A DNA stretch of 61,405 bases, from IMG/VR virus record IMGVR_UViG_3300042868_005269, positions 1-61,405 of that record. One strand, 5' to 3'. Below the pieces are notes generated by a model. That model was not told the origin of the DNA and ran no database searches. It saw nothing but the letters and a program-made list of their open reading frames with translations. The first letter of the stretch is position 1, and each line of letters opens with the position of its first letter. Shown here piece after piece: positions 1-61,405 of the stretch. The stretch comes from a virus. Its lineage: Duplodnaviria; Caudoviricetes. Made by a program: the position numbers and the translations under genes.

Positions 1-142
1 TTCTTGTCCACCCGCAGCATGCCGTCTGTCATCACCACACGCGCAGTTCCCTGCACGATGTTGTTCGTTATCTTCCCAGCGTACAGCTTGGTTGGCTTGA
101 CGCCAGCTTCACCGTACACCCAATTGCGTTGCTTTGTTTCTT
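1..142. repeat. Terminal direct repeat, left copy (circular assembly overlap)
   Basis: 1-142 matches 61264-61405 except at positions 127, 128 and 137. Confidence 0.95.
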
Positions 143-1808
143 TGTCGTATTCGTTACGTAAGTTCGGATACTTGAGGGTCATGCCCGAGGGCAAGACGAT
201 CTCTTCTTTTCTGAACGTGACGCATTTATACACCACCTCCTCGCCGCCGTAAAGCGACTTCTCCATCAGCTTGCTGCACATGTCCCAGAAGCTCACCACC
301 GGGTGCGCAGTGCTGCGGTAGATGTCGATGATCTTCTTGGCCGCGACGCAGTGGATCAGCAGCTCACGCTCCGTACAGGTGTGGGGAATCTCCCGGAGCT
401 TCTTAACATTCTCGTCCCACCCAACGAAACGGTCGATGTAGGCGGCGTCCACACCGAGCTTCTTTGCAAACGCTTTGTCGTACCTTACAGGCGGAGCGCC
501 GAGGAAGCCGACCAACAACTGCGCCGCAAACGATGCCCACCCGAGTCCGTAACCACACCCGAGCAAAGCGCTTTTCGCAGACTGCCGAAGGTCTGGATGG
601 CTTTCTTTTGAAAGTCCGGGTATGTTGAACATCTGAGCGCCGAACGCAGCGTAAGCGTCACTACCTGAGCGGAAGATGTCGAGCATGTCGTCGTAATCCG
701 CCAGCCACGCGAGAACTCGCGGCTCAATCTGAGAGAGGTCCCCGACAACGAGCTGGCTCCCTTGCGGAGCCATAATTGCTTTGCGTAGGAACGAACCTCG
801 CTTGAGGTTTTGCATGTTGATGGCCGACCCCTTGGCCGCAGTCCAGCGGCCCGTTGCTGCGCCGTAGTAGCTAAGCGGTACCGGGAGCGGGCCCCTGCCC
901 GAGATGTCCAAGAACCTCTGCGCACGCGTGCGCTCGGTTGTAGACTTGACCCTAAGACGCGCTTCGCAAAGAAGGGCAACGTCTTCACGTTCACCGTTGA
1001 GCAGCGCTTGAAATAGCGCGTCATTCTTTGCAAAAGCAAACGCCTCCTTCCCAGTGGTCTTGCTGACTTTCGTAGGGGGATTGACGCCCATGAGCGTGAG
1101 TACCTCCGCAAACTTAGGGTTCGACGCAAGCGCAGATTCCTCGATGCCGAGTTTTTTAAGTAGGCCTTCACGTTTCTCTCCTTCTTCTGATAGTGCTTTG
1201 ATGAGCATCTCACGGTCGAGCTCAAGGCAAGCGTTGGTGTACATGCGCAGGGTCATGTCGATGAGGCGCAGCTCCTTGGCGGGGTACCCCTCGATCAAGC
1301 GCAAGAATATCTGCTCACACAACCACGTGTCGTGGCAGCAGTAGTCAGCAAGGATGGCCTCCACATCGGCAGGCAGCTCGTCCAGAATGTTCTCGGACGG
1401 AGACAGCCCATCACCCTTGGGCGGTAGGTTAAACATCTCCGCGAGTTTCTTCAGGCTGTTGCCCACCTCCACACCGCGCAGCGCACGGCCCATGGACAGC
1501 GTGTCGAAGATGAACGCAGGCTTGGCGTTGTAGCGCCAGCACATGATGGACACATCGAACAGTGCGTTCTGTGCAACCACCGCAGTGCGGCTCCAGTCGA
1601 TCAACGCAAAGAACTTGGGCAGGTCCTTGCGTGTCACCCATACTGCGCCTTCATCGCTGCCCAGAGGCTTCCAAGACAGGCCCCATGCTTTGAAGCGGGG
1701 GTCACGCACGTACTCCTCGTTGGTCTGACACGAGAAGCCCAGCTTAACGCCGCGCCCCCACGAAGTTTCAAAATCCAACACGATGATGTTGTCGTATGGT
1801 GCAGTCAA
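1..1808 (-). CDS. polA: DNA polymerase family A, N-terminal and central part; continues across the circular junction into 61086-61263
   Basis: Manual translation from TTG at 1808 (overlaps upstream stop): exonuclease I motif VLDFET, motif A GDLSQIEPRVLA, motif B RQSAKSALLGCGYG. Frame is consistent down to position 1. Missing from the ORF track because it runs off the edge. Confidence 0.93.
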   Translation of the reverse strand, partial: MTAPYDNIIVLDFETSWGRGVKLGFSCQTNEEYVRDPRFKAWGLSWKPLGSDEGAVWVTRKDLPKFFALIDWSRTAVVAQNALFDVSIMCWRYNAKPAFIFDTLSMGRALRGVEVGNSLKKLAEMFNLPPKGDGLSPSENILDELPADVEAILADYCCHDTWLCEQIFLRLIEGYPAKELRLIDMTLRMYTNACLELDREMLIKALSEEGEKREGLLKKLGIEESALASNPKFAEVLTLMGVNPPTKVSKTTGKEAFAFAKNDALFQALLNGEREDVALLCEARLRVKSTTERTRAQRFLDISGRGPLPVPLSYYGAATGRWTAAKGSAINMQNLKRGSFLRKAIMAPQGSQLVVGDLSQIEPRVLAWLADYDDMLDIFRSGSDAYAAFGAQMFNIPGLSKESHPDLRQSAKSALLGCGYGLGWASFAAQLLVGFLGAPPVRYDKAFAKKLGVDAAYIDRFVGWDENVKKLREIPHTCTERELLIHCVAAKKIIDIYRSTAHPVVSFWDMCSKLMEKSLYGGEEVVYKCVTFRKEEIVLPSGMTLKYPNLRNEYDKETKQRNWVYGEAGVKPTKLYAGKITNNIVQGTARVVMTDGMLRVDK

Positions 1809-2089
1809 TTAAACATCTCCTTGGGTGGTGCATTGCGCAGCACCATTGCCTGTGCCATCTCGTTTGCTTGACCGAGCATCTCGGCCAGCTCCATCTCGTC
1901 AGCGCCAGCGCAGAACGTCAGCAGTGACTCCCCAGTGTCGATAACCACGACGGCTTTGTGGGGTGCGTTTTCGTTGTAGCACTTGGCCAGCATCAGGATC
2001 AACCTCCCGAAGTGATCGCGCAGCCCCTCATCACTGTTGCGCAAGTCTTCTATCGCGGCAGTCCACGACTCTTGTGTCAGCTTATCCAT
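1805..2089 (-). CDS. Hypothetical protein
   Basis: 94-aa ORF coupled to both VRR-NUC and polA. Confidence 0.7.
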   Translation of the reverse strand: MDKLTQESWTAAIEDLRNSDEGLRDHFGRLILMLAKCYNENAPHKAVVVIDTGESLLTFCAGADEMELAEMLGQANEMAQAMVLRNAPPKEMFN

Positions 2090-2373
2090 GCCAGCAACCT
2101 TTCTTCTAGTTCATCAAGGCAGGTCTCGTTCACCACGAACGTGAACCCACCAGCGTTACAGATCGCAATCAACTCACGCTCTTGCAGCGCAGTGGGCTTG
2201 CCCTTGCCAGCCTTGCACTCGATGGCAATGAACTTGCCATTCTTGCAGCCGATGATGTCGGGTATCCCCGAGCGCCCCAGCCCCATGCCCGGAGGCATGA
2301 AGTAGTAGATGCCGTGGCTGGCCAGCATCTTGCGCACAGCGTTCTTGACCTTCTTCTCTGGGGTGTCAGCCAT
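2077..2373 (-). CDS. VRR-NUC / Holliday-junction-resolvase-like PD-(D/E)XK nuclease
   Basis: TPEKKVK...GIPDII...FIAIECKAG...TALQ motif pattern; start at MADTPE. Confidence 0.85.
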   Translation of the reverse strand: MADTPEKKVKNAVRKMLASHGIYYFMPPGMGLGRSGIPDIIGCKNGKFIAIECKAGKGKPTALQERELIAICNAGGFTFVVNETCLDELEERLLAWIS

Positions 2374-2374
2374 G

Positions 2375-2617
2375 TCAGTACCCCCTGAACTCTTTGAGTT
2401 TTTGCATGTAGTGCTTGGCCTTGCCAGCGTCATCGCTGCCGTCCTTGCGCCCAGCACGCAGGCTGTACTTGATGACGTTGCCTTTGAGGAAGCCTACGAA
2501 CTCCTCGGGGCTGAGCACTGCCTCCATGATGTGCCACGGCTGGATGGGCATGTCCTTGTAGTGGTTGCCGCTGACTTGGATGTCATCAGCAGTTACTCCG
2601 TTTACGTTTTGTTCCAT
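2375..2617 (-). CDS. DUF3310-like protein
   Basis: QVSGNHY...IQPW...GFLKGNVIKYSLRAGRK...D..KAKHY; GGAG RBS before MEQNV. Confidence 0.8.
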   Translation of the reverse strand: MEQNVNGVTADDIQVSGNHYKDMPIQPWHIMEAVLSPEEFVGFLKGNVIKYSLRAGRKDGSDDAGKAKHYMQKLKEFRGY

Positions 2618-2618
2618 T

Positions 2619-2867
2619 TCACTTTCTCCTTCGTTGGTTGTCGGGTTTGGGGCAATTCTCTGGTGGCACAACGACACACCAGATGGCTGTTGGTGGGTTA
2701 CCGCTTCGGCGCAGCCATCTGTCGATGTATGCGTCAGGCATTGTGCTGAGTAGTTTACGGATGTTGCTTGGCTCACGCTCAAGGTGGTTGGCCATGGTGC
2801 CCACATCCAGCCCATCAGGGTTGTCCTTGAGCAGCATACGCAGGGACTGCGTGGCGTTGGTTCTCAT
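2619..2867 (-). CDS. Small winged-helix/HTH-like protein
   Basis: LRMLLKDNPDGLDVGTMANHL...IRKLL...YIDRW pattern; packed in operon. Confidence 0.55.
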   Translation of the reverse strand: MRTNATQSLRMLLKDNPDGLDVGTMANHLEREPSNIRKLLSTMPDAYIDRWLRRSGNPPTAIWCVVVPPENCPKPDNQRRRK

Positions 2868-3076
2868 AGCTCGTGCTTGTTGAGTGAGGGTTTAACACCG
2901 GGATGCGCCCGGCTGTGGACGCTGAACTGTTTGTACGCAATCACGTTCTGTTCCTTGGTTAGATTTTCATACACCTTGGCGTTCTTTGGCCGAAAGTGAA
3001 CGTCCAGAGTAAACACGCTCGGTCTTGGGTTGTGCGCCCAGTGGAAGGGCGAGTCGGTGTGGCACTTACATTTCAT
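2864..3076 (-). CDS. Hypothetical protein
   Basis: ATGA-type overlaps with both neighbours. Confidence 0.6.
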   Translation of the reverse strand: MKCKCHTDSPFHWAHNPRPSVFTLDVHFRPKNAKVYENLTKEQNVIAYKQFSVHSRAHPGVKPSLNKHEL

Positions 3077-3222
3077 GTGTTCCCCTTAAAGTATTTCCAA
3101 ACTTTGAACACGGTGTACGGGATAAACCAGATTGGCAGTGTCAAAAGAACCAAGCTCACAATGACCATAAGCCACGCATACTCCATGAACCACAAAACTG
3201 TTTCAGTGAAAGTGTCGGTCAT
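3073..3222 (-). CDS. Small membrane protein
   Basis: Hydrophobic WLMVIVSLVLLTLPIWFIPY; start-stop overlaps. Confidence 0.6.
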   Translation of the reverse strand: MTDTFTETVLWFMEYAWLMVIVSLVLLTLPIWFIPYTVFKVWKYFKGNT

Positions 3223-3473
3223 GTGTTCCCCCTTGCTCGGATGGCTTCGGCACATAGATAGGCTTCTAAAGCGGCGGCGTTCGCCTTTTTGTTTTGCGTT
3301 TCAATTGCAATCTTTTTGCATCGCCAAGCATCGTTCTCACACACCTTCGCGCACTCATCACGCTCATCAGCACGGACATACTCAACAAGGCGGTCAAGAG
3401 CTTCGTTGCTACCTGTAATTCGGAAATTCAAATTGAAGCCAGCCTCACGGGCCATGTCTATCGTGGTTTTCAT
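3219..3473 (-). CDS. Hypothetical phage early protein
   Basis: MAREAG...ERDECAKVCE...AEAIRARG pattern typical of small phage ORFs; coupled to neighbours. Confidence 0.65.
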   Translation of the reverse strand: MKTTIDMAREAGFNLNFRITGSNEALDRLVEYVRADERDECAKVCENDAWRCKKIAIETQNKKANAAALEAYLCAEAIRARGNT

Positions 3474-3691
3474 TTCATTCCTTTCAGCATCTCTGCCCTG
3501 CAATCGTTCCAGCCCTGCACATATTGGGGATGCTCACCCTCTCGCGTGCCAAAAGCATCGGGCACGGCTGGCTGTGCCAAAGCCATGCCACCCACAACAT
3601 CAATCAGCCTGTGTATCTCAACCACAAGCGCCGCCGTTGTTTCAGCATCTACTGGCACAACTGCGTTCGGAAATAGCCATTCTTCGTTCAT
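3470..3691 (-). CDS. Hypothetical protein
   Basis: Ends YVQGWNDCRAEML; ATGA overlaps; RBS present. Confidence 0.65.
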   Translation of the reverse strand: MNEEWLFPNAVVPVDAETTAALVVEIHRLIDVVGGMALAQPAVPDAFGTREGEHPQYVQGWNDCRAEMLKGMK

Positions 3692-3915
3692 GTGTTCTTC
3701 TCCTTGAGTCTTTGAATCATCGCCTTGGCTTCAACCGGGTCAACGTCAAACCCGCTCAACTCCTCATCCGTCAGCCCAACCCACTCACGCTTTGGCAGTT
3801 CTTTTTTTGCAAACGTCATGGCTTGCCCCAGTTTCTTGGTCAGCACATCTTCGATCAACGGCACTATGGCCTCTTGCAGGTAGTCACGCAACGCTTCTTC
3901 TTGTTTGGGAGTCAT
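3688..3915 (-). CDS. Hypothetical protein
   Basis: MTPKQEE...EWVGLTDEE...LKEKNT; coupled to neighbours. Confidence 0.6.
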   Translation of the reverse strand: MTPKQEEALRDYLQEAIVPLIEDVLTKKLGQAMTFAKKELPKREWVGLTDEELSGFDVDPVEAKAMIQRLKEKNT

Positions 3916-4007
3916 TTGATAATCCTCAGAAAAGCGCCACACCGAGCGCATTTATAGATTGGTTGGCCCTCGACAGGCTCCCACATGTGTTGCTTGCAGT
4001 TGGTCAT
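3912..4007 (-). CDS. 31-aa putative zinc-finger microprotein
   Basis: Manual: MTNCKQHMWEPVEGQPIYKCARCGAFLRIIK, CxxH...CxxC; ATGA overlap at both ends. Confidence 0.6.
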   Translation of the reverse strand: MTNCKQHMWEPVEGQPIYKCARCGAFLRIIK

Positions 4008-4159
4008 TGCAAAGCTCCCCGCATCTCCCAGCCTACTTGGAAGTACGCCCAGCGCACCTGCGTAGAAGACATTTTGTACTTGCCAGACGCGGTCTTGGAA
4101 AACTCCACATGGCCCTTGCTTCGCATGATGGCTTCAAAGATTACTTGTGCTTTTGTCAT
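4004..4159 (-). CDS. 51-aa hypothetical protein
   Basis: Manual: MTKAQVIFEAIMRSKG...RWAYFQVGWEMRGALQ; fills the gap, GAGG RBS. Confidence 0.6.
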   Translation of the reverse strand: MTKAQVIFEAIMRSKGHVEFSKTASGKYKMSSTQVRWAYFQVGWEMRGALQ

Positions 4160-4162
4160 GCC

Positions 4163-4666
4163 TCACCCCACCAAGACGTTACGCAATGCTTTGAACAGTG
4201 CGATGGCTTGATGCACAGTCAGCTTGTCGATGACATCGTTCGGTGACCACTCTTTAACCTCCGGGGTAGGCTCTGCAACGGGCGCTGCTTTGCGAGTGAT
4301 GGTGACGATCTTGCGTTGCTGTGCTTGAGGCTTCTTGGCCAGCGCCTTGATTGCCCTAGCTGACTTGATCGGCGTGTACTCATTCATCGTGACATAGAGC
4401 AAGTGTGCGCTCTCGCGCATCATGCCTTGCTTGCACATCTGCCCAAGCAGGGAGGTCACAGAGCTTGACTTAAACCCTTGCGTACCCAACGCAAGAGCGA
4501 CCTCTTTGCGGGTCTTGCCGGGGTTGTCTCGCACGTAGTCGAACGTGATGCGGGTCACGTTGTTGGTCACAGTGAAGTAGGGCTTGGCGGACTCGGGCAC
4601 AGGGGGCGAGGCAGGCGGCTCCCAATCGTCGAGGGCTTGGCGTAAAGCAGTTGCGATATCAGGCAT
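4163..4666 (-). CDS. Winged-helix DNA-binding protein
   Basis: FDYVRDNPGKTRKEVALAL...SVTSLLGQMCKQGMM wHTH pattern; AAGGAG RBS. Confidence 0.65.
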   Translation of the reverse strand: MPDIATALRQALDDWEPPASPPVPESAKPYFTVTNNVTRITFDYVRDNPGKTRKEVALALGTQGFKSSSVTSLLGQMCKQGMMRESAHLLYVTMNEYTPIKSARAIKALAKKPQAQQRKIVTITRKAAPVAEPTPEVKEWSPNDVIDKLTVHQAIALFKALRNVLVG

Positions 4667-4693
4667 GAGGTTCTCCTTGTTGATAGGGAAAGA

Positions 4694-4909
4694 TTACTTG
4701 AGGCGATGGATGCGAGGCACAGCGAACCACGGCTCAGTGGTGTCGGCAATGACAGGTGGTTTCTCGGGGGGTGGGGGTGCGAGCTTCTCCGAGGGTGGAG
4801 CCCATCCGTACTTGCGCCACAGCGCCTGCACGTCAGCCCCGCTGCTCCACTTAAAGTCGGGATGACCTACCGGTATCCACGGCATGGTTTTATTTGCTTC
4901 GATGATCAT
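4694..4909 (-). CDS. Proline-rich hypothetical protein
   Basis: AAGGAG RBS; DVQALWRKYGW.PPS. Confidence 0.6.
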   Translation of the reverse strand: MIIEANKTMPWIPVGHPDFKWSSGADVQALWRKYGWAPPSEKLAPPPPEKPPVIADTTEPWFAVPRIHRLK

Positions 4910-4946
4910 AGTTTTCTCCTTGGGAATGTGTATTGTTTGTCAAGTG

Positions 4947-5135
4947 CTAGACATTTGTCAACATCTTTTTTAGCTGTTGTATTTGGTACTCTATGTTCTG
5001 CCTACGCCGCCATGCTTGGTCGCTGTCTTGCAGGTCAGAGGGGCAGTTACGCACCTGATGTGCGGGTCTAGCGTAGCGGTCGCAGTCTTTGATAGCCTGC
5101 TCAAGCTCAGCGTGTAGTTGCTCTAGTGTTTTCAT
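4947..5135 (-). CDS. Hypothetical coiled-coil protein
   Basis: 62-aa ORF with GGAG RBS. Confidence 0.55.
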   Translation of the reverse strand: MKTLEQLHAELEQAIKDCDRYARPAHQVRNCPSDLQDSDQAWRRRQNIEYQIQQLKKMLTNV

Positions 5136-5138
5136 TCA

Positions 5139-5264
5139 TCACTCCAAGTAAAGAAACACGGCCATGAAGATGGCCAACAATAAAAATATGATGCGCTCAC
5201 CTTTGTCGGTGATGGGCTCGCGGTACGTGGGGATGGGCTTGGCTGGGCCTGTGTATCGTTTCAT
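5139..5264 (-). CDS. 41-aa membrane microprotein
   Basis: Manual: MKRYTGPAKP...IIFLLLAIFMAVFLYLE; ATGA overlap with upstream ORF. Confidence 0.6.
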   Translation of the reverse strand: MKRYTGPAKPIPTYREPITDKGERIIFLLLAIFMAVFLYLE

Positions 5265-5572
5265 TTGAACCCCTCTGCTTTGGCTATTGCATCGCGGGCT
5301 GCGTCAAACGCCTGCACGATCTCGTCGTCCCTGTCAGGGTCGTAGCAGTTGTCCATCATGGCGTACAGTGCCGCCAGTAGGTCAGGTGCAGCGGCCATCA
5401 AGCAAGCGTTTGCCTTGGCATCCTTGAGCGTAGTGCGCTTGTCTCCTTTGACCCGAGCAAGGGGTGCAAAGCCCCCGGACTCGCACGAGACTAGGAACTC
5501 CCCGTTGTGGCCCTCGCGGTAGTGCCAAGGGCCGTCTGTGTAAAAACCTTTGCGGTTTGGTGCGTCGTTCAT
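5261..5572 (-). CDS. Hypothetical protein, TxGPW...ANAxLxAAAPDLL family (paralog of 6766-7077)
   Basis: YTDGPW...ANACLMAAAPDLL...AIAKAEG; AAGGAG RBS. Confidence 0.75.
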   Translation of the reverse strand: MNDAPNRKGFYTDGPWHYREGHNGEFLVSCESGGFAPLARVKGDKRTTLKDAKANACLMAAAPDLLAALYAMMDNCYDPDRDDEIVQAFDAARDAIAKAEGFK

Positions 5573-5597
5573 TTTCTATCTCCTTGGGGTTGTGCTG

Positions 5598-5616
5598 GTG
5601 ATACACCACGTATCAC
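5598..5616. promoter_or_regulatory. Palindromic operator-like site GTGATAC-N5-GTATCAC, copy 1
   Basis: gtgatac accac gtatcac; arms extend to 11 bp (5594-5620). Confidence 0.75.
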
Positions 5617-5627
5617 CAGCGGGTTGA

Positions 5628-6752
5628 TTACGCGGCGTAGGACTGGTCGAATATCTCGGCCAGCACTGCTGTGGGGTCATAGGTCACACTGTTCTTGAGC
5701 GCGTTGGCAAGCACCATCTCGTCGATTTTGTTGCGGTCGATCAGGCGCTCGGCCATCTCTGGGTCTTCGGGCCACACAGACTCACACATCAGCTCTATGA
5801 GCCACTGCTTGGAGCCAGCTTGCGCATCGTACAAAGCCTCCTGAAGCTCGATGGTGTACGAGTCATAGTCGTAGTCGTCATCATCAAGGTGATGCCACTT
5901 AGTCCAGTCGCTTGCATAGGCAGAACTGACACCCGTTGTCGATGGGGTATACCAAGAGGAGTAGTCCATGTACTCAACCACAGTCGGGTCGCGGTCAGTG
6001 GGCAGGGAGTCCCAGTCAATCAGGGCCACGCGGTCGGCCAGTGCTTGGAAGTGGATGATGTCGAGCGACTCCTTGTCGCTGTGCTCAGAGTAGTAGCCCA
6101 CGCTGATGTTGGTGCACTCGGGTATGACCTCGATGAACTCGGCCGTGTCGGTGTACACCCCTGTGTTGTCGGGCAGATACATCAGCGTCATGTCATCGTT
6201 GAGCGCATCACTCAGGGCATCGGCAAACGCATCGGAGCAGCAGCGCCCACGGCCTTGGTGTGTGATCACGCTGTCGATACCCCTGCGGTCAAAGGCAATG
6301 GCCCGGTCGAACTCGGCCAGTAGCTTGGCGTCATGCTTGGCCAGATGCGTAGCCCCGATACCGCCGCACTCCTCACCTTGTGTGAAGATGTAGTAGGCAG
6401 GCACACCGCTGTGCATCAGGTGCATGAGCATCGCCACACCCGCGCCATCATCGGCCCCCAAAGCTGCACCGTCAGCGTACCAGTAGGTAGGCGTCTGCTT
6501 GATCTTGTTGGGGCCTTCCTTGCGGTGCACAGTGTCAACGTGTGCAACGAACAGCGTCCGGTTGGATGCATTAAGGCGTGTGTCCACGTGCAGGTTGCCC
6601 GCCTTGTCGCGCTTGATGCGTGCATCAGCAGGGACACGATCTTCTAACCAGTCAGTCAAGCGGCGTGTACCCTCGCTGTTGTGTGGGCGCATCATCGACA
6701 GCGCACGGGCAAGGGTCTTGTACAAGATGGATTGTTTGTTGAGTGTAGTCAT
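5628..6752 (-). CDS. M28/M20-family zinc peptidase / amidohydrolase
   Basis: Metal-ligand motifs AHVDTVH, GADDGAG, GEECG, AIAFDRRG, YTD, NISVGYYSEH. Confidence 0.85.
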   Translation of the reverse strand: MTTLNKQSILYKTLARALSMMRPHNSEGTRRLTDWLEDRVPADARIKRDKAGNLHVDTRLNASNRTLFVAHVDTVHRKEGPNKIKQTPTYWYADGAALGADDGAGVAMLMHLMHSGVPAYYIFTQGEECGGIGATHLAKHDAKLLAEFDRAIAFDRRGIDSVITHQGRGRCCSDAFADALSDALNDDMTLMYLPDNTGVYTDTAEFIEVIPECTNISVGYYSEHSDKESLDIIHFQALADRVALIDWDSLPTDRDPTVVEYMDYSSWYTPSTTGVSSAYASDWTKWHHLDDDDYDYDSYTIELQEALYDAQAGSKQWLIELMCESVWPEDPEMAERLIDRNKIDEMVLANALKNSVTYDPTAVLAEIFDQSYAA

Positions 6753-6765
6753 GGATGTTTCTCCT

Positions 6766-7077
6766 TCAGAATGTTAATGTTGCTTTGGCGATGGCGGCGT
6801 GGGCTTTCTCTACCCAAGGTGCTTGCCGCTCGTCGTCTTGTTCGCTGTCAATGAACGGCATGAAGTATTGCAGTACCTCCAGCAAGTCAGGTGCGGCGGC
6901 GATCAGTACGGCGTTGGCTTGCCAGTTCACCAGTCGTTCGTCGTCGTCGGTACAGGCAATCAGTGGATGCCATTCGTCGCCATCCTCATGGCGTACTTTC
7001 TGTTCGGCGTAGATGTGCCGCCCTTGGTCGTTGAATTCAGTGCCGACGTACCACGGCCCCGGTGTGTGTTTGTTCAT
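6766..7077 (-). CDS. Hypothetical protein, HTPGPW...ANAxLIAAAPDLL family
   Basis: KHTPGPW...ANAVLIAAAPDLL...AAIAKA. Confidence 0.75.
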   Translation of the reverse strand: MNKHTPGPWYVGTEFNDQGRHIYAEQKVRHEDGDEWHPLIACTDDDERLVNWQANAVLIAAAPDLLEVLQYFMPFIDSEQDDERQAPWVEKAHAAIAKATLTF

Positions 7078-8498
7078 TTGGTTTCTCCATCAGTTTCGTT
7101 GGTTGCTTCTTCAGTCTCTGGCTCAGGCGCATTGTCCGGGTGGTACAGGGAGCCGTCTATCTCTACGTTGTCGGTGTCGTCGGTGTACCAGTTGTTCGAC
7201 TCCTCGCATCTCCAGCAGTCATCTTTGAGCTCGTACTCATGCGTGTCCTCGGTGTAGCAGATGTCATCGTCCTCGTTGTGGTAGTACGCATCACAAGACT
7301 CAACATACACAGCGTTGTCACTGTGCGTGTAGTCGCCGTCATGCAGCTCCACGATGTCGTTGTCGCCAAGCCACTCGCTGTCGTACCAGTCACCCTCTTG
7401 CGTCTGCACTGCGTTCTCGTTGTGCACGTAGTACTCGTGGCGTCTGCGGCCATTCACCCTCGTGTAGTTGTCGATGCAACACGGGCCGACTGTACTGTCG
7501 CCGCCGTAGCCGATCGAGTAACTGTCGTCCTCGTCCATACCCTCGCCGCAGTCATCGCAGGTACAGGTGTGGCCGTTGATGATGCCGCTGGTACTGCACG
7601 CCTCGTACCCATCGTATTGGCTGATGCGGAAGGTGTCGTCCTCCTCGACAACGTGCTGACTACCACCGTCGATGTACGGCATCAAGTACCCCTCACGGCG
7701 TAGCGGATAGCGCATGATGTGGATGTGGTCAGGCCAGCCGCGCCACTTGGCATAACCCAAGCCCTTGAGATACGCCTCGATAGCCTCGTCAGCACCTGAG
7801 TGCGAGCTGTACTCACGCTCTCGTTTGTATGAGCGCACGAACCCCTTGCCGTCATCGCTCTCGTGCACAAGGCAGCGACCCAGCACCATGCCGTCAGTGT
7901 CAGTCCGCACAGCCATGCCCCAGCCAAGCGATGGGTCGTACACCTCATAAGGGTGGCGCTCTTGCTTGTCATGGCACAGGATGTCGAAGCTGCTACTCAT
8001 ACATGAGCGAGGCCCGTGTATGACTGCATGAACCATCTTGTCCATCTCCTTGGTGATGATGGTCGAGCCACCATACGTGTACTTGGCACCGATGTCCCGG
8101 ATCAGGTTCGATGGTGCGTCAGGGAAGTGACGCGTCAAGTACTTGCCGATGGTGGTCACGACAGCCTTGGCATCGCTGTCGCCGTTGTGCATAGCCGCTT
8201 GCTCGTTGCGTGTGTAGGCTATGCGGTTGGGGTCAGTCAGCGCCTTGTGCGGCCACTCAAGCAACAGTTGCTGCCAGTCCTCGGCACGATGCTTGTACTC
8301 GGTCATCATGTCGAACACAGCAGGGTGCAGTTGATGGCGTTCGCGCTGTTGCTTGAACCACGTGCGGCCCTCATACACAAGGCGGTAGTTGCCGTAACCG
8401 ATACGCTCATGCACCCCGTCAGAGACGATGCGTGCGGAGGCGAAGAAGATGTAGTCCATGAAGTAGTGTGCTTCACGTGAGTCTTTCCATGTAGGCAT
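7074..8498 (-). CDS. Early protein with SCM / R-x-L-V / PYID core, zinc ribbon and acidic repeat tail
   Basis: GPRSCMS, GRCLV, YLMPYIDG, CDDCGE, Asp/Glu/Tyr-rich C-terminus; GGAGAAAGCAAA RBS places the start at 8498. Confidence 0.75.
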   Translation of the reverse strand: MPTWKDSREAHYFMDYIFFASARIVSDGVHERIGYGNYRLVYEGRTWFKQQRERHQLHPAVFDMMTEYKHRAEDWQQLLLEWPHKALTDPNRIAYTRNEQAAMHNGDSDAKAVVTTIGKYLTRHFPDAPSNLIRDIGAKYTYGGSTIITKEMDKMVHAVIHGPRSCMSSSFDILCHDKQERHPYEVYDPSLGWGMAVRTDTDGMVLGRCLVHESDDGKGFVRSYKREREYSSHSGADEAIEAYLKGLGYAKWRGWPDHIHIMRYPLRREGYLMPYIDGGSQHVVEEDDTFRISQYDGYEACSTSGIINGHTCTCDDCGEGMDEDDSYSIGYGGDSTVGPCCIDNYTRVNGRRRHEYYVHNENAVQTQEGDWYDSEWLGDNDIVELHDGDYTHSDNAVYVESCDAYYHNEDDDICYTEDTHEYELKDDCWRCEESNNWYTDDTDNVEIDGSLYHPDNAPEPETEEATNETDGETK

Positions 8499-8570
8499 TT
8501 TGCTTTCTCCAGTTTCAGATTTTAGGAAGTGATGGGTATACCGGGATCGGTCGCCACCCATCAAGGCGCT

Positions 8571-8589
8571 GTGATACATCCTGTATCAC
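8571..8589. promoter_or_regulatory. Palindromic operator-like site, copy 2
   Basis: gtgatac atcct gtatcac. Confidence 0.75.
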
Positions 8590-8593
8590 GGAT

Positions 8594-8821
8594 TCACTCA
8601 ACGACAACAGTCCAGCCCATCGCCTCGATGACTCGCTTAAGGGATGGGTCTGGCGTCATGCCAACGATGATCGTTGCTACCTTGTCGGTGTGGTTGATAC
8701 GCACCATCGTCATTGAACGCGGCACCATCCACACACCGCCATCCTTGACGGTGTCGAACATGTTGCGTGTCCACTTGACGGCGTTGCTCATGCCTGCCTT
8801 GGTGTCGAGGTCGTAACTCAT
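8594..8821 (-). CDS. Hypothetical protein
   Basis: MSYDLDTK...; ATGA overlap with 8818-9054. Confidence 0.65.
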   Translation of the reverse strand: MSYDLDTKAGMSNAVKWTRNMFDTVKDGGVWMVPRSMTMVRINHTDKVATIIVGMTPDPSLKRVIEAMGWTVVVE

Positions 8822-9054
8822 TTGCGTGCTTTCTTCTTTGGCAGTGTGAATGTGCCGAGCCACTCAGCGCCCTCGACTTGAGGGCAGTACATCTTGATCT
8901 CGTACTCGGCATCGTGTGGGCCGGGCACCATGTACAGGTTGAATGTGTACCCGTCAGCCTCCATCAGTTCGAGCAGTGCAGGCAAGTCTCGCGTCTCGTT
9001 GGTCGTTGCCCACATAGCGCAGGACGAGGCGTAGAAGTGTTGGTTCTCTTTCAT
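8818..9054 (-). CDS. Hypothetical protein
   Basis: 78-aa ORF, TAATG coupling, RBS. Confidence 0.65.
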   Translation of the reverse strand: MKENQHFYASSCAMWATTNETRDLPALLELMEADGYTFNLYMVPGPHDAEYEIKMYCPQVEGAEWLGTFTLPKKKARK

Positions 9055-9263
9055 TACATTTCTCCTTTGATGATCTGATCCATGCGGTGCTGGCGGTAGA
9101 ACTTGCAGAACAAGTCGTCGAACGCCGTGAGTAGGCGCTCTCTGTTGGTGGTGTCCGCTACGTAGAACGCTCGGGCGATGTGCCCTGCGAAACTGCCGCC
9201 CTCGCGCTCCATGAGCAGTGCCGCACTGAGCAGCATGTCGTGGTCTAAGTCCATTGCTTTCAT
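9054..9263 (-). CDS. Hypothetical protein
   Basis: GGSFA..IA.AF..AD..NR.RL..AF pattern; AAGGAG RBS. Confidence 0.7.
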   Translation of the reverse strand: MKAMDLDHDMLLSAALLMEREGGSFAGHIARAFYVADTTNRERLLTAFDDLFCKFYRQHRMDQIIKGEM

Positions 9264-9439
9264 TTGCTTTCTCCTTTGGTTAATTCACACAGATCATTGA
9301 GGCGCATCAGCGCCACCTCCAGCCTGCCTCGCACATCTTCGCGCTTGGGCAAGTCATCGAGGTTGTTCAAGGCGTAGCGCAGTTGCGCCCGCATGTAGTC
9401 CAGCTCGATGTGCCACTCGTGCTCTTGTCCTTCAGTCAT
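9260..9439 (-). CDS. 59-aa hypothetical protein
   Basis: Manual: MTEGQEHEWHIELDYMRAQL...; AAGGAG RBS, ATGA overlap. Confidence 0.65.
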   Translation of the reverse strand: MTEGQEHEWHIELDYMRAQLRYALNNLDDLPKREDVRGRLEVALMRLNDLCELTKGESK

Positions 9440-9456
9440 TTGCTTATCTCCTTTGG

Positions 9457-9723
9457 TTAAAGTGTGCAGTACCAGCGATGGGCGCTGATACGGCGGGTCT
9501 TCAGGCGTACGCCTGCGGTCTGGCGCAGATGGCTGTTGAACATCTTGACCAAGACGGACTCAACACCACCGCTTGGCATGGCGCGCAGTTGGTCGCTCTC
9601 GATGATGACAAAGCCTTGCGCTTTGAGCGTCTCGTGCAGTGCCTGCCAGTCATGCACCACCTTGGTAGGCACTGGGGTAGGTGCGGCGGTGTACGCCGTG
9701 TTGGGTATATCGTCGAGTCTCAT
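9457..9723 (-). CDS. Hypothetical protein
   Basis: 88-aa ORF, GGAG RBS, coupled. Confidence 0.65.
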   Translation of the reverse strand: MRLDDIPNTAYTAAPTPVPTKVVHDWQALHETLKAQGFVIIESDQLRAMPSGGVESVLVKMFNSHLRQTAGVRLKTRRISAHRWYCTL

Positions 9724-9926
9724 TTGCTTTCTCCTAAAAGTTCATCACGCCATGCGTTGAGGTCAGAGAGAACTTTCTCTCTCGTACCCCAGTAGCCCAT
9801 CTGTTTCAGCATTGCGTATGCAGTCGGGCTTTTGCTTCGGCTCATGCCTAGCATCTCCAGCTTGAGCATCTGGCGCAGTGCCAGTAGGCGAGCCGCATCT
9901 ATTTGGTGTCCGGTTAGTACAGTCAT
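9720..9926 (-). CDS. Hypothetical protein
   Basis: 68-aa ORF, ATGA overlaps. Confidence 0.65.
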   Translation of the reverse strand: MTVLTGHQIDAARLLALRQMLKLEMLGMSRSKSPTAYAMLKQMGYWGTREKVLSDLNAWRDELLGESK

Positions 9927-10186
9927 TCGGTTTCTCCCCAGACAGTGAAGCTGTGGATGGGCTCGCCGATGCTGTCCGTCCAGCCTGCTTTGTAGACGTC
10001 CACGTGCAGGTCGCTGTCTTTCTTGGCGTGGCCTGAGTAGTCAGCGCCAGCAAAGTTGATGTCGTACTCATCCCACACGACCCAGTCATCGGCCGTGGCC
10101 AGCGTGTCGCTGTGAAAGTTACGCTCGACAATCAGTGCCAAGCGATAGCCCTCGCAGAAGGCCCGCAGTTCTTGCAGTGTTCTCAT
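9923..10186 (-). CDS. Hypothetical protein
   Basis: 87-aa ORF, TAAGGAG RBS. Confidence 0.7.
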   Translation of the reverse strand: MRTLQELRAFCEGYRLALIVERNFHSDTLATADDWVVWDEYDINFAGADYSGHAKKDSDLHVDVYKAGWTDSIGEPIHSFTVWGETE

Positions 10187-10198
10187 TTACTTATCTCC

Positions 10199-10351
10199 TT
10201 ATTGGTTGATGTAGACCAGCACCATCTGTGCTTCTTGGCGAATGTCCATAGAGGCGAGCGTTGACTCGGCCTCATCCCTGTCCATGGGCGGGGTCGAGTG
10301 CGCTTGGCCTCGGGAGTCCCACCACTGAACGATCCATGCTTGTGTTCTCAT
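10199..10351 (-). CDS. 50-aa hypothetical protein
   Basis: MRTQAWIVQWW...; RBS leader identical to that of the 8498 start. Confidence 0.65.
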   Translation of the reverse strand: MRTQAWIVQWWDSRGQAHSTPPMDRDEAESTLASMDIRQEAQMVLVYINQ

Positions 10352-10429
10352 TGCTTTCTCCAGTTTCAGATGCCGCCCTGTTTGGGGTAGGCTCGACCAT
10401 GCGGGCGGCGTTGCATGGTTGAGTGGTTG

Positions 10430-10448
10430 GTGATACACGGTGTATCAC
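10430..10448. promoter_or_regulatory. Palindromic operator-like site, copy 3
   Basis: ggtgatacac g gtgtatcacc (10429-10449). Confidence 0.75.
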
Positions 10449-10452
10449 CGGG

Positions 10453-11370
10453 TTATTTGATGAGGTTCAATAGCGTCTGCGCCAGAGGTTGCCTGTCCAT
10501 GTGCGCCAGTATTCGTTTCTGTTGGGCCGCTAGGTCTGCGGCCAGTGCCCTAGCTGCGGGGGGTGCTGTCATATCTGCCGGGGACAGGCGCTCTGCCAAT
10601 GATGGTTTGGATGCCCTCAAGATGTTGCCCCTGTTCTTGGGCGGCTTGGTCTTGACCGCCGACACCATCTGCTTGTCGTCGTCATCGCGCATGAGTTCGG
10701 GAACCATCTGCGCCCAGTGGTTGGGCACATGGGCGTTGTCATCCAAGGCGTTCACTCGCTCGATGGCCTTGCGTAACAGCAACTCTTTGCGTGCCAGCTT
10801 CTCGTTCTCGGGGTCTTCGTCCAGTCTTTCGATGGTGGTCTCAAGCGTGGCCCGTGTGTAGCGCAGTAGCCGGGCTTTGCGTTTGATGCACAGGCTGATC
10901 GGGCTTGTGCGTTGGAAGGGTTGTTTGAACTTGGCTCGGTCACGGGGCGGCACTTCGTCAGCGGCCACACGGAATGCTTCTTTGATTCGGTCGGGCACAA
11001 AGTCTGTCCAGTGGGTGTGCTCGGGCAGTTCACGGTCAATGCGCCGTATCTTTTCCAGCTTCTCGTACAGTTTGTTAAGCACTGCGAAGTAGTCGGCCAC
11101 GAACTCCTCACGCTCAGGCGCTGGGGTCTTGGTCTTGTAGCGCACCATGCTTCGCACAATCCGGCGTTCGTGTTGCAAGGCTTCGATCACCTCGCCCCAC
11201 TGCTTGTCGGACTCTTTGCGCTGGCGCTTGGCGATGCTCTGGGCACTGCGTTGCCGCTTGATTTGTGCGAGGGTCAGGTCTGCCATTTCGGGGGATTGGC
11301 CTTCGCTGAATAGCTTGGCCCGTATTTCACGGTAGGCCCAGCCTGCGTATTTACGGTAGGGGTCGCTCAT
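10453..11370 (-). CDS. Basic helical hypothetical early protein (305 aa)
   Basis: AAGGAG RBS; Arg/Lys-rich; HWT/HWA repeated. Confidence 0.75.
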   Translation of the reverse strand: MSDPYRKYAGWAYREIRAKLFSEGQSPEMADLTLAQIKRQRSAQSIAKRQRKESDKQWGEVIEALQHERRIVRSMVRYKTKTPAPEREEFVADYFAVLNKLYEKLEKIRRIDRELPEHTHWTDFVPDRIKEAFRVAADEVPPRDRAKFKQPFQRTSPISLCIKRKARLLRYTRATLETTIERLDEDPENEKLARKELLLRKAIERVNALDDNAHVPNHWAQMVPELMRDDDDKQMVSAVKTKPPKNRGNILRASKPSLAERLSPADMTAPPAARALAADLAAQQKRILAHMDRQPLAQTLLNLIK

Positions 11371-11399
11371 GGATGCTCCTTTGTTGATGGGGTGAACGG

Positions 11400-11428
11400 A
11401 TTGTAGCTCAGATTACTTCGATGTAATC
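11400..11428 (-). promoter_or_regulatory. Possible sigma70 promoter with an overlapping GATTAC-N6-GTAATC dyad
   Basis: TACAAT on - strand at 11405-11400; weak -35; dyad at 11411-11428. Confidence 0.4.
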
Positions 11429-11429
11429 A

Positions 11430-11750
11430 CGCACAGACAGAAAACTGTCCGACCTTACTTCGCTTGGACGCAAAATTGGACAGTGGGAACCCGCATGGTT
11501 GCTGGTGTTGCCGTGTTTGTGTCCACTCTAATGGTGTTTTTTACAGGGAGTCAACGCCTGAACTTATTTTTTATTTAACAAAGCTGTGCCAACCTGCATG
11601 AAAGCAATTCTTCTTATCTATATCTTATTTAATATATATATATAGAGGGGACAAGAAAAGACAAACGCCTTTATGAATCAACGACTTACGCTGTCTTTTC
11701 TTGGGGAAACGCGATGGAGGATCGGACAGTCCCAAAAAGCGTTAACTAAA
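11430..11750. other. Candidate replication origin
   Basis: Non-coding; AT-rich/TA tract ~11605-11645; 12-bp inverted repeat 11652-11663/11692-11703 around an IHF consensus at 11676-11688; repeated GGAC(A)/TGTCC. Confidence 0.55.
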
Positions 11751-11753
11751 GTG

Positions 11754-11772
11754 GTGATACGCCGTGTATCAC
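11754..11772. promoter_or_regulatory. Palindromic operator-like site, copy 4
   Basis: gtgatac gccgt gtatcac; 11752-11778 identical to 12311-12337. Confidence 0.75.
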
Positions 11773-11775
11773 CGA

Positions 11776-12000
11776 TCAGGAGCCGTGCATGGCTTTCTTT
11801 TGCCTGATGTTGACTTCGTGCCAGAGCTGGGACATGGATGCACAGGGTATCGAGACGGTCGTGCCTACCATCGCCACGCTTGCGACCCAGTAGGGGTCGT
11901 ACTTGCCACGGGGGTAGTGGATTTGAGCGCACCAGAGTGCGCCTGCTTGGTCACGCCATTGGGTGAGGGTTTCGGTGGTGGGTTGCTTGAGGTTACGCAT
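11776..12000 (-). CDS. Hypothetical protein
   Basis: 74-aa ORF, AAGGAG RBS. Confidence 0.7.
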   Translation of the reverse strand: MRNLKQPTTETLTQWRDQAGALWCAQIHYPRGKYDPYWVASVAMVGTTVSIPCASMSQLWHEVNIRQKKAMHGS

Positions 12001-12013
12001 GGAAGTTTCTCCT

Positions 12014-12199
12014 TCAGTTGGTGTGGTGGATGCGGACGTAGCGGGCCATGGCCTTGAGCATGACCTTCTGGGGGACGCAGTACTTGATGGCTACCGCCTT
12101 GGCCACATAGGGCAGTTCGTGCGCTTGGATGTGGCACAGGATGTGGTGCAGTTCGTGGATGATGCGCTTGGCATCACGGGTTTGCAGGTTGTTGTGCAT
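12014..12199 (-). CDS. Hypothetical His/Lys-rich small protein
   Basis: 61-aa ORF, GGAG RBS. Confidence 0.65.
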   Translation of the reverse strand: MHNNLQTRDAKRIIHELHHILCHIQAHELPYVAKAVAIKYCVPQKVMLKAMARYVRIHHTN

Positions 12200-12312
12200 G
12201 GAAGTTTCTCCGATTGGTTTTGGCTATGAAGTCGCCGCCGTGATTGTTTAAGCCACAGGCGGTTAGACATGGGGAGGAACAACGGGCCAGCCACGCCCGT
12301 TGAGTTTGCTTG

Positions 12313-12331
12313 GTGATACGCCGTGTATCAC
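12313..12331. promoter_or_regulatory. Palindromic operator-like site, copy 5
   Basis: gtgatac gccgt gtatcac. Confidence 0.75.
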
Positions 12332-12334
12332 CGA

Positions 12335-12772
12335 TCACTTCAAGGCGTTCAGCAAAGCCATTGCTTGCTTGATCTGCTCTTGCAGAGTCTCGCCCTCGAA
12401 GTTGCCAAGGAAATCCATCGCCATAGCCTTGGCCGCCGTGCTGATGCGCTGTTGCTTGGCAGGGGCTTGGGCTTTCTCAGGGGTGAACCACACCATGACG
12501 TTGCGTCTCCACGATTGGAAGGCCGCGCCGTGGCGTGACTCACGCGTGGATTCTTCGCCGGTGTAGAACACGGCAGTCCCCGCCGTGTTCCATGTGTAGT
12601 TGCAGCCGTACTTCGTAGCATGGACTTTCGCAAGCTCCTCAAGAAGCGTGATACATGGTGTATCACCAAGTTCTTTCGCCGCCGCTTGCATGGCGTCCCC
12701 GTATGAGATGCCCGCAGTAAGGAAGTCTGAGTAGGCTTTGACGGCGGTTTGGATTGTGGTCAGTTTTTTCAT
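12335..12772 (-). CDS. First gene of the early arm, hypothetical protein
   Basis: GGAG RBS before MKKLTT; 145 aa. Confidence 0.75.
   Translation of the reverse strand: MKKLTTIQTAVKAYSDFLTAGISYGDAMQAAAKELGDTPCITLLEELAKVHATKYGCNYTWNTAGTAVFYTGEESTRESRHGAAFQSWRRNVMVWFTPEKAQAPAKQQRISTAAKAMAMDFLGNFEGETLQEQIKQAMALLNALK
12648..12666. promoter_or_regulatory. Palindromic operator-like site, copy 6 (intragenic)
   Basis: gtgatac atggt gtatcac, encoding GDTPCIT. Confidence 0.7.
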
Positions 12773-13072
12773 GGATTTTCTCCGTTGGGTTGCTGTCTTG
12801 TAGGGCCATTCCCTACTCGACAAACCCTAGTTTCCGGCAACCCCCATTCGATAGCCCCTGAGCCCCCTATTTTCGAGGCAGAAAGGCCACTTTCCAGACC
12901 CCACCGTACCCCCATGGGCCTATATTAGAGCGTGACACGGCTTCGTAGTACAACACTGTTCCACACCCGCTCCCACCACTTTGTAAAACACTAGACAAAG
13001 CAACACACCCCCCTGTATAAAAACACAGCCCTCTAAAAAATTTTATAAAAAATTTTAAAAAAACTGGGGACG

Positions 13073-13105
13073 AAAAAAAGCCCCCGGTCTTGCGACAGGG
13101 GGCTT
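13073..13105 (-). terminator. Rho-independent terminator (- strand)
   Basis: gccccc/gggggc stem followed by U7 on the - strand. Confidence 0.65.
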
Positions 13106-13148
13106 AAAGGGTCTCTCAACCCAAGGAGAAGCAATGAATCAACCGAAG

Positions 13149-13178
13149 TTGCGCCATCACCAAAAGTGAGTATATACT
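13149..13178 (+). promoter_or_regulatory. Putative sigma70 promoter for the late arm
   Basis: TTGCGC-N18-TATACT upstream of terS. Confidence 0.5.
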
Positions 13179-13219
13179 GCGCACATCGGGAAAGCAACCC
13201 GCAACTCCACTTGGATTAA

Positions 13220-13837
13220 ATGTTAGATCACCTCCTTGACTTCGACCCAGAAGTTTTACCTAAGTCACAAGCGCCCTCCCCAGCGGAGAAGGCCGCGCCC
13301 GTTGAGTTGCTGAACGGCAAGATCAGTACGAGCGACTGGCTTAAGGAGATGGGTGTACCTGACGCCGAGACCGCAGTGTCCGAGTTGGAAAAGCAGCAGG
13401 CCCGTCAAACTTTCTCCGCGCTTACAACTGCATCCCCCATAAAAGAGCAGCACGACTTGGTCTCCAAGATAGAGACCCCAGCGGCCGTGCGCCATCTGGT
13501 CGGCATGCTGACCGCATACGACTGGGAGTTTGTGCACCAAGCGCAAGAGCTGCGCGGGTACGCCGTGGCCAAGATTTTGGAAGAGTGCGAGAACCCCAAC
13601 TCCAACATCCGGCTCAAAGCGTTGGGCCTTTTGGGCAAGGTCACAGAGATCGGGCTGTTCACCGAGAAGATCGAGATCAAGAAAACCGACATGACCGAGG
13701 CGGAGATCGACCAGCGCCTGAAAGAGAAGCTGGCCAAGTTCATGGACGTCTCAGACGCCGACGTCACGGACCTCGTGGACATCACGGAAGTCCCAACCCC
13801 CACCCAAGATGACAACCAACCCGCCGCTGACGCCTGA
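13220..13837 (+). CDS. terS: Terminase small subunit (putative)
   Basis: Directly upstream of terL; RLKALGLLGK...GLFTEKIEI C-terminal pattern. Confidence 0.65.
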   Translation: MLDHLLDFDPEVLPKSQAPSPAEKAAPVELLNGKISTSDWLKEMGVPDAETAVSELEKQQARQTFSALTTASPIKEQHDLVSKIETPAAVRHLVGMLTAYDWEFVHQAQELRGYAVAKILEECENPNSNIRLKALGLLGKVTEIGLFTEKIEIKKTDMTEAEIDQRLKEKLAKFMDVSDADVTDLVDITEVPTPTQDDNQPAADA

Positions 13838-15341
13838 GCAAGCTGCGGTTCTGTTTAAGAACCTTGGCAAGATGTCCTCCGCTGAAAAGCTGGAGGCGTT
13901 GGAGCTTTTGGACAAGGCGCAGGACCACAAGCAGAAAAATCTGGCCCGCACGGACATGCTTGCGTTTGCCAAGAGCGTGTATCCGGGGTTCAAGATCGGG
14001 CCGCACCACAGGAAGCTGGCCAAAATCTTCACGGAAGTGATCGCCGGAACGAAAAAGCGGGTCATCATCAACATCGCGCCGCGTATGGGCAAGTCTGAGT
14101 TCAGCTCTTACCTGTTCCCGGCCTTCTTTCTAGGTAATTTCCCTGAGAAGAAGATCATCATGGGCACGCACACGGCAGGTCTGTCCGAAGACTTTGGCCG
14201 CAGGGTGCGAAACTTACTGGCGGACGACGACTACCATGGCCTTTTCCCTCAAACGCTGGTGGCCGACGATCAAAAAGCTGCCGGTAAGTGGTCTACAAGC
14301 GCTGGTGGTCAGTACTATGCTGCTGGTGTCGGCGGCGCTCTTGCTGGTCGTGGTGCTGATCTGTTCGTTATTGACGATCCTCACTCGGAGCAGGACGTTA
14401 AGGCCAACTCACGGCTGGCTTTCGACACTGCGTGGTCTTGGTTCCAGACCGGGCCGCTCCAGCGACTGATGCCGGGCGGCGCGATCATCATCGTGATGAC
14501 GCGCTGGGGCAAGTTGGACCTGACCGGACGCCTGATTGACTACCAAGCCAAGAACCCAGAGGCCGAGCCGTGGGAGATAGTCGAACTCCCCGCAATTCTC
14601 AACGAAGATACTGAGAATGAAAAAAGCCTTTGGCCCGAGCAGTGGCCACTGGCCACCCTCAAGGCAACCAAGGCCAGCATTGACCCCCAGTACTGGAACG
14701 CCCAGTACATGCAGCAGCCCACCAGCAACAGTGCGGCCATCATCTCGCGCAAGTCTTGGCGCATTTGGACGGGCGACGAGCCGCCCCGGTGTGACTACAT
14801 CATCCAGAGCTGGGACACGGCCTTTGAGACCAAGAACACGGCCGACTATTCTGCGTGCACCACATGGGGGGTGTTCTACAACGAGGAAGAGGGCGACAAG
14901 GCGCAGGTGATCCTGCTCGATGCGTTCAAAGACCGCATGGCGTTCCCGGAGTTAAAGGCGATCGCGCTCAAACATTACAAGGAATGGACGCCAGATGCGT
15001 TCATTGTGGAGAAGAAAGCGGCCGGAGCGCCGCTGATCCAAGAGCTTCGGGCCACCGGCATCCCGGTGGAGGAGTTCAGCCCCAGCCGGGGTAACGATAA
15101 AATCGTGCGGCTAAACGCCGTGTCTGACCTTTTTGCGTCGGGTACGGTCTGGGCCCCAGACACGCGCTGGGCCCGTGAGGTGATCGAGGAAGTTGCATCG
15201 TTCCCCAACGGAGAGAACGACGACTACGTTGACACCACCTCTCAGGCGCTGTTACGCTTCCGAAAGGGTGGGTTTATCCCCCTTGACTCGGACGAGAAAG
15301 AAGACCGGACATTTCGGCGTCGCAGAGCGGCGTACTACTAG
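13809..15341 (+). CDS. terL: Terminase large subunit
   Basis: Walker A APRMGKS, Walker B FVIDDP, MTRW, YMQQP, nuclease SWDTA...NDDYVD. Confidence 0.95.
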   Translation: MTTNPPLTPEQAAVLFKNLGKMSSAEKLEALELLDKAQDHKQKNLARTDMLAFAKSVYPGFKIGPHHRKLAKIFTEVIAGTKKRVIINIAPRMGKSEFSSYLFPAFFLGNFPEKKIIMGTHTAGLSEDFGRRVRNLLADDDYHGLFPQTLVADDQKAAGKWSTSAGGQYYAAGVGGALAGRGADLFVIDDPHSEQDVKANSRLAFDTAWSWFQTGPLQRLMPGGAIIIVMTRWGKLDLTGRLIDYQAKNPEAEPWEIVELPAILNEDTENEKSLWPEQWPLATLKATKASIDPQYWNAQYMQQPTSNSAAIISRKSWRIWTGDEPPRCDYIIQSWDTAFETKNTADYSACTTWGVFYNEEEGDKAQVILLDAFKDRMAFPELKAIALKHYKEWTPDAFIVEKKAAGAPLIQELRATGIPVEEFSPSRGNDKIVRLNAVSDLFASGTVWAPDTRWAREVIEEVASFPNGENDDYVDTTSQALLRFRKGGFIPLDSDEKEDRTFRRRRAAYY

Positions 15342-15349
15342 GAACACAC

Positions 15350-17905
15350 ATGGCGACGAACATTGACAAATCCCTTTTCCAACAGCCCATGGGCATCGAC
15401 GCCGCAGGCGAGAAGGAAGAGCCGATCGAGATTGAGATCGTAGACCCGGAAGCCGTGCGTATCAGCGCCGGGGACATGGACATTGAGATTGAGCCGGGCG
15501 AGCCCAGCGTCGATGACTTCGACGCCAACTTGGCCGAGTACCTGCCCGAAGGGGAGCTGGCCTCATTGGTCAGCGACCTTGACAGCGACGTGGACAACGA
15601 CCGCAACTCCCGCAAAGAGTGGGAAAAAGCCTACGTCATGGGCCTAAAACTGCTGGGCCTGCAGATCGAGGAGCGCACAGAGCCTTGGGATGGCGCGTCT
15701 GGCGTGTTCCACCCGATGATTACTGAGGCCGTTGTCAGGTTCCAGTCAGAGACAATCACCGAGACGTTCCCGGCCATGGGCCCCGTGCGCACAAAAATCG
15801 TGGGTAAAGAGACCCCCGAGAAGAAAGAAGCCGCCATGCGGGTCCAAGATGACATGAATTTCCAGCTGACGGAGGTCATGCAGGAGTTCCGCCCAGAGCA
15901 CGAGCGCATGCTGTGGAGCCTGCCAGCCACCGGTTCGGCGTTCAAAAAGGTCTACTTTGACCCTAATATCGGTCGTCAAACGTCGGTTTTTATCCCTGCG
16001 GAGGACATGTTGCTGCCCTACGGCACTTCGGACATCCAGAGTTGCTACCGCGTCACGCACGTCATGCGCAAGACCGAGAACGAGATCAAGAAACTCCAGC
16101 AGGCAGGCTTTTACCGCGACGTGGACATCGGCTCGCCTGACAAACACATCGAAGAGATCAACAAGGCCAAGGACAAAGAGACCGGCTTTGCCGATCTGAA
16201 CGACGAGCGCTACACCCTGTACGAGTCACACGTGGACTTGGTGGTCAAAGGCGATCCGCTGTGCGAGAAGGACGACGATGGCGAGCCGACAGGCATCGCG
16301 CTGCCGTACGTGCTGACGTACATCCGGGGCAACAACACCGTGCTGTCCCTGCGCCGTAACTGGGGAGAAGACGACAACCTGCATTTGAAGCGCCAGCACT
16401 TCGTGCACTACCAGTACATCCCCGGCTTTGGGGCCTACGGCTTCGGTCTGTTCCACCTGATCGGGGGGTTTGCCAACTCGGCCACCAGCTTGATGCGCCA
16501 GTTGATTGATGCCGGTACGCTGAGCAACCTGCCCGGTGGTTTGAAGTCCCGTGGTCTGCGGATCAAGGGCGACGACACGCCGATCGCTCCCGGCGAGTGG
16601 CGCGATGTGGACGTGGGCTCCGGGGCCATCCGCGACAACATCTTGCCGCTGCCTTACAAAGACCCAAGCCAGACGCTGTACAACTTGCTGAATACAGTGG
16701 TGGAAGAAGGTCGCCGGTTTGCTGCAACAGCGGACATGAAGATCAGCGACATGGGGGCCAATGCGCCTGTGGGCTCGACTCTGGCCCTGCTGGAGCGCCA
16801 GCTCAAAGTCATGACGGCCGTGCAGGCGCGTGTGCACTTCACCTTGAAGCAAGAACTGCAGTTGCTGGCGGCTATCATCCGCGACTACACGGACGACGAG
16901 TACACCTACGAGCCAGATGGCGAAGAAGGCCCACGGGCCAAGAAGGGCGACTACCGCCACGTGGACATCCTGCCCGTGAGCGACCCCAACGCGGCTACCC
17001 TCTCGCAGCGCGTGGTCCAGTACCAAGCAGTGATCCAGCTGGCGCAGTCCGCCCCTGACATCTACGACTTGCCAAAGCTCCACCGGGGCATGCTGGAGGT
17101 GCTGGGCATCAAGAACGCCGACAAGCTCGTGCCGCTGGATGAGGACCAAAAGCCCACCGACCCGGTGTCTGAGAACATGAACGTGCTCAAGGGTAAACCC
17201 TTAAAAGCGTTCCAGTATCAAGACCATCAGTCGCATATCCAAGTGCACATGTCGGCCATGCAGGACCCGATCATCATGCAGTTGATCGGCCAGAACCCAC
17301 AGGCACCGAAGATTCAAGCAGCCATGATGGCCCACATTGCCGAGCACGTTGGGTTTGCCTACCGCCAGAAGATTGAGCAGCAGTTGGGCATGCCCCTGCC
17401 GCCCGAAGGCGAGCCGTTGCCACCGCAAATCGAGATCGCCCTGTCCGGCATGATGGCCCAAGCTGCCCAGCAGGTGCTGCAGCAAAACCAAGCGCAAGCT
17501 GCGCAAAAGCAAGCTCAGCAGCAACAGCAAGACCCTGTTGTACAAATGCAACAACAGGAGCTCAAGATCAAAGAGGGCGAGTTGCAGATCAAGCAGCAAA
17601 AGGCTCAGGCTGACCAGCAGCAGGCAGCGCAGGAATTGCAGATCAAACAGCAGAAGGCTCAGGCTGACCAGCAACGCGCTGCACAAGAGATGACGATCAA
17701 AGAAAAGCAAATGCAAATTGACGCTGCCGCCCGCGCCGATGAGCTGGAGATCAAAGAAAAGCAAATGCAGATTGACGCTGCTTACAAGGCCGACAAGCTG
17801 GAGGCTGACCAAGAACGTGACGGTGCCCGTATGGGCGTCGACATTGCAAGAAGCAGACAACAGTCTGCTGCCCAAAACCAAAGGAAAGGTCCCGGTAACA
17901 AATGA
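15350..17905 (+). CDS. Portal protein (P22-like) with long Gln-rich C-terminal barrel
   Basis: Follows terL; 851 aa; GSAFKKVY, YGFGL, coiled-coil tail. Confidence 0.88.
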   Translation: MATNIDKSLFQQPMGIDAAGEKEEPIEIEIVDPEAVRISAGDMDIEIEPGEPSVDDFDANLAEYLPEGELASLVSDLDSDVDNDRNSRKEWEKAYVMGLKLLGLQIEERTEPWDGASGVFHPMITEAVVRFQSETITETFPAMGPVRTKIVGKETPEKKEAAMRVQDDMNFQLTEVMQEFRPEHERMLWSLPATGSAFKKVYFDPNIGRQTSVFIPAEDMLLPYGTSDIQSCYRVTHVMRKTENEIKKLQQAGFYRDVDIGSPDKHIEEINKAKDKETGFADLNDERYTLYESHVDLVVKGDPLCEKDDDGEPTGIALPYVLTYIRGNNTVLSLRRNWGEDDNLHLKRQHFVHYQYIPGFGAYGFGLFHLIGGFANSATSLMRQLIDAGTLSNLPGGLKSRGLRIKGDDTPIAPGEWRDVDVGSGAIRDNILPLPYKDPSQTLYNLLNTVVEEGRRFAATADMKISDMGANAPVGSTLALLERQLKVMTAVQARVHFTLKQELQLLAAIIRDYTDDEYTYEPDGEEGPRAKKGDYRHVDILPVSDPNAATLSQRVVQYQAVIQLAQSAPDIYDLPKLHRGMLEVLGIKNADKLVPLDEDQKPTDPVSENMNVLKGKPLKAFQYQDHQSHIQVHMSAMQDPIIMQLIGQNPQAPKIQAAMMAHIAEHVGFAYRQKIEQQLGMPLPPEGEPLPPQIEIALSGMMAQAAQQVLQQNQAQAAQKQAQQQQQDPVVQMQQQELKIKEGELQIKQQKAQADQQQAAQELQIKQQKAQADQQRAAQEMTIKEKQMQIDAAARADELEIKEKQMQIDAAYKADKLEADQERDGARMGVDIARSRQQSAAQNQRKGPGNK

Positions 17906-18096
17906 TCTCCGACTTCGCACGCGTATTGCGCGAAAAAATACGCATCGACATGAACAACTACGCCGATGACTTGGCGGGTGGGGCATGTCGCTCATTCGAC
18001 GATTACCAAAAACTCTGCGGCGTGATTCAAGGCCTAGCTACCGCAGAGCGTCACCTCCTCGACCTTGTAGAGAAAGTAGAGCAATCAGATGAGTGA
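17902..18096 (+). CDS. Small head-module protein
   Basis: LAGG...DDYQKLCGVIQGL; coupled to portal. Confidence 0.75.
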   Translation: MISDFARVLREKIRIDMNNYADDLAGGACRSFDDYQKLCGVIQGLATAERHLLDLVEKVEQSDE

Positions 18097-18523
18097 AATC
18101 ATTCTGCCTCCGGGCATCACACTGCCCAAACACATCCAACCCCTTGACGCCCCAGAGGCCGATGCGGGAGACGAAACAAAAGCATCTGCGCTGCCTATCC
18201 CTACGGGATACAAGCTGCTGTGCATCGTGCCCGAGGTCGATGAAAAGATCGCCGGTACGAGCCTCGACCTCGTTCGAGATGCTGCGACCCTACGAGCGGA
18301 AGAACACGCCACCACGGTGTTGTTCGTCATGCGGGTCGGACCAGACGCTTACAAAGACACCGCCAAGTTCCCGTCAGGGGCGTGGTGCAAGGAAGGTGAC
18401 TTTGTGCTCGTGCGCACCTATACAGGTACGCGTTTCAAGGTGTTTGGTAAGGAGTTCAGGGTTCTGAACGACGACCAAATTGAGTGTGTTGTGCAAGACC
18501 CACGCGGTTACACCCGCGCATAA
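18089..18523 (+). CDS. groES: GroES/Cpn10-like co-chaperonin
   Basis: PTGYKLL...V.RVGPDAY...GDFVL...G..F...LNDDQI.CVV. Confidence 0.8.
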   Translation: MSEIILPPGITLPKHIQPLDAPEADAGDETKASALPIPTGYKLLCIVPEVDEKIAGTSLDLVRDAATLRAEEHATTVLFVMRVGPDAYKDTAKFPSGAWCKEGDFVLVRTYTGTRFKVFGKEFRVLNDDQIECVVQDPRGYTRA

Positions 18524-18532
18524 GGAGCAGAA

Positions 18533-19483
18533 ATGAGTGAGTACAAATTCCCAGACGAACTTGAGGACGAAGCCAAGTCCCAAGTAACCGTCTCAACAGA
18601 CGACGATGTCGAGATTGAGATCGTTGATGACACGCCTGAGCGTGACCGTGGCCGCAAGCCGCTGGACCGCGATGTGGCCGACCCCACGGACGACGAGATT
18701 GAGTCCTACTCCGACGGCGTCAAGAAGCGCATCAAGGAGCTGACCCATGCCCGTCACGACGAGCGCCGGGCCAAAGAGTCCCTCCTGCGTGAGAAGCAGG
18801 AGTTGGAGCGCCTTGCTCAGCACATGGTGGCCGAGAACAACCGTCTCAAGCAGTACGTGAACTCGGGCACTGAGCACTACGCCGCATCCCAGCTCACGAT
18901 TGCTGAGACCGAGGTGGATAAGGCCAAGCGGCAGCTCAAGGAAGCTACGGAGGCTTTTGACACAGATGGCGTCATTGCGGCACAAGATGCCCTGATGGAC
19001 GCCAAGATGAAAGTGCAGGCTGCAAAAAATTTCAAGCCCACCCCTTTACAGGTGGATGAAACTGCGGTACAACAGCAACAAAACCAAGCACCCCGTCAAG
19101 AACTTGACGATAAAACTGCACGCTGGCAGGCAAAAAACCAGTGGTTCGGTTCACCGGGGTACGAGGAAGTCACCAGCTTTGCACTAGGGCTGCACCAAAA
19201 GCTAGTCAACACCGGGGTTGATCCCCGCTCCGACGAATACTTCGAGCGCATTGATGCTCGCATGAAGTCTACGTTCCCCGAAGTTTTCGGTGGTACGGAG
19301 GACCGGCCAAAATCTGGCGATAGCTCCAAGCGACCTACATCGGTTGTGGCTCCGGCGACTCGTTCGACGGGGGCACGCAAAGTCCAGTTGACTCCTACGC
19401 AGGTTGCGTTGGCGAAAAAATACGGATTAACCCCGCAGCAATACGCTGCTGAAGTAGCAAAACTGGAGAAATCGAATGGCTGA
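18533..19483 (+). CDS. Scaffolding protein (putative)
   Basis: Acidic N-terminus, coiled coil, position before capsid genes. Confidence 0.7.
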   Translation: MSEYKFPDELEDEAKSQVTVSTDDDVEIEIVDDTPERDRGRKPLDRDVADPTDDEIESYSDGVKKRIKELTHARHDERRAKESLLREKQELERLAQHMVAENNRLKQYVNSGTEHYAASQLTIAETEVDKAKRQLKEATEAFDTDGVIAAQDALMDAKMKVQAAKNFKPTPLQVDETAVQQQQNQAPRQELDDKTARWQAKNQWFGSPGYEEVTSFALGLHQKLVNTGVDPRSDEYFERIDARMKSTFPEVFGGTEDRPKSGDSSKRPTSVVAPATRSTGARKVQLTPTQVALAKKYGLTPQQYAAEVAKLEKSNG

Positions 19484-19934
19484 AACAATCAACCGGAACC
19501 CCCGTGCACTTGAGGCACGCGATAAAACGACTCGTTATGTGTATACACCTGCGAGTTCACTGCCTGATCCAACCCCTGAGCCCGGTATGGTGTATCGCTG
19601 GATTGCGACACACGTACTTGGCGAAGCCCAAAACACGAACGTGTCTACCAAGATGCGTGAAGGTTGGGAACCGGTCAAAGCAGTAGACCATCCGGAACTG
19701 ATGCTGGAGGGTAATGCAAAAACTGGCAACGTCGAACTCGGCGGCCTCATGCTCTGCAAGATGCCACGTGAACGCGCTCAAGCCCGTGATGAGTATTACG
19801 CTAAACAAGCGCAGGCCCAGATGGAATCTGTGGATAACAGTTTCATGCGAAACAATGACCCCCGCATGCCGCTTTTCGCTGACCGCAAGTCATCGACCAG
19901 TCGCGGTGGTGGTTTTGGTTCTGGTTCAAAGTAA
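19476..19934 (+). CDS. Conserved head-module protein
   Basis: YRWI...EGWEPV...GGLMLCK pattern. Confidence 0.7.
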   Translation: MAETINRNPRALEARDKTTRYVYTPASSLPDPTPEPGMVYRWIATHVLGEAQNTNVSTKMREGWEPVKAVDHPELMLEGNAKTGNVELGGLMLCKMPRERAQARDEYYAKQAQAQMESVDNSFMRNNDPRMPLFADRKSSTSRGGGFGSGSK

Positions 19935-19948
19935 CAAGGAGTCTTTAA

Positions 19949-20557
19949 ATGGCACTTACAGCTACCCCCTACGGGCTGATCCCCGTAAATCGTATCGACG
20001 GCATGCCTTATGCTGGCGCTACTTCGCAGTTTCTGATCGACCCCGCTGGCGAAGCGACCAACCTGTTTTACGGGCAAGTCGTTATCATCGGTGCCGACGG
20101 TTACATTGCTCTGTCAACCGCTACTGGCGCTGACCTGACTACCAACAACCTTGGTGGTTCGAGTCTTGGTGCTATCGGCGTGTTTGTCGGTTGCTCCTAC
20201 GTCAACGCACAAGGTCAGCAAATCTACGGCCAGTACTACCCCTCTGGCACTGCCAACGGTGGTCCTATCACGGCATACGTGGTTACTGACGACAGCGTGA
20301 CGTTCCAAGCTCAGCTGGATGGCACCGCCACTCAAGCCGCTTTGGGCGCTAACACCTTCTTTGCTGCTGCACAGTCCACCTCTACAGGTTCTACCCGTAC
20401 AGGTAACTCGACCAGCGCATTGGAGTCGACTGTTGTCACGACCGCTGCCGCGTTCAAAATCATCGGCTTTGCATCCCCTGTGAGTGACGCTTTCCCAGAC
20501 GTTCTGGTTAAGTTCAATCCGGGCGCACACGCCTTTTCCAACGCCGTCGGCATCTAA
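19949..20557 (+). CDS. Capsid decoration/cement protein (putative)
   Basis: Beta-rich, directly upstream of major capsid; strong RBS. Confidence 0.6.
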   Translation: MALTATPYGLIPVNRIDGMPYAGATSQFLIDPAGEATNLFYGQVVIIGADGYIALSTATGADLTTNNLGGSSLGAIGVFVGCSYVNAQGQQIYGQYYPSGTANGGPITAYVVTDDSVTFQAQLDGTATQAALGANTFFAAAQSTSTGSTRTGNSTSALESTVVTTAAAFKIIGFASPVSDAFPDVLVKFNPGAHAFSNAVGI

Positions 20558-20568
20558 GGAGCTAAACC

Positions 20569-21501
20569 ATGGCTATTTCACGCGCACAACTGCTCAAAGA
20601 GCTGCTCCCCGGTTTGAACGCCTTGTTCGGTTTGGAGTACGCACGCTACGGCGAGCAACACAAAGAAATCTACGAGACAGAGAAATCTGAGCGTAGCTTT
20701 GAAGAAGAGACCAAGCTGTCCGGTTTTGGCGCTGCTCCTGTCAAGAACGAAGGCTCCGCCATCGCTTATGACAACGCGCAGGAAGCCTTCACTGCACGCT
20801 ACACCCACGAAACCATCGCTTTGGGCTTCTCCATCACGGAAGAAGCTGTGGAAGACAACCTGTACGACAGTCTGTCTGCCCGCTACACCAAGGCTCTGGC
20901 TCGCGGTATGGCTTACACCAAGCAAGTCAAAGCGGCTTCCGTGCTGAACACCGGCTTCGCCGGTACAGCTCTGGGCGGCGACGGCGTGTCTTTGTTCGGC
21001 AACAACTCCAGCGGCACTCGCGTTGGTCACCCTCTGGTCGGCGGCGGCGTTAACTACAACAGCCCCACCACCGGTGTTGACCTGAACGAGACTTCCTTGG
21101 AAAACGCAACGATCCAGATCGCTGCGTGGACTGATGAACGTGGCCTGTTGATCGCTGCCAAGCCTGTCAAGTTGATCATCCCTCCATCACTGATGTTCGT
21201 TGCCAAGCGCTTGCTGGACACCGAACTGCGTGTTGGTACTGCTGACAACGACATCAACGCGTTGAAGCAGATGGGTACCATCTCTGGCGGCTACACCGTC
21301 AACAACTTCTTGACCGACACAAACGCTTGGTTCTTGACCACAGACGTTCCAAACGGCCTGAAGCATTTCGAGCGTACCGCTCTGTCCACTTCGATGGACG
21401 GCGACTTTGATACCGGCAACGTCCGTTACAAAGCCCGCGAGCGTTATTCGTTCGGCTGGTCTGACCCATTGGGTATGTGGGGCTCTTCAGGTTCGACCTG
21501 A
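20569..21501 (+). CDS. Major capsid protein
   Basis: MAISRAQLLKELLPGL...KNEG.AI.YD...LIIPP...YKARERYSFG; TAAGGAG RBS; terminator follows. Confidence 0.9.
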   Translation: MAISRAQLLKELLPGLNALFGLEYARYGEQHKEIYETEKSERSFEEETKLSGFGAAPVKNEGSAIAYDNAQEAFTARYTHETIALGFSITEEAVEDNLYDSLSARYTKALARGMAYTKQVKAASVLNTGFAGTALGGDGVSLFGNNSSGTRVGHPLVGGGVNYNSPTTGVDLNETSLENATIQIAAWTDERGLLIAAKPVKLIIPPSLMFVAKRLLDTELRVGTADNDINALKQMGTISGGYTVNNFLTDTNAWFLTTDVPNGLKHFERTALSTSMDGDFDTGNVRYKARERYSFGWSDPLGMWGSSGST

Positions 21502-21510
21502 TAGAAGCGG

Positions 21511-21540
21511 AAAAAGGGGCCTTGTGCCCCTTTTTCTTTT
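21511..21540 (+). terminator. Rho-independent terminator (bidirectional)
   Basis: aaaaaggggc cttgt gcccc tttttctttt. Confidence 0.85.
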
Positions 21541-21550
21541 GGTGTATATT
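21522..21550 (+). promoter_or_regulatory. Putative sigma70 promoter overlapping the terminator
   Basis: TTGTGC-N17-TATATT. Confidence 0.5.
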
Positions 21551-21559
21551 GCCACCACT

Positions 21560-21632
21560 CCCGGACTTTTCCGGTGTATCTGACGGCTCCGGGCCGACGT
21601 CATGCAGACAGATACGCCTCAACCGCATGAGG
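21560..21632 (+). ncRNA. Structured 5' leader RNA (kissing loop/pseudoknot)
   Basis: Stems 21560-65/21588-93 and 21600-05/21625-30; 10-bp loop-loop pairing 21573-82/21609-18. Confidence 0.6.
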
Positions 21633-21640
21633 AAAATACC

Positions 21641-22060
21641 ATGTCTTTGACCACCTTCTCCGGCCCAGTACGTTCTTTGAACGGTTTCATCACTGGCCAC
21701 CAGCCCACCGCTTTCAACGCAATCAACGCAACAGCCACTGCAACAGCGGCTCAAGTTGCTGACGGTTACATTACCTCGACTTCGGCTGCCGCCACCACCA
21801 TTACGCTGCCCACGGGCACGTTGTTGGGCGCTGCACTAGGCGCTTCGCAGGGCACATCGTTTGACCTGTACGTAGACAACACCGCTGGCGCAAACACTGT
21901 GACTATTGCGGTTGCCACCAATGGCATCTTGTCCAGCGCTGCTGCTGACACTGCCGGTTCGTTTGGCGACCTGACGATTGCTGCTGGCGCTACTGGTCTG
22001 GCACGATTCACAATCATGTTCTCCAGCGCCACAGCGTACGTGTTTACCCGCACTGCCTAA
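21641..22060 (+). CDS. Virion structural protein (head decoration/fibre-like)
   Basis: MSLTTFSGPVRS; Ala/Thr-rich beta protein; GAGG RBS. Confidence 0.7.
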   Translation: MSLTTFSGPVRSLNGFITGHQPTAFNAINATATATAAQVADGYITSTSAAATTITLPTGTLLGAALGASQGTSFDLYVDNTAGANTVTIAVATNGILSSAAADTAGSFGDLTIAAGATGLARFTIMFSSATAYVFTRTA

Positions 22061-22069
22061 TCAACCTCT

Positions 22070-22090
22070 GGGGCTTCGGCCCCTGTTTTA
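22070..22090 (+). terminator. Rho-independent terminator
   Basis: ggggc-TTCG-gcccc tgtttt (cUUCGg tetraloop). Confidence 0.75.
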
Positions 22091-22103
22091 AAGGAGATTG
22101 ATT

Positions 22104-22577
22104 ATGACGATGCAATTTGACGTTAAATCGCAACACGCGGCCGTTTCCGGCCTTATGGTTCCGTACCGAACTCGTTTGAAGGGGGCGGTAATATTCCCTT
22201 TTTCAGCCGCAACGGGCTACAGCGTATTTGTGAACGATGTTTCTATTTCAGGCACATACGCACGCACTACGACCACTGCAACCGTAACCGCAACAGCCCA
22301 CGGCTTGTCTACGGGTCAGTGGGTGTACTTGGACTGGGATTTGACTGACAACCCTTACCAAGTGACTGTGACAAACGCCAACGTCTTTACGGTAACTGTG
22401 GCAGACAGCGGCGCAGCAAGCGGTAACGTCACCGTCTGGAACCAAGTGCTCCTCCAAGCAGATGCGTCTAATGCAACGGCGTTTAACTTAGTTATCCCCG
22501 GAGAAGGCATTATGGCTAAAGACGGAATTCGGACTTTCCTTGCAACCGACGTGCACTGCACGGTGTTTTATGGCTAA
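22104..22577 (+). CDS. Virion structural protein
   Basis: AAGGAG RBS; ATVTATAHGLSTG...FTV beta-barrel insert. Confidence 0.7.
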   Translation: MTMQFDVKSQHAAVSGLMVPYRTRLKGAVIFPFSAATGYSVFVNDVSISGTYARTTTTATVTATAHGLSTGQWVYLDWDLTDNPYQVTVTNANVFTVTVADSGAASGNVTVWNQVLLQADASNATAFNLVIPGEGIMAKDGIRTFLATDVHCTVFYG

Positions 22578-22824
22578 GAGCCCCGCATGGACACGCAAAG
22601 AAGGCAAGTCCGAGAAGGGCGGCTTGAACGCAAAGGGGCGGGCGTCTTACAACAAGGCCAACCCCGGCAAGCCCGGCCTGAAGGCTCCCCAGCCAGAGGG
22701 CGGCAAACGCCGCGACTCTTTTTGCGCCCGGATGGAAGGCATGAAGTCAAAACTGACCAGTGCCAAAACAGCCAAAGACCCGGACTCGCGGATCAACAAA
22801 AGCTTGCGGGCTTGGAAGTGCTGA
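22570..22824 (+). CDS. Small basic protein (DUF6321-like)
   Basis: MAKSPAWTRKEGK...GGLN.KGR...RRDSFCARM...SLRAWKC. Confidence 0.75.
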   Translation: MAKSPAWTRKEGKSEKGGLNAKGRASYNKANPGKPGLKAPQPEGGKRRDSFCARMEGMKSKLTSAKTAKDPDSRINKSLRAWKC

Positions 22825-22825
22825 C

Positions 22826-23074
22826 ATGGAACTGATGGTATGGAACGTGATTCTGTCATTCGCATCTGCCCTGATCCTGTTGTGGGTCAAAGGCGTGCAC
22901 GAAGAACTCAAGCGCGTTCAAATTTTGCTCAACAAGACTCGGGAAGAGATGCCCAAGGAGTACGTGACTAAGGCTGATGTCCACAACGACATGAACCGCG
23001 TCATTCAACGCCTTGATCGTCTTGATGCCAAGCTCGATGAGTTTATGAAGGAGCAGCGCAGTGCCCTCGGTTAG
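22826..23074 (+). CDS. Small protein with N-terminal TM helix and coiled coil
   Basis: WNVILSFASALILLWV then YVTKAD...RLDRLDAKLD. Confidence 0.7.
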   Translation: MELMVWNVILSFASALILLWVKGVHEELKRVQILLNKTREEMPKEYVTKADVHNDMNRVIQRLDRLDAKLDEFMKEQRSALG

Positions 23075-23390
23075 CAAGAAGCAGCACAACTTCATGGCGG
23101 CGGTGGCCAACAACCCATCGTTTGCCAAGAAAACAGGCGTCCCACAGTCCGTGGGCAAAGAATTCTCCAACGCGGACAAGAGCCGCAAATTCAAAGAAGG
23201 TGGCGATATGGCAACGAAAATGAACCCTGCTTTCAAAGCAATGATCGAGAAGAAAAAGGCAGGCGCTAAACCCGCAGGCAAGATGATGGAGCCAAAGGGC
23301 AAGCCGTTTGCCAAGGGCGGCGGCATCGAGTCCAAGGGTAAGACCAAGGGCAAGATGATCACCATGAAGTCCGGCGGCAAGACCTGCTAA
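23061..23390 (+). CDS. Small basic protein with xxxGG motifs
   Basis: MPSVSKKQHNFMAAVA; FKEGG, FAKGG, MKSGG. Confidence 0.7.
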   Translation: MPSVSKKQHNFMAAVANNPSFAKKTGVPQSVGKEFSNADKSRKFKEGGDMATKMNPAFKAMIEKKKAGAKPAGKMMEPKGKPFAKGGGIESKGKTKGKMITMKSGGKTC

Positions 23391-23399
23391 GGAGCTACC

Positions 23400-23585
23400 A
23401 TGAGCCCCGCTGAAAAAGAAGCCCGCCAGATGATGGCGGACAAAAAGGCTGCTGAAGCGGCCGAAAAAGCCTACAACGCTGCCAGCACCACGTCTCCCAA
23501 GCCTGCGGACAAAAAAGCCAAAGGCGGTGTTACGCGTGCGGATGGCTGCGTGACCAAGGGCCACACAAAAGGTAGGATGGTTTAA
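23400..23585 (+). CDS. Small basic protein
   Basis: TAAGGAG RBS; C-terminal AKGGVTRADGCVTKGHTKGRMV. Confidence 0.75.
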   Translation: MSPAEKEARQMMADKKAAEAAEKAYNAASTTSPKPADKKAKGGVTRADGCVTKGHTKGRMV

Positions 23586-23587
23586 TC

Positions 23588-23866
23588 ATGAAATTCTCTG
23601 ACATTTCCCCTCTGGCAGGCATGGTTACGGGCGAAGGCGCGATGGGTAAGCTCATTGGCAAAGGTCTTGGCGGTGTGCTGCCTGCGGCAATTGCGCGCCG
23701 GGCACAAAAAGACGCCGCTGAAGAAGAGCGCCAAAAAGCGATTGCCGCTTCCGCGCAAGGCCAGCCGATGAAAAAAGGCGGCAAGGCCAAAGGCCATGCC
23801 AAGGGCGGCGTGACCCGCGCAGACGGTTGTGTGACCAAGGGTCACACAAAAGGAAAGATGGTCTGA
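23588..23866 (+). CDS. Small basic protein
   Basis: C-terminal AKGGVTRADGCVTKGHTKGKMV. Confidence 0.75.
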   Translation: MKFSDISPLAGMVTGEGAMGKLIGKGLGGVLPAAIARRAQKDAAEEERQKAIAASAQGQPMKKGGKAKGHAKGGVTRADGCVTKGHTKGKMV

Positions 23867-23867
23867 C

Positions 23868-24143
23868 ATGATGGCCAGTCGCGGCATGGGGGACATCGCC
23901 CCCTCCAAAATGCCCAAAGGCGTGAAAAAAGCACGCCGGGATGACACCGACTTCACGCAGTACGCTGAAGGCGGCAAAGTCAATGCGGCTGGCAATTACA
24001 CCAAGCCCAGTTTGCGCAAGCGGATTGTGAGCCAAGTCAAGTCGGCCGCAACGCAAGGCACAGGGGCAGGTCAGTGGTCAGCCCGAAAAGCACAGCTTGT
24101 GGCCAAAAAGTACAAGGCCGCTGGCGGCGGGTACCGAGACTGA
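23868..24143 (+). CDS. Small basic protein (DUF5872-like, N-terminal part)
   Basis: YAEGG; NYTKPSLRKRI...GQWSARKAQL..KKYKAAGGGY. Confidence 0.7.
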   Translation: MMASRGMGDIAPSKMPKGVKKARRDDTDFTQYAEGGKVNAAGNYTKPSLRKRIVSQVKSAATQGTGAGQWSARKAQLVAKKYKAAGGGYRD

Positions 24144-24144
24144 C

Positions 24145-24378
24145 ATGAAGGCTCCCCAGCAATCCCTCAAAGACTGGGGCGACCAGAAGTGGCGCACCAA
24201 GAGTGGAAAGCCGTCTTCAAAAACAGGTGAGCGCTATTTGCCGGAGAAGGCGATAAAATCGCTCAGCCCCGCAGAGTATGCAGCGACCACAAAAGCCAAG
24301 CGTGCTGGTAAGGCGGCGGGCAAACAGTTTGTGGCCCAGCCCAAGACCATCGCAAAGAAAACAGCAGGGTTCAGATAA
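24145..24378 (+). CDS. Small basic protein (DUF5872-like, C-terminal part)
   Basis: QSLKDWGDQKWRTKSGK...RYLPEKA...GKQFV.QP. Confidence 0.7.
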   Translation: MKAPQQSLKDWGDQKWRTKSGKPSSKTGERYLPEKAIKSLSPAEYAATTKAKRAGKAAGKQFVAQPKTIAKKTAGFR

Positions 24379-25076
24379 TGGCAACTTCAGGGCTCTCCAA
24401 TTTCAACCTCGATTTGACTGAAATCGTTGAGGAAGCGTTCGAGCGCGTGGGCGGGGAGATGCGTACGGGCTATGACCTGCGCACGGCCCGCCGTTCGATG
24501 AACTTGATGTTTGCCGATTGGGCCAACCGTGGCCTGAACATGTTCACCTACGAGCAGGGTTCGATCGTGCTGGTGCCGGGCACGGCTACCTACAACTTGC
24601 CAGAAGATACCGTAGACCTGCTGGAGCACGTCATTCGCACGGGCGCTGGCAGTGCTTCAACACAGGCAGACCTGACCATTACCCGGATCAGCGTCTCTAC
24701 TTACGCCACGATTCCCAACAAGCTGCAGCAAGCCCGGCCCATTCAAGTCTGGATTGAGCGTTTGAACACACCTCGTTTCACCGTTTGGCCCGTGCCAGAC
24801 AACACCCAGACCTACACGTTTGTGTACTGGCGCTTGCGCCGCATCCAGAATGCGGGTGATGGTGTCAACACGATGGACATGCCGTTCCGCTTCTTGCCCT
24901 GCATGGTTGCAGGCTTGGCCTATTACTTGGCCCTGAAGGTGCCCGGTGGCACAGAACGCCTTGGCGTTTTGAAGCAGCAGTACGACGAAGCTTGGGACCT
25001 CGCCTCCAGCGAAGACCGTGAGAAGGCTGCAGTACGCTTTGTACCGCGCCGTCAATACATTGGAAGCGGGACCTAA
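24378..25076 (+). CDS. Head-tail adaptor-like protein
   Basis: EEAFER...ARRS.NL...WANRG...VWPVPD...GLAYYLA. Confidence 0.65.
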   Translation: MATSGLSNFNLDLTEIVEEAFERVGGEMRTGYDLRTARRSMNLMFADWANRGLNMFTYEQGSIVLVPGTATYNLPEDTVDLLEHVIRTGAGSASTQADLTITRISVSTYATIPNKLQQARPIQVWIERLNTPRFTVWPVPDNTQTYTFVYWRLRRIQNAGDGVNTMDMPFRFLPCMVAGLAYYLALKVPGGTERLGVLKQQYDEAWDLASSEDREKAAVRFVPRRQYIGSGT

Positions 25077-25466
25077 ATGGGCAATCGGTTTGCCAGCGCC
25101 AAGAACTCGATCGCCCAGTGCGATCGTTGTGGTTTCCGTTTCAAGCTCACAGAGCTGCGCAAGGAAATCATCAAGACCAAGACCTACAATCTCTTGGTCT
25201 GCGATTCGTGCTGGGACCCCGATCAACCGCAGCTGCAACTGGGCATGTACCCTGTGGACGACCCACAAGCAGTGCGCAACCCCCGCAGAGACACAACGTA
25301 TGTGACGGCCGGGCCCAACGTGGCAGGCTTCCCAACAGGCGGCAGCCGGGACATTCAGTGGGGGTGGAACCCTGTTGGTGGCTCGAAGTTTTTTGACGAC
25401 GCATTGACCCCCAACTATTTGGTGTTGACTACCGCAGTCGGCCAAGTGACAATCTCAACATCTTAA
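25077..25466 (+). CDS. Zinc-finger structural-module protein
   Basis: CDRCG...VCDSCWDPDQPQL...DPQAVRNPR. Confidence 0.7.
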   Translation: MGNRFASAKNSIAQCDRCGFRFKLTELRKEIIKTKTYNLLVCDSCWDPDQPQLQLGMYPVDDPQAVRNPRRDTTYVTAGPNVAGFPTGGSRDIQWGWNPVGGSKFFDDALTPNYLVLTTAVGQVTISTS

Positions 25467-25476
25467 GGAGTTCATC

Positions 25477-25641
25477 ATGGACGCAAAGAAAGCAGTTCGC
25501 AAACACGAAGCCAACATGCACCCCGGCAAAAAGCCTACCAAGCTGCGTGCTGGCGGCAAAACCAACAGCGACATGCTGAAGATGGGGCGTGGTTTGGCCA
25601 AGGTTGCCAATCAAAAATCCCCCGGCCGTAAAGGAGCCTGA
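25477..25641 (+). CDS. 54-aa basic protein
   Basis: Manual: MDAKKAVRKHEANMHPGKKPTKLRAGG...; TAAGGAG RBS. Confidence 0.7.
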   Translation: MDAKKAVRKHEANMHPGKKPTKLRAGGKTNSDMLKMGRGLAKVANQKSPGRKGA

Positions 25642-25642
25642 T

Positions 25643-25846
25643 ATGGCTGCGTACAACCAACCAAAACCTGCAGCCACAAACGCCGTGTTGCCCAACACGG
25701 ACAACAAGAAGTACATGCGCGACATGAACGTCTCTGTGGGCACCAACCACAGCAACGACTATCCGGGCGTCAAGACCTCAGGTATCAAGATTCGCGGTAC
25801 TGGCTGCGCCACGAAAGGCGTCATGGCCCGTGGCCCAATGGCGTGA
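25643..25846 (+). CDS. Small basic protein
   Basis: AAGGAG RBS; GIKIRGTGCATKG C-terminus. Confidence 0.7.
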   Translation: MAAYNQPKPAATNAVLPNTDNKKYMRDMNVSVGTNHSNDYPGVKTSGIKIRGTGCATKGVMARGPMA

Positions 25847-25854
25847 GGTAAGGC

Positions 25855-26511
25855 ATGAACTACACCCAGTTGACCGCTGCTATCTGCGACTACACGCAGA
25901 ACTTTGAGCAGGAGTTTGTTGCAAACATCCCGGTGTTCGTGCAGCAGGCCGAGCAGCGCATCTATAACACGGTGCAGTTCCCCTCGCTTCGCAGCAACGT
26001 GACGGGTATAACTTCGGCCAGCAACAAGTACCTGTCCTGCCCCGGAGACTTCTTGGCTACGTACTCTATGGCGGTGATAGACGCCAGCGGCAACTACGAG
26101 TATTTGTTGAACAAGGACGTGAACTTTATTCGGCAAGCGTACCCCAACCCGACAAGCACGGGGATTCCCAAGTACTACGCCATCTTTGGTCCTGCCACGG
26201 CGGATTCCAAAGAGCTGACGTTCATTCTTGGCCCGACACCGGATGCGGCCTACTCGGTTGAGCTGCACTATTACTACTACCCAGAGTCGATCGTGACCGC
26301 CAGTACCACTTGGCTGGGCGACAACTTTGATACGGTGCTGCTGTACGGCACACTTGTTGAGGCGGTTACATTCATGAAGGGCGAGGCCGACATGGTTGCT
26401 TTGTACGACGGTAAGTACAAAGAAGCGCTTGCACTGGCCAAACGTCTGGGCGACGGGCTTGAGCGTCAGGACGCATACCGGTCCGGGCAGTTCCGACAGG
26501 CGGTGACTTGA
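25855..26511 (+). CDS. Second adaptor / tail tubular protein A-like
   Basis: MNYTQL..AI.DY...FV.QAE.RI...G.PKYY...PTPD..Y.VELHY...LLYG.L.EA. Confidence 0.7.
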   Translation: MNYTQLTAAICDYTQNFEQEFVANIPVFVQQAEQRIYNTVQFPSLRSNVTGITSASNKYLSCPGDFLATYSMAVIDASGNYEYLLNKDVNFIRQAYPNPTSTGIPKYYAIFGPATADSKELTFILGPTPDAAYSVELHYYYYPESIVTASTTWLGDNFDTVLLYGTLVEAVTFMKGEADMVALYDGKYKEALALAKRLGDGLERQDAYRSGQFRQAVT

Positions 26512-26512
26512 T

Positions 26513-26929
26513 ATGGCTTTTGACCAAACACTCACCACCAGCTTCAAGCAGGACATGCTGAATGGGGCTCAGAATCTGGCCACGGATACGTTAAAAATTG
26601 CGCTGTATACGGCCAATGCGTCGTTGGATGCCGCCACGACGGCGTACTCCACAACCAATGAAGTTGTGGGCACGGGCTACGTGGCAGGGGGCAACACCCT
26701 CACAGGCGTGACAATCCTTACCTCGGACACCACGGTGTACGTTGACTTCAACAACACCGCATGGGCCCCAGCCAGCTTTACAGCCCGGGGGGCACTCATT
26801 TACAATGCCAGCAAGAGCAACAAAGCGATTGCGGTGTTGGACTTTGGCGCGGATAAAACCGCAACCACAACTTTCACTGTGCAGATGCCCGCAAACACGG
26901 CAACTTCAGCACTTATTCGCATCGCGTAA
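26513..26929 (+). CDS. Virion structural protein (fibre-associated)
   Basis: KIALYT...EV.GTGY.AGG...ARGALIYN...VLDFG. Confidence 0.7.
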   Translation: MAFDQTLTTSFKQDMLNGAQNLATDTLKIALYTANASLDAATTAYSTTNEVVGTGYVAGGNTLTGVTILTSDTTVYVDFNNTAWAPASFTARGALIYNASKSNKAIAVLDFGADKTATTTFTVQMPANTATSALIRIA

Positions 26930-26939
26930 GGAGCAAACC

Positions 26940-27518
26940 ATGTCTCTCGAAAAAGTCAAAACTTCTGATGGCATGTCCAGTGGCTTGATCGCTGGCACCC
27001 GCTCTGGCGAAGACGCCTTGGCTCTTGGCTACTTCACCATTCAGTGCTTCGACAAAGACGGCAAGCTGAAATGGGAAGATTCCAACCACAACCTCGTGGT
27101 CAACCAAGGCTTGCAGTACATGTGCGGCACAGCCCTGACAAGCGTGACGCAGATTACCACTTGGTTTATCGGCCTGTACGGTGCTGGCGCTTCCAACACC
27201 CCAGCTGCTGGCGACACAATGGCTTCTCACGCTGGCTGGACTGAGGTTGTGCCTTACAGCAACGCCACACGCCCTGCCTGCACGTTTGCCACCGCAACCA
27301 CCGCCAACCCCTCGGTTGCCACCAACTCAGCTTCTGTGGCAGCGTTCAACATCAACGCCACGGCCACTGTGGGCGGCGCGTTCCTTGTGAGCAACAGCAC
27401 CAAGTCTGGCTCGACCGGTACTCTGTTCTCCGCAGCTGATTTCTCGGCTCCCGGCGACCGCGCAGTGGCCTCTGGCGACACCTTGAACGTGACCTACACG
27501 CTCAGCTTGGCCGGTTGA
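26940..27518 (+). CDS. Virion structural protein (fibre-associated)
   Basis: TAAGGAG RBS; NLVVNQG...IGL...V.SGDTL.VTY. Confidence 0.7.
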   Translation: MSLEKVKTSDGMSSGLIAGTRSGEDALALGYFTIQCFDKDGKLKWEDSNHNLVVNQGLQYMCGTALTSVTQITTWFIGLYGAGASNTPAAGDTMASHAGWTEVVPYSNATRPACTFATATTANPSVATNSASVAAFNINATATVGGAFLVSNSTKSGSTGTLFSAADFSAPGDRAVASGDTLNVTYTLSLAG

Positions 27519-27543
27519 TACCCAGTCCCCCTTGGGCTAAACT

Positions 27544-27573
27544 ACACCTGCCCTCGCGCAGGTGTTTTTCTTT
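27544..27573 (+). terminator. Rho-independent terminator
   Basis: acacctgc/gcaggtgt stem followed by ttttcttt. Confidence 0.7.
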
Positions 27574-27582
27574 GGAGTGACC

Positions 27583-27765
27583 ATGAAAATCGACTTTGAA
27601 TACGAAACCGAATACGGCAAGTTTGGTGATGCCTTGTGGTTTCCTGATGATGAGCCACTGCCCAGCGAGGCAGAAATTGAGGCCATGAAGCAACAGCGTC
27701 TGGACAATTGGCTTGCGATTGTCACGCCGCAGCCTGAGCCCGTTGAAGAAATCCCACAGGAGTAA
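27583..27765 (+). CDS. Small acidic protein (possible fibre chaperone)
   Basis: GGAG RBS; precedes the large fibre gene. Confidence 0.7.
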   Translation: MKIDFEYETEYGKFGDALWFPDDEPLPSEAEIEAMKQQRLDNWLAIVTPQPEPVEEIPQE

Positions 27766-27768
27766 CGC

Positions 27769-30700
27769 ATGGCAATTTCATTTGTTGCTGCTGGTGCTGT
27801 AGCCACGGGCACTAACCCGACCGTTGCTGTTCCAACCGGGTATGCTACGGACGATTTTTTAGTTCTTGCGGTAGCGGCAAATGCGGCTGTAACTACGCCA
27901 GCGGGGTGGACTTTAATTGGTTCTCAAATCACAACGCCCCGAATTTACTTGTATCGTAAATTTGCGACATCTTCAGAGTCAAGCGTAACTGTCACTGTTG
28001 CTTCAACTACAGCGGTGGGTGTCATGTTGGCTTACCGTGGGGTAAATACAACCGATACTATCTCAACAGGCAGAACGGCAACTTCCACAACAATTGCCAC
28101 AAACACATTAACTACAACATACGCCAACGAATATGTAGTTAGCGCGTATGCGATGACAATTGGTGCAGCAACATGGACTGCCCCAGCTTCAACAACCAGC
28201 CGTGTAGATTCAGCGAGTACTGCTGCTCTTGACGGTCTTCTTATTGTTGACGAACTACAGGCCGCAGCAGGCGTATCCACAGCCCGAACCGCAACAAGCT
28301 CAGTGTCTAAAGCACTGGGTGCTATTTCTTTTTCCATCTACACAAGTGATCGCTATTGGGTAGGCGGTTCTGGTACATGGAACACAACTTCCACAACCAA
28401 CTGGTCTTTCTCATCGGGCGGCGCAAGTGGCGCGCCCCGTCCAACAGCGCGGGACAATGTAGTGTTTGACCAAGCAGGCACTTACACCGTCACCCGTACC
28501 GGCGCTTTGACTTGTTTGGACTTCACAGTATCAGCAGGTACGGTAACATTTAGCAGCACAGGAACACTTGCTATTAGTGGGTCTTTGACATTACTGGCTG
28601 GAACTGTATGGAGCGCCACAGGAGCCAACACGTTCAACTCTACGTCTACAGGTAGAACGATTACCACTAACGGTGTGACAATAACCGGAGCCATTACATT
28701 TAACGGCGTTGGTGGTGGCTGGACATTAGGTAGTGCATTAACCACATCAGGCGCGTTTAGTCTTACAAACGGGACTTTTGATACTTCTGTTAGTAATTAC
28801 GCAGTCACAGCAGTGGGTACGCATAATACTGCTACTGGCGCAACATTAAATCTTAATGGCTCAACATACACGCAGTCCGCAGCGGCTTCTTATTGGACGG
28901 TTGACTCCGGTGCAATCATAAACGCTGGGACATCAACTATAAGCTTCCCAAACGGTTGCATTTTATTTCGAGGGGGAGGTAAAACTTATAATAATATAAC
29001 AGTAACTGGATATATAAACATTACTGATGGCTCCAATACAATCGGGGATTTGACTTATACATTCAGCGGTGGTGGTGTTATTGCCATTGGTGGGAATACC
29101 ACCATTACAACATTAGTCGCATCGGGTACAAGCTTAACATCAAGAATTCAGATACAAGGAAATATCTTCTATTTTGCCGGTGGCTTTGGTTATAGGTCAA
29201 GCACACCTCGCACATTAACTGTTGGCACATGGGTCACAAAACAGTATATTGATTTTCGTGACATTACAGCGGCTGGAGCATCTGCTCCGTGGTCAGGAAC
29301 AAGTTTTGGTGACTGTGGCGGCAACAGTAACATAACATTTCCTGCGCCCAAAACAGTGTATTGGAACCTTGCTGGAGCCAATAACTCAAGTGCAAATGGA
29401 TGGGCGGCAACCAGCGGTGGGTCGCCTGCAACTTCCAATTATCCTTTGGCGCAAGACACGGCAGTTATTGATAACAGTAGTGCTGGAAGCTCAATAGATA
29501 TGGTCGGTAATATAGGAAGTATTTCAACTTCATCAAGAACAAGCGCCATTACGTTAATACTTCGCAGTACCCTGTATGGTAATTTAACCACTGGGTCTGG
29601 TATTACATATTCCTACGTTGGCGGCGTTGGTTTTATCATTGCGGGTAATTCACCACAAACAATTTCATTAAATGGAAAAAATATAGAGGCCCCTCTTACT
29701 TTGGTTTCAACAAGCACGGTAACGCTTCAAGACGCTTTTACATCAAATTACGGAATAACAGTTGTACAAGGTACTTTTGATGCCAACAACTTTTCGGTTA
29801 CGGCAACTGTTTTGAATACTTCGATTCCGTTGACAAGAACGGTTGCTTTCGGTTCTGGCACATGGACGCTATCATCTAATGGAGTCGTAGTTAACGCAAA
29901 TGGGAGTTTATTGACCGTTACTGGTAGCGGTACAATCAGCCTAACAAGTGCATCTGCCAAAAGCTTTCTTGGCAACGGATTGACCTATTACAACATCAAC
30001 CAAGGCGGCGCAGGTGCTTTGACCATTATTGGATCAAACACTTTTAACGACATCACCAACACCTACAACGCTACTGGCGCAACCTCTATTCTTTTTCAGG
30101 CTGGCACAACAAGCACGTTTACCAATTGGAATGCAAGCGGCGCGTCTGGGCGACTCTTGACAATAGGCTCCTCAACAGCGGCATCCCACACGCTGTCCAA
30201 AGCATCTGGCACGGTAAATGCTGATTTCTTGTCGATTAGTCGTTCAAATGCTACTGGCGGCGCTACTTGGAACGCAGCCAACTCAACAGACGGCGGCAAC
30301 AACACGGGTTGGCTTTTTGGCGTCACTTATGCCAGCGCCTTCTCCGACACAGCAACAGGGTCGGACACGTTCTCCGCAGCCTTTGCGTTCTTAGGCAGCA
30401 TTGCTGAGACAGCCACCGCAACGGACGCAATCGACACAATCGCCACGCTGAACTCAGCAACGGACGAAACAGCGACCGGAACTGACGAAATCACGCCTAC
30501 GTACCTTGCGTACCCTGCTGTGAACGAGACTGCAAACGCTACGGATAGTGTGTTTGGCAACTTCGCATACATGGTTTTCACCGCCGAAACTGCGGCGGCC
30601 ACAGATGAAATGGCGGGGGGCAATGGGTTATTTGCGCAGTTGTCCGAGGCGGTAACCGCCAGCGACAGCAATGTCGCACTTATGGTGCTGGCATGCCAAA

Positions 30701-31110
30701 TCGGGGAGACCGCCACGGCCACGGACGCCGTGCGGCGCGTCACGATCTTTGTTGGGGCAATCGCGGAACTGGCCACGGGAACGGATGCGGTGCGTGCGCT
30801 TGTCCGCTTTACGGCTCGAATCCTTGAGACCACAACCGCCACGGATGTGACGTTGGTAGCTCCTTCGGTGTACCGCGCACGGGTTGCTGAAGCCGCAACC
30901 GCGCTGGAGGCGCTGTTCCCCTCAGGCGTTTTCAACGTCCAGTTTGTAGACTCTGCCACAGCCCTTGACGCAGTGGTTGGTGCGTACCTGTGGAACCCCA
31001 TTGATGACAACCAGACTGCAAACTGGCAAAATGTCAACAACAGCCAATCCCCAACGTGGACTGATGTAAACAACAGTCAAACTCCGGGGTGGACCCCCGT
31101 TATTCCGTAA
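27769..31110 (+). CDS. Large fibre/spike protein with beta-solenoid core and C-terminal 20-aa repeats
   Basis: Thr/Gly/Ser-rich; RYWVGGSGTW module; eleven ETATxTD repeats. Confidence 0.75.
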   Translation: MAISFVAAGAVATGTNPTVAVPTGYATDDFLVLAVAANAAVTTPAGWTLIGSQITTPRIYLYRKFATSSESSVTVTVASTTAVGVMLAYRGVNTTDTISTGRTATSTTIATNTLTTTYANEYVVSAYAMTIGAATWTAPASTTSRVDSASTAALDGLLIVDELQAAAGVSTARTATSSVSKALGAISFSIYTSDRYWVGGSGTWNTTSTTNWSFSSGGASGAPRPTARDNVVFDQAGTYTVTRTGALTCLDFTVSAGTVTFSSTGTLAISGSLTLLAGTVWSATGANTFNSTSTGRTITTNGVTITGAITFNGVGGGWTLGSALTTSGAFSLTNGTFDTSVSNYAVTAVGTHNTATGATLNLNGSTYTQSAAASYWTVDSGAIINAGTSTISFPNGCILFRGGGKTYNNITVTGYINITDGSNTIGDLTYTFSGGGVIAIGGNTTITTLVASGTSLTSRIQIQGNIFYFAGGFGYRSSTPRTLTVGTWVTKQYIDFRDITAAGASAPWSGTSFGDCGGNSNITFPAPKTVYWNLAGANNSSANGWAATSGGSPATSNYPLAQDTAVIDNSSAGSSIDMVGNIGSISTSSRTSAITLILRSTLYGNLTTGSGITYSYVGGVGFIIAGNSPQTISLNGKNIEAPLTLVSTSTVTLQDAFTSNYGITVVQGTFDANNFSVTATVLNTSIPLTRTVAFGSGTWTLSSNGVVVNANGSLLTVTGSGTISLTSASAKSFLGNGLTYYNINQGGAGALTIIGSNTFNDITNTYNATGATSILFQAGTTSTFTNWNASGASGRLLTIGSSTAASHTLSKASGTVNADFLSISRSNATGGATWNAANSTDGGNNTGWLFGVTYASAFSDTATGSDTFSAAFAFLGSIAETATATDAIDTIATLNSATDETATGTDEITPTYLAYPAVNETANATDSVFGNFAYMVFTAETAAATDEMAGGNGLFAQLSEAVTASDSNVALMVLACQIGETATATDAVRRVTIFVGAIAELATGTDAVRALVRFTARILETTTATDVTLVAPSVYRARVAEAATALEALFPSGVFNVQFVDSATALDAVVGAYLWNPIDDNQTANWQNVNNSQSPTWTDVNNSQTPGWTPVIP

Positions 31111-31118
31111 GGACTTCT

Positions 31119-33098
31119 ATGAGCACGTATTCACCCAGTCTTCGGATTGAACTCATCACCACCGGCGATCAGGCCGGTGTATGGGGCACCACGACCAACA
31201 CGAACCTTGGCACACTGGTTGAGTCAGCGATTGCCGGGTACACCTCGGTATCAGTCACTTCGGCCAACCAAGCCCTGACCGCTTTGGATGGCGTTGCTGA
31301 CCAGTCCCGCAACATGACGCTTGCGCTGACTACTACCACGGCGGCCGTTTTCAACGTCTACGCACCCCCAGCGGAAAAGACGTACGTCATCAAAAACTCC
31401 AGCGCTTACGCGGCCACCATCTATAACTCCACGGTTATCGGCAACACCACGGCGGCGGGCACTGGGGTGAGCATTCCGGCGGGGAAAACCGTGACGGTCT
31501 GGTCTGATGGCACTAACTTTGCGTTTCAAAACGATCACCTCTCCAGCTTGACGCTTGCCTCCCCACTGGCTGAAGCTTCTGGCGGTACAGGTCTTACGGC
31601 TCTGGGCACCGGCGTGGCCACATTCTTGGGGACACCGTCGTCGGCTAACTTGGCTGCAGCCGTAACCGACGAAACAGGCTCTGGCGCTTTGGTGTTTGCC
31701 ACCAGCCCAACACTTGTCACCCCTGCACTGGGTACCCCATCTAGCGCGACATTGACAAACGCAACGGGTTTGCCCATAGCCACCGGTGTGTCTGGTCTTG
31801 GTGCTGGCGTTGCCACATTCTTGGCAACTCCAAGTTCTGCAAACCTTGCTGCAGCCGTAACCGACGAAACAGGCTCTGGCGCTTTGGTGTTTGCCACCAG
31901 CCCAACACTTGTCACCCCTGCATTGGGCACACCCGCAAGTGGCGTGATGACCAACGTAACGGGCTTGCCTCTGACTACGGGCGTAACAGGCACTTTGCCT
32001 GTTGCCAACGGCGGAACGGGCCTTGCCACAACCCCTACAAACGGGCAGCTAAATATTGGTAACGGTACCGGGTTTACCCGCGCTACGCTGACCGCTGGTT
32101 CTGGCGTGACCATCACCAATTCGGCTGGCGGAATTTCTATCGCTGCAACGGGTTCAGGCGGCACGATCACATCTGTTACGGGAACATCCCCTGTTGCGTC
32201 TTCTGGCGGCACAACCCCTGCCATCAGCTTGAACGCGGCCTACGGCGACACACTGAACCCATACGCCAGCAAGACAGCAAACAACTTCTTGGCTGCGCCC
32301 AACGGGGCGGCGGGTGTGCCCACTTTCCGGGCAATGGTTGCGGCGGACGTCCCCACTTTGAACCAGAACACAACGGGGACAGCCGCAAACGTGACCGGCA
32401 TTGTGGCAGTTGCCAACGGCGGAACAGGTGTTACCACTTCGACGGGGACAGGCAGCACCGTGCGGTCGGCTTCGCCTACGTTGACATCGCCCACATTGGT
32501 GACGCCAGTTTTGGGGACGCCCTCAAGCGGCGTAATGACCAACGTGACGGGCCTGCCGCTGTCCACTGGTGTGACGGGTACTCTGCCTGTGGCAAATGGT
32601 GGCACGGGGGTTACAACCTCAACTGGCACGGGCAGTGTTGTGTTGTCCGACAGCCCTACCTTGGTCTCGCCTGCTTTGGGCACGCCCTCGGCCTTGGTAG
32701 GCACGAACATCACAGGCACGGCGGCGGGCTTGAGTATTGGCGGCAATGCAGCAACTGCCACAGACGCAACAAACGCAACCAACGCAACTAACGCAAGCAC
32801 GGTTACAACCATCACCACTGCGCAGGTGTTAAACGCCACAGCAGGCGCTTCTCTTGGCGCTGTGGGGACTTATGCTCTTTTGTCTCGCCCCGGGTATTCT
32901 GCAACGGTAATCAATCCCGGAGATACTATTGCAGGATCAAATTTGAGATATGCAGGTGGTTTGGCAAGTGGCGCTAATCTAGCTAGCATATCAGCAACAG
33001 CTCCTTCGGGCACATGGAGGGCTATGGGGTACGCAAACAATATCTTTGCCTGTTGTAACGCAGCGGAATTTGCAACTCTATTTCTCCGCATTTCTTAA
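31119..33098 (+). CDS. Tail fibre protein
   Basis: N-terminal G.Q.G.WGTTTNTN anchor; LPVANGGTG and SPTLVTPALGTP repeats; C-terminal GTWRAMG...LFLRIS. Confidence 0.85.
   Translation: MSTYSPSLRIELITTGDQAGVWGTTTNTNLGTLVESAIAGYTSVSVTSANQALTALDGVADQSRNMTLALTTTTAAVFNVYAPPAEKTYVIKNSSAYAATIYNSTVIGNTTAAGTGVSIPAGKTVTVWSDGTNFAFQNDHLSSLTLASPLAEASGGTGLTALGTGVATFLGTPSSANLAAAVTDETGSGALVFATSPTLVTPALGTPSSATLTNATGLPIATGVSGLGAGVATFLATPSSANLAAAVTDETGSGALVFATSPTLVTPALGTPASGVMTNVTGLPLTTGVTGTLPVANGGTGLATTPTNGQLNIGNGTGFTRATLTAGSGVTITNSAGGISIAATGSGGTITSVTGTSPVASSGGTTPAISLNAAYGDTLNPYASKTANNFLAAPNGAAGVPTFRAMVAADVPTLNQNTTGTAANVTGIVAVANGGTGVTTSTGTGSTVRSASPTLTSPTLVTPVLGTPSSGVMTNVTGLPLSTGVTGTLPVANGGTGVTTSTGTGSVVLSDSPTLVSPALGTPSALVGTNITGTAAGLSIGGNAATATDATNATNATNASTVTTITTAQVLNATAGASLGAVGTYALLSRPGYSATVINPGDTIAGSNLRYAGGLASGANLASISATAPSGTWRAMGYANNIFACCNAAEFATLFLRIS
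31653..31922 (+). repeat. 75-bp exact direct repeat in tail fibre (31653-31727 / 31848-31922)
   Basis: Identical DNA 195 bp apart, encoding AAAVTDETGSGALVFATSPTLVTPA. Confidence 0.9.
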
Positions 33099-33110
33099 AA
33101 GGGCCACAAC

Positions 33111-33362
33111 ATGCAAGCCACGCTTACATTACTATCAAACCCACGTTGGGCAAACGCAGAGCAAACAATGATCGACTGCGAAATTGCAACCAGTCAGTTT
33201 GGCGATGAGGTACTACCATTCACAGCAAGCTCAACCGACTGTGAGGCGCACGGACGTGCGATCTTTTCTGACATTGTTGCTGGCAAACATGGTCCGATTG
33301 CTGAATACATCGCGCCACCAGAGCCAGTGCAGCCAACAGTTGATGGGGCACAGACGCTGTGA
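33111..33362 (+). CDS. Tail fibre assembly chaperone-like protein
   Basis: NPRW.N...IDCEI...LPFTA..D.E.HGR.IF...G.IAEY; follows the fibre gene. Confidence 0.75.
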   Translation: MQATLTLLSNPRWANAEQTMIDCEIATSQFGDEVLPFTASSTDCEAHGRAIFSDIVAGKHGPIAEYIAPPEPVQPTVDGAQTL

Positions 33363-33637
33363 ACGCAATAACCCCTCGTTTTACCGTCACACAAGATGGC
33401 ACAACGCTGAATGTTTACCATGCAGCGGTGGGCGAGGGTTTGCCAAAGCACGAACACATCTATTCGCATTTGACCATGTGTCACTCGGGCAGTTGCATTG
33501 TTCGCAATGAGCGCCGAAGCTTAGTCATGACCAAAGACACGCAACCAGTTAATCTTGTGGCAAACGAGTGGCATGAGATTGAGGCGTTGGAAGACGGCAC
33601 AGTGTTTGTTAACGTGTTTGCCGAAGGTAAAGCATGA
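33359..33637 (+). CDS. Cupin-fold protein
   Basis: GLPKHEH.YSH...WHEIEALEDGT. Confidence 0.75.
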   Translation: MNAITPRFTVTQDGTTLNVYHAAVGEGLPKHEHIYSHLTMCHSGSCIVRNERRSLVMTKDTQPVNLVANEWHEIEALEDGTVFVNVFAEGKA

Positions 33638-33708
33638 TCACGCACCACTTCAGCGATGGGCGCATTATTTGGTGCGTACGTATTTTTGTTGGAGTAATTT
33701 ATGGTTGA
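33634..33708 (+). pseudogene. 24-codon probable deletion remnant
   Basis: MITHHFSDGRIIWCVRIFVGVIYG, overlapping both neighbours. Confidence 0.4.
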
Positions 33709-34162
33709 TCTTACTAAAGCCATCGGGGCTGTTGCCGCCAGTGTTGCCGCGATGGGCGGCAGTTACACCCTTGCCGACAAGTTTGGTTGGTTTGACAGGG
33801 CGATCATTGAGTGGTCACCTGAGAACTTTAAGATCGTGGCGCAGGCCGGTGAGCCAATTAACGTCACCGTTGCCCGGATCAAAAAACGCGATGACTGCTC
33901 CGTAGAGAGTTTTACGCCAAGCATTCGTGATGCAGCAGGCATGGTGCATGAGGCGACCACCACAGCCAGCAAGTTTAGCGGCCCCGCAGGACCAGAGATA
34001 GACACCTTCACGTACCAACTCACCATGGCGCAAAAAGAAAAAATTGCGGCTGGCAAGGCCACATTGCTGGCAACGATCAAATACAAATGCCCAGAGGGTG
34101 AGCGCGTTGTGCAGTACCCGCGTCACCCCAACCTAAGTTTTGACCTGAATGGGAAAAAATAA
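33701..34162 (+). CDS. Membrane-anchored protein of the lysis region
   Basis: N-terminal hydrophobic helix, two Cys in a beta domain. Confidence 0.65.
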   Translation: MVDLTKAIGAVAASVAAMGGSYTLADKFGWFDRAIIEWSPENFKIVAQAGEPINVTVARIKKRDDCSVESFTPSIRDAAGMVHEATTTASKFSGPAGPEIDTFTYQLTMAQKEKIAAGKATLLATIKYKCPEGERVVQYPRHPNLSFDLNGKK

Positions 34163-34665
34163 TGCTGTCTTTACTTTCCACCCTTGGAGGTCTTCTGATC
34201 TCCGGCCTTCCCAAACTGCTGGAGTATTTTCAGAACAAGGCCGATCAAGCGCATGAGCTGAGGCTCGCTCAGGTTCAGACTGAGCGCGAGTTGCAACTGG
34301 CGGCGGCTGGCTTTGCGGCGCAGGCTAGGATGGAGGAGATCCGCACCGATCAGGTGGCAATGGAGACTGATGCCCGGATGACTGAGGCGGCACTGGAGCA
34401 CGATGCCAAGGTGCTTGAGAAGGCCAGCACATGGGTTGCCAGCTACGTTGGCACGGTGCGCCCAACAGTGACCTACATCTTTGTGATCGAGCTGCTGCTG
34501 ATCAACGGCTTCATGTGCTTCTACTTGTGGCAACACCCCGGCTTGATTACCAGCATTGACGATGTAATCCGCTACTCTGACATCATTTTCAGCGCTGACG
34601 AGATGGCGATGCTTGGCGGTATTTTGGGCTTCTGGTTTGGTTCAAGGACTTGGGGAAAGAAGTGA
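34162..34665 (+). CDS. Holin (putative, 3TM-type)
   Basis: N-terminal helix, VRP.VTY, two further TMs, FWFGSR; directly before lysozyme. Confidence 0.7.
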   Translation: MLSLLSTLGGLLISGLPKLLEYFQNKADQAHELRLAQVQTERELQLAAAGFAAQARMEEIRTDQVAMETDARMTEAALEHDAKVLEKASTWVASYVGTVRPTVTYIFVIELLLINGFMCFYLWQHPGLITSIDDVIRYSDIIFSADEMAMLGGILGFWFGSRTWGKK

Positions 34666-35177
34666 AGCTCTCCAAGGCTGGCGCAGACCTGATGCACCGC
34701 TACGAGGGGTGCAGGAACAAGCCATACCTGTGCCCAGCTCACATCTGGACGATTGGCTACGGTCATGTGCTGTACCAAGAGCAGATCAGATTGCCCATGG
34801 TGCGCCCACCCGGCAAGACCAAAGAGGATATCCCCATGATTCGCAGCGAGTACCCGCTAAAACCGGAGGACAATCGTGTCTGGACCAAGGAAGAGATCAA
34901 CGAACTATTCGCAACTGATGTCGCGTCTTTTGAACGCGGTGTTCTTCGACTTGTTCCCGGCTGTGTTGGCCGTCAAGGCAGCTTTGACGCTCTGGTCTCT
35001 ATAAGTTTTAATTTCGGGTTGGGCAATCTCCAACGCTCCACCATCCGCATGAGGGCCAACCGGGGGGACTGGGAAGGCGCAGCCGATTCGTTTCGCGTTT
35101 GGACCAAGGGCGGAGGCAAAGTCCTGCCGGGTCTGGTCAAGCGCAGGGAAGCAGAGATTGCGCTGTTTCTGAGTTAA
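34662..35177 (+). CDS. Endolysin, GH24 lysozyme
   Basis: E-x8-C-x5-T triad (EGCRNKPYLCPAHIWTIGYG), FDALVS..FN.G, GLVKRR..E. Confidence 0.92.
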   Translation: MKLSKAGADLMHRYEGCRNKPYLCPAHIWTIGYGHVLYQEQIRLPMVRPPGKTKEDIPMIRSEYPLKPEDNRVWTKEEINELFATDVASFERGVLRLVPGCVGRQGSFDALVSISFNFGLGNLQRSTIRMRANRGDWEGAADSFRVWTKGGGKVLPGLVKRREAEIALFLS

Positions 35178-35208
35178 GTGCGAAAATGCCATAAAACTGA
35201 GGTAAACG

Positions 35209-37182
35209 ATGCCCCTGCAAAAACTACAACTGCGTCCCGGCGTAAACCGAGAATCGACAACGCTGGCCAATGAAGGCACTTGGTTCGAGATGGACAAGGT
35301 GCGCTTTCGCTCGGGCTATCCTGAGAAACTTGGCGGCTGGGCCCTTGACACGGGTACGTATAACCCTGACGGCGGCATAGCCGCTCCTCCGCCAACTGGG
35401 TCTTTTTGGGGCGTGTGCCGGTCGTTGTTTAACTGGATCACGCAGGCAGGCTTCAACTTGATGGGGCTTGGCACCAACCTTAAATACTACATCCAACAAA
35501 CGGCGGGCGGCACGTTCTATGACGTTACGCCTATTCGGGACGTTAATGTCGGTGTCGTCAACGCCTTTACTACAACCAACGCGTCAACGACCGTTGTTGT
35601 CAATGACCCGGGCCACGGGGCGCAAACCGGCGATTTTGTAACTGTTTCTGGGGTTGTTGGCGCAGTCAACGGTATCCCCGCATCCGCGCTTAACCGCGAG
35701 TTTCAACTCACGTACCTCAGCGCCAACACATATAGCATCGTTGTGTCGTCCCCCGCCACATCCTCCGGGACTGCGGGAACTGCGACGCTCACCTACCAGA
35801 TCGGGGTCGGCGGTGAGATTTACACGGTCGGTGTGGGTTGGGGTGCGGGCGGTTGGGGCGGTAACACAGGAGGCGTGTTGAGTGGATGGGGGAGCGCAGC
35901 CGCCGCAGGTGTCGGTGTCGACGTTCAATTGCGGCTGTGGAGCGAAGACAACTTTGGTGATTACCTTGTGCTGAGTCCGCGTGGCGGGCCAATTTATCTG
36001 TGGGTTCCGGCAGCATCGCCGTCTACGTACAACCGGGCGCAGGTTCTGTCCTCAACAAATACCGCCACACAGGATGGTAATCAGTACTGGCTGACGGACA
36101 CCAGCTGCCCCACGGCGTGCAACATTGTGGCTACCTCTGACACGTCCCGGTTTGTGATTGCTTTCGGTTGTAACGACTACGGCTCAGCCACGCTGGACCC
36201 GCTGTTGGTGCGCTGGTCAGACCAAGAAGACTACAAGATTTGGGCCCCATCCGCGACCAACCAAGCGGGTAGCTACCGCCTTAACATCGGCTCGTCGATC
36301 GTGGCCGAGTTGCAGTCTCGTCAGGAAATTTTGATTTGGACTGACGCCGCGCTGTATTCGATGCAGTACCTTGGCCCACCGTATGTCTGGGGCTTTCAGA
36401 TTTTGGGCGACAACATCTCCATCATGGGGCCCAACGCACCTGCCACAGCGGCAGGCGTCACGTACTGGATGGGGCGCGACAAGTTCTACATGTACTCCGG
36501 CCGTCTGGAGACGCTGTACTGCCCCCTGCGCCAGTATGTTTTTAACGACCTGAACCTCGATCAAGCATATCAGTTCTTCGCCAGCACAAACGAAGCGTTC
36601 AACGAAATCTGGTTCTACTATTGTTCGGCCAATTCGACCGTGATTGATCGGTACGTGGTTTTCAACCACCTTGAAAAAATCTGGTCTTACGGCACTTTGT
36701 CGCGCACGGCGTGGCTTGACACAAGTCTGCGGGATTTCCCTACCGCTGCCGGTTACGGCGGGCAGTTGATTTACCACGAAAACGGTGTGAATGACGGCAC
36801 TACAAACCCGCCCAGCCCAATTATTTCGTTCGTTCAGTCTGCCGACTTCAACATTGGTGACGGGCACAACTACGGTTTTGTCTGGCGGATGATCCCGGAC
36901 ATCACGTTTGATGGCTCAACGGTCAACAACCCCTCGGTCACATTCAGCATGCGCCCAAGGCAAAACCCCGGCTCGAACTACGGTACAGCACCTACCCCTG
37001 CTGTCACCAGCACGCTGAACTACCAGACACAGCGCAACTACCTTGTGCAGCAGTTTACGCAGATCATTTACACACGCATTCGCGGACGCCAGATGGCGTT
37101 CAAAATTAGCTCGGATGGTTTGGGTGTTCAATGGCAGCTTGGCGTGCCATCGCTCGATGTGCGTCCTGACGGGAGACGCTGA
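35209..37182 (+). CDS. Tail nozzle / DNA stabilization protein (P22 gp10-like)
   Basis: PG.N...W...DKVRFR.G.PEK.GGW; RWSDQED; beta-propeller-like; position before ejection genes. Confidence 0.75.
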   Translation: MPLQKLQLRPGVNRESTTLANEGTWFEMDKVRFRSGYPEKLGGWALDTGTYNPDGGIAAPPPTGSFWGVCRSLFNWITQAGFNLMGLGTNLKYYIQQTAGGTFYDVTPIRDVNVGVVNAFTTTNASTTVVVNDPGHGAQTGDFVTVSGVVGAVNGIPASALNREFQLTYLSANTYSIVVSSPATSSGTAGTATLTYQIGVGGEIYTVGVGWGAGGWGGNTGGVLSGWGSAAAAGVGVDVQLRLWSEDNFGDYLVLSPRGGPIYLWVPAASPSTYNRAQVLSSTNTATQDGNQYWLTDTSCPTACNIVATSDTSRFVIAFGCNDYGSATLDPLLVRWSDQEDYKIWAPSATNQAGSYRLNIGSSIVAELQSRQEILIWTDAALYSMQYLGPPYVWGFQILGDNISIMGPNAPATAAGVTYWMGRDKFYMYSGRLETLYCPLRQYVFNDLNLDQAYQFFASTNEAFNEIWFYYCSANSTVIDRYVVFNHLEKIWSYGTLSRTAWLDTSLRDFPTAAGYGGQLIYHENGVNDGTTNPPSPIISFVQSADFNIGDGHNYGFVWRMIPDITFDGSTVNNPSVTFSMRPRQNPGSNYGTAPTPAVTSTLNYQTQRNYLVQQFTQIIYTRIRGRQMAFKISSDGLGVQWQLGVPSLDVRPDGRR

Positions 37183-37185
37183 TCT

Positions 37186-37830
37186 ATGCTGCAAATAACA
37201 CTCACCACGCCGCCACGGCTACCTTCAGCGCCGACTCAATACGAGCAGCGGTTTCACGACCAGCACAGTGATGTGCTGCGACTGTACTTCAACCAGCTCA
37301 ACAACGCGGTTGCCACGGTTATTGGCCCCAACGGGGTGGCATACCTGCAGACCCCCCACGCCATGCTAATGAGCGATCAGGACCAAACCAGTGCAGGAAC
37401 GACGGTTGCCAACATCTTGACCTACAACCAGCCAGTCATCACACAAGGCGTGGAGGTTCGCAACAGCGGCGAGATTTGGTTTGAGCAGGCGGGGCAGTAC
37501 CTTGTAACTTTTACGCTACAGGTATCCAACAGGGGTAACGCCCTGCAGGAATTCGAGGTCTGGGCGTCGTATAACGGAACAAACTACCCCCTGTCAAACA
37601 CACGCTTTGATATTCCTGCACGGAAAAGTGTGTCCGTTTGGTCGCATATTGTCCCGGCCATCACAGGCATTTTTACGGTGCAGAACCCGTCTACGGAATA
37701 CCTGACAATCAAGTGGTGGTCGGACAGCACGGATGTGTTCCTTGAGCACTACCCTGTAAACACCAGCCCAACACGTCCAGCAATCCCGTCCGTCATCATG
37801 ACGGTCAATCTTATATCCCGTTTGCCGTAA
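37186..37830 (+). CDS. Tail needle/tip-like protein
   Basis: LRLYFNQL N-terminal helix followed by a jelly-roll/C1q-like domain; follows nozzle. Confidence 0.6.
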   Translation: MLQITLTTPPRLPSAPTQYEQRFHDQHSDVLRLYFNQLNNAVATVIGPNGVAYLQTPHAMLMSDQDQTSAGTTVANILTYNQPVITQGVEVRNSGEIWFEQAGQYLVTFTLQVSNRGNALQEFEVWASYNGTNYPLSNTRFDIPARKSVSVWSHIVPAITGIFTVQNPSTEYLTIKWWSDSTDVFLEHYPVNTSPTRPAIPSVIMTVNLISRLP

Positions 37831-37859
37831 TTGCGCCGGAAAGCCCCGCATGATAGACT
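37831..37859 (+). promoter_or_regulatory. Putative sigma70 promoter for ejection-protein genes
   Basis: TTGCGC-N17-TAGACT with TG extended -10. Confidence 0.6.
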
Positions 37860-37887
37860 CAACCAACCCCCATTCCGTGAGGCCCCA

Positions 37888-39609
37888 ATGAGCCTAGAAC
37901 TTGCTGCACAACATCTTGCCAGTCGTGGGCGCAAAGGCGACTCCATGTTGGTACACATGGCCCCACAAGAAGTGTCGGGCCTACAGGCGCTTGCCAAGGC
38001 TGCTGGCGGCTCACTGACGCTCAACCCAGATACGGGTTTACCCGAAGCCAACTTTCTTAAGCGCATGCTGCCCATGATTATTGGCGCAGGCATCACTGCC
38101 GCTACGGGCGGCGCTGCAGCTCCTTGGATGATCGGCTTGGGCCTTGGCGGCGCTGAAACTCTCCGCACAGGCAGTTTGGAAAAAGGGTTGATGGCGGGCT
38201 TGGGCGCATATGGCGGTGCGGGCATTGGCGCGGGCTTGCTTGGTGCGGGCACTGCTGGAACGGCCGGTGCGAGCACGAGCGCATTGGACGTGCTTGGCCA
38301 ACCCATGACGGGAACCGCGCAAGCTGCGGGTCAAGGCTTTGGCGCAAATCTTTCCCAGATGGGCCAAGGTGTCAGTGCTTTGGGCACTGAAGCAGGCCGC
38401 TCGGCCGCAATGTCCTCCATGGGCGGCGGCATGGGTGCGGCAAAGTACGGTCTGGCGGCAGCAATGCCGGTGTTGCAAGGCGAGCCTCCAGCACCGTACG
38501 CGGGCAGCGGCCCGAACCCGTACGAATACAGCTACGATCCCAACAACCAGCAATACACCCGCGTGCCGCCCGGAACCCGGCAAAGAGACATTCTTGCACC
38601 CACCACCCAGATGATGGCGGCGGGGGGTCCGGTTGACGAGATGTCCCAGCGCAATCAAATGGAAACCATGATGGCCAACGGCGGTCAAATGTTTGCTGCT
38701 GGCGGGCAAATCAATCTGCAAGGCACTATCAATATGGGGGATGGGGGTGGTGGCCAGCCCGGCCCGGCAAGTGCCAACGGCTATCAGCCTGCAGGAGGCA
38801 CACCGCTTCAAGGTTTTTCAAGTTCCTTCGGCCAAATGGGTGGCGGGCGAATGAGTGGCGGGCGAATGAGTGGCGGGCAAATGGGAGGGTTCGATCTTCG
38901 TCAACTTCAAGCGGACGGGTATGACCCCCGCGCTGTTCAAGCTAACCCGCAAGGCTTTCGGCAACAACTTGTTGCCGAACAGCAACGTCGTGCGCAAGCT
39001 AACGCAGTGGGGCATCTCCCCAAACGCCCGCAACAACAGATGCCATCGGTGGGTAAGGCCGCGATACCGGATCAAGGAGCCATCGGGATTGGTGATTTTA
39101 TGCAAACCCAGTTCCCGCCGCAAAGCATGGCTCATGTTATGCCGCAAGAATACGGCTCTTTTAGCAAACTCAAGCTGCCTACCTCACCCGGCGGCCAAAT
39201 GATGGGTGACATGCGCGATCGCCCAGAGCGAGATGACGCAATTATTGCGGCCAATCAAGCGATTTCTAATTTTGAGTATTATGCTCAAGGCGGTATGGCT
39301 TCCATGGCTCGAGGTGGTCCAAGCCACCTTGGCGACTACTCCGACGGCGGTCGTCTTTTGAAAGGTCCCGGCGATGGTGTATCTGATTCCATTCCTGCAA
39401 CGATTGCGAACAAGCGCCCAGCGCGTCTTGCTGATGGTGAGTTCGTTGTGCCTGCTCGTATCGTTTCTGAGTTAGGCAACGGCTCGACTGAAGCCGGGGC
39501 CCGCAAGCTGTACGCCATGATGGACCGGGTTCAAAAAGCTCGCGGCAGGACCACGGGCAAAGACCGTGTGGCCGTGAATAGTCGCGCTGAAAAACTTCTC
39601 CCCGCGTAA
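37888..39609 (+). CDS. Internal virion/ejection protein with C-terminal GPG-SDSIPA-GEFV domain
   Basis: GAGG RBS; Gly/Ala-rich hydrophobic segment; several xAxGG motifs. Confidence 0.7.
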   Translation: MSLELAAQHLASRGRKGDSMLVHMAPQEVSGLQALAKAAGGSLTLNPDTGLPEANFLKRMLPMIIGAGITAATGGAAAPWMIGLGLGGAETLRTGSLEKGLMAGLGAYGGAGIGAGLLGAGTAGTAGASTSALDVLGQPMTGTAQAAGQGFGANLSQMGQGVSALGTEAGRSAAMSSMGGGMGAAKYGLAAAMPVLQGEPPAPYAGSGPNPYEYSYDPNNQQYTRVPPGTRQRDILAPTTQMMAAGGPVDEMSQRNQMETMMANGGQMFAAGGQINLQGTINMGDGGGGQPGPASANGYQPAGGTPLQGFSSSFGQMGGGRMSGGRMSGGQMGGFDLRQLQADGYDPRAVQANPQGFRQQLVAEQQRRAQANAVGHLPKRPQQQMPSVGKAAIPDQGAIGIGDFMQTQFPPQSMAHVMPQEYGSFSKLKLPTSPGGQMMGDMRDRPERDDAIIAANQAISNFEYYAQGGMASMARGGPSHLGDYSDGGRLLKGPGDGVSDSIPATIANKRPARLADGEFVVPARIVSELGNGSTEAGARKLYAMMDRVQKARGRTTGKDRVAVNSRAEKLLPA

Positions 39610-39611
39610 CC

Positions 39612-40019
39612 ATGCCGTTGCACCACGTACACCCTAGCACTCTGCCAACCATTTGGCCGATTGCGTTCCCGCTGTTAAAAAAAGCGATTGACCTCGACCC
39701 CGAGGCCTACAACCCGCAGTTCATTGAGTACAGCATCCGTACAGGACGCGTGCATTTGCTGGTGTGGGAAGAGCCGGAGGTGGGGATTACGGGCGCTTGC
39801 ACGATTGAAATTATGGATGATCCGTTAGAGCGTATTGCGCACGTTCACCTCATGGGGGGAAAAGGCGTTGTGCGGGAGCACGTGTTTGACGAAGCCAAAG
39901 ATTTTATGCGCCGTTGCGGAGCAACGAAAGCGCAGTGCTGGGCCAAAGGCACGCTGGTCGATATGTACAAAAAAATGGGGTTGGAAAACACCCACCAAGT
40001 AATGAGGGTCAAGCTATGA
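39612..40019 (+). CDS. Acyltransferase-fold-like assembly protein (positional analogue of P22 gp14)
   Basis: GA.TIE...AHVHLMGG...MYKKMG; lies before the pilot-like gene. Confidence 0.5.
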   Translation: MPLHHVHPSTLPTIWPIAFPLLKKAIDLDPEAYNPQFIEYSIRTGRVHLLVWEEPEVGITGACTIEIMDDPLERIAHVHLMGGKGVVREHVFDEAKDFMRRCGATKAQCWAKGTLVDMYKKMGLENTHQVMRVKL

Positions 40020-41899
40020 AAACGAGCTATTCACGCCGCGAACTTTACGAGTTTGGGGAGTCGCTGGGCGACGCTGTTACCCGCAAAGAAGGCGGGCGCA
40101 CCATTTACGGCGGTGGGGGTAGTGGCGGGGGTGGCGGCGGTACGCAAACACAAGTCACAGACTTGCCTGAGTGGGCCAAACCTACAGCTCAAAAACAGCT
40201 GGGCCTTGCCGAGTCCTTAACGGACATCAACAAAAACCCCTACCAGAGCTACGGCCAGTACGCGCAAAAACAGGGGATGGACCCCACGCAAGTAGCAGGC
40301 TTTACCGGGTTGCAGAATCAAGCGTTTCAGGGCGCTCAAAACTTGCAGCCATCCGCAGCTATTGGTGCAGGCATGGGCATTGCTGGCGCTGCGGCAAACC
40401 GTGCCATGGACATGGGGTACAACCCCTACCAAGCGCAAAACCAATATCAAAGCATTGAAGGCTACAACCCTTCACAGTTCTCCAACCAGTTCCAAGGCCC
40501 CGACGCGTACCAGTCCGGCCAGTTTGGCGGCACCTACGATGCTCCAGAGGCATTTCAGAGTGGGCAGTTTCAGAACCGATTCCAAGGCCCCGAGTCTTAT
40601 CAGGCGGGGCAGTTTGGTGCGGAGCGTGTGAGCGGTCCCCAACTTGAGCAGTTACAAATGGGTCCGGCCGAGCGCGTCCGCGCCGATACGTTTGGCGGTA
40701 GCCAAGCCGCGCAGTACATGTCGCCGTATATCGAGCAGGCCATGGAGCCGCAGTTGCGCGAGGCGCAGCGTTCTTCTGAAATGCAGCGCAATCAAAACCA
40801 AGCCCAAGCCGTCCAGCAGGGCGCTTTTGGTGGTTCCCGTCAGGCCATCGTAGAGGCTGAGCGTCAGCGCAATCTTGGCACCCAGATGGGAGACATCCGT
40901 GCCAAAGGTTTGCAGTCCGCGTACGAACAAGCAACGCAACAGTTCAACCAAGACGCCGCCCGCCGTTTGCAATCTCAGCAGCTCAACCAGCAAGCTGGAC
41001 TTACCGTGGGCGGCCAGAACCTGCAGTCTCGGCTGAGCACCCAGCAGCTTGGCGCACAAACAGGGCTGCAAGCGGCACTGGCCAACCAACAAACAGGCAT
41101 GCAATCTCAGCAACTGGCAGAACAATCTCGTCAGTTCGGGGCGGGTCAGGGTCTGTCCGCAGCGCAACTGCAAGCACAGTACGGCCTGTCGGCCGATCAA
41201 GCTGCCGAGGCATCACGGCAGTTTGGCTCCACTCAAGCAGGACAAGTTGCGGCCCAGCAGTCCCAAGCACGCCAAGCCGCTCAGCAGGGGCTGGAGCAGT
41301 CCCGTCAGTTCGGTGCTGGCCAAGGCATGACTGCCGCGCAGCTTCAAGCGCAGTACGGTATGTCGGCACAGCAAGCACAGGAAGCCGCAAACCAGTTTGG
41401 TTATGGGCAATCCGCTCAGCAGGCGCAGCAACGCGCTCAGTATGGGCAGTCTGCACAGCAGCTGGCAGAGCAGTCCCGTCAGTTTGGCGGCTCTCTGGGT
41501 ATCCAAGGTCTTCAGACCGCCATGCAAGGTGCGGGCCAGCTGGGCACTCTGGGCGGTCAACAGTTCGGCCAGCAAAAAGACACTCTGGGGCTGCAGAACC
41601 AGTTTGGTACGCAGCAACAGCAGCAACAGCAGGCGCTTATCAACGCCCGCATGAACGACTACGCAGCGCAGCAGCGGTACCCATATCAAAATCTGGAGTT
41701 CATGTCGAACATCCTGCGCGGCACCCCGATGGGCACGGTTCAGTCTATGTACGGTGCTCAGCCCTCGGCCGCAAGTCAAGTGGCGGGCGCAGGCACATCT
41801 CTGGCCGGGGCGTACATGATGGGTGGCGGCAGGTTTGCAAAAGGCGGCAGGGTTCGAAGCGCCGCCGGTTTAAATGAGCTGGCTCTGTCCAAAATCTGA
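40016..41899 (+). CDS. DNA ejection/pilot-like protein, Gln/Gly-rich
   Basis: Poly-Gly near N-terminus, QYMSPY, GAFGGSRQ, internal repeats. Confidence 0.7.
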   Translation: MKTSYSRRELYEFGESLGDAVTRKEGGRTIYGGGGSGGGGGGTQTQVTDLPEWAKPTAQKQLGLAESLTDINKNPYQSYGQYAQKQGMDPTQVAGFTGLQNQAFQGAQNLQPSAAIGAGMGIAGAAANRAMDMGYNPYQAQNQYQSIEGYNPSQFSNQFQGPDAYQSGQFGGTYDAPEAFQSGQFQNRFQGPESYQAGQFGAERVSGPQLEQLQMGPAERVRADTFGGSQAAQYMSPYIEQAMEPQLREAQRSSEMQRNQNQAQAVQQGAFGGSRQAIVEAERQRNLGTQMGDIRAKGLQSAYEQATQQFNQDAARRLQSQQLNQQAGLTVGGQNLQSRLSTQQLGAQTGLQAALANQQTGMQSQQLAEQSRQFGAGQGLSAAQLQAQYGLSADQAAEASRQFGSTQAGQVAAQQSQARQAAQQGLEQSRQFGAGQGMTAAQLQAQYGMSAQQAQEAANQFGYGQSAQQAQQRAQYGQSAQQLAEQSRQFGGSLGIQGLQTAMQGAGQLGTLGGQQFGQQKDTLGLQNQFGTQQQQQQQALINARMNDYAAQQRYPYQNLEFMSNILRGTPMGTVQSMYGAQPSAASQVAGAGTSLAGAYMMGGGRFAKGGRVRSAAGLNELALSKI

Positions 41900-41907
41900 G
41901 GTACGCC

Positions 41908-43662
41908 ATGATTGATGTCAACAAAATTACCTCCACGCTGGCCAAGTTGCCGGACCAGCAGCTGCAGCAGTACGCGCAGATGCACAAGAACGACCCGTAC
42001 ATCATGGCGCTGGCCATGTCCGAGTCCAACCGCCGCAAAGAAATGCGCTCTGCAGGTCAGGGCGGACAAGGTGCGCAAGAGCAGCCCAAGGTGGTTGATC
42101 AAGAGATCGCCCGCATGGGGGGCATGCAAAACCCAAGTCCCGAACAAATGGCTCGACTGTCGCAGCTTCTGGAAGCCAGAAAACAAGCCGAGTACAAAGA
42201 ATTTACAGGTGGCGGGCGGGATCAACAAAGCCCCCAGCAGCAACAGCAACTCCCAGAAGACCAAGGCATTGGCCAGCTCCCTGCAGGCGACATGAACTTT
42301 GCCGATGGCGGCATCATTGCGTTTGCTGGTGGCGGCGATGTGGAGCGTTATTCTGGCGAATTTGGTTCGTTTATTGACCGGTTAACTTACGGGAACATTA
42401 CCCCTGCCGAACGTGCACGCCGCGAAAAACTGCAGGCCGAAGCAGCCGCAGGCCGCTTGCCCACCCCGTACGAACAAGAACGTGCGGCCAATATGGCAAA
42501 GGTATCAGCCGGTAGTACCTACACGCCAGAAGCCTACGGCGTGACCACACCCGCACCGCTTGAACAAGGTGCTCGTTATCCCGGCGCAATGCCTGCCGCA
42601 CCTGCCGCACCTGCGGTAGACAACAAAGCCGCGCCCACTGCCAATACTACCCGCCGTGCTGGCCCCAGTGCCGGACCCGCAGCGCCTATTGCAGCAGCCG
42701 TACCATCAACAGGTCCAACCGACATTGATGCGCTCCAGCAGAAATACTTTGGCGGTATTGACCAAGGAGTGGGGGAGTTGCGCACCGCCCGTGCGGGGTT
42801 GGTTGCAGGCATTAAAGACCTGACCGAGAAAAACTTGGCCGCAACCAAGGCCGATATTGATAAACGCGGCGATGTGTACAAAGGCCGTGAAGAACGGCTG
42901 GCCAAACAGGAAAAAGGTTTGGAAGGCATGGGCGACAGGTATATGGGTTTGGCGCTGCTGCAAGCAGGCGCGTCCATGATGTCTACCCCCGGGGCGCTTA
43001 GCGTTGCTCTAGGCAAAGGCATCCAAGTTGGTAGTGAGCGATATGTCGCAGGTCTGGACAAAATTGAGGCAGCTAAGTCCAAGTTTGCCGAAGCCCGTGA
43101 TCGTCTGGACGACCTGCGCATCAACCGCGACGACATGAACAATAAAGACATTCGTGCAGCGGAGAAAGAAGCACGCGAGTCGGAACTCAAAGGCACAGAA
43201 ATGCTGTACAACGGCTTGGTTTCCGATTTGGGCATCAAGCAAAAGAACGTCACTGCCATCTTTGGCGCAGCAGCAGGCGCTCTGGAAACCGACAAGAGGA
43301 TTGCTTCTTCGGAAAAGATTGCGGCAACACAAGAACGTGGCCAGACCGCCCGGTCCGCTGCGCAGATTGCCGCCACACTCAATACGCCTGAACGTATGGC
43401 TTTTACGGCCGCGCTGGACAAAACCAAAACCAAAGAAAATCCGCAAGGCGATCCTACTGCCGCATACCAAAGCATTGTTGCAATGAAACGTGAGCCCGTT
43501 TCTGAAGAAAAACTTCGCGGTGATTGGCTTGATCCAGCAAAGAACATGCAGATCAAAGCCGACTACCCCAACATTAAAACTTTTGAAGACTACAAAGCAG
43601 TCTTTGGCGGAAGCACCGGCGGAGGTGGGGGCGGCGGCTTTAAGGTTGTCGGCGTGCGATAA
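41908..43662 (+). CDS. DNA ejection protein (putative)
   Basis: Helical; FADGG/FAGGG; ALLQAGASMM; within the ejection cluster. Confidence 0.65.
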   Translation: MIDVNKITSTLAKLPDQQLQQYAQMHKNDPYIMALAMSESNRRKEMRSAGQGGQGAQEQPKVVDQEIARMGGMQNPSPEQMARLSQLLEARKQAEYKEFTGGGRDQQSPQQQQQLPEDQGIGQLPAGDMNFADGGIIAFAGGGDVERYSGEFGSFIDRLTYGNITPAERARREKLQAEAAAGRLPTPYEQERAANMAKVSAGSTYTPEAYGVTTPAPLEQGARYPGAMPAAPAAPAVDNKAAPTANTTRRAGPSAGPAAPIAAAVPSTGPTDIDALQQKYFGGIDQGVGELRTARAGLVAGIKDLTEKNLAATKADIDKRGDVYKGREERLAKQEKGLEGMGDRYMGLALLQAGASMMSTPGALSVALGKGIQVGSERYVAGLDKIEAAKSKFAEARDRLDDLRINRDDMNNKDIRAAEKEARESELKGTEMLYNGLVSDLGIKQKNVTAIFGAAAGALETDKRIASSEKIAATQERGQTARSAAQIAATLNTPERMAFTAALDKTKTKENPQGDPTAAYQSIVAMKREPVSEEKLRGDWLDPAKNMQIKADYPNIKTFEDYKAVFGGSTGGGGGGGFKVVGVR

Positions 43663-43674
43663 ACTCCGTAAAAT
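43646..43674 (+). promoter_or_regulatory. Putative sigma70 promoter for the giant gene
   Basis: TTGTCG-N17-TAAAAT, followed by an 8-bp hairpin (43676-43696). Confidence 0.6.
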
Positions 43675-43719
43675 AACGCCAGCGCCATGCTGGCGTACCT
43701 ACAATTCAGGAAGCAGGCT

Positions 43720-46700
43720 ATGCCCATTTACAGCGTACAGGGTCCAGATGGACGTATTTATGATGTGGAGGGGCCTGCTGGCGCTTCCGAAGAACAGATT
43801 CTGGGGGCGGTGCGCCGTCAGTTTTTGGCAACTCCGGCCTCTGCGCCAGAAAAAAAGGGCTCCGGGTTGGGCGACATTGCTCGCTCATTTGGTCTGGGGG
43901 CGGTTGGCGCAACGAAAGCTATTACCAGTGCGGCGGGGGCGGATAACGAGGCAGCGCGTGCGCTCGGTAGAGCCGGTGAAAGTCTGCAAGAAGGCTTTAG
44001 CGCAAGCCGCAAAGCTGAGTTGCAGGCACAAGCCGAGCGCATGAAGAAAGCCGAAGCGTCTGGCTCAACCCTTGAAGAAATTAAAGCCGGTGCGCTGAAC
44101 GTGCTGGAAGCGCCGTTGCAGTCTGCCGCGCAGGCCGTGGGCTCATTTGCTCCACTCATTCCCACAATGTTCTTGGCCAAGCCTTTGGCGGCTTTGGGTC
44201 TGGGGGCACGCGCCATCATGGGTGTTCGTGGTGCTATCGGGGGAGCGCAGGGTGCCGGTGCAGTCAAGCAAAATATCTACGACACAGTGCTGGAAGCGGA
44301 AAAAACCGACGGTAAGACAGATGAGCAAGCTGCCGCTGCCGCCTCGCGGGCTCAGTCCTACATCAGCGAAAACGCAGACCAGATTCTTCTGGGCACCGGT
44401 CTTGGTGTTGCGGCAGGTACTAGCGGTGTTGAACGCATTTTGCCCGGCGGCGTGCGCGGTGCTGCAAGCAAGACGCAAGAAGCACTCGCCAAGCGTCTGG
44501 GCGCACGCACAGCCTCGGGTATCACAACAGCCGCAGCCGAGATGCCGCTGGAAGGTCTGCAAGGCGGACAAGAACGGCTTGCCGCTAACCTTGCACTGCA
44601 ACGCACAGGCCGTGACGTAGATGCGTTTACCGGCGTAGCAGGTCAAGCCACGCAAGAAGCACTGACAGGCGCACTGGGGGCGGGACCCATCGGCGCACTT
44701 GTACCAGATCGCCGTGCAGAAATTGCAGAAAAAGAGCGTCAGCAAAAAGAGCAAGCCGACGCTGTGGCCGCAGCCGAAGCTGCCAAGAACACCCCTGAAG
44801 CCCTGCGCCAGCTTGATACAGAGTTCCGCACTGCAGACCAGCAGCTCAAAGCGTTGAACGCGCAGCTCACCGCAAACAGACCCAAGAAGGGGGCCACAGA
44901 CGAGCAAAAGCAAGCGTATGACACGCTCAAAGCCCAGCGCGATGAGTTGTTGACCACGTACAAACCCCTGCGCCAAGAGTTCATGCAGCGCAAAGAAGCA
45001 ATCGACGAGCTTCAAATGGCTGAGCAGTCGGCAATTGAGGTTGCAGCAGCGCAAGGTCAGGCTGCGGCAAAGCTGCCACTGCCGTCCGACATCCCCGGTG
45101 CACAGCCGTTCCAGTTGTCCGACACCTCACGTTTGATGAACGACTACGACACCATGCGCGGCCAAGTGTCCGCGTTGGAGCAGCAACTGGCTGCGGGCCC
45201 TGATCTGGATACCCAGACACAACTGACGCAGCAGCGCGGGCAACTCATGGCGCGTATGAACGAGATGGCTCCGGTCATTGAGGAACGTGGCGGGGTCACC
45301 GACACCGAGCCGGAGTTTGCCAAGAAAATGGCTGCGGCCGAAAAAGAACGCCTGCGCCTGCTTGAGATTGGTGACTTTGATGCTGCGGCAAACCAAGCCG
45401 AGAAAGTCCGTGACCTGCAAACACGCGCTCCCTTCTTGCAAGAGCTGAACGACTTCCGCACAAAAGCAGGGCAGAACCGGGAGCTGACGCTGGAAGAGCC
45501 TGCACAGCCAGAAGGCGCGGGCGTTAAGTACGTGTCGCCTACGGGCAAACCAGTCACGCCTTTCCCAGCAACGGCTACGGAAGCTGCACCGCTGCCTGCC
45601 GACAAGCCCGAAGAACTGGCGGCAGTCCAGACTGCCCAGACCAACGTAAACGCTGCGCAGACTGCGCTGGATGAGGCCGTCAAGACCAAAGACACAACCA
45701 AAATCTTTGGCGCAGTGGACGCGCTCAACCAAGCACAAAACACAGTGGCTCGGGCACAAGAGGATGTGGGTCGCCCACTACTCAAGCCCGCAGTGCTGGA
45801 CATTTTCAGCCCCGCCAACTTGTTTCGCACAGCTTTTGCAAACAACGATACAAAACTGCTCAATGACCTTGCGTCCCACGCCGATACTACGGCGCTGCGG
45901 GCAGCCCTCAACCAGAACCTCAGTGAGCGCGAGAAGCTGGTTAACGTGTTGGAGAACCGCGCTGGTGTTGGTGGTGATGAAAAAGCCATCGACCCCCGTA
46001 CCGGCGAGCCCGGCGAGAGGCTCAAGAGCGTCAAGCGCGAACGCGCTGACTTGTTCTCCCAACTGTACGACGCTCGTCAACAGGCGTTGTTCAAGAACGG
46101 CCAAAACCTTGAGACCATAGAAAGACCTCGCACCGAGCTTGCAGAAGACTTTCAGCTTGATAAAACCGGCAAGCCTGTAGTTGGCGAAGACGGCAAACCT
46201 GTAGTCGTGCGGCAATACGAAAAACCCGTGCTTGATAAAAACGGCCGTCCGGTTATGGACACCGTTCGCTTACAGGACATCTACGACCAAGGTGGCCCCG
46301 CCGCAGTTGAGTACGAGCGCGTCATGCAAGACGTTGAGGACCTGTCCAAGAAAGTCACGACCAAGCAAGGCAACGCCAAGAAGTCTCTGTACGAGCAGCT
46401 CATTGATTTGGCTGCGCAGCACTCTGCGTTGGTGGCGCAAATGGAATCGGGCATTGCTACGCCCAACATGCGGGAGAAGACCACTGCGTTGCAAGCCAAG
46501 ATGGGTAAAGGCGAAGCCCCGGCTGAGCGCCAGATGGATGCCAAGGAAAAGTTTGACCTCCAGCGCCGCATCGACACGCTGGTTAACAAGTACCGCCTGA
46601 CCGAAGGCCAAATTGCTCCCGTCCGTGACCAGATCACGAAGTTGTACAACAGCCTGTACAAGACCACGCCGCTTGAGAAGACCAGTAAGGCTGCGGACAG

Positions 46701-49700
46701 AAAAGCCACTGAGGCCGAAGAGCGCAAAGAACGTGCTAAGCCTCTAAAAGAAATTGCCGACAAGTACGGTATGAAGTCGCCTGAGTACAAAGAGGCTTTG
46801 GCAAAACAAGTTGCTGAGAGTAAAGCCGCAGGGCGTGTGCCTAAAGTATCAGTGTCACGCACAGCCCAGACAGCCGCACGGCTTGCCAAGGGCGATGTGC
46901 GCAAAGAAGCCGAAACGTCAAAACAAATGCGCGACTTAGCGATTGAGTTGGGGCAGCGCGAACCGGAATATGTGCGGATGCAAGCCAACGCAGAAAAGCG
47001 TTTAACGGCTTTGGAGAACAAATACGGTAAAGGCGATCCGCAAGTACGCGCCTACAGCACGCAAGTGATGGATGCGTTAGAAGCAAAAGCCGTTGGCTTG
47101 GGTAAACAAACGCCCGAGTACAAGGCCACACTGAAAGAGCAGGTCGAATACGTCAAAGGCGCTCTGTCCCAGAGCAAGCAGACAGTGCCAACCAAACGTA
47201 CAGGGCCAGTTACGCGCACGCAGTCATCCGCGCCTACACGCCTTGTCAGTTCTTCACCTGAAAGTCGTGAGCAGACGGACATGGAGAACAAAGCAATTAA
47301 CGCGCAGCGCCGCGCTATTAAAGATGCACGCGAAGCGCTGCGGTCTGAAAAAGAAGACCGTGACTACCTGCGCGGTGTTGAGACTGAAAGCCTTGAGTTG
47401 AGTCGTGACGTAGTTGCGTTGCTTGAAAAAGGTGATGTGCGCGGCGCACTGCTGCTGATCAGTAAAGACCCGGCTGTGGACAAGTTTAGCCAAGCTGTTG
47501 CTGCGCGTCTTGAGCCGTTCCTTGATGTCACCAAGGTTGAAATTAAAAACAACATGCGCTCTGACGACGGCAAAGAAGTCTTAGGTGCCGCCACGAGCAA
47601 GTTGATTGAACTCAACCGCAATGGCGGTCTGTCCGTTGAGACGTTGCTTCACGAAGCCACACACGCCGCAGCCGAACGCGTTGTGCAGTTGTCTGAGACA
47701 AATCCTAACGCACTTACCAAAGAGCAGAAGCTGGCCATCAACGAGCTCAAAGCGTTGCACGCCCGCGTTAAAAACGACAAAGGCATCACCAGCAAAAACG
47801 CCAAGAGCAGCTTGTCGGAGTTTGTGGCCGAAGTCATGTCCAACCGCAACTTGCAAAAGCAACTGGCCCAACGTCAGTGGCGCTTGGTGGATGCGTGGAA
47901 GGGCGTTAAGTCCATCATCATGCGCATGTTGGGCATGCAAAAAGTGGAGACCATGTTTGGCGCGTCTGTTGTGGCGGTCGATCAATTGTTCGTCCCTGCA
48001 AGCGCCAAGGTCGGTAAGGGTCGCAAAGAGACACGCGTTACCCGCAGCTTGTCGGCTAAGGACATTGCTGCGCTGGACGACGGCAGCAACTCCATGAAAC
48101 AATTTGCTGACCAGTTCGGCCAACTTATCAAACAAAAAGACCGCACACCCGCCGACGTTGAGCGCATCGGTGCCCAAGTGATTGATGACATGCTGAACAG
48201 TGTGTCGCCTATGCCGCGCAACACGGGGGCACCTAGACCCAGAAGCGAAGCAGAAAAACTTCAAGCAGAGCACGATGCAAAGTCTGTTGTGGCGCTTCCA
48301 ACAGCAGACTCGTTGGACTACAAGGGTATGGTTACCATGTCTGACGGCAAAGTGTACGACGAGAACAACCCCCTGCACTACGTTGAAGCAACCCCCGCGA
48401 CGTTTGCTGCGTTGGAGGCTGTGAACAACCCGTCACTGCGCAAACGCGAAGCGGAATCAATTGCGTCCCAACGCAAAACAGACTTCCTCAACTTGATAAG
48501 CTACTTGATGGGGAACTACGAAAACTACACCACGGCTGAAACAGCGCTGGTGCTCAAAGCTGCGGCCAAGTACGGCGTCATCTCCGGCAGCAACGGCCGT
48601 TTGAAACTTGTTGAGATCGGCAAAGACAACCGCCACAACATTGCAGTGCTGGGCAAAGAAACAGCAGACGCAATCATCGAGCAGTTGCGTGCGGGCAAAG
48701 GCCTCAAGCAAGCCTTCTTGGATGGTTTGCAAAAAAACGCAGACGACAACGCCAAGAACAACGAGCGCAAGAACGGTTGGAAGAAGTTTGATCAGGCCGA
48801 CCAAGAATACCTTCCCAACGCATACCCTGACGACGAAGTCGATGCTGCCATTTTAGATGCGGGTTTGAGTGATGAGGACATCCGCGATAACGGTTGGGAC
48901 AAAGAAGCTACGATTGGGTGGCTTATTGAAAACGGCTATCTTGAAGATCGCACGGGCGGCAAAATTTTTGAAGAAGCTGCCATTGCGCTGAACGAAGGTT
49001 GCGCAGGCACGCCATGGTGCACGGGCGCAAGCGTAAGCACTGCCCGCAGCCAGATTGAAGGGGGTGACTTTTACGTTTATTACAACAAGGGGCGTCCCGA
49101 AGTTGCGGTGCGCATGAATGGTAAAGACCGAATTGGTGAAATTCGCGGCAACAACCCGAACCAAGCGCTTGATCCTGCGCAGCAACAAATTGCTGCTGAC
49201 TTTTTACGGGCAAAAAAGTTTGAAAAAGCAGACCAATACCTTTCCGAGTTTGAGCGCCGTGAAGCGTTGGTTAAGTTGGCCAAAGGCGAAACAAAACTGG
49301 GCGTCAGTGATTTGCTGGGCGATAAAAGCCCGTTGGACAGCAACGGCAAAGTGGACGACTACGAAATAAACAGATTGTTGAAGTTCCGCACAATCGACGG
49401 TTACGGCAACCGCCCAAAACCTGTAGACAGCGTCGTAAAGTTTTTTGGTCAGCAGTACCTTGACGCGGCAATCCGTGCGTACGAAAACAACGAGTTTGTG
49501 TTTTCAAAATTAGACGTGGATGAAGATTCAAATACTAAACCTGTTGAGGTGGAGTTTGCCGGTAAAAAGTACACGGCTTCCCCTGCGGACGTTAAGGCAC
49601 TTAACCGGGTTACTGTTAGCGTGTACGCTTACGGGTCAAAACCAGCGGCTCCTGTAGTACTTCCAAAACTTGCAAAGCTGGGGGAGCTCAGTTTCTTTCG

Positions 49701-52700
49701 CGGTGAACTAGATTTGCCCGCGTTGCAAACGGTGGATACAGTCACTTTCTTCAATGAAGTTTCCAGACTTAATACCGTTGCAAGAATAAAAATGCCGACA
49801 GACGCACGCGTTAACAAAGTGCAAAGCTACGGTAAAAAAGTAAGCGGCATTATTGAAGGACCGCAGACTATCAACCTTGTAACGCTTACGCGTGAAGGCG
49901 GCGCGTTGACGCTGGATTTGCCGGACACTAAGTACGTCGCCGTTTTGGACGACCCGAAAGGCGTGGCTAGGCACTTTTCGTCTGAAGCGGATAACGCCAT
50001 TGATAACCTGCTGAAAGCTGACGGTCTTGATTTTGCCGACATCATGCGTGCAAAACGCGGCGAAGCCACGATGGCACAAAACGCTGCATACCAAAAAGTT
50101 GCAAAGCAGCAAATTAAAAAGTTTTTTGATGCGTTGGAAAAATCTTTTGGGTACACGGCGTACGAGCACGCATTGAACAATGGGGACACGGCCGAAGCGT
50201 TCAGGATTACGAACGACTACCGAAAGGCAATTCGCAACGCCGTAGACGATGTGCTGGAGCTTAACAAGTACTCCCGCGAAGCCTTTGACAAAATGGCAAA
50301 GGTCGTCAAAGACTCCACCGGCGCAGAGGTGGCGTACCCCGAAGGGCAGCTGATTGCGCCCAAGCGTGTGGGCGATCCACCGTACGGCGCGGAGTTTACT
50401 GAAGCGCCTGAACAGCGTCGCTTTGCGCCCAAAGATGTGGGTGTGCAAGAGGACAAGAAAGGCTTGTTCTCGTTTGCCCGTAAGCAAGTCAACTCGTCGT
50501 CTGTGGTTGCGCGTGAGCCGGGCGTTGTGGACACCTTGCTTGGCAACATCATGGGCTTGGCTGGCCGCGTGCAGTTTATCGACCAGTACGCAGCTTTGGA
50601 AGCCGCTACTAAGAAGGGCTTGAGCGCAGGCGTCATCAGCAGCTTGGAGGCAACCAACGCCAACTACCTGCTGCGGTTTGGCCAGCAGCGCAGCCAGTTC
50701 TCAGGGCAGTTCCTGACCAACGGTCCGGTCAAGGCGGAGATCACACGCAAGAACGGCGGCACTGAAACGCTGTACCGCAGCACCAAGGGCACGTCCATGG
50801 TGGACGTTGCGCAGGCACTCAACAAATCCAAGCTGTCCAACGACGTGGAGCAAGAGAACATGTTCACGTTGTACGTGGCAGGCAAGCGTGCGCAGCAAGT
50901 TGGGTGGGACAAGCTCAACTTTTCCAGCCCTACGCAAGCCAAGGCTGAGTACGACGCTGTCATCGCACGACTGAACAACAACGACACTGCCAAGAAAGCG
51001 TTTGAAGAAGCGGCCAAGCTGTACCAAGAGTACAACGCAGGCTTGCTGGACTTCCTTGCGCAGACAGGCGCGTTGTCGGACAAGAAGGTAGCCGAACTCA
51101 AAGCGATCAGCTACGTGCCGTTCTACCGGGTGAACAACAACGGTGAAGTGCAGTTGATGGTGGACAAAGAGCGCCCTGTGCGGATTGCCAATATCAAGGA
51201 CCAGCCGCAGCTCAAAGAGCTGATTGGCGGCAACACAGCCATCTTGCCGATCTTTACCAGCGCAGCGCAGAACACATTCATGCTGACTGGCATGGGCCTG
51301 CGCAACCAAGCGGTGAAGGAGACCTCCTTCATGCTGCAAAAGCTGGGCATCGCCAGCCGCGTATCGTCTGGCAACGGCCCGACAGGGGCCAACGTGGTGC
51401 GCTTCTTCAAGAAGGGCGAGCCGTACTACGCGCTGATCGACACCGATGCTTACGGCATTCCGGCTGATTTAATTGTGCGGGGTATGGAGGGCATCAAGAC
51501 AACGCTGCCTGCCGTTATCAAACTGATGGGCATGCCCGCCAACATCTTGCGCTCGTTTGTTGTGCGTAACCCGGCTTACGCTGTGCGCCAGATCATCCGC
51601 GACCCGCTCAACGCATGGATGACAACGGGCACAGACGCTGTGCCAGTGCTTTCGTCTATGAAAGAGCTGGCCAAAATGGTTGCTGGGCGCAGTGATGCCG
51701 AGCGCAAGCTCATGGAGACAGGTGCGATCAGCAGCAACGTCTACAGCGGCGACGATCAGGACATGGCCAAGTTCCTCAAAGACATGTCGGCAGGCAAGTC
51801 AGGTTGGGACAAAGCCACCGCGATGCTGGACACGTTTGCGCTGCAAGGCGACGCTGCTACACGCGCTGTGATCTACAAAGACTCGCTGGCCAAAGGCATG
51901 TCGGAGCAAGAAGCTCTGCTGCGCACACTGGAGTCCATGAACTTTAGCCGCCGGGGCGTGTCTCCAAGCATGCAGGCGCTGTCCACGCTCATCCCGTTCT
52001 TCAACGCACAGGTGCAGGGTCTGGACGTAATCTACCGAGCCATGAAAGGCGACATGCCGTACAGCCAGCAGTTGGACATTCGGGGCAAGATGGTGCGCCG
52101 TGGGTTGATGCTGGCCGCAGGCACGATTGCTTACGCCGCTATGATGGAGGACGACGAAGCCTACAAACGCGCCAAGCCTGAAGAACGCCTTGCCAACTGG
52201 TTTGTGTATGTGCCCGGTATTGACGAGCCTGTGCGTGTACCCATCCCGTTTGAAATGGGCTTTTTGTTCAAGGCGTTGCCTGAAGCTGTGTACGCCATGG
52301 CTATGCAAGACGGCAAAGCGGACGCTGCGCTGAGCGGGCTATCCAAACTGGCGTTGCAGACCATTCCGTTGAGCCTGCCGCAAGCCGTTAAGCCGCTGAC
52401 AGAAGCGGTGCTGGGCAAGTCGTTCTACAGCGGCGACATCGAGTCTGTTCGTGAGAAAGACGTATTGGCCACGCAGCGTTACCGCGACAACTCCACAGAG
52501 CTGGCCAAAACAATTGGCGCAGTGACAGGAAACATTGGACTCAGCCCAATCACGATCGACTACCTGATCCGTGGGTACACAGGCGGGCTGGGTATTGCGT
52601 TGGTGCAGTTGGCCAACCCGATACTGGCTCCCGGCGACAAAGCCGAGGTTGCACAGCCCACAACCAAGATCAGCAAACAGCCGTTCATCGGCGGATTGTT

Positions 52701-53028
52701 CCAGCCAGTTGAAGGCCGGGGCACGCTGGACGAAGCCTACGACCGCATGAAAGAGATTCAGCAGGTCAAGGGTACGTTCAATGATCTCGTAGATAAAGGT
52801 AAGCGGGCCGAAGCGATGGCGTTTGCACAGGAGTACTCGGACAAGCTGGCAGCAGCATCCGTCTCAGGCAGCGTGCAAAAACGTCTGGGAGAGTTGGCCA
52901 AGCTGGAGCGCCAGATCAAGAGCAGTCCGAACCTGAGCACAGAGCAGAAAGATGTACGTCTGGCCCAGCTCGACAAACTCAAGACGGCGACAGCAACGCA
53001 GTTTCTTGCAACAACCGCTCAGCGGTAA
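43720..53028 (+). CDS. Giant polyvalent internal virion protein (zincin HExxH, WCT domain, LPD38-like C-terminus)
   Basis: ~3102 aa from MPIYSVQGPDG; LLHEATHAA, GTPWCTG...EIRG, PFFNA.VQG, RVPIPFEMG. Confidence 0.8.
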   Translation: MPIYSVQGPDGRIYDVEGPAGASEEQILGAVRRQFLATPASAPEKKGSGLGDIARSFGLGAVGATKAITSAAGADNEAARALGRAGESLQEGFSASRKAELQAQAERMKKAEASGSTLEEIKAGALNVLEAPLQSAAQAVGSFAPLIPTMFLAKPLAALGLGARAIMGVRGAIGGAQGAGAVKQNIYDTVLEAEKTDGKTDEQAAAAASRAQSYISENADQILLGTGLGVAAGTSGVERILPGGVRGAASKTQEALAKRLGARTASGITTAAAEMPLEGLQGGQERLAANLALQRTGRDVDAFTGVAGQATQEALTGALGAGPIGALVPDRRAEIAEKERQQKEQADAVAAAEAAKNTPEALRQLDTEFRTADQQLKALNAQLTANRPKKGATDEQKQAYDTLKAQRDELLTTYKPLRQEFMQRKEAIDELQMAEQSAIEVAAAQGQAAAKLPLPSDIPGAQPFQLSDTSRLMNDYDTMRGQVSALEQQLAAGPDLDTQTQLTQQRGQLMARMNEMAPVIEERGGVTDTEPEFAKKMAAAEKERLRLLEIGDFDAAANQAEKVRDLQTRAPFLQELNDFRTKAGQNRELTLEEPAQPEGAGVKYVSPTGKPVTPFPATATEAAPLPADKPEELAAVQTAQTNVNAAQTALDEAVKTKDTTKIFGAVDALNQAQNTVARAQEDVGRPLLKPAVLDIFSPANLFRTAFANNDTKLLNDLASHADTTALRAALNQNLSEREKLVNVLENRAGVGGDEKAIDPRTGEPGERLKSVKRERADLFSQLYDARQQALFKNGQNLETIERPRTELAEDFQLDKTGKPVVGEDGKPVVVRQYEKPVLDKNGRPVMDTVRLQDIYDQGGPAAVEYERVMQDVEDLSKKVTTKQGNAKKSLYEQLIDLAAQHSALVAQMESGIATPNMREKTTALQAKMGKGEAPAERQMDAKEKFDLQRRIDTLVNKYRLTEGQIAPVRDQITKLYNSLYKTTPLEKTSKAADRKATEAEERKERAKPLKEIADKYGMKSPEYKEALAKQVAESKAAGRVPKVSVSRTAQTAARLAKGDVRKEAETSKQMRDLAIELGQREPEYVRMQANAEKRLTALENKYGKGDPQVRAYSTQVMDALEAKAVGLGKQTPEYKATLKEQVEYVKGALSQSKQTVPTKRTGPVTRTQSSAPTRLVSSSPESREQTDMENKAINAQRRAIKDAREALRSEKEDRDYLRGVETESLELSRDVVALLEKGDVRGALLLISKDPAVDKFSQAVAARLEPFLDVTKVEIKNNMRSDDGKEVLGAATSKLIELNRNGGLSVETLLHEATHAAAERVVQLSETNPNALTKEQKLAINELKALHARVKNDKGITSKNAKSSLSEFVAEVMSNRNLQKQLAQRQWRLVDAWKGVKSIIMRMLGMQKVETMFGASVVAVDQLFVPASAKVGKGRKETRVTRSLSAKDIAALDDGSNSMKQFADQFGQLIKQKDRTPADVERIGAQVIDDMLNSVSPMPRNTGAPRPRSEAEKLQAEHDAKSVVALPTADSLDYKGMVTMSDGKVYDENNPLHYVEATPATFAALEAVNNPSLRKREAESIASQRKTDFLNLISYLMGNYENYTTAETALVLKAAAKYGVISGSNGRLKLVEIGKDNRHNIAVLGKETADAIIEQLRAGKGLKQAFLDGLQKNADDNAKNNERKNGWKKFDQADQEYLPNAYPDDEVDAAILDAGLSDEDIRDNGWDKEATIGWLIENGYLEDRTGGKIFEEAAIALNEGCAGTPWCTGASVSTARSQIEGGDFYVYYNKGRPEVAVRMNGKDRIGEIRGNNPNQALDPAQQQIAADFLRAKKFEKADQYLSEFERREALVKLAKGETKLGVSDLLGDKSPLDSNGKVDDYEINRLLKFRTIDGYGNRPKPVDSVVKFFGQQYLDAAIRAYENNEFVFSKLDVDEDSNTKPVEVEFAGKKYTASPADVKALNRVTVSVYAYGSKPAAPVVLPKLAKLGELSFFRGELDLPALQTVDTVTFFNEVSRLNTVARIKMPTDARVNKVQSYGKKVSGIIEGPQTINLVTLTREGGALTLDLPDTKYVAVLDDPKGVARHFSSEADNAIDNLLKADGLDFADIMRAKRGEATMAQNAAYQKVAKQQIKKFFDALEKSFGYTAYEHALNNGDTAEAFRITNDYRKAIRNAVDDVLELNKYSREAFDKMAKVVKDSTGAEVAYPEGQLIAPKRVGDPPYGAEFTEAPEQRRFAPKDVGVQEDKKGLFSFARKQVNSSSVVAREPGVVDTLLGNIMGLAGRVQFIDQYAALEAATKKGLSAGVISSLEATNANYLLRFGQQRSQFSGQFLTNGPVKAEITRKNGGTETLYRSTKGTSMVDVAQALNKSKLSNDVEQENMFTLYVAGKRAQQVGWDKLNFSSPTQAKAEYDAVIARLNNNDTAKKAFEEAAKLYQEYNAGLLDFLAQTGALSDKKVAELKAISYVPFYRVNNNGEVQLMVDKERPVRIANIKDQPQLKELIGGNTAILPIFTSAAQNTFMLTGMGLRNQAVKETSFMLQKLGIASRVSSGNGPTGANVVRFFKKGEPYYALIDTDAYGIPADLIVRGMEGIKTTLPAVIKLMGMPANILRSFVVRNPAYAVRQIIRDPLNAWMTTGTDAVPVLSSMKELAKMVAGRSDAERKLMETGAISSNVYSGDDQDMAKFLKDMSAGKSGWDKATAMLDTFALQGDAATRAVIYKDSLAKGMSEQEALLRTLESMNFSRRGVSPSMQALSTLIPFFNAQVQGLDVIYRAMKGDMPYSQQLDIRGKMVRRGLMLAAGTIAYAAMMEDDEAYKRAKPEERLANWFVYVPGIDEPVRVPIPFEMGFLFKALPEAVYAMAMQDGKADAALSGLSKLALQTIPLSLPQAVKPLTEAVLGKSFYSGDIESVREKDVLATQRYRDNSTELAKTIGAVTGNIGLSPITIDYLIRGYTGGLGIALVQLANPILAPGDKAEVAQPTTKISKQPFIGGLFQPVEGRGTLDEAYDRMKEIQQVKGTFNDLVDKGKRAEAMAFAQEYSDKLAAASVSGSVQKRLGELAKLERQIKSSPNLSTEQKDVRLAQLDKLKTATATQFLATTAQR

Positions 53029-53207
53029 AACCACACCCCGCTGAGTCCTTTGTGGACGGCGGGGTAGGCCTTGGCGTCAAAGATGCGGCAGCGCAGCGCC
53101 TCACTGAGGCCTGCTTTGCGAACTTGCTCAGAGTTGAGGCAGGGGACGAAAAACCCCTGCCCCCGCTCAACCCGAGACCATGGGAATGCTCTGGAGTACT
53201 GAGTCAT
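53019..53207 (-). CDS. Small putative DNA-binding protein
   Basis: FPW....GQGFFVP...GVWFYR pattern; last gene of the - arm. Confidence 0.6.
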   Translation of the reverse strand: MTQYSRAFPWSRVERGQGFFVPCLNSEQVRKAGLSEALRCRIFDAKAYPAVHKGLSGVWFYR

Positions 53208-56142
53208 CGAGTGTGCTCATGTTCGCGCTCAGGCGCAGTGTGGACACACGCATCGGCGGGCCATCCGTCTTGGCCAGCATGTCCTTCTTGGGGACCTGAA
53301 GTACGATAAACGACTGGGCGATGTCCTGCTTGAACGTGGAGTAACTGAAGCTCATGTTGGAGCAAAACGCACGGAGCAGGCGCTCCTCGATGTAGTAGTC
53401 GATGTACCCCGGATTGACGCCATGCTCGACCCGGCCCATGATCTCTTGCCGCGTGGTGGTCTTGCCCACACTGGTGCCGTCCCCGAACATAGCCGCAGGG
53501 CCCGCCTTCTCGCCATACTTGACGATGACGAACTTGCCTTGGAACTCTTGGGTGAACGCGTTGAGCACATCTTCTGCTGTGCGCTTGCCGCCCTTGATGG
53601 CCTGACGCTGGTGGTCGATCTGGCGGCGGTACGACTCGATGATCTCTTGCAAGGGGATGTTGACGATGCCCGTGTGCTTGTCACTCAGAAGCAGACCTGC
53701 CGCCACGATTGCGCCCACACCTGCCATCCAGTACCGCTCGTCGTTGGGGGCTTTGTACTCGGTGTACATCCGGCGTACGCACTCAGGCACCAGTTCCCGC
53801 AGCATGCTTGCGTTGTCCACCAGATACTGCGACAAGATTTCGCCTGCTACGCCAAAGTTAAACGGCAGCGTCTTGATGATCTCAATCTCATCTTGCGTCC
53901 ATTCCAGCTTCACGTCCATGTTGAACTCGATCATGCGGCGCAGCTCACCTTCGGAGGAGTGCTTGCGCTCACCTGTCATGTAGTCAACGGCCGGGCGGTT
54001 GGAGGACATCAGCGCCAGCGTGGCCCATGTAGACAGGTTCAACCGTTCCTTGTTGGTGCCCGACTCCATGCGCTCTTTGCCGCGCCCCTCGCTCATGCTG
54101 AACAAGAAGGCAGGGAACCACTCGAAGTCCTTGCGGTTGTTGGTTGTGATCTCGTCCGTAATCAGCGGCAAGCTGCGCAGGTGCCCAAGGCGTTGCTGCA
54201 TGGCAACAGGCGATGTGCCCGAGCCTGTGCGGTAGTGAATCGGATGGCCCCAGATGGATGCAGCGGCGTCCAGTGACAAGGACTTGCCTGTACCGGACTC
54301 AGTGGACGCTACGTGCACGGTCATGCCCAGCAGGCCTGTGAACTTCATCAAGGGGGCAGCAGCGCCCGCCAACACCACGGCCAACTGATCCCACATCTTG
54401 CGCCGCACCATCATGTTGATGACGTTTCTCCACGCATCCAGCGTGCCAGTGGGCTTGGTGCTGCTCACGATGTTTTGCAACTCTGTCATTGGCACCATGA
54501 CGGGCTGGCGGTTTGCGCTGTACACGCGGCTTGCAAACACAAATGTGCCATCGTCTTGCCATCCGTAGCTTGGCGGCATGTTGATAGGGGATCGCTCCAC
54601 GCTAATCTTCTCAACGCTGGCGCGGACGTAGTCGTAGAAGTTCTTGTCGTTGCCGGAACCAAACGCAGCCATGACGTTCTGGTTGGCCAAGTGCTTGATC
54701 GTCTCGTCCTTGCTGGCCAGACATTTTTGTGGCACCAGCACGTTGTGAAGCTGCTTGTTCTTGATGACGCAAAAGTGCACCTCATGGCTGCCGTTGTTGT
54801 TCAGCACGTCCACCGGGAAGATAGTGTTGGAGCACAGCAGCAGTTGCTTGGTCACCTTGTGGCCGTCAGTGTCTTCCTCGATGCGTTCCAAAAAAACACC
54901 TCCCCTTGCGCCAAAGGCGTAGCCCCGTGGGGGCTCTGGCTGGGCGATGCGTACCGTGTCGGCCTCCGTATCGTCATCGGACGCTGCGCTGCTTTGGACC
55001 TCGACCGTAGTCTCGGCGGTGGTCAGCGCCATCTCCCGGCCCCACAGCAGTGGGTTGGTGATCTTGCCCCAGTGCGGGCACTTGCGGCACACGCCGGGGT
55101 TCATGTCGTCCATGGCAGCGCATGAGTACGGCCCCCTGATCTCGGCCAGCTTCTGGTGCATGCGCTCGTGTGGGTAAGGGTGCAGGTCACTCAACCACGT
55201 AGCAGCCTTCTCACCGTCTGCGCAGACCTTGGCCCAACTGAGCATCCCGCGCCAGATCGGCTCCATGCCATCGTCCGATGCGTTCTCCACGTAGTTCTCA
55301 AGCTGGGCGCAGCCTGAGCCGTGTTTGGTCTTGACCAGAATTTTCTTAAACAACGTCACGCTGTTTTGTGCAAGCGCCGTCAACGTGGACGGTGCACTGA
55401 CACCCGTTGGCCTCTGTCCGGGCAGCGCCAGCGTGGAGCTGGTGGGCTTCTTCACGAAGTCTGGGCCGAACCCTTCGGCCGTCAGGATGGCCTCGATGTC
55501 AGCCACCTCAAACCTGCCGCCGTCAGCAATGCTGCGCACACGGGTAGCTGCACGCACAGCCTTGCCGTTCTTCACGCCCGTGTTGGTGCTGTCAGGCACC
55601 CGCAAGACTCGGGAAGCATCGCCTGTGACAGCGGTGTCGATGGCCAGCCCGTGCTTGATGCACAGCTCTTTGAAACGCTTGGCCAGCGGATACCAGTCCT
55701 CTTTGAACAGCATCTCATCGAGCGGCCAGTAGGCGTGTATGCCGCCACCAGAGTGAACCAGCCAAGGGTCGCCCAGCGCAGCCAGCCCCGTGTCCTCACA
55801 GAACTTCTGCAAGGCTTGCGCCGCAGCTTTGGCGCTCGGGTATGCCTTGGGCTTGATGACGCCCTCTTCGTTGGGGATGTCCTTGGGGTGGTTGCAGTCA
55901 AGGTCCACGGCCAGCACTTGACTGCCGTGCATGTTCTCCTTGGTGCGGTCCTTGTCCGTGCCGAACGTGCCCAACGCAAAGTACGTGTCAAGCCCCGCCT
56001 TCGCCCACTTCTCCACCGTGGGCATGAGTTCCTCAAGTGTTTGTCCGTAGACGTGTTGTTTTTTCTTTGTAAGCTCTACCGCGCAGTAATAGCCATTACC
56101 CGGAGACGGCAAAACCGCCGCCATCAAATCGAGCGGAGTCAT
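53167..56142 (-). CDS. Primase-helicase (AEP/RepB-like primase, Cys cluster, DUF927-like domain and P-loop helicase)
   Basis: VDLD, VHSGGGIHAYW, RVLRVP, C..CPHWGKI.NP, Walker A SGTGKS, LITDE. Confidence 0.88.
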   Translation of the reverse strand: MTPLDLMAAVLPSPGNGYYCAVELTKKKQHVYGQTLEELMPTVEKWAKAGLDTYFALGTFGTDKDRTKENMHGSQVLAVDLDCNHPKDIPNEEGVIKPKAYPSAKAAAQALQKFCEDTGLAALGDPWLVHSGGGIHAYWPLDEMLFKEDWYPLAKRFKELCIKHGLAIDTAVTGDASRVLRVPDSTNTGVKNGKAVRAATRVRSIADGGRFEVADIEAILTAEGFGPDFVKKPTSSTLALPGQRPTGVSAPSTLTALAQNSVTLFKKILVKTKHGSGCAQLENYVENASDDGMEPIWRGMLSWAKVCADGEKAATWLSDLHPYPHERMHQKLAEIRGPYSCAAMDDMNPGVCRKCPHWGKITNPLLWGREMALTTAETTVEVQSSAASDDDTEADTVRIAQPEPPRGYAFGARGGVFLERIEEDTDGHKVTKQLLLCSNTIFPVDVLNNNGSHEVHFCVIKNKQLHNVLVPQKCLASKDETIKHLANQNVMAAFGSGNDKNFYDYVRASVEKISVERSPINMPPSYGWQDDGTFVFASRVYSANRQPVMVPMTELQNIVSSTKPTGTLDAWRNVINMMVRRKMWDQLAVVLAGAAAPLMKFTGLLGMTVHVASTESGTGKSLSLDAAASIWGHPIHYRTGSGTSPVAMQQRLGHLRSLPLITDEITTNNRKDFEWFPAFLFSMSEGRGKERMESGTNKERLNLSTWATLALMSSNRPAVDYMTGERKHSSEGELRRMIEFNMDVKLEWTQDEIEIIKTLPFNFGVAGEILSQYLVDNASMLRELVPECVRRMYTEYKAPNDERYWMAGVGAIVAAGLLLSDKHTGIVNIPLQEIIESYRRQIDHQRQAIKGGKRTAEDVLNAFTQEFQGKFVIVKYGEKAGPAAMFGDGTSVGKTTTRQEIMGRVEHGVNPGYIDYYIEERLLRAFCSNMSFSYSTFKQDIAQSFIVLQVPKKDMLAKTDGPPMRVSTLRLSANMSTLDDSVLQSIPMVSG

Positions 56143-56161
56143 GGAGGTCCTTGGGAATGGG

Positions 56162-56311
56162 TTACTTGAGGTCGTCTTCGGCTACGTCCAGCAGCGCAGA
56201 GAAGCGCTCATACAGCTCTTTCACGACTTCGGCAGGCACGTTGTAGTTGGCCATGTAGATGTGCGTCAGCAGTTCTTCGTTACTCAGGGTTTCAGGTTGT
56301 ACTCGTGACAT
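56162..56311 (-). CDS. 49-aa hypothetical protein
   Basis: GGAG RBS before MSRVQPETLSNEELL. Confidence 0.6.
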   Translation of the reverse strand: MSRVQPETLSNEELLTHIYMANYNVPAEVVKELYERFSALLDVAEDDLK

Positions 56312-56562
56312 ATTCTTCTCCATGCTTCGTCCGCTGTGTTTGAGGACTGCATTATTGTTAAAAGGGTTTCCACGCGGTGGCGGTACGCGACAAAGACTTC
56401 TGATCCGTTGAACCAGTTGTAGACAGTCTGTCGTGTGACGCCGAGGGCGTAGGCGATTTTGGTGACAGGGAAATCCAAGTGGATAGCCCAACGCCCAAGC
56501 TGGTTGCCCAGAGACTTGGGAGTCTTCATCACGTCGTCAATGATTTTTTGTGAGTAGGCCAT
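56284..56562 (-). CDS. Cro/XRE-like helix-turn-helix regulator
   Basis: KIAYALGVTRQTVYNWFNG. Confidence 0.85.
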   Translation of the reverse strand: MAYSQKIIDDVMKTPKSLGNQLGRWAIHLDFPVTKIAYALGVTRQTVYNWFNGSEVFVAYRHRVETLLTIMQSSNTADEAWRRICHEYNLKP

Positions 56563-56573
56563 GGTGTTTAGGT

Positions 56574-56656
56574 GGGGGTACTCGCTGCGTCTGTTTGCTC
56601 TAGGCTTGGGACCTAGTGCGTGAGGAATTCAACTCACCAGCATCCGCTTTCCCCCC
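56574..56656 (-). ncRNA. Structured intergenic RNA with loop-E (GAA/AGUA) motif and three-way junction
   Basis: GGGG-GAA...AGUA-CCCC closing stem; hairpins 56600-56616 and 56620-56637. Confidence 0.6.
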
Positions 56657-56664
56657 GATTCTTT

Positions 56665-57648
56665 TTACTCGTCGTCCCAATCGGACACGATGTCAGCCAG
56701 CTTGGACTTCTTGGCTGGCACAGCAGCGCCTCTGGCACCTTCTTTGCGCACTTCCGGTTCGTCAGCTTCAGCTTCGGGTTCAGCCTTGGCTTTGGCCTTG
56801 GGCTTGGCGGCTTTAACTTCAGCCATCGCAGCAGTGTCGTCCTCGTCCATCATCTCGCCCATGGGCTTGGTAACGGGCTTGGGGGCAGCGCCGGGGATAG
56901 CCATCGGTGCGGCCTTCACGCCGTCAGCTTGCGCCACCGTGAGGATCGTTGCCTTCTTGGCATCGTCAGAGTCACCTTGCGACACTGCGATCGGGTACTC
57001 GTCATCTGTCAGCCAGCGCGTAGGCGCGAAGAACAGCTTGGGAGACTCGGCCTTGGTGTCGAACTTCATGCGCGTGACGATCTGCTCGGGATTAACCGGA
57101 GGTGTCTGCGCTGCCAAGAAGCGGGCGTAGGCTTGCAGGGGACGCTTGTCGCCATCTTCCTTGCCGAAGATGCTGGTAGCTGGGAGTGTCAGTTGCAGCA
57201 CATCACCTTCAGGGTTGTTGGCCAGCACAACAGCAAGGCGCTGTTGGAAGCGGCAGGCACGGCTGTTGCCGTTACCGGAACCGGCTTCGTTCTGTGGGCA
57301 ACCCATGCAGGTCTTGCTCTGTGGAGCAGCGATGCTTGTGTCAGGTTTCTCGCCGTCATTGCTCCAGCAGTCAGGACGCACAATCGCTTCGGCGTTGTAA
57401 GCGCCAGCGTAGAAGATGCGGCTGACCTTGGGGGCAGCACGGACGATGATGACGTCAAGGTGACGGTCTTCGATGGCGGCGACTTCCTTGCCACCTGCCA
57501 CCAGACGGAACACGCCGCCTTTGATGGAGATGCGCTTGGTCGATACACCAGCACCGCCGCCCGTCAGGGCCTTGGCTGTGTCAGACAACTCGTTGTTACG
57601 AGCAAATGCGGGGACGTTGGACGAATTGAAAAGCGTAATGTTGCTCAT
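56665..57648 (-). CDS. Single-stranded DNA-binding/annealing protein (putative)
   Basis: RISIKGG.F, Cys cluster, acidic C-terminus WDDE; replication cluster. Confidence 0.65.
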   Translation of the reverse strand: MSNITLFNSSNVPAFARNNELSDTAKALTGGGAGVSTKRISIKGGVFRLVAGGKEVAAIEDRHLDVIIVRAAPKVSRIFYAGAYNAEAIVRPDCWSNDGEKPDTSIAAPQSKTCMGCPQNEAGSGNGNSRACRFQQRLAVVLANNPEGDVLQLTLPATSIFGKEDGDKRPLQAYARFLAAQTPPVNPEQIVTRMKFDTKAESPKLFFAPTRWLTDDEYPIAVSQGDSDDAKKATILTVAQADGVKAAPMAIPGAAPKPVTKPMGEMMDEDDTAAMAEVKAAKPKAKAKAEPEAEADEPEVRKEGARGAAVPAKKSKLADIVSDWDDE

Positions 57649-57655
57649 GATTGCG

Positions 57656-58072
57656 TTACTTTCTTGCTTTGGTTACACGAATGTCGAACTCAGTGACTGA
57701 GTTCAGCCCCGGCGGCAGAACACCGGGGTTCTCTTCCAGAAACTGTGCCATGTTGGTTTGGGCGATGCGCTTTTCCAACAGGTCTACGACTTGATGCTCA
57801 AGCACGAATGCTTTGAACGAGTCCCAGTCCTGCGTGTTGTAGCGCGTCTTCTTAATCAACGACACGGTTCCCGTGGAGGTCTGGACCGATGTCAGGCCAA
57901 GGGCCTTCATCTGGTCTTTGATAGCGAGGCGCACTTGCGTGCGCTGCTCGTCCAGCTCAGCGAGCTGGCGATCAAGGCCTTCCATCTTGGCTTTGATCTT
58001 GGTGTGAATGGCAACCAGCTTGTCGAGCGGAATTGCTTCGACTTCCGGTGCTTCTTCGATGTCTTCGGTCAT
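57656..58072 (-). CDS. Conserved replication-cluster coiled-coil protein
   Basis: GLTSV.T..GTV...DWDSF..FV...LLEKRI...PPGL; AGGAG RBS. Confidence 0.7.
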   Translation of the reverse strand: MTEDIEEAPEVEAIPLDKLVAIHTKIKAKMEGLDRQLAELDEQRTQVRLAIKDQMKALGLTSVQTSTGTVSLIKKTRYNTQDWDSFKAFVLEHQVVDLLEKRIAQTNMAQFLEENPGVLPPGLNSVTEFDIRVTKARK

Positions 58073-58105
58073 TGCTTTCTCCTGTGTTTTTGTCAAGCGT
58101 TATAC

Positions 58106-58133
58106 AGTTTACATGGCTTTTTTGGTGGCGCAA
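58106..58133 (-). promoter_or_regulatory. Putative promoter for the ssb/primase block
   Basis: TTGCGC-N16-TAAACT on - strand; TATAAC and TTGACA nearby. Confidence 0.4.
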
Positions 58134-58140
58134 CCCCCTT

Positions 58141-59700
58141 TCAAGAATTTATTTCAAGGGTAAACATCTCAGTCAGAAGTGAGCTATCGCTTACTTTCGC
58201 TCCGAGGGCTTTGAACATCTTGACCTCCACTGGGGAGCTCTGGATGTGGAAGACTGTCACCTTGTCGGAGTTCTGGCCCTTGCGGTCGGCACGGGCAATG
58301 CACTGGATGTACTGCTCCACGCTCATCAACGGGCCGTAGAACACCACGGTGTCAGCGGCAGTCAGCGTAATGCCGTGCGCTGTGGCCGCAGGCTGCATGA
58401 CCAGCACCCTTGGGTCGGGGTCGGTCTGGAAGCGGTGGATGATGTCGCCGCGCTTGTTTGCAGACACGCCGCCGTGGATGCACTCGTTGGTGATGCCCTT
58501 GGATGTCAGGTGCCGCTGGATGGTCTCGATGCTGGCGCGGAACAACGCGAAGATGATGACCTTGCGCGATGTCTCCTCCAGAATTTCTTCCAGCACGCCA
58601 AGCCGGGGGCTGGCGTCGAACTCCACCACCTCTTTGGTATCCGTGAGCGCAGCGCCGCAACTGACTTGCAGCAGCTTACTCAGCATAGCAGCGGCATTGA
58701 CCGCTGTGATGACCTCTCCAGCCGCCTGCACTAGCATCTGGTCCTTGAGCAGGTTGTAGTACTTGGCTTGCTGCGGAGTCAGCGGCACCTCACGGGTAAG
58801 CGTCATCACTGGCGGCAAGTCAAGGCACTGGTCTTTGGAGTACCGGATCGCTGGCTGCAGCGCATTGAACACACGGTCACGCGCATCAGGCTTGGGGGCC
58901 CACTTGTACAGCGTGATCTTGTTCATCACCGAGTCGCGCCATCCTGTGTAGAACATCGGCACGTTGTCGGGGTTGACCAGCTTGGCCAGCCCGTACGCAT
59001 CAGCAGGCGACTGCGATGCAGGTGTGCCCGTCATCATCCACAGGTGGGTCTTGGGCGTGAGGATCGACTTGAGCGTCTTCCAGCGCTTGGTGGTCACGGT
59101 CTTGTAGGCGTTGGCCTCATCGACAATCACCAGATCAAAGCGGCCATCGTTGACGATCTCCTCGGCAATCAGGTTCAGCCCGTCATAGTTGCAGATCACG
59201 AACTCGTAGTCTTGCTGGATCATCTCGATCCGGCGTGATGCCTTGTTGTGATGCGCCACGATGGCCGAACGATGGATGATGCTGTTGTTCAGATCACTGA
59301 GCCATGCTGAGTGCATGATCGACAGTGGGCACAGTATCAACACACGCTTCACAAAGCCTAGCTTCATCAAGTAGTCAGCGGCCCACAGCGCTGCAAGCGT
59401 CTTGCCTGTGCCGGGATCGTTGAAACAAAACGCACGCTTGTGCATGGTGAGGAACGATGCGGTATCCACTTGGTGCTCCATCGGCTTGTAACGCCCCGGC
59501 CAGTCGTAGCGCCGTGTGATGGGTGACCGAATGTCTTTCACGCCTAGATTCTTCAGGACACGCGCTTCGTCCAAGCCCCAGTACACAGCAACATCGAAGC
59601 TGCCGTCATCGCGTTCGATGACTTTGTGCTTGGGGATGATGCGGTACTTGTCGGGGTTGCGCGTTCTGAAGACAACGGCTTTGTTGTCGATGATGTCCAC
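58141..59700 (-). CDS. SNF2-family (SF2) helicase
   Basis: DPGTGKT, VDEA, MTGTP, HGITLT, Q..AR.DR.GQ. Confidence 0.92.
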   Translation of the reverse strand: MDIIDNKAVVFRTRNPDKYRIIPKHKVIERDDGSFDVAVYWGLDEARVLKNLGVKDIRSPITRRYDWPGRYKPMEHQVDTASFLTMHKRAFCFNDPGTGKTLAALWAADYLMKLGFVKRVLILCPLSIMHSAWLSDLNNSIIHRSAIVAHHNKASRRIEMIQQDYEFVICNYDGLNLIAEEIVNDGRFDLVIVDEANAYKTVTTKRWKTLKSILTPKTHLWMMTGTPASQSPADAYGLAKLVNPDNVPMFYTGWRDSVMNKITLYKWAPKPDARDRVFNALQPAIRYSKDQCLDLPPVMTLTREVPLTPQQAKYYNLLKDQMLVQAAGEVITAVNAAAMLSKLLQVSCGAALTDTKEVVEFDASPRLGVLEEILEETSRKVIIFALFRASIETIQRHLTSKGITNECIHGGVSANKRGDIIHRFQTDPDPRVLVMQPAATAHGITLTAADTVVFYGPLMSVEQYIQCIARADRKGQNSDKVTVFHIQSSPVEVKMFKALGAKVSDSSLLTEMFTLEINS

Positions 59701-59715
59701 TGCTTCTCCTTAGCT

Positions 59716-59961
59716 TTATTTTGAACTGGCGCGGTTCTTTGCAACGCTGCGCATTCGCAAGTTGCCACGGGCGGATGTACCGCCACTCTTGAGCGGCTTG
59801 ATGTGGTCAACATCTTTGCCGTCGCCTTTGCTGGCTGTGCCCTCGGCCTCCATGATGCGGCGGGCTTTCACTCGCTCACCTCGTTTGGCCACTTGGTCGG
59901 GCTTGCCGTGGAACTCGGCGTATTCTTTTTTGTAGTTCCGTTTGCTGGGGTCTTGTGCCAT
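59716..59961 (-). CDS. Small HNH endonuclease
   Basis: GDGKDVDHIKPL..GG....NLR.....NR. Confidence 0.8.
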   Translation of the reverse strand: MAQDPSKRNYKKEYAEFHGKPDQVAKRGERVKARRIMEAEGTASKGDGKDVDHIKPLKSGGTSARGNLRMRSVAKNRASSK

Positions 59962-59962
59962 A

Positions 59963-60628
59963 TCAATCTCTCTTTCGGTTGTGTTCACAGGTTTTAACGG
60001 CACACCAGCCGCATAGCGGTGTGGGCTTGGGGTTCCATACCCCGGTCTCATGCGCCTTTTCAATGCGGGCGACGCGCTCCCGGTAATCCCACCAGTACTC
60101 CTCGGCTTCACCGCGCAAGAAGCTGGCCTTGACCAAGTCGTTCTTGACCACGAACAGCAAACCACCGCTGACTTTGCGGATGTGCGGGAAGTGCACGAAC
60201 ACCATCAAAGCCATCAGCCGAAGCTGCTCCCGATCAGGGTACTTGTTGTTCCCCGTTTTATAGTCCACCACGCGAGCTGTCAAGTTGTCATCGTCGATGA
60301 TGAGCAAGTCGGCAATGCCGCGCACCCATACATCTTTGTCCATGAACCCGCAAGGGCGCAGATCGGCCGTCACGCCCATCTCGTGCTCACACAGCTTGCG
60401 GCCGGGCTTGGCCTTAAGCGCATCGAGCATGTCCTTGACGAACTCAAACTGTGGTGGCAGCGGCTTGTCGTCCTTGATGTAGAACTCCGCTGCTGAGTGC
60501 AGCTCCTTGCCGTAAAGAATAGCTTCGGTCTCTGGGAAGGGGTACTTCTTCAAGACCTTCACTTCGTGGTAGCGCCGGGGACAACCTTCGTAGTCCTTGA
60601 GCGCTGAGTGTGACCATTTAACTGTCAT
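59963..60628 (-). CDS. PD-(D/E)XK exonuclease (Cas4/RecB-like)
   Basis: WSHS...CP, G..LH, GIAD, VDYKTG, Q..L, LCGWC....C. Confidence 0.88.
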   Translation of the reverse strand: MTVKWSHSALKDYEGCPRRYHEVKVLKKYPFPETEAILYGKELHSAAEFYIKDDKPLPPQFEFVKDMLDALKAKPGRKLCEHEMGVTADLRPCGFMDKDVWVRGIADLLIIDDDNLTARVVDYKTGNNKYPDREQLRLMALMVFVHFPHIRKVSGGLLFVVKNDLVKASFLRGEAEEYWWDYRERVARIEKAHETGVWNPKPTPLCGWCAVKTCEHNRKRD

Positions 60629-60936
60629 CAGAACCTCGCAGATTGAATTGCTTTTGATAAGCGGTTACTGAACTCCTCGACGAAGTGCTCGTCGTTGTTC
60701 AGGTCAGGGCGGTCCATGCTCTCAAGTATGGCGTGCGTCAGCTCATGCCAGAACGTCTCTTGCAGTGCCGAGAGTTTCAGCGGTATGCCGTGATACGACT
60801 TCCTTGCCAGCGTGATGGTGCGCTTGGCGTAGTGCACCTCGCCCATGTACAGACGCTCACGCATCGCTTCCGCGATCTCCACGCTGTACCAGTTGTCCCC
60901 CACTTTGATCTTCTTGGGTAGTGTCAGTTGCTTCAT
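60628..60936 (-). CDS. Small zincin-like metallopeptidase
   Basis: ETFWHELTHAIL...E.FV; AAGGAG RBS before MKQLTL. Confidence 0.7.
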   Translation of the reverse strand: MKQLTLPKKIKVGDNWYSVEIAEAMRERLYMGEVHYAKRTITLARKSYHGIPLKLSALQETFWHELTHAILESMDRPDLNNDEHFVEEFSNRLSKAIQSARF

Positions 60937-61084
60937 TTGCTTTCTCCTTCTGTTTAAATTTGTTGGCCAGACCCCAAAGGTCCAGCATCCGGATGACAAC
61001 GATGGCGCGTCCATCGGAGTCGTCGTATATGGTCTCGTACATACACTCGTCATAGACAAACTTCCAAAATTCTGCGTAAGTCAT
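60857..61084 (-). CDS. Hypothetical protein
   Basis: MTYAEFWKFV..., directly after polA stop; C-terminus overlaps the next gene. Confidence 0.45.
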   Translation of the reverse strand: MTYAEFWKFVYDECMYETIYDDSDGRAIVVIRMLDLWGLANKFKQKEKANEATDTTQEDQSGGQLVQRGDRGSDA

Positions 61085-61085
61085 A

Positions 61086-61405
61086 TCATCCCTTTGCCAA
61101 ACCGTAACGGCGGTGTGCACCGACCTCTGAGTTCAGCGGTATGCCGGGCATGTACTTGGGCTGTGCAATCATCTGCTCCAGCACCCACACCTTGGCACCC
61201 TCGACCTCAGCGTCAGGCACGACACAGAGCAACTCATCATGCACTGTGCCTACCACGGGGTACTTCTTGTCCACCCGCAGCATGCCGTCTGTCATCACCA
61301 CACGCGCAGTTCCCTGCACGATGTTGTTCGTTATCTTCCCAGCGTACAGCTTGGTTGGCTTGACGCCAGCTTCACCGTACACCCAATTGTTTTGCTTTGC
61401 TTCTT
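61086..61405 (-). CDS. polA: DNA polymerase family A, C-terminal part
   Basis: NNIVQGTAR and motif C TVHDELL; continuous with 1-1808 through the terminal overlap. Confidence 0.93.
   Translation of the reverse strand, partial: EAKQNNWVYGEAGVKPTKLYAGKITNNIVQGTARVVMTDGMLRVDKKYPVVGTVHDELLCVVPDAEVEGAKVWVLEQMIAQPKYMPGIPLNSEVGAHRRYGLAKG
61264..61405. repeat. Terminal direct repeat, right copy
   Basis: Matches 1-142 with 3 mismatches. Confidence 0.95.

Follow-up and report, generated by a model that had tools for sequence, protein, structure and literature searches.

The window analysed here is the whole 61,405-bp record of a phage with an N4-like architecture, in which one arm carries the early and replication genes and the other the structural genes, with a giant virion-type gene as the last. 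The phage is an uncultured lake phage, and its lineage is a freshwater one. An exact pattern scan for GTGATAC-N5-GTATCAC returned six sites, at 5598, 8571, 10430, 11754, 12313 and 12648, as listed in the initial annotation, and no others in the record; the same pattern written backwards had no match, 100 dinucleotide shuffles gave none, and a tolerance of up to two mismatches added no further site. Beyond the six, the half-sites GTGATAC and GTATCAC each occur once (60790 and 44519, respectively). The spacer is a constant 5 nt of variable sequence, as had been described, and in three of the six copies its outer bases pair to give an 8-bp stem with a 3-nt loop. The elements of the early arm are given below in the direction of transcription, followed by the giant gene.

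13169..13197, minus strand: sigma-70-like element TTGCTT-N17-TATACT facing G1, conserved in an alignment of 20 relatives
13073..13103, minus strand: strong hairpin plus T7 terminator-like element, roughly 70-100 nt past the 13169..13197 element
12335..12772, minus strand: G1, the first early gene, 145 aa; an orphan and the candidate hairpin reader
12648..12666, minus strand: site 6, the first to be transcribed; 8-bp stem, 3-nt loop; in the G1 coding sequence
12312..12332, minus strand: site 5; 8-bp stem, 5-nt loop; 2 nt past the G1 stop
12278..12302, minus strand: conserved GC-rich hairpin followed by TTGTT, past site 5
11753..11773, minus strand: site 4; 8-bp stem, 5-nt loop; 2 nt past the stop of ORF 11776..12000
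10429..10449, minus strand: site 3; 9-bp stem, 3-nt loop; 3 nt past the stop of a 305-aa ORF (10453..11370)
8571..8589, minus strand: site 2; 8-bp stem, 3-nt loop; 4 nt past the stop of ORF 8594..8863
5594..5620, minus strand: site 1, last in the direction of transcription; 11-bp stem (GCTG plus core), 5-nt loop
43687..53028, plus strand: giant virion-type protein, 3113 aa; N4 gp50-like N-terminus, HExxH motif, LPD38 domain

Five of the sites directly follow minus-strand stop codons, as the initial annotation had noted; from the stops at 5628, 8594, 10453, 11776 and 12335, the distance to the core with its 14 nt of arms is 11, 4, 4, 3 and 3 nt, and that to the full stem 7, 4, 3, 2 and 2 nt, respectively. 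The remaining copy does lie within G1, where, with ATG 12772 taken as the ORF start, it covers codons 36-42 (GDTPCIT). In an AF2 model these residues form the loop between helices 2-34 and 41-55, and G1 orthologues have their own arm version at this position with codons adapted to it (GGTPCPT, GGTPCAT, GETPCPT). The 27-nt stretch 11752-11778, which contains site 4, is repeated exactly at site 5 (12311-12337), and the identity extends on neither side. Site 2 is upstream of a 501-aa ORF, and site 1 begins 7 nt past the stop of an M28-like peptidase ORF and ends 21 nt ahead of ATG 5572. RNA fold energies of the sites range from -9 to -19.5 kcal/mol, with site 5 at -11.9 and site 1 at -19.5 kcal/mol. 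The palindromes hold up as a real, non-random and protein-specific signal restricted to the early arm.

Relatives of this phage (TerL 77-98% identical) each have their own repeated palindrome, with arm versions GTGAGAC, GTGGGAC, GTGGCAC, GGGGACA, GCNGACA, AGAGAGA, GTGGTC and others; counted from a curated arm list, the family holds 211 unique sites at 61 loci. Arms are identical within one genome, and between genomes both arms switch in concert, even where TerL is 98% identical (GTGATAC in this phage, AGATAGA in L123 and GGGGACA in L124). The claim that compensatory changes are lacking is therefore correct inside this genome and incorrect among relatives, and the argument drawn from it, that invariant arms favour duplex DNA over a hairpin, fails because the arms of relatives covary; taken alone, concerted arm change is also compatible with a co-evolving dimer. 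At the level of sequence, the sites point to folding hairpins and not rigid duplex operators, because spacer length differs by 1 nt within the genome in 10 of 60 genomes and because 20 of 169 sites, against 2.6 expected, have at least three extra copy-specific stem pairs, which differ in sequence. Of the 170 perfect and 7 singly mismatched sites, none has an internal G.U pair. All four transition mismatches read A.C on the sense strand, equivalent to G.T on the template strand; a sense-RNA stem would predict the opposite, although the number is small and two of the four are related. Loops range from 3 to 6 nt with no conserved base, neither loops nor flanks are strand-biased, and at the flanks of the sites we found no boxA-like element and no conserved tetranucleotide; a T-run is nearby in only 34 of 135 sites.

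Placement is equally regular across the family. Sites are restricted to the early arm in six of six whole or near-whole records, and 109 non-coding sites have an upstream stop codon within 45 nt, which in 90 of them is -5 to +12 nt from the stem (median distance from stop to stem, 3 nt); the distance to the next start codon is variable, with a median of 62 nt. The first copy is within G1 or 17-30 nt ahead of its ATG. The second is directly past the G1 stop, beside a T-run and a conserved GC hairpin, and this placement of site 5 recurs in most of 39 relatives. At the exact place of site 2, L126 and L141 carry AGAGAGA-N3/4-TCTCTCT between homologous flanks. Homology breakpoints fall within 30 nt of a site in 13 of 101 cases, against 5.8 expected, and the other 88 lie elsewhere, the majority at other gene borders, which makes the suggested role as cassette-exchange sites a weak one.

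Of the binders proposed from the sequence, it is G1, the gene in which site 6 lies, whose sequence type changes in step with the arms. G1 was found in 57 loci; its N-terminal domain type switches with the arms, while its C-terminal two-helix tail is shuffled independently. Clusters of the N-domain match arm families in 24 of 25 cases for GGGGAC(A)/GGGACA, 16 of 16 for GTGNNAC and 5 of 5 for AGA[G/T]AGA, a correlation that is partly linkage, since G1 adjoins or surrounds the first two sites. Between this phage and L123 the flanking genes are 79-96% identical, and the N-half of G1 and all hairpins differ. G1 matches no Pfam or PHROG family, and its AF2 model (pLDDT 87.8) gave no convincing match to a known RNA- or DNA-binding fold. 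A homodimer was predicted at 0.65, against 0.00 for the best control, a mark reached by 20 of 30 solved pairs and by 1 of 23 single chains; contacts in the prediction agreed to at least 96%, with partner pLDDT of at least 76. This prediction is in line with the dimeric binder envisaged in the initial annotation, and a dimeric G1 product would most likely be the reader of the hairpins. The other proposed binders fare poorly: the HTH protein at 56284 shows no change in its recognition helix over five arm types, there is no correspondence between arm type and the 4163 protein, and the 2619 ORF is present in only one of five whole relatives.

We also considered the giant virion-type protein as the hairpin reader and set it aside, an RNA polymerase domain being undetected in its sequence or model. 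The protein weakly matches the N-terminal part of a "virion RNA polymerase" PHROG, and its match to N4 gp50 is limited to the N-terminus and the HExxH motif. Its homologues, among the 120 listed, carry LPD38 only, and a confident model of residues 1440-2260 had no polymerase-like match in the PDB (best Foldseek E 0.039). The T7-like polymerase domain PF00940 is absent from the record, as is any detectable phage RNA polymerase gene, and the early operon appears to be transcribed by the host polymerase. Judged by its consensus, the element at 13169..13197 is a probable early promoter for that enzyme.

The best explanation for these observations, to which we give a rough probability of 0.35, is that the six palindromes represent, in this genome, a set of short hairpin-forming recognition sites found throughout the lineage, bound by G1 and gating early transcription in a manner resembling nut sites or stoperators. 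Host RNA polymerase would initiate at the conserved promoter upstream of G1, and G1 would be the first product made. G1 would then bind the hairpin in or beside its own message and the copies just past the stops of successive gene blocks, and so determine if polymerase reads through the neighbouring terminator-like structures into the following block. Gating of this kind would act on elongation via the nascent RNA, as N does at nut, with feedback on G1 itself. Binding by G1, RNA as the bound form and the sign of the effect are what we infer here. The conserved hairpin at 12278..12302, which is downstream of G1 in most of 39 relatives and has covarying stems, looks like a terminator. In L155, L153, L143, L158, L160 and L168, however, the order is reversed and the GC hairpin precedes the specific hairpin, which counts against the gating reading.

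Together, G1 and its hairpin have the look of a new protein-hairpin pair for controlling the expression of early genes, with partial precedents in several known systems. Of the lambda sites nutL and nutR, one is in or near the leader of the regulator and another just past an early-gene stop, ahead of terminators. The present system likewise joins a small early phage protein to a short phage-specific hairpin (boxB in lambda), with a copy in the leader of or near the putative regulator's gene and another just past an early-gene stop before terminators, and with specificity that differs among related phages. It departs from lambda in having 4-9 copies per genome instead of two, in that the invariant part is the stem and not the loop, and in sites without a boxA-like flank. 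Lambda-type N protein has RNA-, NusA- and polymerase-binding regions (PMC3526286), and G1, a folded and predicted dimeric protein of 145 aa, has no likeness to N. A within-genome identity of stems that changes between genomes together with a candidate reader protein is also seen here; in CRISPR repeats with Cas6/Csy4 and in REP elements with RAYT, the stem is constant within a genome and both sides change with a dedicated reader. Those systems differ from ours, which has no array, no Cas6-like or HUH protein and no conserved flanking tetranucleotide, and whose sites are single and at gene borders. In Cluster A mycobacteriophages, stoperators are numerous identical short sites in the small gaps between genes, and one phage protein (the L5 repressor) reads them and stops elongating polymerase, with site and protein differing between related phages, as here (PMC9283540, PMC6550527). 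Stoperators, however, are asymmetric 13-mers read by a monomeric HTH repressor, orientation-dependent and genome-wide in temperate phages, whereas the present sites are palindromic, hairpin-forming and confined to the early arm of a phage in which we saw no HTH reader and no lysogeny genes.

A DNA-level signal, with a G1 dimer on duplex palindromes or on a protein-stabilised cruciform, is an alternative that we regard as only slightly less probable than the preferred reading. Acting as a stoperator-like roadblock, repressor or activator, it would shut off or time early blocks and G1's own gene. The arms are exact dyads with a sequence-free centre, G.U pairs are absent, loops and flanks have no strand asymmetry, and single mismatches resemble half-site variants (e.g. 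GTGAGACA-cca-TGTCCCAC in L155); some families have perfect 16-bp palindromes, such as GTGGTCAATTGACCAC in 4 of 5 copies. As a binding partner for the predicted symmetric G1 homodimer, DNA with dyad symmetry is a better fit than one RNA hairpin, and extra stem pairs with a variable loop suit a cruciform as well as they do RNA. Yet a rigid duplex operator would not be expected to show spacer changes within genomes or copy-specific pairs, unaided extrusion is poor for 6-8-bp stems with arbitrary loops, and alignment of the upstream region placed no arm-type site at the conserved promoter. G1 has no recognisable DNA-binding fold, and the distal early genes would be starved of transcription if the product of the very first gene acted as a roadblock. 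Hairpins that need no protein are an improbable reading; they would weakly terminate the upstream messages or stabilise their 3' ends, in the manner of T7 RNase III sites or REP elements, would owe their identity to recombination or gene conversion, and would also serve as module junctions. The short distance from stop to stem, the T-runs after some sites, the moderate fold energies and the excess of breakpoints near sites would fit. So would the established precedent of the PeSLs (PMC2839356, PMC4122927), which are repeated regulatory elements with a stem-loop that begin at the upstream stop between small early genes of T4-like phages and are associated with module shuffling (PMC2839356). PeSLs, however, include a promoter of sigma-70 consensus and have stems without an invariant sequence, whereas no sigma-70 promoter was found attached to the present sites, near which breakpoints show only a weak excess. 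Left unexplained by structure alone are the exact identity of the 7-nt arms, the absence of G.U pairs, the precise replacement of hairpins between homologous flanks, the copy kept in or just before the first gene of every genome, and the match to G1 type.

Hairpin promoters of the N4 type, read on the template strand by an injected or early phage RNA polymerase that would start a few nucleotides downstream, have a slim chance of being correct. N4 early promoters are described as hairpins of 5-7 bp with 3-nt loops on the template strand, and recognition of their stem bases takes place through the major groove (PMC4496689). The likeness lies in short DNA hairpins upstream of early genes, several here 15-30 nt ahead of a start codon, in the similar genome layout and in the giant protein's weak PHROG match; inverted repeats of this kind are visible at the N4 left end, and the four single mismatches are G.T on the template strand. 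Against it, no polymerase is detectable, the loops lack conservation, neither a conserved start base nor an element at fixed distance lies downstream, and one site is within a coding region. The three N4 promoters have differing stems, whereas the arms here are identical within the genome and switch type between phages with 98% identical structural genes. Signals for transactions of the first-entering DNA (staged entry, priming or origin function, packaging or nicking) are very improbable, even though the sites cluster in about 7 kb beside the divergence point of the two arms, in a region where an AT-rich palindrome and further conserved non-coding blocks are found as well. Terminal repeats were scored at a different position in one relative, the sites are placed by reference to gene borders and the first gene and not at a fixed distance from any end, and nothing links the sites to a primase or terminase.

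Two smaller features deserve comment beside the preferred reading of G1-bound hairpins. The resemblance of TATCAC to lambda CI/Cro half-sites, raised in the initial annotation, is probably due to chance. The strong hairpin at 13073..13103, between the probable promoter and G1, may serve as an attenuator in the leader or mark where a small RNA ends.

The pattern GTGATAC-N5-GTATCAC matches six times in the window, each time as a perfect palindrome, and has no match in 100 dinucleotide-preserving shuffles:

5598, site 1, last in the direction of transcription
8571, site 2
10430, site 3
11754, site 4
12313, site 5
12648, site 6, first in the direction of transcription, occupying codons 36-42 of the first early ORF, G1 (12335..12772, minus strand, 145 aa)

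Allowing up to two mismatches added no further site in the window, there is no seventh copy in the whole 61,405-bp record (completeness estimated at 96%), and the half-sites GTGATAC and GTATCAC are otherwise nearly absent across the genome. Pattern search, shuffles and whole-record scan agree with the initial annotation, which had described six strict palindromes and noticed none elsewhere. Its placement of five sites just after minus-strand stop codons and of the sixth within the first early gene is likewise confirmed, the five starting 2-7 nt past a stop when measured from the full stem. Positions 11752-11778 and 12311-12337 are identical over 27 nt. Stems are 8-9 bp with a 3-nt loop in three copies and 11 bp in one, and as RNA the six sites have fold energies of -9.1 to -19.5 kcal/mol.

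Exact arms within one genome are a common trap, since they do not discriminate between a hairpin and a duplex operator; the two can be told apart by relatives, by spacer lengths and by additional stem pairs. A TerL search returned at least 598 related IMG/VR stretches, of which the best 80 were kept (77-98% amino-acid identity). The window's own motif occurs in none of these 80 relatives; among the IMG/VR matches listed, it was found in multiple copies in two other contigs, six in each, both of them relatives 85-95% identical to the window. Most of the relatives' loci (L-numbers) that reach far enough upstream of TerL carry a repeated palindrome of their own type.

Arms of the repeated palindromes in relatives
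GTG types: GTGAGAC; GTGGGAC(A); GTGGCAC(A); GTGGTC-aatt
GGG types: GGGGACA; GGGACA; GGGGAC; GGGGAG; GGGGAA; GGGTCA; GGGGTA
GC types: GCTGACA; GCGGACA; GCAGACA
AGA and other types: AGAGAGA; AGATAGA; AGAGAG-aatt; CTGTGAG

In an unsupervised count, 72 of 97 sources had a repeated stem, and an arm list hand-curated from the survey outputs gave 211 unique sites in 61 loci. The sites of whole or near-whole relatives are again grouped within a few kb of the early arm, the minus-strand gene set.

Sites in whole or near-whole relatives
62,653-bp relative: 4 sites, 7706-11666
55,241-bp relative: 5 sites, 5693-9515
Three other records: 3, 4 and 5-7 sites

Arms are uniform inside a genome, and between genomes both arms shift in concert, which is the outcome that the initial annotation had named as refuting its preference for a DNA-binding dimer over an RNA hairpin. 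Arm type differs even at 98% TerL identity, as between the window, L123 (AGATAGA) and L124 (GGGGACA), and within homologous flanks the hairpin alone has been swapped between genomes: upstream of a 501-aa gene, GTGATACAggaTGTATCAC in the window corresponds to AGAGAGAggttTCTCTCT in L126, with flanks that can be aligned. Hybrid sites, made of one GTGAGACA arm and one TGTCCCAC arm, were seen in L155 (locus positions 4533 and 6424), L143 and L153, where they coexist with perfect GTGAGAC or GTGGGAC sites; these may be snapshots of an ongoing specificity switch.

Taken alone, concerted change of the arms would also be compatible with a dimeric protein co-evolving with a palindromic operator. We favour a folded stem because the spacer differs by 1 nt between copies in 10 of the 60 genomes having at least two sites (5, 5, 6 and 6 nt in L131; 3, 3, 3 and 4 nt in L139; 3 and 4 nt in AGAGAGA genomes), and because single copies lengthen the stem past the genome's minimum with sequences that differ (GCTG, TCG, CCC, ACTC, AAACTT, TAGT and others). 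At 20 of 169 sites the extra pairs number at least three, against 2.6 such sites expected by chance, an excess supplied in part by a nested GAACG extension in the GGGACA family that may be a conserved motif and not structure. Loops are 3-6 nt long with no conserved base, and no flanking position rises above 0.25 bits. On the strength of the spacer, extra-pair, loop and flank results, the sites behave as hairpins read by stem sequence and not by loop or flank, a behaviour compatible with RNA and with extruded or duplex DNA. A mismatch census, from which six L179 rows were dropped as register artefacts, gave 170 perfect unique sites and seven with a true single internal mismatch; read in the sense orientation, the seven include no G.U and four A.C, the latter equivalent to G.T on the template strand, two of these four coming from related L155 sites. 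Loops have no strand bias (ACT 7 vs AGT 5, CCA 8 vs TGG 4, AAAT 5 vs ATTT 5, AAC 2 vs GTT 7). The lack of G.U mismatches, the unbiased loops and the bare flanks point against a folded stem, or at least away from sense-strand RNA.

The position of 205 unique sites with sufficient flank was analyzed. A loose test, prone to over-counting, places 73 in an open frame, a class to which we give no weight; 109 of the other 132 have the stop codon of an ORF of at least 50 codons overlapping them or within 45 nt upstream, and the stop-to-site gap is -5 to +12 nt in 90 of the 109 (median 3, IQR 2-7). The distance from a site to the next start codon preceded by a Shine-Dalgarno sequence is broad (median 62, IQR 28-77, n=93). 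In genomes with type A or B first genes, the hairpin copy closest to where the early arm starts lies inside the coding sequence, where the peptide adapts to the stem arms (GDTPCIT, GGTPCPT, GGTPCAT, GETPCPT, GRERISL and others); in type C genomes this copy precedes the start codon by 17-30 nt. A second copy comes after the G1 stop codon, and downstream of it most of 39 relatives show a T-run together with a conserved GC-rich hairpin whose tail is short and T-rich (12278..12302, minus strand, in the window); six relatives have the specific and the conserved hairpin in reversed order. A run of at least four T occurs within 25 nt downstream of 34 of 135 non-coding sites. The 30 nt past the sites are neither C-rich nor G-poor (A.258, G.257, C.251, T.234), a base composition on which a role in Rho loading was set aside, and an activator-site role was set aside on the absence of a -10-like element at a fixed offset from the sites. 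Promoter-like sites number four in the region against 4.6 in shuffles, with none at a hairpin.

Other structures were seen near individual sites. Sites 3 and 2 each have a second, gene-specific hairpin 8-12 nt downstream (10397-10418 and 8531-8562, minus strand), which relatives retain with covarying stems; the one at site 3 also retains a conserved loop, (C)TACGCCGC(C). These second hairpins could be leader structures or terminators that lack U-tracts. A conserved AT-rich motif, CTTAAAATAACCC-AAAAAATAGTGTCCGAAACT, follows the third hairpin in L070, L123, L128, L133 and L185, and the window has a diverged version of it at about 11,730-11,700.

G1 is found in all relatives that reach far enough (46 and 57 loci in two iterative searches; 14 loci when one type-C G1 was the query), and 34 members searched against Pfam and PHROG gave no family, barring single weak hits. 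Its N-terminal ~100 residues fall into distinct types, among which a C-terminal two-helix tail has been shuffled, and single-linkage clusters of the N-domain partition the arm families.

G1 N-domain clusters and the arms of their loci
25 loci: GGGGAC(A) or GGGACA in 24; none found in 1
16 loci: GTGNNAC in 16 of 16
5 loci: AGAGAGA or AGATAGA in 5 of 5
5 loci: GCNGACA in 2; none found in 3
3 loci: AGAGAGA in 1; none found in 2
Three singletons: each with its own type

The arms of type A genomes are set apart from one another by single paired changes (ATA, AGA, GGA, GCA). When the window is compared with L123 or L126, the proteins of adjacent early genes are 79-96% identical, G1 can be aligned over its C-terminal third alone, and all hairpins are replaced. 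The correlation of G1 with the arms is partly linkage, since two sites lie in or adjoin G1; distal sites, among freely recombining genes, nonetheless always match. As judged from sequence, then, the gene carrying site 6, one of the candidate binders initially proposed, holds up as a putative reader whose N-domain type tracks the arm family, with linkage as a caveat. The other proposed binders fare poorly. The only clear helix-turn-helix (HTH) protein (56284..56562) keeps the same recognition helix in five arm types, and its versions in one GTGGGAC and one AGAGAG genome share 91% identity. Identity of the winged-helix-like protein (4163..4666) does not follow arm type, being 73% for L123/L124 and 88% for L213/L175, pairs that both differ in their arms, and only 33-38% between genomes whose arms are alike. 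Of five whole relatives, one has a homologue of the ORF at 2619.

An AF2 model of G1 is confident (pLDDT 87.8); in it, the residues that site 6 encodes fall within the loop joining helices 1 and 2. No convincing solved fold was found with Foldseek (best E 0.81), and the VIA-align matches are too weak to use (best Z 5.4, chorismate-mutase-like helices, rmsd 3.7 over 76 aligned residues; KH/RimP-like rows at Z 4.0-4.9). G1 is predicted to form a homodimer via its long first helix, with a score of 0.65 against 0.00 for the best control; in the calibration, which is approximate here because a custom alignment served as input, 20 of 30 solved pairs and 1 of 23 single chains attain that score. Contacts agree across the dimer runs to at least 96%, with a partner pLDDT of at least 76.

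The genome is laid out as in coliphage N4, where the gp50 virion RNA polymerase also closes the structural arm. The minus strand carries genes from about 13,000 to 1 and on from 61,405 to 53,167, the small early genes being followed by DNA polymerase, exonuclease, helicase and primase-helicase; plus-strand genes from 13,220 to 53,028 encode the large terminase, portal, head and tail proteins, ending in an ORF of 3113 aa (43687..53028), the giant protein. The DNA polymerase ORF (3-1808, minus strand) is cut by the left end of the record, which places the contig break within this gene. The giant protein weakly matches the N-terminal part of a 'virion RNA polymerase' PHROG (E 6e-9, residues 101-559), its BLASTP alignment with N4 gp50 is confined to an N-terminal stretch and the HExxH stretch, and LPD38, near its C-terminus, is the sole Pfam domain found there. 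PF00940 is absent from the whole record at E up to 10, a search in which control genomes likewise gave no match, and phmmer found no match to the giant protein among PDB sequences. Metagenomes hold at least 238 homologues of 1700-3400 aa, and the 120 listed have LPD38 only and no polymerase Pfam domain. Residues 340-1290 look low-complexity and helical by eye. Structure prediction covered residues 1440-2260; the model is confident (pLDDT 81.5), and its Foldseek PDB hits include no RNA polymerase, the best (E 0.039) being unrelated repeat proteins. An ESM Atlas search with residues 501-1900 gave a best score of 0.78, to unnamed clusters, and no lead. Along its length the protein has an N-terminus that is rich in glycine and resembles N4 gp50, some 900 residues of helix rich in K/E/A/Q, a HExxH zincin motif around residue 1322, a domain with an AGTPWCTG motif, a region resembling a beta-solenoid or LRR (in the 1440-2260 model), and LPD38. 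GenBank phages gave no DNA match to 5000-13500 and no tblastn match to the first 1800 aa of the giant protein, and Rfam gave no match over 5000-13400 at E up to 1. This DNA was found in 24 sequencing runs, all of lake or freshwater metagenomes and none of RNA.

An alignment of 20 relatives revealed the following conserved order toward G1:

13197-13169, minus strand, sigma-70-like TTGCTT-N17-TATACT
13103-13073, minus strand, strong CCCCC...GGGGG hairpin followed by T7, about 70-100 nt past the sigma-70-like element and kept in the 20 relatives
13035-13056, AT-rich palindrome AAAATTTTTTATAAAATTTTTT, in all aligned relatives
About 13000 to 12773, strongly conserved, G-rich G1 leader of about 250 nt
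Ribosome-binding site of G1

The conserved sigma-70-like element, together with the finding of no phage polymerase, argues for transcription of the early arm by the host polymerase. Between this putative promoter and the hairpin with its T7 run lie an exposed TTCTCCT and two small hairpins, and the 13197-13073 stretch could be a ~90-nt small RNA or a leader attenuator of the early operon; pairing of a small RNA from this region with the arms was rejected, no correlation being visible by eye in the alignment. Just upstream of AAAATTTTTTATAAAATTTTTT, many relatives (L144, L138, L171, L140 and others) have a 14-16-bp palindrome, GTCTAACATTAGAC, that is absent from the window, and the half-site TGTC(T/C/A)AAC recurs about 10 nt past the GC hairpin that follows G1; these may be an operator for another regulator. 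In the G1 leader a variable hairpin sits amid G-rich blocks (TGGGAGCGGGTG..AAACAGTGTT and GGTGGGGGTACGGTGGGGT, 12897-12913 in the window) with no Rfam match, and the leader may be a structured RNA or a DNA site.

The closest known systems, lambda N/nut, Cluster A stoperators (PMC9283540), N4 hairpin promoters (PMC4496689) and PeSLs (PMC2839356, PMC4122927), are each alike in part and each fail a defining feature. The reading we prefer, at a probability of roughly 35%, is that G1, as the first early product, binds the hairpins of nascent early RNA, so that bound G1 would gate transcription between successive blocks in the manner of lambda N, which makes polymerase read through terminators, at nut sites, and would feed back on its own message. 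The likeness to N/nut lies in sites within the regulator's leader and just past early-gene stops, ahead of terminators, and is limited by the six relatives with reversed hairpin order. G1 is unrelated to lambda N, and the system stands outside the N/nut family: nut has a boxA-like single-stranded element adjoining a hairpin whose loop is the determinant, whereas here no flank is conserved, the loop varies and the stem is invariant. The main rival, which we hold to be almost as probable, has a G1 dimer binding the sites as DNA, whether as slack duplex or cruciform, in the fashion of stoperators. The predicted dimer favours it, as do the strict dyad symmetry of the sites and mismatches of the A.C kind only; the spacer changes and extra stem pairs speak against its plain duplex form. 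Cluster A stoperators resemble the present sites in that site and reader co-vary among relatives (here the G1 N-domain, with the linkage caveat), but they are asymmetric, 13-14 bp long, orientation-linked and bound by a monomeric HTH immunity repressor, whereas these are palindromes that the HTH protein does not follow.

Protein-independent terminator, stabiliser or junction elements are an improbable alternative to G1 binding, since they would leave the arm invariance, the first-gene copy and the match to G1 unexplained. Of 101 homology breakpoints (HSP ends), 13 are no more than 30 nt from a site against 5.8 expected, and most fall at other gene borders; the ends are non-independent and in several cases come from genomes with a differing hairpin, which itself ends an alignment. 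PeSLs have recombination breakpoints at their cassettes and a sigma-70 consensus promoter joined to the stem-loop; we find no promoter at any hairpin. The genome layout would favour N4-type hairpin promoters, an explanation we consider quite improbable given that no polymerase, conserved loop or conserved start was found. N4 itself has a virion RNA polymerase with a T7-like catalytic domain, none of which was detected here, and its promoters have a 3-nt loop, a conserved central purine and closing pair, and a conserved start base at a fixed distance; the loops of these sites vary in length without a conserved base, and no flanking position is conserved. DNA-transaction signals receive very little credence from us. 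REP/RAYT elements have a conserved 5' tetranucleotide by the palindrome and a Y1 HUH transposase; here no flank is conserved, and no HUH protein was noticed among the subset of ORFs scanned.

We regard the system as a private pair of regulator and site, in which the putative reader is an orphan and the logic, based on reading the stem, is unusual. The open-access literature searched yielded no account of the lineage or of a system of this kind, a result short of proof that none exists. As a tentative conjecture, G1 may found a so far undescribed class: small dimeric proteins whose target is the base sequence of a 6-8-bp hairpin stem and which have repeatedly been re-programmed in nature by single paired steps (GTG-ATA-C, -AGA-, -GGA-, -GCA-), giving dozens of orthogonal protein/hairpin pairs and private early-operon control for each co-infecting phage, in an N4-like group that has lost its virion polymerase and depends on the host polymerase and this switch. 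If G1 does read the hairpins, protein and hairpin would be a new sequence-specific recognition pair that nature offers in many orthogonal variants, of a usefulness akin to the MS2, PP7, boxB/N and Csy4 pairs, and the system would explain early-gene timing in a very abundant uncultured freshwater phage lineage (at least 598 TerL-positive IMG/VR stretches). The combination of an N4-like genome plan with a giant virion protein in which no polymerase is detectable bears, moreover, on the origin or decay of virion-polymerase phages.

Two further observations concern other parts of the genome. The best sigma-70-like match of the early arm (TTGACA-N18-AACAAT, 10/12, with a second one overlapping) lies at 4905-4961 on the minus strand, about 650 nt past the last hairpin, in a block that is 98% identical in L051 and about 74% identical in distant relatives; this block may be the start of the next temporal class. 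GC content falls to 0.456 at 28001-30000, compared with about 0.56 elsewhere, inside ORF 27769..31110 (1113 aa), which has no Pfam, PHROG or PDB match, and this stretch is probably a swapped receptor-binding or tail module.

What the first reader, a model, noticed from the sequence alone, without database searches (positions are those of the whole stretch)
21560..21643. Kissing-loop RNA with an alternative fold that covers the RBS after the capsid gene
Seen: hairpin 1 (CCCGGA 21560-65 / UCCGGG 21588-93) and hairpin 2 (UCAUGC 21600-05 / GCAUGA 21625-30) have loops that pair over 10 bp (GGUGUAUCUG 21573-82 / CAGAUACGCC 21609-18, one G-U). Hairpin 2 overlaps the GAGG Shine-Dalgarno of the 21641 gene. 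A competing hairpin (CCGGA 21561-65 / UCCGG 21570-74) is mutually exclusive with this fold. The element starts ~10 nt after a TATATT -10 box. Inference: a translational switch (riboswitch-like or protein-bound) setting decoration-protein dose, or a small structural RNA.
Basis: partly seen in the sequence, partly recalled or inferred. Interest (0 to 1): 0.72.

Follow-up and report, generated by a model that had tools for sequence, protein, structure and literature searches.

The report
Knotted leader RNA after capsid gene
A family of uncultured freshwater phages carries, just after the capsid gene, a conserved and unusually knotted ~75-base RNA that starts the message of the next gene and tucks away its ribosome-binding site, so it probably controls how much of that protein is made.

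Summary
All three helices lie at the stated coordinates. All three covary in relatives. On a plain MAFFT alignment of 52 elements, 82.3% of cells pair, against 66.2% shuffled and 29-44% slid. On 57 distinct sequences from a second set of loci not used to build the model, 94.1% pair against 77.4%.

A mutual-information scan found two more short helices. One flanks each 3' arm, so each 5' arm pairs with the loop of a mini-hairpin and the 10-bp helix joins the two halves. That gives five helices and about 27 bp in 73 nt.

The Shine-Dalgarno GAGG (21629-21632) lies wholly inside the fold. A conserved sigma-70-type promoter ends 9 nt before the first helix. G-U outnumbers A-C 118 to 27, so the + strand RNA is the folded strand. 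Rfam has no match.

Best reading: a new cis-acting translational operator at the 5' end of a separately promoted mRNA. Its effector is unknown. The "competing hairpin" is only partly conserved, and the "decoration protein" label is unverified.

The parts
20569..21501 (+). Major capsid protein gene, upstream neighbour
   Evidence: PHROG 371 major head protein, E 2.6e-19. Pfam Phage_capsid_4, E 2.3e-13.
21509..21537 (+). Intrinsic terminator after the capsid gene: a 12-bp stem followed by a T run
   Evidence: A G+C hairpin followed by a T-rich run is visible at this place in most of the related loci printed (by eye, not counted).
21522..21550 (+). Sigma-70-type promoter: -35-like TTGTGC 21522-27 (inside the terminator loop), 17-nt spacer, -10 TATATT 21545-50
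   Evidence: Read. The scanner did not call it (8 of 12 matches). Many relatives have TTGACA-17/18-(G)TG(T/A)TATATT at the same place. In 44 of 70 printed rows a TAnnnT box starts 14-16 nt before helix a.
21557..21557 (+). Predicted transcription start (A), 7 nt after the -10 box and 3 nt before helix a
   Evidence: Inference from promoter geometry only. Weak hint: metatranscriptome contigs begin at 21570 (run X7) and 21582 (run X18), and none laid bridges 21401-21554.
21560..21565 (+). Helix a, 5' strand (CCCGGA); pairs with 21588-21593
   Evidence: 96-98% of cells paired; 4 of 5 modelled pairs in the first set and 3 of 5 in the second show changes on both sides.
21570..21574 (+).
   Evidence: conserved in the CCGG-type members only.
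21573..21582 (+). Helix b, 5' strand; pairs with 21609-21618 (10 bp)
   Evidence: all 10 pairs have compensatory changes; 40 distinct b strands.
21583..21583 (+). Conserved unpaired A between helix b and helix d
   Evidence: At least 90% conserved in the column consensus.
21584..21586 (+). Helix d, 5' strand (CGG); pairs with 21594-21596 (CCG) and encloses a' as its loop
   Evidence: Top mutual-information pair. Middle pair AU 30, UA 30, GC 7, CG 1, other 2 and AU 39, UA 9, GC 5, CG 4. The outer pairs are invariant C-G and G-C.
21588..21593 (+). Helix a, 3' strand (UCCGGG), lying in the loop of mini-hairpin d
21594..21596 (+). Helix d, 3' strand (CCG)
21597..21599 (+). Conserved junction ACG between helix d and helix c
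   Evidence: A and C are at least 90% conserved.
21600..21605 (+). Helix c, 5' strand (UCAUGC); pairs with 21625-21630
   Evidence: all 6 pairs have compensatory changes.
21606..21608 (+). Conserved junction AGA between helix c and b'
   Evidence: G and A are at least 90% conserved.
21609..21618 (+). Helix b, 3' strand (CAGAUACGCC)
21623..21624 (+). Helix e, 5' strand (CC); pairs with GG 21631-21632. It is 2 bp here and 3 bp in most relatives.
   Evidence: Variants read by eye in the sequences: CUU/AAG, CUC/GAG, GUG/CAC.
21625..21630 (+). Helix c, 3' strand (GCAUGA), lying in the loop of mini-hairpin e
21629..21632 (+). Shine-Dalgarno GAGG, 8 nt before the AUG. G29 and A30 are paired in c'; G31 and G32 are paired in e.
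21641..22060 (+). Downstream gene, 139 aa. The N-terminus is conserved (MSLTTFSGPVRSLNGF) and the rest is hypervariable among relatives (75-246 aa).
   Evidence: Labelled cement or minor capsid protein only in GenBank relatives.
22070..22083 (+). Terminator-like hairpin after the gene (GGGGCTTCGGCCCC followed by a T-rich tail)
   Evidence: With the promoter it brackets a one-gene unit. The X7 RNA contig spans 21570-22115 (weak).

Best explanation
The stretch 21557-21640 is the 5' leader of a separately promoted mRNA for the 139-aa gene that follows the capsid gene. It folds into a compact five-helix double pseudoknot:
- The 5'-terminal strand a pairs with the 6-7-nt loop of a mini-hairpin d.
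- Strand c pairs with the 6-nt loop of a second mini-hairpin e.
- A 10-bp helix b/b' ties the two linkers together.
- Seven conserved unpaired bases (A; ACG; AGA) sit where helices b, c and d meet.

The Shine-Dalgarno sequence forms the 3' side of helices c and e, so the folded RNA hides it. The stability of the whole fold therefore sets translation initiation. Because the 5' end is paired within about 3 nt of the start, the fold probably also protects the mRNA from 5'-end-dependent decay.

The conserved junction bases suggest that a factor binds the fold. I favour a phage protein, in the manner of autogenous phage and ribosomal-protein operators, which would stabilise or open the fold.

Shown: the helices, their covariation, the strand, the linkage to the gene, and the overlap with the SD. 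Inferred: the transcription start, the coexistence of all five helices, any regulation, and the identity of the effector.
For: 1. Covariation of helices a, b and c.
- MAFFT alignment: 82.3% of cells paired against 66.2% shuffled, 0 of 500 shuffles as high.
- Alignment fitted only to a and c: b/b' is 86.5% paired, and 10 of 10 pairs have double changes.
- Alignment fitted only to b: helix a is 97.7% paired and helix c 88-94%.
- Second locus set of 57 distinct sequences: 94.1% against 77.4% shuffled and 19-47% slid.

2. Helices d and e were found by mutual information and belong to no search model. Helix d is 98-99% paired, with its middle pair switching among AU, UA, GC and CG. Helix e is 86-93% paired.

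3. G-U cells number 118 and A-C cells 27, so the + strand, the gene's sense, is the folded strand.

4. The model finds one hit per locus, always directly before the conserved MAxTTFSGP gene. This also holds in the 17 of 73 hits where other genes lie between the capsid gene and the element.

5. A promoter lies at a fixed distance upstream, and a terminator-like hairpin follows the gene.

6. At least 3 bases of the SD core lie inside c'/e3' in about 110 of 127 distinct sequences, and all 4 do in the window.

7. There is no Rfam match at E up to 10 on the element, and none at gathering score in 20 diverse loci.
Against: - No experiment or read-level RNA data exist. The only RNA evidence is contigs.
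- In the 15 members of the CUACUA/CAC type the SD lies 0-3 nt after helix e, not inside it (read by eye). Occlusion is therefore not universal.
- I found no conserved alternative (ON) structure. The one candidate, the a/alt hairpin, is family-specific.
- A protein needed in amounts equal to the capsid protein would be ill served by a buried SD.
- Whether a/a' can coexist with d, and c/c' with e, depends on a one-nucleotide or zero-nucleotide crossing of the deep groove. This is known from H-type pseudoknots and kissing loops (recalled) but was not modelled here.
- Neither the downstream protein nor any other phage protein has a recognisable RNA-binding domain.
Confidence: 0.6

Rival explanations
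1. Constitutive 5'-end armour. The knot only protects the mRNA from RppH, RNase E or RNase J attack at the 5' end, in the spirit of ompA-type 5' hairpins or exoribonuclease-resistant RNAs. It presents the start region in a fixed way, with no regulated switching.
For: Helix a begins about 3 nt after the predicted start. The 5' strand is captured by a hairpin loop. No conserved second conformation was found. The unit has its own promoter and a terminator-like hairpin.
Against: A simple hairpin would be enough for protection. Seven conserved unpaired junction bases and an SD built into helices c and e are not needed for it. The transcription start is only inferred.
Confidence: 0.2
2. Small-molecule riboswitch. 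The junction bases form a ligand pocket, and binding stabilises the pseudoknot that hides the SD, as in the SD-sequestering pseudoknot riboswitches (preQ1-II, SAM-II and NAD-II types; recalled).
For: The fold is compact and pseudoknotted, with invariant unpaired purines at a multi-helix junction. The SD is part of the fold.
Against: The regulated gene is a hypervariable virion-module gene, not a metabolic or transport gene. No Rfam riboswitch model matches. No ligand can be proposed from the genomic context.
Confidence: 0.1
3. Self-cleaving ribozyme or processing element. It would trim read-through transcripts from the capsid gene and define the 5' end of the downstream mRNA.
For: The topology of a hairpin loop pairing with a downstream internal strand resembles that of pistol ribozymes (recalled). 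The core bases are conserved. The position directly follows a terminator that may leak.
Against: No ribozyme family of Rfam matches, even at E up to 10. There is no P3-like stem. A conserved promoter already supplies a 5' end.
Confidence: 0.05
4. Processive antitermination RNA in the manner of HK022 put. The nascent two-hairpin RNA just after the promoter would modify RNA polymerase so that it reads through downstream terminators.
For: The structured RNA starts within a few nucleotides of a promoter. A terminator-like hairpin follows the gene at 22070-83.
Against: The element always abuts the SD and the start codon and includes the SD, which antitermination does not need.
Confidence: 0.04
5. 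A two-state switch. The a/alt hairpin (21561-65 / 21570-74) would compete with a/a' and so toggle the kissing fold.
For: The hairpin is 5 bp at a fixed place in the CCGG-type members. It changes to CUGG/CCAG together with a/a' in L048, L053 and L060. RNAfold uses part of it.
Against: It is weak (G-U rich), displaced or absent in the CUAGG, CCUAG, CCAAG and part of the CUGGG types. CCGG is self-complementary, so the match comes for free. Matches of 4 bp in a 20-nt loop are expected by chance.
Confidence: 0.15

Closest known systems
Pseudoknot translational operators bound by their own product (T4 gene 32 leader; E. coli rpsO/S15 and alpha-operon/S4 leaders)
   Same: A pseudoknotted 5' leader next to or including the SD. 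It acts in cis on translation initiation. The phage example sits at the 5' end of the message. The T4 case is described in PMC3014915 (search listing and abstract only) and mentioned in passages of PMC10690425. The rest is recalled.
   Different: There is no sequence or model similarity. This fold has five helices with two loop-capture modules. No binding protein is known.
Kissing-loop complexes (ColE1 RNA I/RNA II, HIV TAR-TAR*; recalled)
   Same: Hairpin loops whose bases are almost all used in a Watson-Crick helix with another strand. The 6-nt loops of d and e are fully paired, as in TAR-TAR*.
   Different: This complex is intramolecular. The partners of the d and e loops are linear strands, not loops. 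The 10-bp b/b' helix joins two long linkers rather than two small loops.
SD-sequestering pseudoknot riboswitches (preQ1-II, SAM-II/V, NAD-II; recalled)
   Same: A compact pseudoknot in which the SD is part of the last helix, with conserved junction bases.
   Different: No Rfam model matches. The gene context is a virion module. No ligand is indicated.
Candidate structured RNAs mined from IMG/VR (PMC10690425, 10,006 csRNAs)
   Same: The same data source (IMG/VR phage contigs) and the same kind of object (cis-regulatory candidates directly upstream of phage genes).
   Different: The passages I read name candidates upstream of GP20, GP32, terminase, the major capsid protein and others. None is placed after a capsid gene or upstream of this gene. 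The full list is in supplements I could not open, so this motif may be listed there without a description.

Membership tests
Any Rfam 15 family | Covariance-model match at the gathering score, or at least at a low E-value | tested here: not met
   In window 21200-21900 at E up to 10, the only matches lie on the terminator or in the coding region and none lies on 21555-21640. Twenty diverse loci give 0 matches at gathering score.
Intramolecular kissing-loop / double pseudoknot RNA | Two stems whose loops form a Watson-Crick helix, supported by covariation | tested here: met
   helices a, b and c all have compensatory changes, and shuffled and slid controls are far lower.
Intramolecular kissing-loop / double pseudoknot RNA | All helices form at the same time in one molecule | not testable with these tools
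   Covariation cannot separate simultaneous from alternating pairing. No pseudoknot-capable 3D or energy model was available.
Autogenous protein-bound translational operator | The structure overlaps or abuts the SD or the start codon | tested here: met
   Window SD 21629-32 lies inside c'/e3'. At least 3 SD bases are paired in about 110 of 127 distinct sequences. In the other 15 the SD follows helix e within 0-3 nt.
Autogenous protein-bound translational operator | Specific binding by the encoded protein or another phage protein | not testable with these tools
   No RNA-binding domain was found in the neighbouring proteins. A binding assay is needed.
Riboswitch | A conserved aptamer core of unpaired bases at a junction | tested here: inconclusive
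   A33, A46, C47, G56 and A57 (model columns) are at least 90% conserved. This fits a pocket, a tertiary core or a protein site equally well.
Riboswitch | Association with genes of one metabolic or transport pathway | tested here: not met
   The element always precedes a hypervariable virion-module gene.
Pistol-type self-cleaving ribozyme (features recalled) | A P1 loop to internal loop pseudoknot plus a P3 stem and the conserved core | tested here: not met
   No Rfam ribozyme model matches. The linker b'-to-e is 2-12 nt with no stem.
5'-terminal stabiliser stem (ompA type; recalled) | A stem within a few nucleotides of the transcript's 5' end | tested here: inconclusive
   The -10 box ends 9 nt before helix a in most loci, which predicts a start about 3 nt upstream. 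No read-level start data exist (one search gives contigs only).
HK022 put-type antiterminator RNA | A promoter-proximal two-hairpin RNA that makes RNA polymerase terminator-resistant | not tested
   The position fits. There was no model to compare with and no functional test.

The most novel reading that the evidence does not exclude
The element is a new class of ligand- or protein-sensing RNA with a fold not described before. It has two "loop-capture" pseudoknot modules clamped by a 10-bp helix. The fold both seals the 5' end of a phage late mRNA and gates its ribosome-binding site. In this way it would time or dose a hypervariable capsid-surface protein in response to an infection-stage signal, for example free capsid or accessory protein, or a host or phage small molecule.
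Probability: 0.3. Interest if true: 0.85.

Novelty: new variant of a known kind. Interest (0 to 1): 0.68.

Why it matters
Few cis-regulatory RNAs are known in the structural modules of tailed phages. About 54 of its 73 nucleotides are paired, in five covarying helices, and it has no Rfam match. It offers three things:
- a tractable model for how a phage sets the dose or timing of a hypervariable virion protein;
- a compact natural double pseudoknot for structural study;
- a possible part for synthetic control of translation or mRNA stability.

It also shows that terminator, promoter, leader, gene and terminator can form an independent cassette inside a late operon.

Tried and rejected
- RNAfold on the window alone gave z = -1.25 and a nested fold that uses b/b' as a long hairpin. 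It cannot model pseudoknots, so I did not use it for or against.
- Identity of the 139-aa protein stayed open. PHROGs gave no family. Pfam gave only a sub-threshold Cu-oxidase_3 hit. PDB by sequence and by profile gave nothing significant; the best was 8cjz_B "Capsid Decoration Protein" at E 0.71. tblastn against phage records found no match. The protein atlas gave only "hypothetical protein" viral clusters. The AlphaFold2 model had mean pLDDT 59.4, too poor for a fold search, so I ran none.
- The promoter word GTGTATATTG is not a repeated phage promoter in the window: 3 matches with up to 1 mismatch, against 1.76 expected.
- Metatranscriptome contigs: X7 has one 546-nt contig that covers exactly 21570-22115. 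X18 has one that begins at 21582. No contig shown in the (truncated) listing bridges 21401-21554, and depth there is about zero in X7 and X17. These are contigs from RNA libraries and no DNA run was laid alongside, so this is at most a weak hint of a separate transcript. The lack of cover proves nothing.
- Habitat: the best holders are lake and freshwater metagenomes. Runs with small shares were not used.
- Pag-Yong1 (L001) has no hit. Its GC-rich leader has two other hairpins and an anti-SD stretch (by eye).
- HTVC027P and Alcaligenes phage QDWS535 show no such element by eye; these loci were not scanned with the model.
- No conserved upstream ORF. The AUG at 21602 is in frame here, but it is absent (ACAUAC variants) or, by my own count, out of frame in relatives.
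- No tRNA in the window or in L036, L038 and L064.
- Literature: searches found no description of this element. Of PMC10690425 I read only found passages; its supplementary tables were closed and may list the motif. Of PMC10611076 I read found passages; it does not mention the RNA.
- I did not scan genome contigs or metagenome contigs, and I did not use complex prediction.

Full report
**What is there.** The window is an IMG/VR virus record of 61,405 bases, estimated 96% complete. The runs that hold it best are lake and freshwater metagenomes. It is a tailed phage with these genes:
- large terminase, 13809-15341;
- portal, 15350-17905;
- major capsid protein, 20569-21501;
- a 3113-aa ORF with a weak match to N4-type virion RNA polymerase.

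Its nearest named relatives are the uncultured lake phage DSL-LC04 and, more distantly, Planktothrix phage Pag-Yong1.

After the capsid gene the features come in this order:
- a strong intrinsic terminator, 21509-21537;
- a -10 box TATATT, 21545-50;
- the element;
- GAGG, 21629-32;
- the start codon, 21641, of a 139-aa gene;
- a terminator-like hairpin, 22070-83.

**Checking the observation.** This includes the 10-bp complement between the two loops. In the window alone, only 2 of 500 shuffles of loop 2 reach 10 bp. RNAfold cannot see pseudoknots, so its z of -1.25 says nothing either way.

**Relatives.**
- I fetched 80 IMG/VR loci with the capsid protein as query, then aligned 52 post-capsid regions with MAFFT (A1).
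Shuffled columns give 66.2% (0 of 500 as high) and slid partners give 29-44%. There are 167 double-change cells against 53.7 expected.
- A covariance model holding only helices a and c (R1) found exactly one strong hit in 73 of 83 sources, and only 21550-21653 in the window.
- On its alignment, b/b', which the model does not contain, pairs in 86.5% of cells, and all 10 pairs show changes on both sides.
- A second model holding only b/b' (R2) gave an alignment on which helix a pairs in 97.7% and helix c in 88-94%.
- Taken sequence by sequence, the longest uninterrupted complement between loop 1 and loop 2 is 10 bp in 44 of 70 distinct sequences, 9 in 11, 11-12 in 2, 8 in 2, 7 in 9 and 5 in 2. 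There are 40 different b strands, and the shuffled mean is about 5 bp.

**Replication.** A second set of 80 loci, fetched with the DSL-LC04 capsid protein, played no part in building R1.
- R1 hit 70 of the 80.
- These hits give 57 distinct sequences, none identical to the first set.
- They pair in 94.1% of cells, against 77.4% shuffled and 19-47% slid.

**Sources without a hit.**
- First set (10): Pag-Yong1; L059, which has no stop codon for the capsid gene; seven loci with fewer than 700 nt after the capsid gene; and L037.
- Second set (10): seven loci have 2-429 nt of flank. L093 has an inserted gene that looks like a GIY-YIG endonuclease by eye (not scanned). L161 and L163 carry a different, shorter leader.

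**Two more helices.** I merged the two alignments into 127 distinct sequences and ranked all column pairs by mutual information.
- The top pair is the variable base in "GAC-N-G" just before a' with the variable base in "C-N-GAC" just after a'. It is Watson-Crick in 98% of sequences.
- With its two invariant neighbours it forms a 3-bp helix d that encloses a' as its loop. In the window this is 21584-86 with 21594-96.
- Likewise the three bases before c' pair with the three after it (helix e). By eye the variants are CUU/AAG, CUC/GAG and GUG/CAC. In the window e is only CC 21623-24 with GG 21631-32.
- Formal counts for d: 98.1% and 99.4% paired. The middle pair is AU 30, UA 30, GC 7, CG 1 in the first set and AU 39, UA 9, GC 5, CG 4 in the second.
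- Formal counts for e: 85.6% and 93.3% paired.
- Neither helix was in any search model.

**The fold.** There are five helices and about 27 bp in 73 nt.
- Strand a, at the 5' end, pairs with the loop of mini-hairpin d.
- Strand c pairs with the loop of mini-hairpin e.
- Helix b/b' joins the two long linkers.
- The bases that stay unpaired and are at least 90% conserved sit where b, d and c meet. In the window they lie at A21583, in A21597-G21599 and in A21606-A21608.
- That a/a' can coexist with d, and c/c' with e, needs one base or none to cross the deep groove. This happens in H-type pseudoknots and in fully paired 6-nt kissing loops (recalled). I could not model it here.

**Strand and context.**
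- G-U cells outnumber A-C cells 118 to 27. The folded molecule is therefore the + strand, the sense of the gene.
- Upstream, many loci have a full sigma-70-type promoter, TTGACA-17/18-(G)TG(T/A)TATATT. In 44 of 70 printed rows a TAnnnT box starts 14-16 nt before helix a. This predicts a start about 3 nt before the helix, near 21557 in the window.
- In 17 of the 73 hits of the first set, other genes lie between the capsid gene and the element. L005 has a GIY-YIG/NUMOD3 endonuclease and L048 a methyltransferase. The promoter, the element and the downstream gene stay together.
- That gene has a conserved N-terminus (MAxTTFSGPVxSxNGF) followed by a hypervariable body of 75-246 aa.
- Its function is not established. 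GenBank relatives call it "cement" or "minor capsid protein". No family, solved structure or confident model supports or contradicts that.

**The ribosome-binding site.**
- In the window, G21629 and A21630 of the SD are paired in c', and G21631 and G21632 are paired in e.
- Across the 127 distinct sequences, at least 3 bases of the SD core fall inside c'/e3' in about 110.
- In the 15 members of the CUACUA/CAC type the model's register is off. By eye, the SD there starts 0-3 nt after helix e.

**Mechanism.**
- Best-supported reading: a cis-acting translational operator. The knot hides the SD, so its stability sets initiation. A 5' end paired within a few nucleotides of the start should also slow 5'-end-dependent decay.
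- The conserved junction bases argue that something recognises the fold. By analogy with phage and ribosomal-protein operators I favour a protein, but nothing here identifies it.
- The rivals are a constitutive stabiliser, a small-molecule riboswitch, a self-cleaving or processing element, and a put-like antiterminator. All remain open and are listed with their tests.
It is not conserved across the other types, and it may simply follow from CCGG being its own complement.

**Comparison with what is known.**
- No Rfam 15 family matches the element in the window at E up to 10, or in 20 diverse loci at gathering score.
- Five literature searches found no description.
- A 2023 survey predicted 10,006 candidate structured RNAs from IMG/VR (PMC10690425; passages read). 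This motif may be in its supplementary lists, which I could not open. The passages I read do not describe it.

**Verdict.**
- The interpretation as a translational switch is plausible but unproven.
- The element is a new RNA family of a known general kind, with an unusual double loop-capture fold.

Noticed in passing
L166 3230-3310 (Roseobacter phage CRP-902); L161 and L163, about 2960-3025: A second, shorter leader precedes the same MATTTFSGP-type gene. It shares the words CUGAC and GACAGGAG. It contains a small hairpin, G(G/U)UGC...GCG(C/A)C, with one compensatory change between CRP-902 and L161. The covariance model does not hit it.
   Followed up: partly
L001 3400-3510 (Planktothrix phage Pag-Yong1): A GC-rich leader with two other hairpins. 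The first has a GACUGAC loop. A stretch CCGUCUCC in the second loop is complementary to the SD region GGAGACGG, and partly to GACGG in the first loop. This could be an anti-SD arrangement. It was read by eye only.
   Followed up: no
L005 3480-4304; L048 3476-4153; also L008, L016, L019, L035, L040, L069, L080, L093: The gap between the capsid terminator and the element is an insertion hot spot. L005 has a GIY-YIG/NUMOD3 endonuclease (Pfam E 1.1e-10). L048 has a methyltransferase. L035 has a weak GIY-YIG match. Five of the eight inserted ORFs scanned have no family; the inserts in L016, L069 and L093 were not scanned.
   Followed up: partly
window 21641-22060 and homologues (A5): The downstream protein keeps about 16 conserved N-terminal residues. 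The rest differs completely in sequence and length (75-246 aa) between close phages. This is the pattern expected of a capsid-anchored, surface-exposed variable protein.
   Followed up: partly
window 43687-53028: A 3113-aa ORF with a weak N-terminal match to N4-type virion RNA polymerase (PHROG 2206, E 6.1e-9) and a match to an unknown-function family at its C-terminus.
   Followed up: no
window 21522-21527: The -35-like TTGTGC of the promoter lies in the loop of the capsid terminator hairpin (GGGGCC-TTGTG-CCCC), so terminator and promoter overlap. The same CTTGTG loop recurs in many related loci.
   Followed up: partly
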